From an uncultured virus (IMG/VR IMGVR_UViG_3300042326_001281) (Duplodnaviria > Heunggongvirae > Uroviricota > Caudoviricetes), in IMG/VR virus record IMGVR_UViG_3300042326_001281: a stretch of 20,000 nucleotides of DNA. One strand, given 5' to 3'. The notes below the pieces were generated by a model. That model saw only the letters and a list, made by a program, of their open reading frames with translations, did not search any database and was not told where the DNA came from. Each line of letters begins with the position of its first letter. The first letter of the stretch is position 1. This document shows positions 1 through 20,000 of this stretch, in pieces. A program made the translations under genes and the position numbers.

Positions 1-22
1 GAGAATAGTGCTAGGCTAGTTT

Positions 23-331
23 ATGAGTGAACGGTCTGAATTAAAACGAATGGGTGCAAAGGCTCATAAAAATAGTGGTCGCGGTCAATATCAAAAAGCC
101 GATGGAAACATAGATAGGTTTGTAATCGATGTAAAAGAATATGGTAAGTCAATATCACTAAACCAAGATATGTGGGCTAAGATTGTTACCGATTGCCTTA
201 AGACAGATAATACAAAGAATCCTTTGCTTCAGGCTGTATTAGGTAGCGGCGGAAGAAGGACTAGGCTCGCCGTTATTGAGTGGGAAGTACTAGAGGAATT
301 ATTGGAGGAGATAGATGGAAAATACAATTGA
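23..331 (+). CDS. Small PD-(D/E)xK nuclease, Holliday junction resolvase-like
   Basis: 102 aa; early E, 'NSGRG..KADG...FVIDVKE' fits the Hjc-like E..SG..D..(D/E)xK pattern. Confidence 0.6.
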   Translation: MSERSELKRMGAKAHKNSGRGQYQKADGNIDRFVIDVKEYGKSISLNQDMWAKIVTDCLKTDNTKNPLLQAVLGSGGRRTRLAVIEWEVLEELLEEIDGKYN

Positions 332-647
332 TCTTATTAATCAGGTGTCGGAGTTCGCTGACATTCATGATTTTGTCAGCGATGACGGGCTTGATGAGGC
401 GATGGCTGCTATTGTAAAAATTATTTCAAAGCCAGACATTCCTCCTGTCCAGGCACTTACTTTAATTGCAAAACTTCAGGCTTTATCTGCTAAGTTTGGA
501 ATTCTTGCAGCATGGTATTCGACGGCGGCTAAAGGCCCTACTGGATCTCCAAATAACATTAAAAAGAATATCTACTATTCAACAAAGGATGCCCTAGACA
601 AATTAGTAGACAGTTTGAAGTACATCGTAAGATATAATTTAGGTTAA
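315..647 (+). CDS. Hypothetical helical phage protein
   Basis: 110 aa; SD GGAGGAG just upstream; overlaps the previous stop. Confidence 0.75.
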   Translation: MENTIDLINQVSEFADIHDFVSDDGLDEAMAAIVKIISKPDIPPVQALTLIAKLQALSAKFGILAAWYSTAAKGPTGSPNNIKKNIYYSTKDALDKLVDSLKYIVRYNLG

Positions 648-648
648 T

Positions 649-1425
649 ATGACAAAGAATCTATTATCATCACTGATGACTAAACCTAAGAATACTAAAT
701 TGAATGCACGCAAGTTTGTTAAGATGCTTAACTCTGCATATCAAAACTCTAATACAAATAAAGAGTTTAAGAAGAAAGTTTCTTTTGCTCCTAGCACTAT
801 TGGATATGGGCATGGTACATGCGCTAGATACTGGTGGATTGCTTTTAATGGGGCGGAATTTACAGAAAATATTCCTGCCGCTAATATTGCATCAATGCGA
901 TCTGGAACTGCCGCTCATGAACGCATAGAAAAACTTGTTGAATCTACAGGTTTATTAAAACAGAATGAAAGAGAGATTAAAAACACCGACCCTCCTATAA
1001 GAGGATTCGCTGACCTAGTACTGGAGGTTGATAATGAAGAGATTATCGGTGAAATCAAAACGATCAAAGACCAATATTTCATTCAAAGAAAGGGTGAAGG
1101 ACACCCTTCTCCAAGCCATCTTCTTCAATTATTAGTTTATATGAAAATTGAGGGGGTAGATGAGGGATTCATTTTGTATGAAAATAAAAATGACAATGAA
1201 TTACTTTGCCTTCCCATTGAGATGAATGATAAGAATAAAGAATATATTGAGTATGTGTTTTCTTGGATGCAAGAGGTTCGTGAATCATATAAAAACAATA
1301 CTCCCCCCAAACGAGGGTACACAAAGTCTACCTGGACCTGTAAAGGATGCCCAGTATCAGAGGCATGTGAAGAGCGTGAGGATGGTCAGGTAAAGATTAC
1401 TAATCTCAAAGTGGGTGTTGAGTGA
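649..1425 (+). CDS. Cas4-like (PD-(D/E)xK, 4Fe-4S) exonuclease
   Basis: N-terminal 'PS....CARYWW', 'GTAAHE', 'GFAD...EIKT', 'QLLVYM', C-terminal 'CKGCPVSEAC': the split 1+3 Cys pattern of Cas4/AddB-type nucleases. Confidence 0.85.
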   Translation: MTKNLLSSLMTKPKNTKLNARKFVKMLNSAYQNSNTNKEFKKKVSFAPSTIGYGHGTCARYWWIAFNGAEFTENIPAANIASMRSGTAAHERIEKLVESTGLLKQNEREIKNTDPPIRGFADLVLEVDNEEIIGEIKTIKDQYFIQRKGEGHPSPSHLLQLLVYMKIEGVDEGFILYENKNDNELLCLPIEMNDKNKEYIEYVFSWMQEVRESYKNNTPPKRGYTKSTWTCKGCPVSEACEEREDGQVKITNLKVGVE

Positions 1426-1718
1426 AAAACTGTGCCAATTGTGGGCAGCCATTTGAATCTAATAAAAAGAATCAAAAATATTGCACTCCAGCCTGTTGTC
1501 GTTTAGCGACAAACAAAAAAATAATGACCAAGTATTATGAAAATAAAAGAAGGCTAAGTGGAGAAAAAAGATACTGTGAGTGTGGTCAATTACTTAGTAG
1601 GTATAATGAAGATGTTAAATGTTTTATCTGTAGCGATAATGAAAAAACAAAAGATAGAAATGAAATCCTAGAGGTTATTAAAAGTGTCATTAAAAAAACT
1701 AATAAAACAAAACGCTAG
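1422..1718 (+). CDS. Cys-rich zinc-finger protein
   Basis: CANC..YCTPAC and CEC..CFIC; GTG start overlapping the upstream TGA. Confidence 0.7.
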   Translation: MKNCANCGQPFESNKKNQKYCTPACCRLATNKKIMTKYYENKRRLSGEKRYCECGQLLSRYNEDVKCFICSDNEKTKDRNEILEVIKSVIKKTNKTKR

Positions 1719-2250
1719 TACAGTCTTGGGAGTGGATTCATCTACTAATTCCTTTGCCTTCTGCCTGTTTGACGGCAAGCCAATTAAATGGGGCAAGGTA
1801 GAATTTCATGGAAACAATATCTATGACAAAGTAATTGATTGTAGGGATAAGATTCCTTTTATTAAAGAGGAAGTCAAGCCAGATTATATTTGTATAGAGT
1901 CCGCCATCATGGTAAAATCTCAAGCAGTTGCTATTCACATGGCTATGATTGTAGGGGCATTAGTTGGAGGATTGGCTAAGGATTCTAATAGCATTATTAC
2001 AGTCCCTCCGATTCAATGGCAGTCATATATAGGTAATAAAAATTTAACAAAGGCTGATAAAGAGGGAATTAAATTAGAATTTCCTGGCAAATCAGACAAT
2101 TGGTACAGAAATTATTCAAGAACTTTAAGAAAGCAAAAAACTTTAGATTATTTTAATAATAAATTTAATATTAATGTGACTGATAACGATGTTGGAGATG
2201 CATTTGGATTAGCCTATTATGCACATATGAATTTGGTTAATCATGTCTAA
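1684..2250 (+). CDS. RuvC-like Holliday junction resolvase
   Basis: 'VLGVDSST', 'ICIES', 'DNDVGDAFGLA' match the RuvC acidic catalytic motifs. Confidence 0.8.
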   Translation: MSLKKLIKQNASTVLGVDSSTNSFAFCLFDGKPIKWGKVEFHGNNIYDKVIDCRDKIPFIKEEVKPDYICIESAIMVKSQAVAIHMAMIVGALVGGLAKDSNSIITVPPIQWQSYIGNKNLTKADKEGIKLEFPGKSDNWYRNYSRTLRKQKTLDYFNNKFNINVTDNDVGDAFGLAYYAHMNLVNHV

Positions 2251-2410
2251 ATTATATGAAAATAAAAGTTATCTTGCTAAAAGATACCTTGTAGATAAAA
2301 AATCTTTAGAAGAGATTGCTAAAGAATGTGGGGTAAGTCATCAGACTATCTATCGCTACTTAGTAAAACATAATCTCATCCGTGACCCTAGAAAGTTTGG
2401 TAAAAAATGA
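2243..2410 (+). CDS. Small helix-turn-helix DNA-binding protein (55 aa, absent from ORF track)
   Basis: Manual translation MSKLYENKSYLAKRYLVDKKSLEEIAKECGVSHQTIYRYLVKHNLIRDPRKFGKK; classic HTH; fills the gap with overlaps at both ends. Confidence 0.85.
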   Translation: MSKLYENKSYLAKRYLVDKKSLEEIAKECGVSHQTIYRYLVKHNLIRDPRKFGKK

Positions 2411-2751
2411 TTGAACAAAACCTACAGCGCATGTATGCTGAGAAAATTATGGACGATATAAAAGAAGGTGTGCAGTTAATTCCTCGCAACACTGTTGAGA
2501 TGGCAATTCAAGATGAATGCCATAGGGTTACCACCCTACTGATAGAAAAAAATCGATCATATGGTAATTCAGCACTTAACCCCGTAAGAGTATTTTCACG
2601 GTCGGACACAACTGAGCAATTGAAAGTTCGTATAGATGATAAGTTATCTAGATTTATGAATGGTGATGACACCTTTAAAGAAAATGATCTTGACGATCTT
2701 ATGGGTTATCTGGTATTATTGAGTATTGCACTAAAGGAGACATGGAAGTAA
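2407..2751 (+). CDS. Nucleotide-modification-associated domain 1 (Nmad1/DUF1599-like) all-alpha protein
   Basis: 'KNRSYGNS', 'RIDDKLSR', 'DLDDLMGYLVL' resemble the K..DYG / R..DK..R / D..DL..Y motifs of this family. Confidence 0.65.
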   Translation: MIEQNLQRMYAEKIMDDIKEGVQLIPRNTVEMAIQDECHRVTTLLIEKNRSYGNSALNPVRVFSRSDTTEQLKVRIDDKLSRFMNGDDTFKENDLDDLMGYLVLLSIALKETWK

Positions 2752-2927
2752 TGCCTTTATATACATACTATTGTAATGTTTGTGATAAAGATCTAGAGGT
2801 TATTTCTAGTATTGAAAAAAGAGACACACAAAAATGCGATAGTTGTGGTTACTCATTAATTAGAAATATCGATAGGCCAGGTTTAGTATGGGCACCAACT
2901 CGCGGCGGTAGCGGATTCGCTACCTGA
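2751..2927 (+). CDS. FmdB-family zinc-ribbon protein
   Basis: MPLYTYYCNVC...CDSCG; start better placed at ATG 2751 (TAATG overlap). Confidence 0.8.
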   Translation: MPLYTYYCNVCDKDLEVISSIEKRDTQKCDSCGYSLIRNIDRPGLVWAPTRGGSGFAT

Positions 2928-2938
2928 TAGGAGATAGC

Positions 2939-3241
2939 ATGTCTAGAAAGAAAAGTGAACCTATAGAGGAACGAACCCACTATGGGGTAAACTCAGACAT
3001 ATCTGTTTTCCATGAACTAAAGTTTGGCAAGGAATTAATTAAACCAGGGGACATGCTTAAGTTTAAAGATGTTAAAGGTACATTTAGATTTATTCAACTT
3101 GCCCACAATGTTAAAAAAGATATTACCTGGATCGACTGCTACAGCCCTTCTACTGGAGAGTACCGATCATTTTATGTAGATCGACTAAAGGGTCCAGTGT
3201 ATGCTAAAAAAAGTATTAGAAAGAAGATGAATGTCAACTGA
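2939..3241 (+). CDS. Hypothetical phage protein (small beta/SH3-like)
   Basis: 100 aa; SD AGGAG; 'WIDCY...YRSFYVDRLK'. Confidence 0.7.
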   Translation: MSRKKSEPIEERTHYGVNSDISVFHELKFGKELIKPGDMLKFKDVKGTFRFIQLAHNVKKDITWIDCYSPSTGEYRSFYVDRLKGPVYAKKSIRKKMNVN

Positions 3242-3749
3242 AATAGTTCTAGCAGAACGCTGGGAGAAAATTAATAGAGTTGTTGATGTGTTCTTAAAAG
3301 GAACAACTAATCCTGCTGCTATTGCTAAAACTACTGGATTTAAAAGAACGGAAGTTCAAGAGTATTTAAATGAGTGGCGTTCAGTCATTCAAAGTGATAG
3401 ACAGGTTCAGATGCGTGCTAGAGAGGCTTTAGCAGGAGCCGACAGACACTACTCTATGCTTATTGAAGAGGGTTGGGATGTAATTAATCAGGCGGGTCTG
3501 ACTTCAGACCTTGCTAAAAAAACAGCGGGAATCAAGATCGTAGCAGACATTCAGCAAAAGCAAATTGATATGTTGCAAAAAGCAGGACTAATTGAAGATA
3601 GCGAGATTGCTCAACAGATCATTGAAACAGAGCGTAAGCAAGAAGTTCTTGTTAAAATTCTTAAAGAAGTGGTGGCGGACTGTGATCATTGTAAGCGTGA
3701 TGTTGCAAAAAGACTTGAAGAAGTAACTGGGAAGGCAGAAGGATTCTAG
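3231..3749 (+). CDS. Putative terminase small subunit / HTH protein
   Basis: N-terminal HTH-like 'PAAIAKTTGFKRTEVQEYL', helical body, C-terminal CDHC; stop overlaps the TerL start. Confidence 0.55.
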   Translation: MSTEIVLAERWEKINRVVDVFLKGTTNPAAIAKTTGFKRTEVQEYLNEWRSVIQSDRQVQMRAREALAGADRHYSMLIEEGWDVINQAGLTSDLAKKTAGIKIVADIQQKQIDMLQKAGLIEDSEIAQQIIETERKQEVLVKILKEVVADCDHCKRDVAKRLEEVTGKAEGF

Positions 3750-5524
3750 TGTTTGATGATTTTTTATCCGCGCTAGAAGAGGATGAGTTTGATGAACATC
3801 CAGTAGCAATTGAAGAATTTGTTACAAATGAACAATATCTACACCTACCTCCATTATCTTCCTATCAATATCATTCTATTAAAGCAATGACTCAAATCTA
3901 TAAAAAAGAAACTCTCATTAAATTATATGGTGAAGAAGAAGGTGTTAAGAGATACCGACAAACTTGTAATGAAGTTATCCTGCAATTAGGAAAGGGTTCT
4001 GGAAAAGATTACCTTTCTACTATTTCTGTTACCTATCTTGTATATTTATTACTATGCCTTAAAGATCCCGCCAAGTATTTTGGTAAACCTCCAGGTGATG
4101 CAATTGATATTATTAATATTGCTATTAACTCAGAGCAGGCAAAAAATGTTTTCTTCAAGGGTTTCCGTAAAAGAATTGAGGACTCTCCTTGGTTTACTGG
4201 AAAGTTTAGTATTACCGCCCAAAGCGTAACATTTGATAAATCTATTACTTGTCACTCAGGGCATTCAGAGAGAGAGTCTTGGGAGGGATATAATGTTATC
4301 TGTGTGATCCTTGATGAGATTTCTGGGTTTAGTACAGTATCTACCAGTGGAAATGAACAGTCAAAGACTGGTCAGGCGATCTATGACATGTATAGGGCCT
4401 CTGTAGATTCCCGATTCCCTGACTTTGGAAAGGTCGTGTTATTATCTTTTCCACGATATAAAAATGATTTTATTCAACAACGATATGATGCAGTTGTGGC
4501 GGACAAAGAAGTTATCATTAAGTCATATACCTTTAAACTAGATGATGAACTAGACGATGTGAAAGAAAATGAATTCTCTATTGAGTGGGAAGAAGATCAA
4601 ATTAATGCATACAAATATCCAAAAGTTTTTGCATTAAAAAGACCAACTTGGGACATTAATCCTACCCGATCGATCAACGATTTTAAGATTGCATTCTATA
4701 ATAATCCAGTAGATGCTTTAGGTAGATTTGCCTGTATGCCACCAGACGCTGTTGATGCATTCTTTAAATCAAAAGAAAAGATTATGACATGCTTTAATCA
4801 ACCAATGAATGGCGTGGACGATGATGGAAGGTTTAAAGACTGGTTCCTTCCACAAGAGGGTAAAGAATACTACATACATGTTGACCTAGCCCAAAAACAT
4901 GACCATTGTGCAGTATCTATGGCGCACGTTGACAGATGGGTGCATATTAAAAGTTTTATGCAGCATAATGTAGTTAGCCCAGTAGTAGTTGTTGATTGTG
5001 TGAGATGGTGGACTCCAACGTCAGATAAATCTGTAGACTTTTCTGAAGTAAAACAATTCATTGTTGACCTAAGATCAAGAGGGTTTAATATTAGAAAAGT
5101 AACATTTGATAGATGGAACTCTCACGACATTATGACAGAATTAAAAATGATTGGTATTGACGCAGAGACTCTTTCCGTAGCCAAAAAACACTATGACGAT
5201 ATGGCTATGTTAGTTGGAGAAGAAAGAATTATTGGGCCAAGCATTAAACTTCTTACAGATGAATTACTTCAATTAAGAATTTTAAGGGATAAAGTAGACC
5301 ACCCCAGAAAGGGAAGTAAAGACCTCTCTGACGCAGTATGCGGAGCAATATATAACGCAATATCAAATACTAGAAAGCAGTCAGAAGAAGCAGAGATTGA
5401 AGTTCATACATATAAACAATTTATTAGAGACCAGCAGCGGGAGGAAGCAGAAAAAAATGTTATTCGACCCCCAGCACAAAACTCTAATATCGATGACTAC
5501 ATAAATAGCATTGGAATGATTTAA
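3749..5524 (+). CDS. terL: Terminase large subunit
   Basis: Walker A 'GKGSGKD', Walker B 'VILDE', nuclease motifs 'HVDLAQKHD', 'FDRWNS', 'KDLSDA'; 591 aa. Confidence 0.9.
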   Translation: MFDDFLSALEEDEFDEHPVAIEEFVTNEQYLHLPPLSSYQYHSIKAMTQIYKKETLIKLYGEEEGVKRYRQTCNEVILQLGKGSGKDYLSTISVTYLVYLLLCLKDPAKYFGKPPGDAIDIINIAINSEQAKNVFFKGFRKRIEDSPWFTGKFSITAQSVTFDKSITCHSGHSERESWEGYNVICVILDEISGFSTVSTSGNEQSKTGQAIYDMYRASVDSRFPDFGKVVLLSFPRYKNDFIQQRYDAVVADKEVIIKSYTFKLDDELDDVKENEFSIEWEEDQINAYKYPKVFALKRPTWDINPTRSINDFKIAFYNNPVDALGRFACMPPDAVDAFFKSKEKIMTCFNQPMNGVDDDGRFKDWFLPQEGKEYYIHVDLAQKHDHCAVSMAHVDRWVHIKSFMQHNVVSPVVVVDCVRWWTPTSDKSVDFSEVKQFIVDLRSRGFNIRKVTFDRWNSHDIMTELKMIGIDAETLSVAKKHYDDMAMLVGEERIIGPSIKLLTDELLQLRILRDKVDHPRKGSKDLSDAVCGAIYNAISNTRKQSEEAEIEVHTYKQFIRDQQREEAEKNVIRPPAQNSNIDDYINSIGMI

Positions 5525-5875
5525 ATGGATATGAATGAAGAACTCATAGAAATTTTTCTAGAAAAAGGGTACATTGAAGTAGTAGGATATAATCCTGTAG
5601 GAGATCCAGTATATAAAATTACTAAAAAGTTTTATGAAGAACAAAAAGAACTCTTAGCCGATATGAAAAAAATGGATTCAGACATTTTAAATTCTATATG
5701 GTTTAAGGGATACATAGATTTAAAGATGGATGAGGAAGGAAATGCTTTTGTTTATCTAACAGATAAATCAGAAGTCTGGGTTGACTCAGAAGATTTAACA
5801 GAAGATGAAAAATCAATGATGTATCTTATCTACAGCACAGGAGCATATTATGGTGGAGAGTGGACAGAACTCTAG
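5525..5875 (+). CDS. Hypothetical acidic protein (possibly two wHTH-like repeats)
   Basis: 116 aa; internal similarity 'LEKGYIEV..' / 'WFKGYIDL..'. Confidence 0.65.
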   Translation: MDMNEELIEIFLEKGYIEVVGYNPVGDPVYKITKKFYEEQKELLADMKKMDSDILNSIWFKGYIDLKMDEEGNAFVYLTDKSEVWVDSEDLTEDEKSMMYLIYSTGAYYGGEWTEL

Positions 5876-6392
5876 GAACGTTATCGACTATTACAAGGAG
5901 TGGGAGAATGATCAAATTAAAGCAGATCTTGATACCCGCCGACTTCCATTTGTTGTAGGGTTTGAGAATATTTCTGGTGATTTTAATAAAGCATCTGGAA
6001 TTCGCAACAGTAACGCTTTTCTAGCAAAAGAGTCATGGATCATTGGTAATAAAAGATGGGATCGCCGTGGTGCAGTAGGTACTCAAAACTATGTTCATCT
6101 TAAATATGCTCCATCACTAGATCATATTTATCTTAATGAGCCTCATATTAGAGATATGCGGTGGGTAGCAGTGGATAATGTACCTGGGGCTATTCCAGTC
6201 ACTCAATACGAGTGGAGGCCAGACACCTTCATGATCTTTGGTGAAGAGGCGAGGGGCGTTAGCCCCATGGGTCTTGGAATGGCAGACGATGTTGTGATGA
6301 TCCCACAACTTGGAAGTGTTCGTAGTCTAAATGTTAGTGTCGCAAGTGGAATTATGATGTATGATTACGCGACAAAACTTGGAATGCTATAA
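5850..6392 (+). CDS. SpoU/TrmH-family (SPOUT) RNA 2'-O-methyltransferase
   Basis: 'ENISGDFNKASGIRNSNAF', 'IFGEEARG', 'IPQLGSVRSLNVSVASGI' are SPOUT motifs 1-3. Confidence 0.9.
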   Translation: MVESGQNSRNVIDYYKEWENDQIKADLDTRRLPFVVGFENISGDFNKASGIRNSNAFLAKESWIIGNKRWDRRGAVGTQNYVHLKYAPSLDHIYLNEPHIRDMRWVAVDNVPGAIPVTQYEWRPDTFMIFGEEARGVSPMGLGMADDVVMIPQLGSVRSLNVSVASGIMMYDYATKLGML

Positions 6393-6393
6393 T
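6385..6393 (+). promoter_or_regulatory. Extended -10 promoter TGCTATAAT
   Basis: Perfect TGn-TATAAT ending 5 nt before ATG 6399 (leaderless arrangement). Confidence 0.6.
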
Positions 6394-6398
6394 TGGTC

Positions 6399-6530
6399 AT
6401 GGAATGTAAATTTTGTGGTAGCCCCGCAGAATGGCGGGGAGAAAGAGATAACTTCAAAACAGAAGTTTGCCATAAACACTTCCATGCATATTATATTAGT
6501 TTTTGGATGTGGAGAAAAATAAATGGCTGA
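6399..6530 (+). CDS. 43 aa CxxC...CxxH zinc-finger microprotein (absent from ORF track)
   Basis: MECKFCGSPAEWRGERDNFKTEVCHKHFHAYYISFWMWRKING; overlaps the start of the next gene. Confidence 0.65.
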   Translation: MECKFCGSPAEWRGERDNFKTEVCHKHFHAYYISFWMWRKING

Positions 6531-6882
6531 AACGTACACACCCACTGATGCTATGTCATCAAATGCGAAACGAGCATTGAAGTGGAAAGAAGAAGGCAAG
6601 GCTAAAGGCGCAGGAACATCTGTTGGATGGACACGGGCGGGACAACTGGCAAGAAAGGAATCCCTTTCATTAGACACAGTTAAGAGAATGTACTCTTATT
6701 TCTCTAGACATGAAGTAGATAAGCAGGGAAAGGGATTCTCTCCTGGTGAAGAAGGCTATCCATCAAATGGAAAGATCATGTGGGATGCCTGGGGCGGTGA
6801 CGCAGGATATTCCTGGTCAAGAGCAATCGTTAATAGAATGAAGAAGATGTGGGAAGGCACCCCGTTTGATATAACTAAATAG
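6523..6882 (+). CDS. Conserved phage protein; domain recalled as commonly fused to head-morphogenesis/prohead proteins
   Basis: 'GTSVGWTRAGQLA...LSLDTVKRMYSYFSRHEVDK...GYPSNGKIMWDAWGGDAG'; SD GGAG. Confidence 0.7.
   Translation: MAETYTPTDAMSSNAKRALKWKEEGKAKGAGTSVGWTRAGQLARKESLSLDTVKRMYSYFSRHEVDKQGKGFSPGEEGYPSNGKIMWDAWGGDAGYSWSRAIVNRMKKMWEGTPFDITK
6867..6875 (+). promoter_or_regulatory. Extended -10 promoter TGATATAAC for the RNA cluster
   Basis: TGn-TATAAC about 10 nt upstream of the structured RNA. Confidence 0.45.
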
Positions 6883-6885
6883 ACT

Positions 6886-6987
6886 CCGATGTGCCAGCAA
6901 TGCCGAGTTACGCGGTTGATACCAGCATGAAGTTAGTCAAACGTGCAGAAAACCTTGGGATGGTGTAGTTACCCGTTGGCACATCGG
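6886..6987 (+). ncRNA. Candidate structured ncRNA of unknown family
   Basis: CCGATGTGCCAGC (6886-6898) pairs with GTTGGCACATCGG (6975-6987): 13 bp with one G-U; internal hairpins possible; GC-rich, intergenic, 3 nt upstream of tRNA-Gln. Confidence 0.6.
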
Positions 6988-6990
6988 TTA

Positions 6991-7061
6991 TGGAGAATGG
7001 TGTAATGGCAGCACAAATGTCTTTGGAACATTTAGTTTAGGTTCGACCCCTGATTCTCCAG
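6991..7061 (+). tRNA. tRNA-Gln (anticodon UUG), CCA not encoded
   Basis: Acceptor TGGAGAA/TTCTCCA; anticodon arm AATGT-CTTTGGA-ACATT; T arm TTAGG-TTCGACC-CCTGA. Confidence 0.93.
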
Positions 7062-7073
7062 CGTTTTAAGCAG

Positions 7074-7145
<72 letters not shown>

Positions 7146-7152
7146 CGTGGAA

Positions 7153-7320
7153 ATGCATAGCGATGATGAATGCCAAAAATATTGGCGAGATAGATTCTCA
7201 GATCAAATAGAAGAATGTATCGAAACTCCTTTTGCAGAAGATTATTCTTCAGAAGCAGAGTGGTTTAGACAGGGGTTAAGATATGCAATGATGATTATTC
7301 GATGGGACTATGATGAGTGA
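7153..7320 (+). CDS. 55 aa acidic hypothetical protein (absent from ORF track)
   Basis: MHSDDECQKYWRDRFSDQIEECIETPFAEDYSSEAEWFRQGLRYAMMIIRWDYDE; no clear SD. Confidence 0.5.
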   Translation: MHSDDECQKYWRDRFSDQIEECIETPFAEDYSSEAEWFRQGLRYAMMIIRWDYDE

Positions 7321-7346
7321 GGCTGGTCACAAAAAGCCTTTTAAAT

Positions 7347-7375
7347 TTGACCTCTTAGAGTTACCCTGATAAGAT
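7347..7375 (+). promoter_or_regulatory. Sigma70/SigA-type promoter
   Basis: TTGACC-N17-TAAGAT upstream of SD AGGAGG and ATG 7404. Confidence 0.65.
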
Positions 7376-7403
7376 TAAAGTATCAACCCACAAGGAGGAT
7401 ATT

Positions 7404-7562
7404 ATGAGAGCGTTTGCACATTTTTTCTCAGAAGTATTTAGAACAGATGCCACAAGCAACTATAAACTTCAGAGTGAATGGGACAGAGCAAGAAGCGAGG
7501 CTTCACGATTTGGCCCGTCCCATGTTGCAGAGATTGATGCAATCTTTGCCCGTCAAGCATAA
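7404..7562 (+). CDS. 52 aa small protein (absent from ORF track)
   Basis: MRAFAHFFSEVFRTDATSNYKLQSEWDRARSEASRFGPSHVAEIDAIFARQA; strong SD AAGGAGG and own promoter. Confidence 0.75.
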   Translation: MRAFAHFFSEVFRTDATSNYKLQSEWDRARSEASRFGPSHVAEIDAIFARQA

Positions 7563-7565
7563 TCA

Positions 7566-7595
7566 TTGACACCCAGCCCACGACTACTGTATTAT
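7566..7595 (+). promoter_or_regulatory. Sigma70/SigA-type promoter overlapping an inverted repeat
   Basis: TTGACA-N18-TATTAT upstream of the lipoprotein gene. Confidence 0.55.
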
Positions 7596-7608
7596 TAGTG
7601 TCGTGGGC
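7576..7608. repeat. Inverted repeat / hairpin (terminator or operator)
   Basis: GCCCACGAC (7576-7584) / GTCGTGGGC (7600-7608), perfect 9 bp, extendable inward; weak U-tract. Confidence 0.7.
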
Positions 7609-7633
7609 AAGTCATTTATAGAAAAGGATTAAT

Positions 7634-8026
7634 ATGAAGAAGATTATTGTAGCCGCCACTATTTCTATGGTGGCACTAGTTGGATGTACGTCACAGTCGG
7701 AACCAACTCCAACTGTAACTATTACAGAGCAGGCTCCTGCACCACTTAATACAGATGATGGTGTTGTTACTAACTCACAGAAGTTTGTTGATTTTATTAG
7801 GGACAATGGTGGTATCTATGGTCAGATTGCCGAAGAGTCTGATATTTTTAGTTTAGGGCAAACTATTTGTGAAGGTTTTGCTGGAGGTTTGTCAGAGGAT
7901 GAAATTACTTATGTTCTGGCACAGGCTCTTGTAAATAATGATATGGACAATGATGATGGCGCAAAGTTTGGGGCGGCTCTAATTGTTGGGGCTAAAAATT
8001 ATCTCTGTGAGTCATCAACTTTCTAA
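7634..8026 (+). CDS. Lipoprotein, DUF732-like
   Basis: Signal peptide with lipobox 'ALVGC', P/T linker, then 'FVDFIR...GQTICEGF...GAKNYLC' with two Cys. Confidence 0.75.
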   Translation: MKKIIVAATISMVALVGCTSQSEPTPTVTITEQAPAPLNTDDGVVTNSQKFVDFIRDNGGIYGQIAEESDIFSLGQTICEGFAGGLSEDEITYVLAQALVNNDMDNDDGAKFGAALIVGAKNYLCESSTF

Positions 8027-8180
8027 TGAAATACTTTACTTTTTACTGTTTAGTAAAAACTGATAACGGCTATGCATTAAAGCCACATATTAATATGTAC
8101 AATAACATGCTAGAAATAATTAATTGGTAATTATTTTTATGCTGTAGAATAAATAGATGTTGCCGCCCAAGGAGGTCAAT

Positions 8181-8801
8181 ATGACGACAAAAAACCAAAT
8201 TGGTTTGGCAGTAGATTGGATTGCCGCTGCAGTTTTGGCAATTACTTTTATTGCTGCACCAAGCATGGCGTATGCTAAGTCTGCGCCCTTGGCGGAAGGT
8301 ATAGGAAACTTTGCCACCGCTGACGCATTAGAAAGAAAGGCAGTAACAGATAGAAACTGGTCGCTGCCGTCTAAATGTAATGATAAGCAGGCAAAGATTC
8401 TGTTTAAAGCAGGTTTTAATAGACCTGGGATGCTTAGAGGAGCCTGGGCAATTACCTGGCGTGAATCAAAGCATCAGGCACTTGATGAGTCAAGTTTATG
8501 GTATTCAGGTGCCCTGGGTACTTGGCAAATTCAAACGAGTGCTTGGTCAGGAAGATCCTGGTGGTCTAGAGATAATATGCTAGACAAGAAAAAACAATCA
8601 GAAATTGTTAGAAAGCACTTTTTGAATGATGGAATGCATAATTGGGGATACGGTTATTCGTTTAAGAATGATTCATGGTACGAGAATGCAGGAATGTATT
8701 ACTCCCTATGGGGATCTAGCCTGACTTATTCATGGGTTATTGCACCCTTTAATACTGGATGGTCGCTGTTTCCTGGTAAATGCACTCCAAAAAAGGTATA
8801 A
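8181..8801 (+). CDS. Secreted lysozyme-like / SLT transglycosylase-like protein
   Basis: SD AAGGAGG favours ATG 8181; signal peptide ending AYA; 'AWAITWRES', 'ALGTWQI' resemble the catalytic E-S and GxxQ motifs. Confidence 0.65.
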   Translation: MTTKNQIGLAVDWIAAAVLAITFIAAPSMAYAKSAPLAEGIGNFATADALERKAVTDRNWSLPSKCNDKQAKILFKAGFNRPGMLRGAWAITWRESKHQALDESSLWYSGALGTWQIQTSAWSGRSWWSRDNMLDKKKQSEIVRKHFLNDGMHNWGYGYSFKNDSWYENAGMYYSLWGSSLTYSWVIAPFNTGWSLFPGKCTPKKV

Positions 8802-8802
8802 T
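8795..8802 (+). promoter_or_regulatory. -10 element GGTATAAT
   Basis: Overlaps the stop of the upstream gene; the same AAGGTATAAT recurs at 10032-10041. Confidence 0.5.
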
Positions 8803-8814
8803 TTATAGATAGTC

Positions 8815-8865
8815 GGTGTGGCGGGGGAAACACAATAAAATGTGCGGCAACACCCCCGCCACATC
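8815..8865 (+). other. Strong stem-loop (structured leader, small RNA or terminator)
   Basis: GGTGTGGCGGGGG (8815-8827) / CCCCCGCCACATC (8853-8865), 13 bp with one G-U; inner CACA-ATAAAA-TGTG; no U-tract. Confidence 0.65.
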
Positions 8866-8879
8866 ACAACTAATGGAGA

Positions 8880-10040
8880 ATGATGAGAATAGGATTACTA
8901 TCTACTGACTGGGGAGATCATTTAGAAGGTCAGCCTGGAGGTTGTACTAATGTCAGAATGATGATTCCAGGGCTACACCTAAATAAAATAGGTCATGAAG
9001 TTATGGTAGGTGAAATTGGCTGGAAAGATGGAGAAGGTTTTGTCGCAGTAAAACCTATCGAACGGTTAAAAGCAAAGCATAGATCAGTAATCAAAGAATA
9101 CTCATGGGCTTTTGATAAACTAGATGTAGTAGTTCTAAAACTTTTTATGCATAAAGATGCAGTTAAGTATATTGAACTTGCTAAGTCGTATGGTCAAACT
9201 GTAATTATTGACACAGACGATCACTTTGAGAAACTTCCAGAGGATAATTTAGCATTTATTACTACCGATCCTATTAGAAATCCAGATAATAATAGAGAGC
9301 ATCTAATATCAACATATTCAGTTGCAGACGGAATTATTGCTAGCACTAAATTCTTAGAGCAAAGAATGCTTCAGTATAACGATACAGTATATAGAGTAAA
9401 AAACTCTTTAGACCCACAAACTTTTATTTATAGATTAGATACTGCTGGATTTAAGCCTACTATTGGTTGGGTAGGCATTATGATGTGGCGAGTAGATGAT
9501 TTAAAGCATGTCTCTGGACCCATTAAAACCACTATTGAAAAGTATGGTTTAAATTTTCATCATACGGGTATTATGCTAGATAGACCAAAATGGATCGCGG
9601 AAGCCCTCAATATCGACCCTGAAAGAGTCACTGGGTTCACTGGCTCAAGGCCAGAGTATTATGCTAATGTTTTTATGCCAATAGATATTGGCATAGTACC
9701 GTTGAATCCGAATCAGTTTAATGAGGCTAAGAGTAATCTAAAAGGTCTTGAATATGCTCTATCTGGCATACCCTTTGTTGCATCAGATACCCAAGAGTAT
9801 AGAGACTTAGCAGATATGGGGGTTGGAAGAATTGCTAAGTCAAATAAAGATTGGCTTAAACATCTAAAGCAGTTGCTTGATCCAGAAGTTAGAGAAGAGG
9901 AAAGGCAGAACAACTTTAAAATTGCCACACAGAACTTTAATATTTTTACAGTCAAATATCAGTGGTCTGAGGCAATAGAACTTATTCATATGAAAGCACA
10001 AGCCGAAAAAAATAAGAAAATTTCTCTTCTTAAGGTATAA
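8880..10040 (+). CDS. Glycosyltransferase, GT-B fold (GT4-like)
   Basis: 'IIDTDD', 'TIGWVG', 'DIGIVPL...FNEAKSNLKGLEYALSGIPFVAS'. Confidence 0.85.
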   Translation: MMRIGLLSTDWGDHLEGQPGGCTNVRMMIPGLHLNKIGHEVMVGEIGWKDGEGFVAVKPIERLKAKHRSVIKEYSWAFDKLDVVVLKLFMHKDAVKYIELAKSYGQTVIIDTDDHFEKLPEDNLAFITTDPIRNPDNNREHLISTYSVADGIIASTKFLEQRMLQYNDTVYRVKNSLDPQTFIYRLDTAGFKPTIGWVGIMMWRVDDLKHVSGPIKTTIEKYGLNFHHTGIMLDRPKWIAEALNIDPERVTGFTGSRPEYYANVFMPIDIGIVPLNPNQFNEAKSNLKGLEYALSGIPFVASDTQEYRDLADMGVGRIAKSNKDWLKHLKQLLDPEVREEERQNNFKIATQNFNIFTVKYQWSEAIELIHMKAQAEKNKKISLLKV

Positions 10041-10041
10041 T
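10034..10041 (+). promoter_or_regulatory. -10 element GGTATAAT
   Basis: Overlaps the GT stop codon; upstream of SD GGAGG and ATG 10072. Confidence 0.5.
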
Positions 10042-10071
10042 AGATTTAATAAATGCTTGGGAGGCTGATTT

Positions 10072-10551
10072 ATGCCGTATGATATTAGGCAAAACTATCG
10101 TGGTAAATCTGGATATTCTGTTGTAAGTCCAAGTGGGCGAGTGCATGGCACACACCCTTCTCGTAATGCTGCTATTCAGCAGCAACGTGCCCTGTATGCA
10201 GCAGAAGCACAGTCTAAAAAAATGACTAAAATGGAAGATTTATACGAGCAGTTGTCTGAACCAGAAAAAGAGTTCCATGACTCTTTAGTTGCTTTAGCAG
10301 AAAAGTATGGGTCTCTAGATGACGAAAGTACAGGCATTTGGATTGGATATGAACCTCCAGCCCAAAATAAAGATGCATCCATTGGGGTTATGTGTGGCAA
10401 CTGCTCTTTACATTTTGAAAAAGAGGATGGCGGTCTTGGATGTAAGATACTTTCTTATGAAATTCAAGAGATGGGTAAATGTAGATTGGCAGCCATTCCA
10501 CCAGGATATGTAAATGTAGATAAAAATCTTTGGGGCGGCAGATTTATATGA
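10072..10551 (+). CDS. Two-domain protein with C-terminal HiPIP-like 4-Cys domain
   Basis: 'CGNCSLHF...GCKILSYEIQEMGKCRLA' spacing resembles HiPIP; basic N-terminal 'MPY...HPSRNAAIQQQRALYAAE' domain. Confidence 0.6.
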   Translation: MPYDIRQNYRGKSGYSVVSPSGRVHGTHPSRNAAIQQQRALYAAEAQSKKMTKMEDLYEQLSEPEKEFHDSLVALAEKYGSLDDESTGIWIGYEPPAQNKDASIGVMCGNCSLHFEKEDGGLGCKILSYEIQEMGKCRLAAIPPGYVNVDKNLWGGRFI

Positions 10552-11042
10552 AATTTGTATCTCCAATAAATCCAGCAGATCTAACAAATGATCCTATCAT
10601 TAATAATGAAGGAGATATTTATTTTAATTCTTCTAGTTCAACGTTAAGGCTACACTCACAGGGTGTTTGGGTCACTCTATTAGATGAGAATAATCATTTA
10701 ACTCATACTGGAAATATAAGTAAATTAGTTGGAGATAATTCCACAGTATCTTTTTCTGCTACTTTAGATGAAAGTTTTGATAACTCTACAGTTTATGCAA
10801 AGTCTGCCTCCCCGTCTGAGTTTATTATTGGATACCATAAAAACTATCCATATAGACTAGGAACTCAAATTAGAATAGTAAGGGCAGGGAATGGTAGCAT
10901 TACCATAGAGCCACAGACAGCATCAGTAGTAATTCACACTCCTTCACTAAGTTACTTGACATTTATAGGCGATTCAATTAATATTATTAACATAGATGAA
11001 GACGAGTGGATTATAGATGGTCCCTTTAGAGATATTTATTAA
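10548..11042 (+). CDS. Putative virion structural / tail-fibre-like beta protein
   Basis: 'EGDIYFNSSSSTLRLH..GVW' and 'GTQIRIVRAGNGSITI...DEWIIDG' resemble phage fibre modules; ATGA overlap gives start 10548. Confidence 0.5.
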   Translation: MKFVSPINPADLTNDPIINNEGDIYFNSSSSTLRLHSQGVWVTLLDENNHLTHTGNISKLVGDNSTVSFSATLDESFDNSTVYAKSASPSEFIIGYHKNYPYRLGTQIRIVRAGNGSITIEPQTASVVIHTPSLSYLTFIGDSINIINIDEDEWIIDGPFRDIY

Positions 11043-11050
11043 GGAATAAA

Positions 11051-11419
11051 ATGAAAATTCTTGTTTACGGAAATACAAAGTTTTCCGATTATGATACTTT
11101 TACCCGAGCAGTGGTAGTTGCCATTGACCAAAATGTTTCTAATCAAGATAATAAATTAGAGATTTATACTGCGGGTCCATATAAAATTAATCAATTCGCT
11201 GCTGAATTCGTTAATAAGACTGAAGGATTCTTTAAGCAAAAAGGAATCAAGTCCAGGTTCTACCGAGTTTTAAAGAATGATGTTGCAGAAAACTTTGACA
11301 AGTATGATCTAGATAGTGTAGTATATTTATCAACGAAGAGTGATCGTTCAGAAATTTTTGATGTAGTAATTTCTGAGGCAGAGAATAATAATATTCCTGT
11401 AAGTATCTATAAGGTATAG
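11051..11419 (+). CDS. SLOG/YspA-like (DUF2493-like) protein, divergent
   Basis: 'MKILVYGNTKFSDYDTF' N-terminus and 'AENNNIPVSIY' C-terminus. Confidence 0.5.
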   Translation: MKILVYGNTKFSDYDTFTRAVVVAIDQNVSNQDNKLEIYTAGPYKINQFAAEFVNKTEGFFKQKGIKSRFYRVLKNDVAENFDKYDLDSVVYLSTKSDRSEIFDVVISEAENNNIPVSIYKV

Positions 11420-11430
11420 GAGAATCATGA

Positions 11431-11811
11431 GGATTATCAAAGGAGCAGGTCGCCGTATCTAAGCGCGACCAAGCATATCTTTCCGTAGCGTCTTATCTAG
11501 CATCACAGTCACAGTGTAGAATGAAGCATGGATCTGTTATTGTAAAGGGTGGAAGAGTTATTTCTACTGGAGTGAATAAGGAACGAAGTCATCCAAGAAT
11601 TGTTTCTAGCGAGCATATCAAGGATCACTGTTCAGTTCATGCTGAGATTGATGCTATCAAAAAGGCTAGAGATGTAAATGGTGCGACTATTTATATTGCT
11701 AGGGTAAATAAAAGAGGAGAGGCTAGGGATAGCCGCCCATGCAAGAGATGTTTTGAAGTTATTAAAAGCAATGGAATCAAAAAAGTTATCTATACAATGA
11801 GTGAGGAATAA
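11431..11811 (+). CDS. Cytidine/dCMP deaminase-family Zn protein (start unresolved)
   Basis: 'HAE' and 'SRPCKRC' Zn motifs; frame open from 11431 with a plausible helix SKRDQAYLSVASYLASQSQC before ATG 11521. Confidence 0.85.
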   Translation, partial: GLSKEQVAVSKRDQAYLSVASYLASQSQCRMKHGSVIVKGGRVISTGVNKERSHPRIVSSEHIKDHCSVHAEIDAIKKARDVNGATIYIARVNKRGEARDSRPCKRCFEVIKSNGIKKVIYTMSEE

Positions 11812-12029
11812 TGTCACAGACATTTGTAAATTACGAAGCCGCGCATGAGTTAGTAGATTCACACAAGAATCTATTCTGGGACGGTTGGGTTATTGTAGAC
11901 TGGAAGCCACTTAAGGACGGCTTCTATAAGAAAAATGGCATGTTCCGTCATGGAACTTGGGGAGTTGCCAAGAGATACTTCCCAGGTAGTAATGGATGGA
12001 AAGTGCCAAGTAAATATGTGGGTAACTGA
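11811..12029 (+). CDS. Hypothetical Trp-rich phage protein
   Basis: 72 aa; 'LFWDGWVIV', 'NGWKVP'; SD GAGG; TAATG coupling. Confidence 0.75.
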   Translation: MSQTFVNYEAAHELVDSHKNLFWDGWVIVDWKPLKDGFYKKNGMFRHGTWGVAKRYFPGSNGWKVPSKYVGN

Positions 12030-12300
12030 AGCATTATGTGCAGGCACAGACACTGAGGACTATTTTGATAAATATGAGTTGGATCAAGGTCTAGCAAAAG
12101 AAATAGATAGACGGTGTATGTCTTGTCCAGTAATTAAAGAATGCTTTGACTATGGGGTTCAAACGGAATCCTTTGGTGTTTGGGGCGGCGTATTCCTAAA
12201 TGATGGTAAACTAGACAATGTAAGAAATTCACATAAGACCCAAGATGTTTGGGCTAGAATACTTGGTCTGGTATCTGAAGGAGAAGACATTGAAATATGA
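12016..12300 (+). CDS. whiB: WhiB-family Fe-S transcription factor
   Basis: W...ALC...CMSCPVIKEC...FGVWGG: four Cys plus G(V/I)WGG; start at ATG 12016. Confidence 0.92.
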   Translation: MWVTEALCAGTDTEDYFDKYELDQGLAKEIDRRCMSCPVIKECFDYGVQTESFGVWGGVFLNDGKLDNVRNSHKTQDVWARILGLVSEGEDIEI

Positions 12301-12538
12301 CCCACTAGTCTTTAAAATTCTTAAAGAAAATAAACCTCCGTATAATGTCATTATTGATATTGTAGAAATGCCAAATTTTCTTGCCTTAAGAGTTTATGAG
12401 AATGAAATCATGGCTCTATCAAACGAAAAACAAATGATTGTTATGGAACATCTCTTCAAGTTGCGGGGGATAGTAGAACAATTTGGATATGTTTGTGACT
12501 TTCAGGGGGTTCCTGGCGATCCGCCAAGGAGTGTCTAA
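12290..12538 (+). CDS. Hypothetical phage protein
   Basis: SD AAGGAG (12278-12283) favours TTG 12290. Confidence 0.65.
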   Translation: MKYDPLVFKILKENKPPYNVIIDIVEMPNFLALRVYENEIMALSNEKQMIVMEHLFKLRGIVEQFGYVCDFQGVPGDPPRSV

Positions 12539-12708
12539 TGGGACTAATTTGGATAGAATCAGAAGCATGTTGGGGAGAAGTAGTACAAAAACATGCCCTT
12601 TATTCAAAAGTAAAATTTTTTAAAGACGGTCATTACCATGAAGAAATTATAGAAAATGATGACCTTACTGAATTAAGAGAACTTGGGATTGATTATGAAT
12701 CTGACTGA
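12538..12708 (+). CDS. 56 aa hypothetical protein (absent from ORF track)
   Basis: MGLIWIESEACWGEVVQKHALYSKVKFFKDGHYHEEIIENDDLTELRELGIDYESD; SD AAGGAG; TAATG coupling. Confidence 0.7.
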   Translation: MGLIWIESEACWGEVVQKHALYSKVKFFKDGHYHEEIIENDDLTELRELGIDYESD

Positions 12709-12916
12709 AGCCTTGGGTTCCATGGTGTTCTTATTTAAAAAAAGATCTATAGAAGAAATAAAGCAACCACAGGAATATTACTGCTCTAATATTGACTGCA
12801 CAAATGAGATTGCAGACTTTAATCAGTTGTGCCCCCTGCTGACTGAAGAGGCATATAATAATCTTGCAGACTTCTACTGCATAGACTGCATTATTGAGGA
12901 GAAAACAAATGTATGA
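12695..12916 (+). CDS. Small Cys-rich hypothetical protein
   Basis: CSNIDC...CIDC; start uncertain. Confidence 0.55.
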   Translation: MNLTEALGSMVFLFKKRSIEEIKQPQEYYCSNIDCTNEIADFNQLCPLLTEEAYNNLADFYCIDCIIEEKTNV

Positions 12917-13685
12917 TCTTTCAGCCTATGTACACGTTCCAGTTTGTGAACTAGCGGTAAAAGAGGAAGAATCTTTTAATACTTTTAAGAGAGATAGTTA
13001 TTTTACAACTATTTTAGAGCATACGTTAGAAGAGTTTTCTAAACAATTCCTGTCACGGGCTCTTAGTGAATACGCAGATAAAATTAATCTTATTAATTGG
13101 GAAAAGGTGGCGGAGAATGATTTAATAGGATCTCCAGTATTAACAGAATATCCAGAAATTCCTGGTGATAATAAATTATTTTCACCGTCAACCATTGCTT
13201 ATGTCTTTAAAGCACTAGATATTTTACAACATATGAAGGACAGTTCTTTAAATAATATAAATATTTTAGAGATCGGTGCTGGCTATGGCGGTCAATGTAA
13301 GATGATTCTAGACTTTGCCCCGCTATTTGATATCAGTATCAAGTCATATATTCTAGTAGATCTTTACTGGCCTAACGAATTACAGAAAAAATATTTAGAC
13401 TCTCTAGGGTATACCAAAAATATTAAATATATTTCATATGAAAAACTTTCTGACAACCAAGAAGTGCTTCCAGAATTTAATTATTTAATTAGTGTATACG
13501 CATTAGGCGAATTTATGCCAGATGTTCAGCAGTTTTATATTGACAAAATGATTAATTTTCCATATCATTATTTAGTATGGAACACTCCAAATATACATGA
13601 ATCATTCCTTTTATCAGACATAGAAGAGGAGCGTCCAAGAACTGGGCCATATAATGTGGTTATTAAAAGTAAGGTTAAAATATGA
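12909..13685 (+). CDS. SAM-dependent methyltransferase, putative sugar O-methyltransferase
   Basis: '[10 protein letters not shown]', 'YILVDL', 'ISVYALGE'; SD GAGGAG favours ATG 12909; heads the sugar operon. Confidence 0.75.
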
Positions 13686-14689
13686 AGACAGCATTGATTA
13701 CTGGCATTACTGGTCAGGACGGATCATACCTTGCAGAGTTGCTGCTAGAAAAAGATTATGTTGTTCATGGAATTAAAAGAAGGTCATCATCTATCAATAC
13801 ACATAGAGTAGATCACCTTTACGACCATCCAAACTTTAAACTACATTATGGAGATCTTACAGATTCTCTATCTACTGTGAAATTAATTGGTGAGATTCAG
13901 CCAGACGAAATTTATAATCTTGGCGCTCAAAGTCATGTCCAGGTGTCGTTTGAAACACCAGAGTCTACTGCTAATTCCGATGCCCTAGGTACACTTAGGA
14001 TGCTTGAAGGAATTAGAATGAACTACTTAGATCCAGTTACAAAGTTTTATCAGGCGGCTACGTCAGAATTATATGGATTAGTGCAAGAGGTCCCACAGTC
14101 TGAAACTACCCCCTTCTACCCTAGATCTCCATATGGAGTAGCAAAACTTTATGCTTATTGGATTACTAAGAATTATCGTGAAGCCTATGATATGTTTGCT
14201 TGTAATGGAATTTTGTTTAACCATGAGTCGCCACGCAGAGGCGAGACATTTGTTACCAGAAAGATCGTCTTAGGTCTAAGAGATATTCAGTCGGGTAAGG
14301 CAGATGTTCTTAGACTAGGCAACCTAAATGCATTAAGAGACTGGGGCCATGCCAAAGATTTTGTTAGGGCGATGTGGCTAATGATGCAACAAGATTCGCC
14401 CGACGACTATGTTATTGCTACAGGTGAAGAGTACACAGTCAAGGACTTTGTTGAAAGGTGTGCCCCCTACTTTGGTATGTCTATTGAGTGGCAGGGTGAA
14501 GGATTTAATGAAATAGGAATCGACTCTAAAACTGGTAGAACCGTAGTAGTTGTAGACAAAAAATATATTCGTCCAGCAGAAGTAGATCGACTTCTTGGGG
14601 ATGCTTCTAAAGCACAGAAAGAATTGGGCTGGAGCCCAGAGTACACCTTTGACGATCTAGTAAAGGATATGTGCATTAATGGACTATAA
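13682..14689 (+). CDS. gmd: GDP-mannose 4,6-dehydratase
   Basis: '[16 protein letters not shown]', 'NLGAQSHV', '[13 protein letters not shown]', '[16 protein letters not shown]', 'RDWGHAKD'. Confidence 0.97.
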
Positions 14690-15614
14690 CTCATCTATTT
14701 ATGTAGCAGGTCATAATGGTTTAGTAGGATCTTCTTTAGTTAGAAGATTAAAAATGGTTGGCTATCATAATATTATTACAGCAGATCGTTCTAGATTAGA
14801 TTTGCGTAACCAAATGAGTGTAAAAAGATTCTTTGCTGTTCAAAAACCAGAGTATGTTTTTTTAGCAGCCGCAAAAGTTGGAGGAATTACATATAATCAA
14901 AGTTCTCCAGCGGACTTTATTTATGATAATCTTGCTATACAGAATAACGTTATCCATTCTTCATATGAAAATAAAGTAAAGAAACTTATGTTCCTTGGCT
15001 CCGCGTGTATATATCCTAAAGTTACCCCACAGCCAATAAAAGAAGAATACCTATTGACAGCACCATTAGAAGAAACAAATGAAGGCTATGCATTAGCAAA
15101 AATTGCAGGGCTAAAAATGTGTCAAAGGTACAAAGAGCAATATGGTTTTAACGCTATTTCAGCCATGCCAGCAAACTTATATGGAATCAATGATAATTTT
15201 AATATAAATCAGTGCCATGTTATACCAGCCATGATCTATAAATTTCATGAGGCGCTGTTAAATAATTCAAAGCAAGTTACTTTGTTTGGGGACGGTAGTC
15301 CCACCAGGGAATTCCTACATGTAGATGATCTTTCAGATGCATTAATATTCCTTATGAATAATTATGAAGATTCTTCTCATATTAATATTGGCTCTGGAAA
15401 AGAATACTCTATTAAAGAACTGGCAGATATTATTTCTCGCACAGTTGGATGGAACGGTAATATTATTTGGGACAAAGATAAGCCAAATGGTACTCCACGA
15501 AGAAAACTTGATATATCTAAGTTAAATCATTTAGGGTGGTCTTCATCGATAGATTTAGAAAATGGGATAAACGATACATACGGATGGTTCTTAGAAAATA
15601 ATGACTATTCATAA
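14679..15614 (+). CDS. fcl: GDP-L-fucose synthase
   Basis: '[10 protein letters not shown]', 'LAAAKVGGI', 'LGSACIYPK', 'YALAKIAG', 'MPANLYG', 'HVIPA', 'REFLHVDDL'. Confidence 0.96.
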
Positions 15615-16692
15615 GAACATTCCAGTCTACGCTCCATCCATTACTGAACTAGAGAAAAAATATGTTAATGAATGTTTAGAGTCTTCCTGGATATCCTCTC
15701 GCGGCCCGAATGTTGATATGTTTGAACAATTATTTACAGAAAAAATTGGTGTGGAGTATGGAACAACAGTTTCAAATGGTACTGTTGCTTTACATTTAGC
15801 ACTATTAAGTTTAGGCATTGGTCCAGGAGATGAAGTAATTGTTCCAACGTTAACCTATATCGCTCCAGTAAATGCTATAAAGTATGTCGGAGCCACACCA
15901 GTATTTGTAGATTCCTTGTATGATTCATGGCAGATGAACCCAGAAGATATTACTAGAAAGATTACTGATAGAACAAAGGCTATTCTTGCTGTTCATTTAT
16001 ATGGTCATCCATGCGACTTAGATTTAATTAATAAAATTTGTAAAGATAATAATCTATTTCTTGTAGAGGATTGTGCAGAAGCATTTGGGACTATGTTTAG
16101 AAATAAACATGTTGGCACCTTTGGGGACATAGCGACATTTAGTTTTTTTGGAAACAAGACAATAACCACTGGTGAAGGCGGCATGGTGGTTTCAAACAAT
16201 AAGGATTTAATAGACATTTGCTTTCATTTAAAGGGGCAGGGCTTGGCGGAAGGAAAACAATACTGGCACGATGCCATAGGGTATAACTACCGTTTGACCA
16301 ATGTTGCATGTGCTATTGGTATCGCCCAACTACAAAGATCTGATTATTTAATTAACAGGAAGTTAGAAATAGCATCTTTATACAGAGAAGGTTTCTATAA
16401 TACTGGTTATGAATTTCATAGTGAGGCTCCTAATACTAGACACAGTTATTGGATGTGTAGTATATTGGGATCAGAATATAAAGATCGTGATAATCTAATG
16501 AATTATCTAAGTGCAAATAGAATAGAAACTAGGCCAGTATTCTATCCTATTCATACAATGCCTATGTACAATACTCAACAGAGTTTTATGGTTGCAGAAG
16601 ATATTTCTCGCAGAGGATTAAATCTACCTAGTTATCCAGATTTAAGTGATGATGAAGTTAAATATGTTATAGAGAAAGTGTTGTCCCACTAA
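15601..16692 (+). CDS. per: DegT/DnrJ/EryC1/StrS aminotransferase, GDP-perosamine synthase-like
   Basis: 'WISSRG', 'NGTVALHLAL', 'EDCAEAFG', PLP-lysine motif 'SFFGNKTITTGEGG', 'ETRPVFYP'; adjacent to gmd. Confidence 0.85.
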   Translation: MTIHKNIPVYAPSITELEKKYVNECLESSWISSRGPNVDMFEQLFTEKIGVEYGTTVSNGTVALHLALLSLGIGPGDEVIVPTLTYIAPVNAIKYVGATPVFVDSLYDSWQMNPEDITRKITDRTKAILAVHLYGHPCDLDLINKICKDNNLFLVEDCAEAFGTMFRNKHVGTFGDIATFSFFGNKTITTGEGGMVVSNNKDLIDICFHLKGQGLAEGKQYWHDAIGYNYRLTNVACAIGIAQLQRSDYLINRKLEIASLYREGFYNTGYEFHSEAPNTRHSYWMCSILGSEYKDRDNLMNYLSANRIETRPVFYPIHTMPMYNTQQSFMVAEDISRRGLNLPSYPDLSDDEVKYVIEKVLSH

Positions 16693-17279
16693 TGAATTTA
16701 TTTAATTCTGGATTTTATACAGAAAAAGACTTGGTTGACGCAGGATTTAAAAACATTGGAAATAATATTTTAATTGATAAAAACTGCACAATTATCGGAC
16801 TACATAATATATCTATTGGGTCTAATGTAAGAATAGATGCGTATACAACTATAACAGCCTCAGAGGGCGGGGATTTAAGCATAGGATCAAATATTCATAT
16901 CGCAGGATATTGTCTGTTGGCTGCATCAGGTGGTATAATTATGGAAGATTTTTCTGCTATATCTCACGGCACAAAAATATATTCCGCTTCTGATGATTAT
17001 TCTGGCGGGTATTTAACAAATGCTGTGATCCCAGATAAGTATAAAAATGTTAAACGTGGACTGGTAACATTAAAAAAGCATTCTTTAATAGGATCTAGTT
17101 CAGTTTTATTACCAGGAATAGTAGTCGGTGAAGGGACCACTGTAGGAGCCATGTCTTTAGTATCTAAAAATTTAGATGATTGGTCGGTGTATGCAGGAAT
17201 CCCTGCTAAAAAAATAAAAGACAGGCCAAGAGATTTGTTAGGACTTGAACAAGAATATGTGAGGGAGAGCGGTGTCTGA
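16692..17279 (+). CDS. Hexapeptide-repeat (left-handed beta-helix) sugar acyltransferase
   Basis: Repeats IGNNIL/IGSNVR/IGSNIH, 'SASDDYSG', 'YAGIPAKKIKDR'; VioB/WcaF-like. Confidence 0.85.
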   Translation: MNLFNSGFYTEKDLVDAGFKNIGNNILIDKNCTIIGLHNISIGSNVRIDAYTTITASEGGDLSIGSNIHIAGYCLLAASGGIIMEDFSAISHGTKIYSASDDYSGGYLTNAVIPDKYKNVKRGLVTLKKHSLIGSSSVLLPGIVVGEGTTVGAMSLVSKNLDDWSVYAGIPAKKIKDRPRDLLGLEQEYVRESGV

Positions 17280-17580
17280 TACCCTTGGATCTTTAATTGA
17301 TAAATTAAATACCATTGATTTAAAAATGTGGAACAATCAAGAACTCCTCTATGAGATTAGAAGAATGTCATTCGATGAATATAAAGAAAAATACTTTTCA
17401 GACACGGCGGGAGCAGAACTATTGTGGGACTCCTTGAAAAAAGCCTGTGATTTAAATGTCCAGAGGAACCAACTAATTGATGAGATAGATGAAAAAATTG
17501 TAGAAATTGTTCAAGCATCTATGTCTGGGCTAGATTTAGATAATGGAAAATTTATACAAAGAAAGCATAAAACATACTGA
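17272..17580 (+). CDS. DUF4254-like helical protein
   Basis: 'TLGSLIDKL..IDLKMW..QE', 'LNVQRNQLIDEID'. Confidence 0.55.
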   Translation: MSDTLGSLIDKLNTIDLKMWNNQELLYEIRRMSFDEYKEKYFSDTAGAELLWDSLKKACDLNVQRNQLIDEIDEKIVEIVQASMSGLDLDNGKFIQRKHKTY

Positions 17581-18434
17581 TGATTGATAGGATTGTTTTC
17601 TTTAATAATTTTCATAATGGTGATGTATTTTTCTCTAAACCATATGTTAAACATCTATCTGAAATTTTAGAATATAACGACTATTCATATGCTCATAATA
17701 ATGATCATAAAATAGTAAAAGATTTAAATATGAATCATTTTTTAATAGGACATAGATTTCAACAAGATCGCACATTTAGTTATGAAGATAAATTATACAT
17801 AAATACCTGGATCGGAAACTACTTATCAAATGGTAGAAACTGCAACTGGATTTCATTACATGAAATGTACGAAGAGGTGTACAACTATTTACAGGAACTC
17901 TTAGATAAAGAAGTTAAGATATTAGATAGAGAATTTTATCAAACATTTATAGACTTCTCTGTATTTGATGTACCGCTGGACTTTGAGTGTGACTATGAAA
18001 ATACAATAATGTTTTCCAACGGTCCTGTTTTATCTGGTCAATCTTCAATACTAAATACATCCAATATAGTAAAACTCTTATGCGACAGATTTCCAGATAA
18101 AAAAATTATACTTACACACCAGTCAGATATAGAAAATGATAATATCGTATATACAAGAGATATTATTAACACAGCGGGTTCAGATCTTAATGAAATATCT
18201 TGGCTTTCTACAAAATGTAAGTATATAATTGGTAGACAGTCAGGTCCATTTAGTTTTATGCAGATTAATGAAAACCTGAATGATAAGAATAAAGTGATGA
18301 TAAGCATGTCTAACTCAGAGGCAGTAGACTGGTTGTATAATATTAAAGTTCCATGCAAATATATAAACCTTTTAGATCAGGATGAAGATGCTTTGATAGA
18401 AAATATTTATCAAGAATTGGTAGGAACATGTTAA
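17580..18434 (+). CDS. Putative glycosyltransferase (GT9-like, divergent)
   Basis: N-terminal 'HNGDVFF' and C-terminal 'LNEISWLSTKCKYIIGRQSGP' resemble GT9 GD / IGxDSGP motifs. Confidence 0.5.
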   Translation: MIDRIVFFNNFHNGDVFFSKPYVKHLSEILEYNDYSYAHNNDHKIVKDLNMNHFLIGHRFQQDRTFSYEDKLYINTWIGNYLSNGRNCNWISLHEMYEEVYNYLQELLDKEVKILDREFYQTFIDFSVFDVPLDFECDYENTIMFSNGPVLSGQSSILNTSNIVKLLCDRFPDKKIILTHQSDIENDNIVYTRDIINTAGSDLNEISWLSTKCKYIIGRQSGPFSFMQINENLNDKNKVMISMSNSEAVDWLYNIKVPCKYINLLDQDEDALIENIYQELVGTC

Positions 18435-19258
18435 AGTATCATATTAAGGGTATGGCTTACGATGAATTCTCTATGACAATATTTTCTCGGATTAATAGAT
18501 TCCCTAAGAATCTTGTGCCCTGCTTTGAAACAAAAGACTCGGATATTGATTTAATATTATGGCTAGATGACGAGATTCTAACGTGTAATGAATACTCTAA
18601 GTATAATTATGCAACCCTAACTGAGTCTGCCGCAATTGTTCCACAGACATATGAAAAATTTGCTAACAATTTTGACTCAATAATTCAGAACTTTAATATG
18701 ATTTTTACTCACAGTAGAGAATTAGTTAATATGCATGAAAAGATAAAGTGGATACCAGCAACTGCAACCTGGATTCAGGAGCCCCGTGTCCGTGAAAAAA
18801 GTAAAAAAATATCTATGATTACTTCTACAAAAAATTGGGCGGTGGGGCACAAAAAAAGAATGGAATTAGCAAGTTCTTTATCTGGCAAGGTAGACTTATA
18901 TGGTCGTGGAATTAATGAAATAGAGTTTAAAGAGCAGGGTCTAGATGACTATATGTTTTCAATCGCTCATGAAAACGCTAACTATCCTGGGTACTTTACT
19001 GAGAAGATTCTAGATTGTTTTTCTACTGGAACGATTCCAGTTTATTGGGGAGACCCCAGTATTGGAGAGGTGTTTAATACGGATGGAATTATTTTATTGG
19101 ACGGCAAGTTTGATCCAGAAGCACTAACGGAAGATATATACTATTCAAAAATGGATGCGATCAAAGAAAACTGTGAGATAGTAAAAAACAACTTTATGAT
19201 GGTAGAAGATTATATTTATGATAATTACTTAAAGGATTTAGATGACGATCTATCATAA
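18428..19258 (+). CDS. GT10-like (alpha-1,3/4-fucosyltransferase-like) glycosyltransferase
   Basis: 'VDLYGRG', 'YMFSIAHEN..YPGYFTEKILDCFSTGTIPVYWG' match the GT10 motif. Confidence 0.8.
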   Translation: MLKYHIKGMAYDEFSMTIFSRINRFPKNLVPCFETKDSDIDLILWLDDEILTCNEYSKYNYATLTESAAIVPQTYEKFANNFDSIIQNFNMIFTHSRELVNMHEKIKWIPATATWIQEPRVREKSKKISMITSTKNWAVGHKKRMELASSLSGKVDLYGRGINEIEFKEQGLDDYMFSIAHENANYPGYFTEKILDCFSTGTIPVYWGDPSIGEVFNTDGIILLDGKFDPEALTEDIYYSKMDAIKENCEIVKNNFMMVEDYIYDNYLKDLDDDLS

Positions 19259-20000
19259 TGAAATTGGAAACCTAGGTAATATAGGAAACCAAATGTTTCA
19301 GTACGCTTCCCTACAAGGAATCGCCTATCACAGGGGCCTTGACTGGAAAATTCCGCCAAAGAATAATTTTGGAAAGAATTATTCTTTATTAAAAAGCAAT
19401 ATATATGACTGTTTTTATTTAGATTTAAATATTGATGAACATATTGGAGTTCTTATTGGAGAGACTAGAGCAGAGTCCAAACACGGATTTGACCAGGATC
19501 TATTTGAGAACTGTCCAGACGATGTAAATATTTCTGGATACTTACAGTCATATAAATATTTTGATGCCATTAAAAATAAAATTAGAAGAGACTTTACTTT
19601 TCTTCCGTCATCGGTAGAGGTTATTCCTCAAAAAAATACTTTGTCTATACATGTACGAAGAACTGACTATTTAAGTTTGTCTCAGTATCACACTAACTTA
19701 ACTAATGAATATTATTCTGCTGCTCTAGATATTATCGGTGACTTTTCTGAGGCCATAGTCTTCTCAGATGATATTGATTGGTGTAAAACTCTTCCGATAT
19801 TTGAGGGATTTACTTTTAGTCTGGGCGATTCATATACCGATTTACAGTTAATGTCTAAGTGCGATAAACATATTATTGCAAACTCATCATTTAGTTGGTG
19901 GGGCGCGTGGCTATCTGGTAGTGATAATGTTGTTGCTCCAAAAGAATGGTTTGGGCCAGCGCTGCCAGACCACGATACTGATGGATACTATCTTCCTTCC
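19242..20000 (+). CDS. GT11 alpha-1,2-fucosyltransferase-like, runs off the window end (absent from ORF track)
   Basis: MTIYHNEIGNLGNIGNQMFQYA..., 'GYLQSYKYF', 'IHVRRTDY', 'VFSDDIDW', 'IIANSSFSWWGAWL'. Confidence 0.9.
   Translation, partial: MTIYHNEIGNLGNIGNQMFQYASLQGIAYHRGLDWKIPPKNNFGKNYSLLKSNIYDCFYLDLNIDEHIGVLIGETRAESKHGFDQDLFENCPDDVNISGYLQSYKYFDAIKNKIRRDFTFLPSSVEVIPQKNTLSIHVRRTDYLSLSQYHTNLTNEYYSAALDIIGDFSEAIVFSDDIDWCKTLPIFEGFTFSLGDSYTDLQLMSKCDKHIIANSSFSWWGAWLSGSDNVVAPKEWFGPALPDHDTDGYYLPS

What the first reader, a model, noticed from the sequence alone, without database searches (positions are those of the whole stretch)
6867..6990. Unannotated ~100 nt structured RNA at the head of the tRNA cluster
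Seen: a 13 bp terminal helix (6886-6898 / 6975-6987, one G-U) closes a GC-rich intergenic segment with three plausible inner hairpins (GCCG..CGGT, GCATG..CGTGC, GGG..CCC), giving a cloverleaf-like junction. It has no TTCRA T-loop, so it is not a tRNA. It contains a short internal repeat (AGTTACGCGGTTG / AGTTACCCGTTG), lies about 10 nt after an extended -10 (TGATATAAC) and ends 3 nt before tRNA-Gln, so RNase P cleavage of the tRNA would release its 3' end. Established: phage tRNA clusters harbour other ncRNAs (Y-like RNAs, ribozymes, GOLLD/ROOL). I cannot match this one to a family. Inference: a new phage ncRNA, possibly a tRNA mimic/decoy or a substrate of the neighbouring SPOUT enzyme.
Basis: partly seen in the sequence, partly recalled or inferred. 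Interest (0 to 1): 0.72.

Follow-up and report, generated by a model that had tools for sequence, protein, structure and literature searches.

The report
New folded RNA heading phage tRNAs
The roughly 100 bases between a phage gene and its tRNA genes encode a conserved folded RNA of an undescribed family whose job is unknown, one more of the poorly understood small RNAs that phages keep beside their tRNA genes.

Summary
Window 6886-6987 (+) is a single-copy, conserved structured RNA. A 13-bp terminal helix (P1) closes a three-way junction made of a long P2-P3 arm and a short P4 hairpin.

I found 25 distinct variants, 79-103 nt long, in uncultured freshwater phage contigs. The host is probably actinobacterial, because the window encodes WhiB. 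In P1, 6 of 13 pairs show compensatory changes, 99.7% of cells are paired, and every wobble pair is G-U on the + strand. A block of about 21 nt (CUU-R-GGAUGGU-NNN-GUUAC) is nearly invariant, while the neighbouring TrmH-like SpoU protein falls to about 50% identity.

The element always starts 2-3 nt after the stop codon of a 119-aa ORF. It usually ends 3-5 nt before the first tRNA of an array.

There is no Rfam 15 match at E<=10. It is not a tRNA, it is not Y-RNA-like (no Ro gene), and it is not homologous to T4 rnaC or rnaD.

It occurs only in phages that carry the SpoU gene, but 16 of 43 decidable SpoU lineages lack it.

Function is untested. My best guess is a stable small RNA whose 3' end is made by RNase P cleavage of the adjoining tRNA and which is recognised through its invariant junction and hairpin.

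The parts
6886..6898 (+). P1, 5' strand of the 13-bp terminal helix
   Evidence: In 23 aligned variants, 6 of 13 pairs change on both sides and 99.7% of cells are paired. RNAalifold predicts the same helix on its own.
6975..6987 (+). P1, 3' strand
   Evidence: Same calls. All wobble pairs are G-U or U-G on the + strand (3 cells). The model scores 52-126 bits on + and 14-21 bits on -.
6900..6907 (+). P2, 5' strand (AUGCCGAG), variable in sequence
   Evidence: Pairs with 6954-6961. Column 23/81 is C-G in 9 sequences, U-A in 8 and other in 6; the helix is 77.6% paired on the MAFFT alignment. Present in the single-sequence MFE folds and in RNAalifold of the 16 long forms.
6907..6946 (+). P3 arm: base helix GUUACG/CGUGC plus a distal extension (UUGAU/GUCAA and tip). 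The extension is missing in the short forms.
   Evidence: (helices 3 and 4: 95-96% paired, no double changes). Short forms keep only a 4-5 bp hairpin between CAGU and GUGCAG.
6947..6953 (+). A-rich linker (AGAAAAC) between P3 and the 3' strand of P2
   Evidence: Variable in length and sequence. In the short forms it pairs with a U-rich 5' stretch: UUU/AAA, UUAU/AUAA, UCCA/UGGA, AUUCA/UGAAU, GAAGUC/GAUUUC.
6954..6975 (+). Nearly invariant block CUU-R-GGAUGGU-NNN-GUUAC-Y-(C/A)-G. It comprises the 3' strand of P2, the whole P4 hairpin and the junction.
   Evidence: Invariant columns listed. The block is kept in variants found without using it as bait (through the 119-aa ORF, the 5' 22-mer, and SpoU).
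6962..6973 (+). P4 hairpin GGUG-UAGU-UACC
   Evidence: (96.7% paired). The fourth pair is G-U in 19 sequences, A-U in 1 and unpaired in 3.
6523..6882 (+). 119-aa ORF (phrog_2859) whose stop codon lies 3 nt before P1
   Evidence: It is upstream of the element in all 25 variants. It is an all-alpha model with no known fold.
5850..6392 (+). SpoU-family 2'-O-methyltransferase, nearest to TrmH (tRNA Gm18)
   Evidence: Pfam PF00588, E 4e-19. NCBIfam TrmH, 56.6 bits, below the equivalog cut-off. PDB 1v2x and 7edc. Present in every element-bearing locus with enough flank.
6991..7146 (+). tRNA-Gln (6991-7062) and tRNA-Asn (7074-7146), directly downstream
6867..6875 (+). Not supported as a conserved promoter.

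Best explanation
Window 6886-6987 is the gene of a small structured RNA of a family not yet described. I put the odds that it is a real, selected RNA structure on the + strand at about 0.93.

Shown: the anatomy. A 13-bp helix P1 closes a tight three-way junction. One arm (P2 plus P3) is variable in sequence and length. The other is a 4-bp hairpin P4. P4, the 3' strand of P2 and the junction residues together form a nearly invariant block of about 21 nt.

Inferred: how it works, at about 0.45. The RNA is transcribed with the upstream TerL-SpoU-119-aa-ORF operon. Its 3' end is made when RNase P cuts the 5' end of the tRNA that starts 3-5 nt after P1. In the relatives that have a promoter in between, a U-run after P1 makes the 3' end instead. 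The long blunt P1 then protects the molecule from exonucleases, so that it accumulates as a discrete species of about 100 nt. It acts in trans, with the invariant P4 hairpin and junction as the surface read by a protein partner. That partner could be the co-inherited TrmH-like methyltransferase or a host factor. In this it would parallel the stable RNAs of the phage T4 tRNA cluster.
For: Structure. P1 has 6 of 13 pairs with changes on both sides, and column 6/109 shows four pair types (GC 15, CG 6, AU 1, UA 1). Over the whole structure 93.5% of cells are paired, against 31-38% when partners are slid. The covariation score is 0.136 against 0.073 shuffled, reached by 0 of 500 shuffles. RNAalifold finds P1 and P4 unaided. 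MFE folds of 25 distinct variants give mostly the same three-way junction.

Strand. All wobble pairs are G-U on +. The model scores far lower on -.

Selection. The invariant block persists while SpoU falls to 48-52% identity. The element is present in both deep SpoU clades.

Gene-like behaviour. There is one copy in each of 5 of 5 large records, including a complete 96-kb genome. The position is fixed: after the stop of the 119-aa ORF in all variants, with a tRNA 3-5 nt downstream in the window and in L008, L009, L081, L085, L128, L138, L143, L146, L147, L148, L156 and L313.

Not tied to the downstream transcript. In the L107/L139 type a TTGACAC-17-TATAAT promoter lies between the element and tRNA-Gln, and P1 is followed by UUUUAU. 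The element therefore belongs with the upstream unit or stands alone.

Weak expression hint. A 188-nt contig of a freshwater metatranscriptome covers 6898-6991 and runs on into a tRNA-Gln variant (record 18).

Precedent. T4 rnaC and rnaD lie in the tRNA cluster and are still called RNAs of unknown function (PMC9697503, passages). ROOL and GOLLD lie near phage tRNA islands (PMC12286853, passages).
Against: - No read-level evidence for a discrete species or for its ends. The only RNA data are assembled contigs of libraries that may contain DNA.
- No partner is identified. No Ro/TROVE or RtcB gene in 0 of 5 records, and the 119-aa protein has no recognisable fold.
- The element is dispensable in nature. 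16 of 43 decidable distinct SpoU lineages lack it. In two contigs (L165, L167) the canonical form is replaced by an Endonuclease VII ORF plus a rearranged RNA.
- In L010 and L318 an ORF follows, not a tRNA, so RNase P cannot make the 3' end there.
- P2 and P3 rest on compatible one-sided changes and one compensatory column only. On the mixed alignment RNAalifold does not recover them.
- The sequences are related, so the shuffle control overstates significance, as the tool itself warns.
Confidence: 0.45

Rival explanations
1. Cis-acting end-forming and stabilising module. After RNase P removes the tRNA array, the 13-bp helix with a 3-5 nt tail becomes the 3' end of the upstream TerL-SpoU-119-aa mRNA and shields it from 3' exonucleases. 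The element would have no trans function.
For: Constant position 2-3 nt after the stop codon. A tRNA 3-5 nt after P1 in most variants. A U-run after P1 in the L107 type. In relatives without the element the same ORF is followed at once by a strong TTGACA-17-TATAAT promoter, so this is an operon boundary.
Against: A protective hairpin needs no invariant 21-nt block, no three-way junction and no fixed helix length. In L010 and L318 no tRNA or U-run follows. 69 loci with the ORF but without the element manage without it.
Confidence: 0.22
2. Dedicated substrate, decoy or regulator of the neighbouring TrmH-like SpoU methyltransferase. The enzyme would bind the invariant hairpin and junction and perhaps 2'-O-methylate it.
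For: The element was found only where the SpoU gene is present: 27 distinct SpoU sequences with it, and no element-bearing locus with enough upstream flank lacks SpoU. None of the 69 loci that have the 119-aa ORF but no SpoU carries it. In the L081 type the ORF between them is only 53% identical while SpoU (93%) and the RNA (91%) stay alike.
Against: 16 SpoU lineages have no element. On the SpoU tree the pattern needs only 3-4 changes and fits common descent with losses. The element has no D-arm-like loop with GG, the TrmH target (read; the nature of the target is from recalled knowledge). In phages without the element SpoU still sits beside tRNA genes, so tRNAs are the obvious substrate.
Confidence: 0.12
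3. A new class of self-cleaving ribozyme that cuts the tRNA array free from the upstream mRNA.
For: Its size, its junction with conserved core residues and variable stems, and its place between a coding region and tRNAs in phage DNA resemble small ribozymes. AUAG-R-C just 5' of P1 is conserved in nearly all variants.
Against: No match to any ribozyme family of Rfam 15 at E<=10. The conserved 5' letters include the stop codon, which explains them more simply. No cleavage data exist.
Confidence: 0.06
4. Riboswitch-like or attenuator element that controls read-through into the tRNA array.
For: A variable P1, a conserved junction and a variable distal arm are typical of aptamers. In the L107 type P1 is followed by a U-run.
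Against: There is no terminator-like site here in the window (UUAUGG follows P1). In the L107 type the tRNA has its own promoter downstream of the element. No known aptamer class matches.
Confidence: 0.04
5. A DNA-level feature (a protein-bound inverted repeat, a homing site or a miniature transposon) or a decayed tRNA gene, not a functional RNA.
For: Inverted repeats can co-vary if a dimeric protein reads both arms. An Endonuclease VII gene has landed exactly here in L165 and L167. The short word ATGGTGTA is shared with the start of the neighbouring tRNA-Gln.
Against: The wobble pairs are strand-specific: they would be A-C mismatches on the other strand, and in DNA they have no meaning. There is one copy per genome in 5 of 5 records and no target-site duplication in the flanks. 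No tRNA score at E<=10. The inner helices also fold.
Confidence: 0.04

Closest known systems
Phage T4 small stable RNAs rnaC (species 1, 139 nt) and rnaD (species 2, 119 nt)
   Same: They are encoded on the tRNA strand at the edge of a phage tRNA cluster and have no known function (PMC9697503, passages). A homing endonuclease gene (segB) sits in the T4 cluster, as an Endonuclease VII gene does in L165/L167.
   Different: No homology: the model R1, run with filters off, gives no match on rnaC or rnaD. rnaC folds with a tRNA-type T-arm, which the element lacks. The T4 RNAs lie at the distal end of the cluster, the element at its head.
ROOL and GOLLD RNAs (Rfam)
   Same: Phage and prophage RNAs of unknown function, often next to tRNA islands (PMC12286853, passages).
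   Different: They are several hundred nt long and ornate; the element is 79-103 nt with four helices. No Rfam match.
Bacterial and phage Y-RNA-like YrlA (RF02553)
   Same: The 5' and 3' ends pair in a long stem. Some are phage-encoded near tRNAs (PMC4201824, abstract and listing only).
   Different: The element has no tRNA-like T-arm module and no YrlA match; the only weak YrlA hits lie on tRNA genes. No Ro/TROVE gene in 0 of 5 records.
tRNA-punctuated 3'-end formation (RNase P cutting a downstream tRNA or tRNA-like unit to make the 3' end of the upstream RNA)
   Same: A tRNA starts 3-5 nt after P1 in most variants, so RNase P would leave a helix-capped 3' end. The cleavage itself is inferred.
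   Different: Here the upstream unit is itself a conserved junction RNA, and three variant types (L107/L139, L010, L318) lack the abutting tRNA.
Other helix-closed RNAs in phage tRNA arrays noted earlier in this scan (e1-5666318, e1-6145135, e1-6051770, e1-5824480, e1-5867249, e1-255712)
   Same: Uncatalogued folded RNAs, shut by a long terminal helix, beside phage tRNA genes; one is in a lake actinophage.
   Different: No sequence look-alike of this element is on record in the scan. Those notes are unchecked by me.

Membership tests
tRNA (RF00005) | Cloverleaf with a 7-bp acceptor stem, D-, anticodon- and T-arms; detected by ARAGORN or the Rfam model | tested here: not met
   ARAGORN calls only 6991-7062 and 7074-7146. 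There is no tRNA hit on the element at E<=10 in the window or at E<=1 in 9 homologous loci.
Y RNA-like YrlA (RF02553) | Match to the covariance model (Ro-binding stem plus tRNA-like module) | tested here: not met
   The only YrlA rows are 14.5 bits on tRNA-Asn 7093-7192 and 25.6 bits on tRNAs of L009. The gathering score is 69. No row falls on the element.
Y RNA-like YrlA (RF02553) | A Ro60/Rsr (TROVE) gene in the same genome | tested here: not met
   PF05731 found in 0 of 5 records (G000, G001, G002, G004, G005; one complete). The control rang in 2 of 14 genomes. Four of the five records are fragments.
T4 rnaC/rnaD-type stable RNAs | Homology of sequence or structure | tested here: not met
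   R1 with filters off over T4 68000-76000 gives no hit on rnaC or rnaD on their strand; the best hit elsewhere is 12.8 bits.
T4 rnaC/rnaD-type stable RNAs | Encoded on the tRNA strand next to a phage tRNA cluster | tested here: met
   for the element; for T4.
T4 rnaC/rnaD-type stable RNAs | Accumulates as a discrete stable RNA processed out of the tRNA precursor | not testable with these tools
   Only assembled contigs of RNA libraries could be laid. One covers 6898-6991 plus a tRNA.
Known self-cleaving ribozymes (hammerhead, twister, twister-sister, pistol, hatchet, HDV-like) in Rfam 15 | Match to a family model | tested here: not met
   No such row at E<=10 or E<=1.
Self-cleaving ribozyme (any, new) | Site-specific self-scission in vitro | not testable with these tools
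   No experiment was possible.
Riboswitch | A known aptamer class, and an expression platform (terminator or RBS sequestration) coupled to P1 | tested here: inconclusive
   No aptamer family matches. No terminator-like site at P1 in the window. A U-run after P1 occurs only in the L107/L139 type.
ROOL / GOLLD | Match to the Rfam model; length of several hundred nt | tested here: not met
   No match. The element is 79-103 nt.
Miniature inverted-repeat transposable element | Many copies per genome, terminal inverted repeats with a target-site duplication | tested here: not met
   One copy in each of 5 of 5 records and one in G000. The flanks show no duplication. The position is syntenic.

The most novel reading that the evidence does not exclude
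The element is the RNA half of a new phage ribonucleoprotein. The invariant P4 hairpin and junction would be bound, and possibly 2'-O-methylated, by the co-inherited TrmH-like SpoU enzyme, or would capture a host RNA-processing or defence factor. The phage would thereby control how its own tRNA array is matured or protected during infection. A bolder variant that I also cannot exclude is a new class of self-cleaving ribozyme that frees the tRNA array from the mRNA.
Probability: 0.15. Interest if true: 0.8.

Novelty: new variant of a known kind. Interest (0 to 1): 0.52.

Why it matters
Phages have been known for fifty years to keep small stable RNAs beside their tRNA genes, and none of these RNAs has a known function.

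This element is a compact case of 79-103 nt and four helices. It has a clean covarying closing helix, an invariant 21-nt core, natural short and long forms, and natural losses. It also has a fixed gene neighbourhood: a TrmH-like methyltransferase, a 119-aa ORF and a tRNA array.

That makes it a tractable model. The whole cassette is under 1.5 kb and could be expressed in a laboratory actinobacterium, so one could ask what such RNAs do and whether they are tied to tRNA modification. It would also add a family to the RNA catalogues for freshwater actinophages, which are abundant and almost unstudied.

Tried and rejected
- GenBank phages. blastn of the 108-nt element against 50,697 records found no match at E<=1. 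The 901-nt region matched only through its tRNAs, plus a 116-nt piece of the ORF.
- Bacterial and archaeal genomes. The 26-letter degenerate motif gave 0 matches, so no prophage copy and no host clue.
- A viral scan with wrong spacing (8 N between GTGCAG and YTTRGGATGG) returned 33 stretches, none of them real by the model. That scan was wasted.
- Chance matches that I dropped by eye because they lacked P1 and the ORF context: L108; L145, L149, L151, L153, L154, L155, L157, L159; L322.
- The 119-aa ORF as a possible RNA-binding partner:
  - no Pfam or NCBIfam family;
  - PDB sequence search had best E 0.5;
  - the Atlas returned only unnamed viral clusters;
  - the AlphaFold model is confident (pLDDT 89.6), but Foldseek gave nothing at E<=0.001 and VIA-align a best Z of 4.5.
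- No Ro/TROVE or RtcB gene in 5 records.
- Literature. No paper in the held library carries the 16-nt core. The two listed papers hold only the 13-letter piece and deal with unrelated human topics. The word searches turned up no description of this RNA. Supplements were not searched.
- Earlier scan notes by place and by sequence returned nothing.
- RNA libraries. All four runs are assembled contigs. Parts of the stretch without cover say nothing.
- Considered from memory and dropped without a test:
  - short words shared with the L11-binding region of 23S rRNA (a 5-mer and a 6-mer, about what chance gives);
  - a CsrA-type GGA site (the GGA lies in a helix, and the likely hosts are actinobacteria);
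  - a Shine-Dalgarno look-alike;
  - T-loop or anticodon-loop mimicry by P4 (the loop has the wrong size and letters);
  - phi29 pRNA and HK022 put RNA (no Rfam match, different context).
- I looked by eye for a tertiary pairing between the P4 loop variants and the linker and found no consistent partner.
Full report
WHAT IS THERE

The window is part of a 38-kb fragment of an uncultured phage genome. All its genes are on the + strand. In order they are a Cas4-like exonuclease, a RuvC-like resolvase, the large terminase (3749-5524), a 116-aa ORF, a SpoU-family methyltransferase (5850-6392), a 53-aa ORF and a 119-aa ORF (6523-6882, phrog_2859). Then come 108 non-coding bases, tRNA-Gln (6991-7062), tRNA-Asn (7074-7146), small ORFs, and a long block of sugar-nucleotide and glycosyltransferase genes.

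A WhiB gene at 11935-12300, together with DnaE, DnaB, primase and RecA in the rest of the record, points to an actinobacterial host.

The SpoU protein is nearest to TrmH, the tRNA Gm18 2'-O-methyltransferase, but scores below the equivalog cut-off.

THE OBSERVATION

6886-6898 pairs with 6975-6987 in 13 bp, one of them G-U. The + strand folds to -39.3 kcal/mol, z -3.0; the - strand to -31.7, z -2.0.

The stretch is not a tRNA and matches no Rfam 15 family at gathering score or at E<=10. The same holds for nine homologous loci at E<=1.

A perfect 11-nt inverted repeat within 150 nt occurs four times in this window. The helix alone therefore proves little, and the case rests on comparison.

RELATIVES

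GenBank phages hold nothing like it. Uncultured viral and metagenome contigs do.
- The first 22 nt occur exactly in 26 viral stretches.
- The 17-nt core GGATGGTGTAGTTACCC occurs in 31 viral stretches, one of them chance.
- A degenerate 24-mer occurs in 24 metagenome stretches: 16 real and 8 chance.
- Further members came in without any RNA bait: through the 119-aa ORF (L005-L011) and through SpoU (L185, L288, L294, L311-L319).

In all there are 25 distinct sequences: long forms of 99-103 nt and short forms of 79-91 nt. The short forms lack the distal part of one arm. Because part of the set was found by the 3' motif, its invariance is partly built in. It is, however, also kept in the members found by protein or by the 5' end, including L313 and L318, whose SpoU is only about 50% identical.

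STRUCTURE

On a MAFFT alignment of 23 variants with the structure I named, P1 is paired in 99.7% of cells. Six of its 13 pairs change on both sides, and one column shows GC, CG, AU and UA.

Over the whole structure 93.5% of cells are paired, against 31-38% when the partners are slid by 1-3 columns. The covariation score is 0.136 against 0.073 for shuffles, reached by 0 of 500. The tool warns that related sequences inflate this control.

RNAalifold, given no structure, returns the same P1 (6 pairs with compensatory changes) and P4. All wobble pairs are G-U on the + strand, and the covariance model R1 scores 52-126 bits on + against 14-21 on -. This is therefore an RNA of the + strand and not a DNA palindrome.

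The interior is less certain.
- P2: 6900-6907 with 6954-6961. One compensatory column (C-G in 9 sequences, U-A in 8, other in 6) and 77.6% paired cells. Some of the misses come from misaligned short forms and L128.
- P3: base 6907-6912/6942-6946, extension 6916-6920/6936-6940. Conserved, without double changes.
- P4: 6962-6965/6970-6973, GGUG-UAGU-UACC. Nearly invariant.

Single-sequence MFE folds of the 25 variants mostly give the same three-way junction. In the short forms the helix next to P3 has a different sequence in each lineage: UUU/AAA, UUAU/AUAA, UCCA/UGGA, AUUCA/UGAAU, GAAGUC/GAUUUC. RNAalifold on the 16 long forms recovers P1, P2, P3 and P4; on the 9 short forms it recovers P1, P3 and P4.

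Its internal repeat is missing from the short forms and from L128, so it is incidental.

CONTEXT

In every variant P1 begins 2-3 nt after the stop codon of a homologue of the 119-aa ORF, nearly always within the letters A-TAG-R-C.

Downstream, a tRNA starts 3-5 nt after P1 in the window and in L008, L009, L081, L085, L128, L138, L143, L146, L147, L148, L156 and L313. It is Gln, Asn or Pro, and heads arrays of 1 to 9 tRNAs. There are three exceptions:
- L107/L139: UUUUAU follows P1, then a TTGACAC-17-TATAAT promoter, then tRNA-Gln about 50 nt on.
- L010: an ORF follows.
- L318: an ORF follows.

There is one copy per genome in 5 of 5 large records, one of them a complete 96-kb genome with terminal repeats.

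It loses its TG in most relatives, is replaced altogether in others, and was not listed by the promoter scan. That scan does list a 10-of-12 match at 6467-6494, just before the ORF. I therefore take the element to be transcribed with the ORF.

LINK TO SpoU

Of 79 element-bearing loci, many from the same contigs, 76 show the SpoU gene upstream. The other three (L147, L156, L158) have too little flank.

Counted by distinct full-length SpoU DNA sequences, there are 51: 27 have the element downstream, 16 do not although at least 1000 nt of downstream DNA is held, and 8 cannot be judged (motif-plus-helix detection, agreeing with the model searches).

None of the 69 loci that have the ORF but no SpoU has the element.

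On a SpoU tree of 43 rows the element lies in both deep clades, and its distribution needs about 4 changes, with at least 3 forced. That indicates old presence with repeated loss. The element is thus found only in SpoU phages, but SpoU does not need it. Where the element is absent, SpoU still lies next to tRNA genes. Shared ancestry explains the link as well as function does.

In the L081 type the ORF between the two is only 53% identical in protein, while SpoU (93%) and the RNA (91%) stay close. This is a sign of recombination across the cassette.

A NATURAL VARIANT

In two nearly identical contigs (L165, L167; SpoU identical to that of an element-bearing contig) the canonical element is gone. 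After the ORF's stop come a P4-like hairpin, a 140-aa Endonuclease VII ORF (PF02945, E 3.5e-19), and a 100-nt stretch carrying the same modules in another order: CUUAGGAUGG..AGUUAC, then the P3 hairpin. This stretch is shut by a different 12-bp helix whose 5' strand lies inside the end of the endonuclease ORF (MFE -30.5, z -2.5). It ends 6 nt before tRNA-Asn. Only these two contigs carry it, so there is no covariation to test it.

EXPRESSION

Nine runs hold small parts of the region. The four I laid are assembled contigs. In one freshwater metatranscriptome a 188-nt contig covers 6898-6991 with one difference and continues into a tRNA-Gln variant. The library may contain DNA, and contigs cannot show ends. 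This is only a hint.

WHAT IT IS NOT

- Not a tRNA.
- Not YrlA: no model match on the element, and no Ro gene in 0 of 5 records.
- Not ROOL, GOLLD or a known ribozyme or riboswitch class.
- Not homologous to T4 rnaC or rnaD. R1 with filters off finds nothing on them, and rnaC has a tRNA-type T-arm that the element lacks.
- Not a transposon: single copy, syntenic, no flank duplication.

HOW IT MOST LIKELY WORKS

Shown: the fold, its strand, its conservation, its single copy and its fixed place at the boundary between an operon and the tRNA array.

Inferred:
- RNase P, by cutting the 5' end of the abutting tRNA, leaves the element with a 3-5 nt tail on a 13-bp helix.
- That end resists 3' exonucleases, so the RNA accumulates.
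- The invariant P4 and junction are a recognition surface for a protein.

I put about 0.45 on this trans-acting stable-RNA reading. The alternatives are:
- about 0.22 on a purely cis role as a protective 3' end of the upstream mRNA; the invariant core argues against this;
- about 0.12 on a specific tie to the SpoU enzyme;
- about 0.06 on a new ribozyme;
- about 0.04 on a riboswitch-like control;
- about 0.04 on a DNA-level feature or a dead tRNA.

NOVELTY

The kind is old and still unexplained: small folded RNAs of unknown function beside phage tRNA genes. It includes T4 rnaC and rnaD (PMC9697503, passages) and ROOL and GOLLD (PMC12286853, passages). Earlier notes of this scan list several other helix-closed RNAs in phage tRNA arrays (unchecked by me).

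This family itself appears to be undescribed. There is no Rfam match. No paper in the held library carries the 16-nt core, and the word searches found no description; supplements were not searched. It is a new, unrelated fold within a known category, so I score it as moderately interesting.

Noticed in passing
L165:2831-3374 (also L167, L321, L323): In two near-identical contigs the canonical element is replaced by three things: a P4-like hairpin; a 140-aa Endonuclease VII ORF (PF02945); and a 100-nt RNA-like stretch. That stretch carries the same modules in a different order, is closed by a different 12-bp helix that starts inside the end of the endonuclease ORF, and ends 6 nt before tRNA-Asn.
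   Followed up: partly
L012-L080 (just after the 119-aa ORF homologue): In many relatives without the element the ORF is followed at once by a TTGACA-17-TATAAT/TATACT-type promoter (for example L016, L020-L022, L024, L026, L031, L035, L048, L058) and a small ORF. The same spot is therefore an operon boundary across this large phage group.
   Followed up: no
It gives a confident all-alpha model (pLDDT 89.6) with no match in the PDB. In the L197 group it carries a long acidic C-terminal extension. In the L081 type it is only 53% identical while both flanks stay above 90%, which suggests allele swapping.
   Followed up: partly
window 8817-8863: A G+C-rich perfect 11-bp inverted repeat (TGTGGCGGGGG / CCCCCGCCACA, 25 nt apart) lies in the gap between ORFs 8157-8801 and 8880-10040. 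It may be a terminator or another small structure.
   Followed up: no
window 8880-20000 and G000 beyond (L240:141-3164, 6300-7223): A long phage-borne block of sugar-nucleotide genes: GDP-mannose 4,6-dehydratase, an epimerase/reductase, a DegT-type aminotransferase, a hexapeptide acyltransferase, and glycosyltransferases of families 1, 2, 10, 11 and 25. It would make and attach an N-acylated amino-deoxy sugar.
   Followed up: no
window 11935-12300; L239: WhiB-like regulator in the window. DnaE-type polymerase, DnaB, primase, RecA, a MazG-like protein and an HNH endonuclease in the rest of the record. This points to a large (about 100 kb) freshwater actinophage.
   Followed up: no
L313:2850-2934: A sub-threshold tmRNA-model hit (25.4 bits, gathering score 47) lies between tRNA genes of a relative's array. 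It may be a tRNA-like unit that ARAGORN did not call.
   Followed up: no
L275, L283, L293, L298-L301, L306, L307, L310, L320: In phages whose SpoU gene is not followed by the element, tRNA genes lie just upstream of SpoU. The methyltransferase gene keeps company with tRNA genes in all of these lineages.
   Followed up: partly
window 6658-6668 / 6728-6738: A perfect 11-nt inverted repeat (GAATCCCTTTC / GAAAGGGATTC) lies inside the coding region of the 119-aa ORF.
   Followed up: no
window 6655-6770: A 116-nt stretch of the 119-aa ORF is 74% identical to part of a gene annotated 'major capsid protein' in Roseobacter phage CRP-701 (H1).
   Followed up: no
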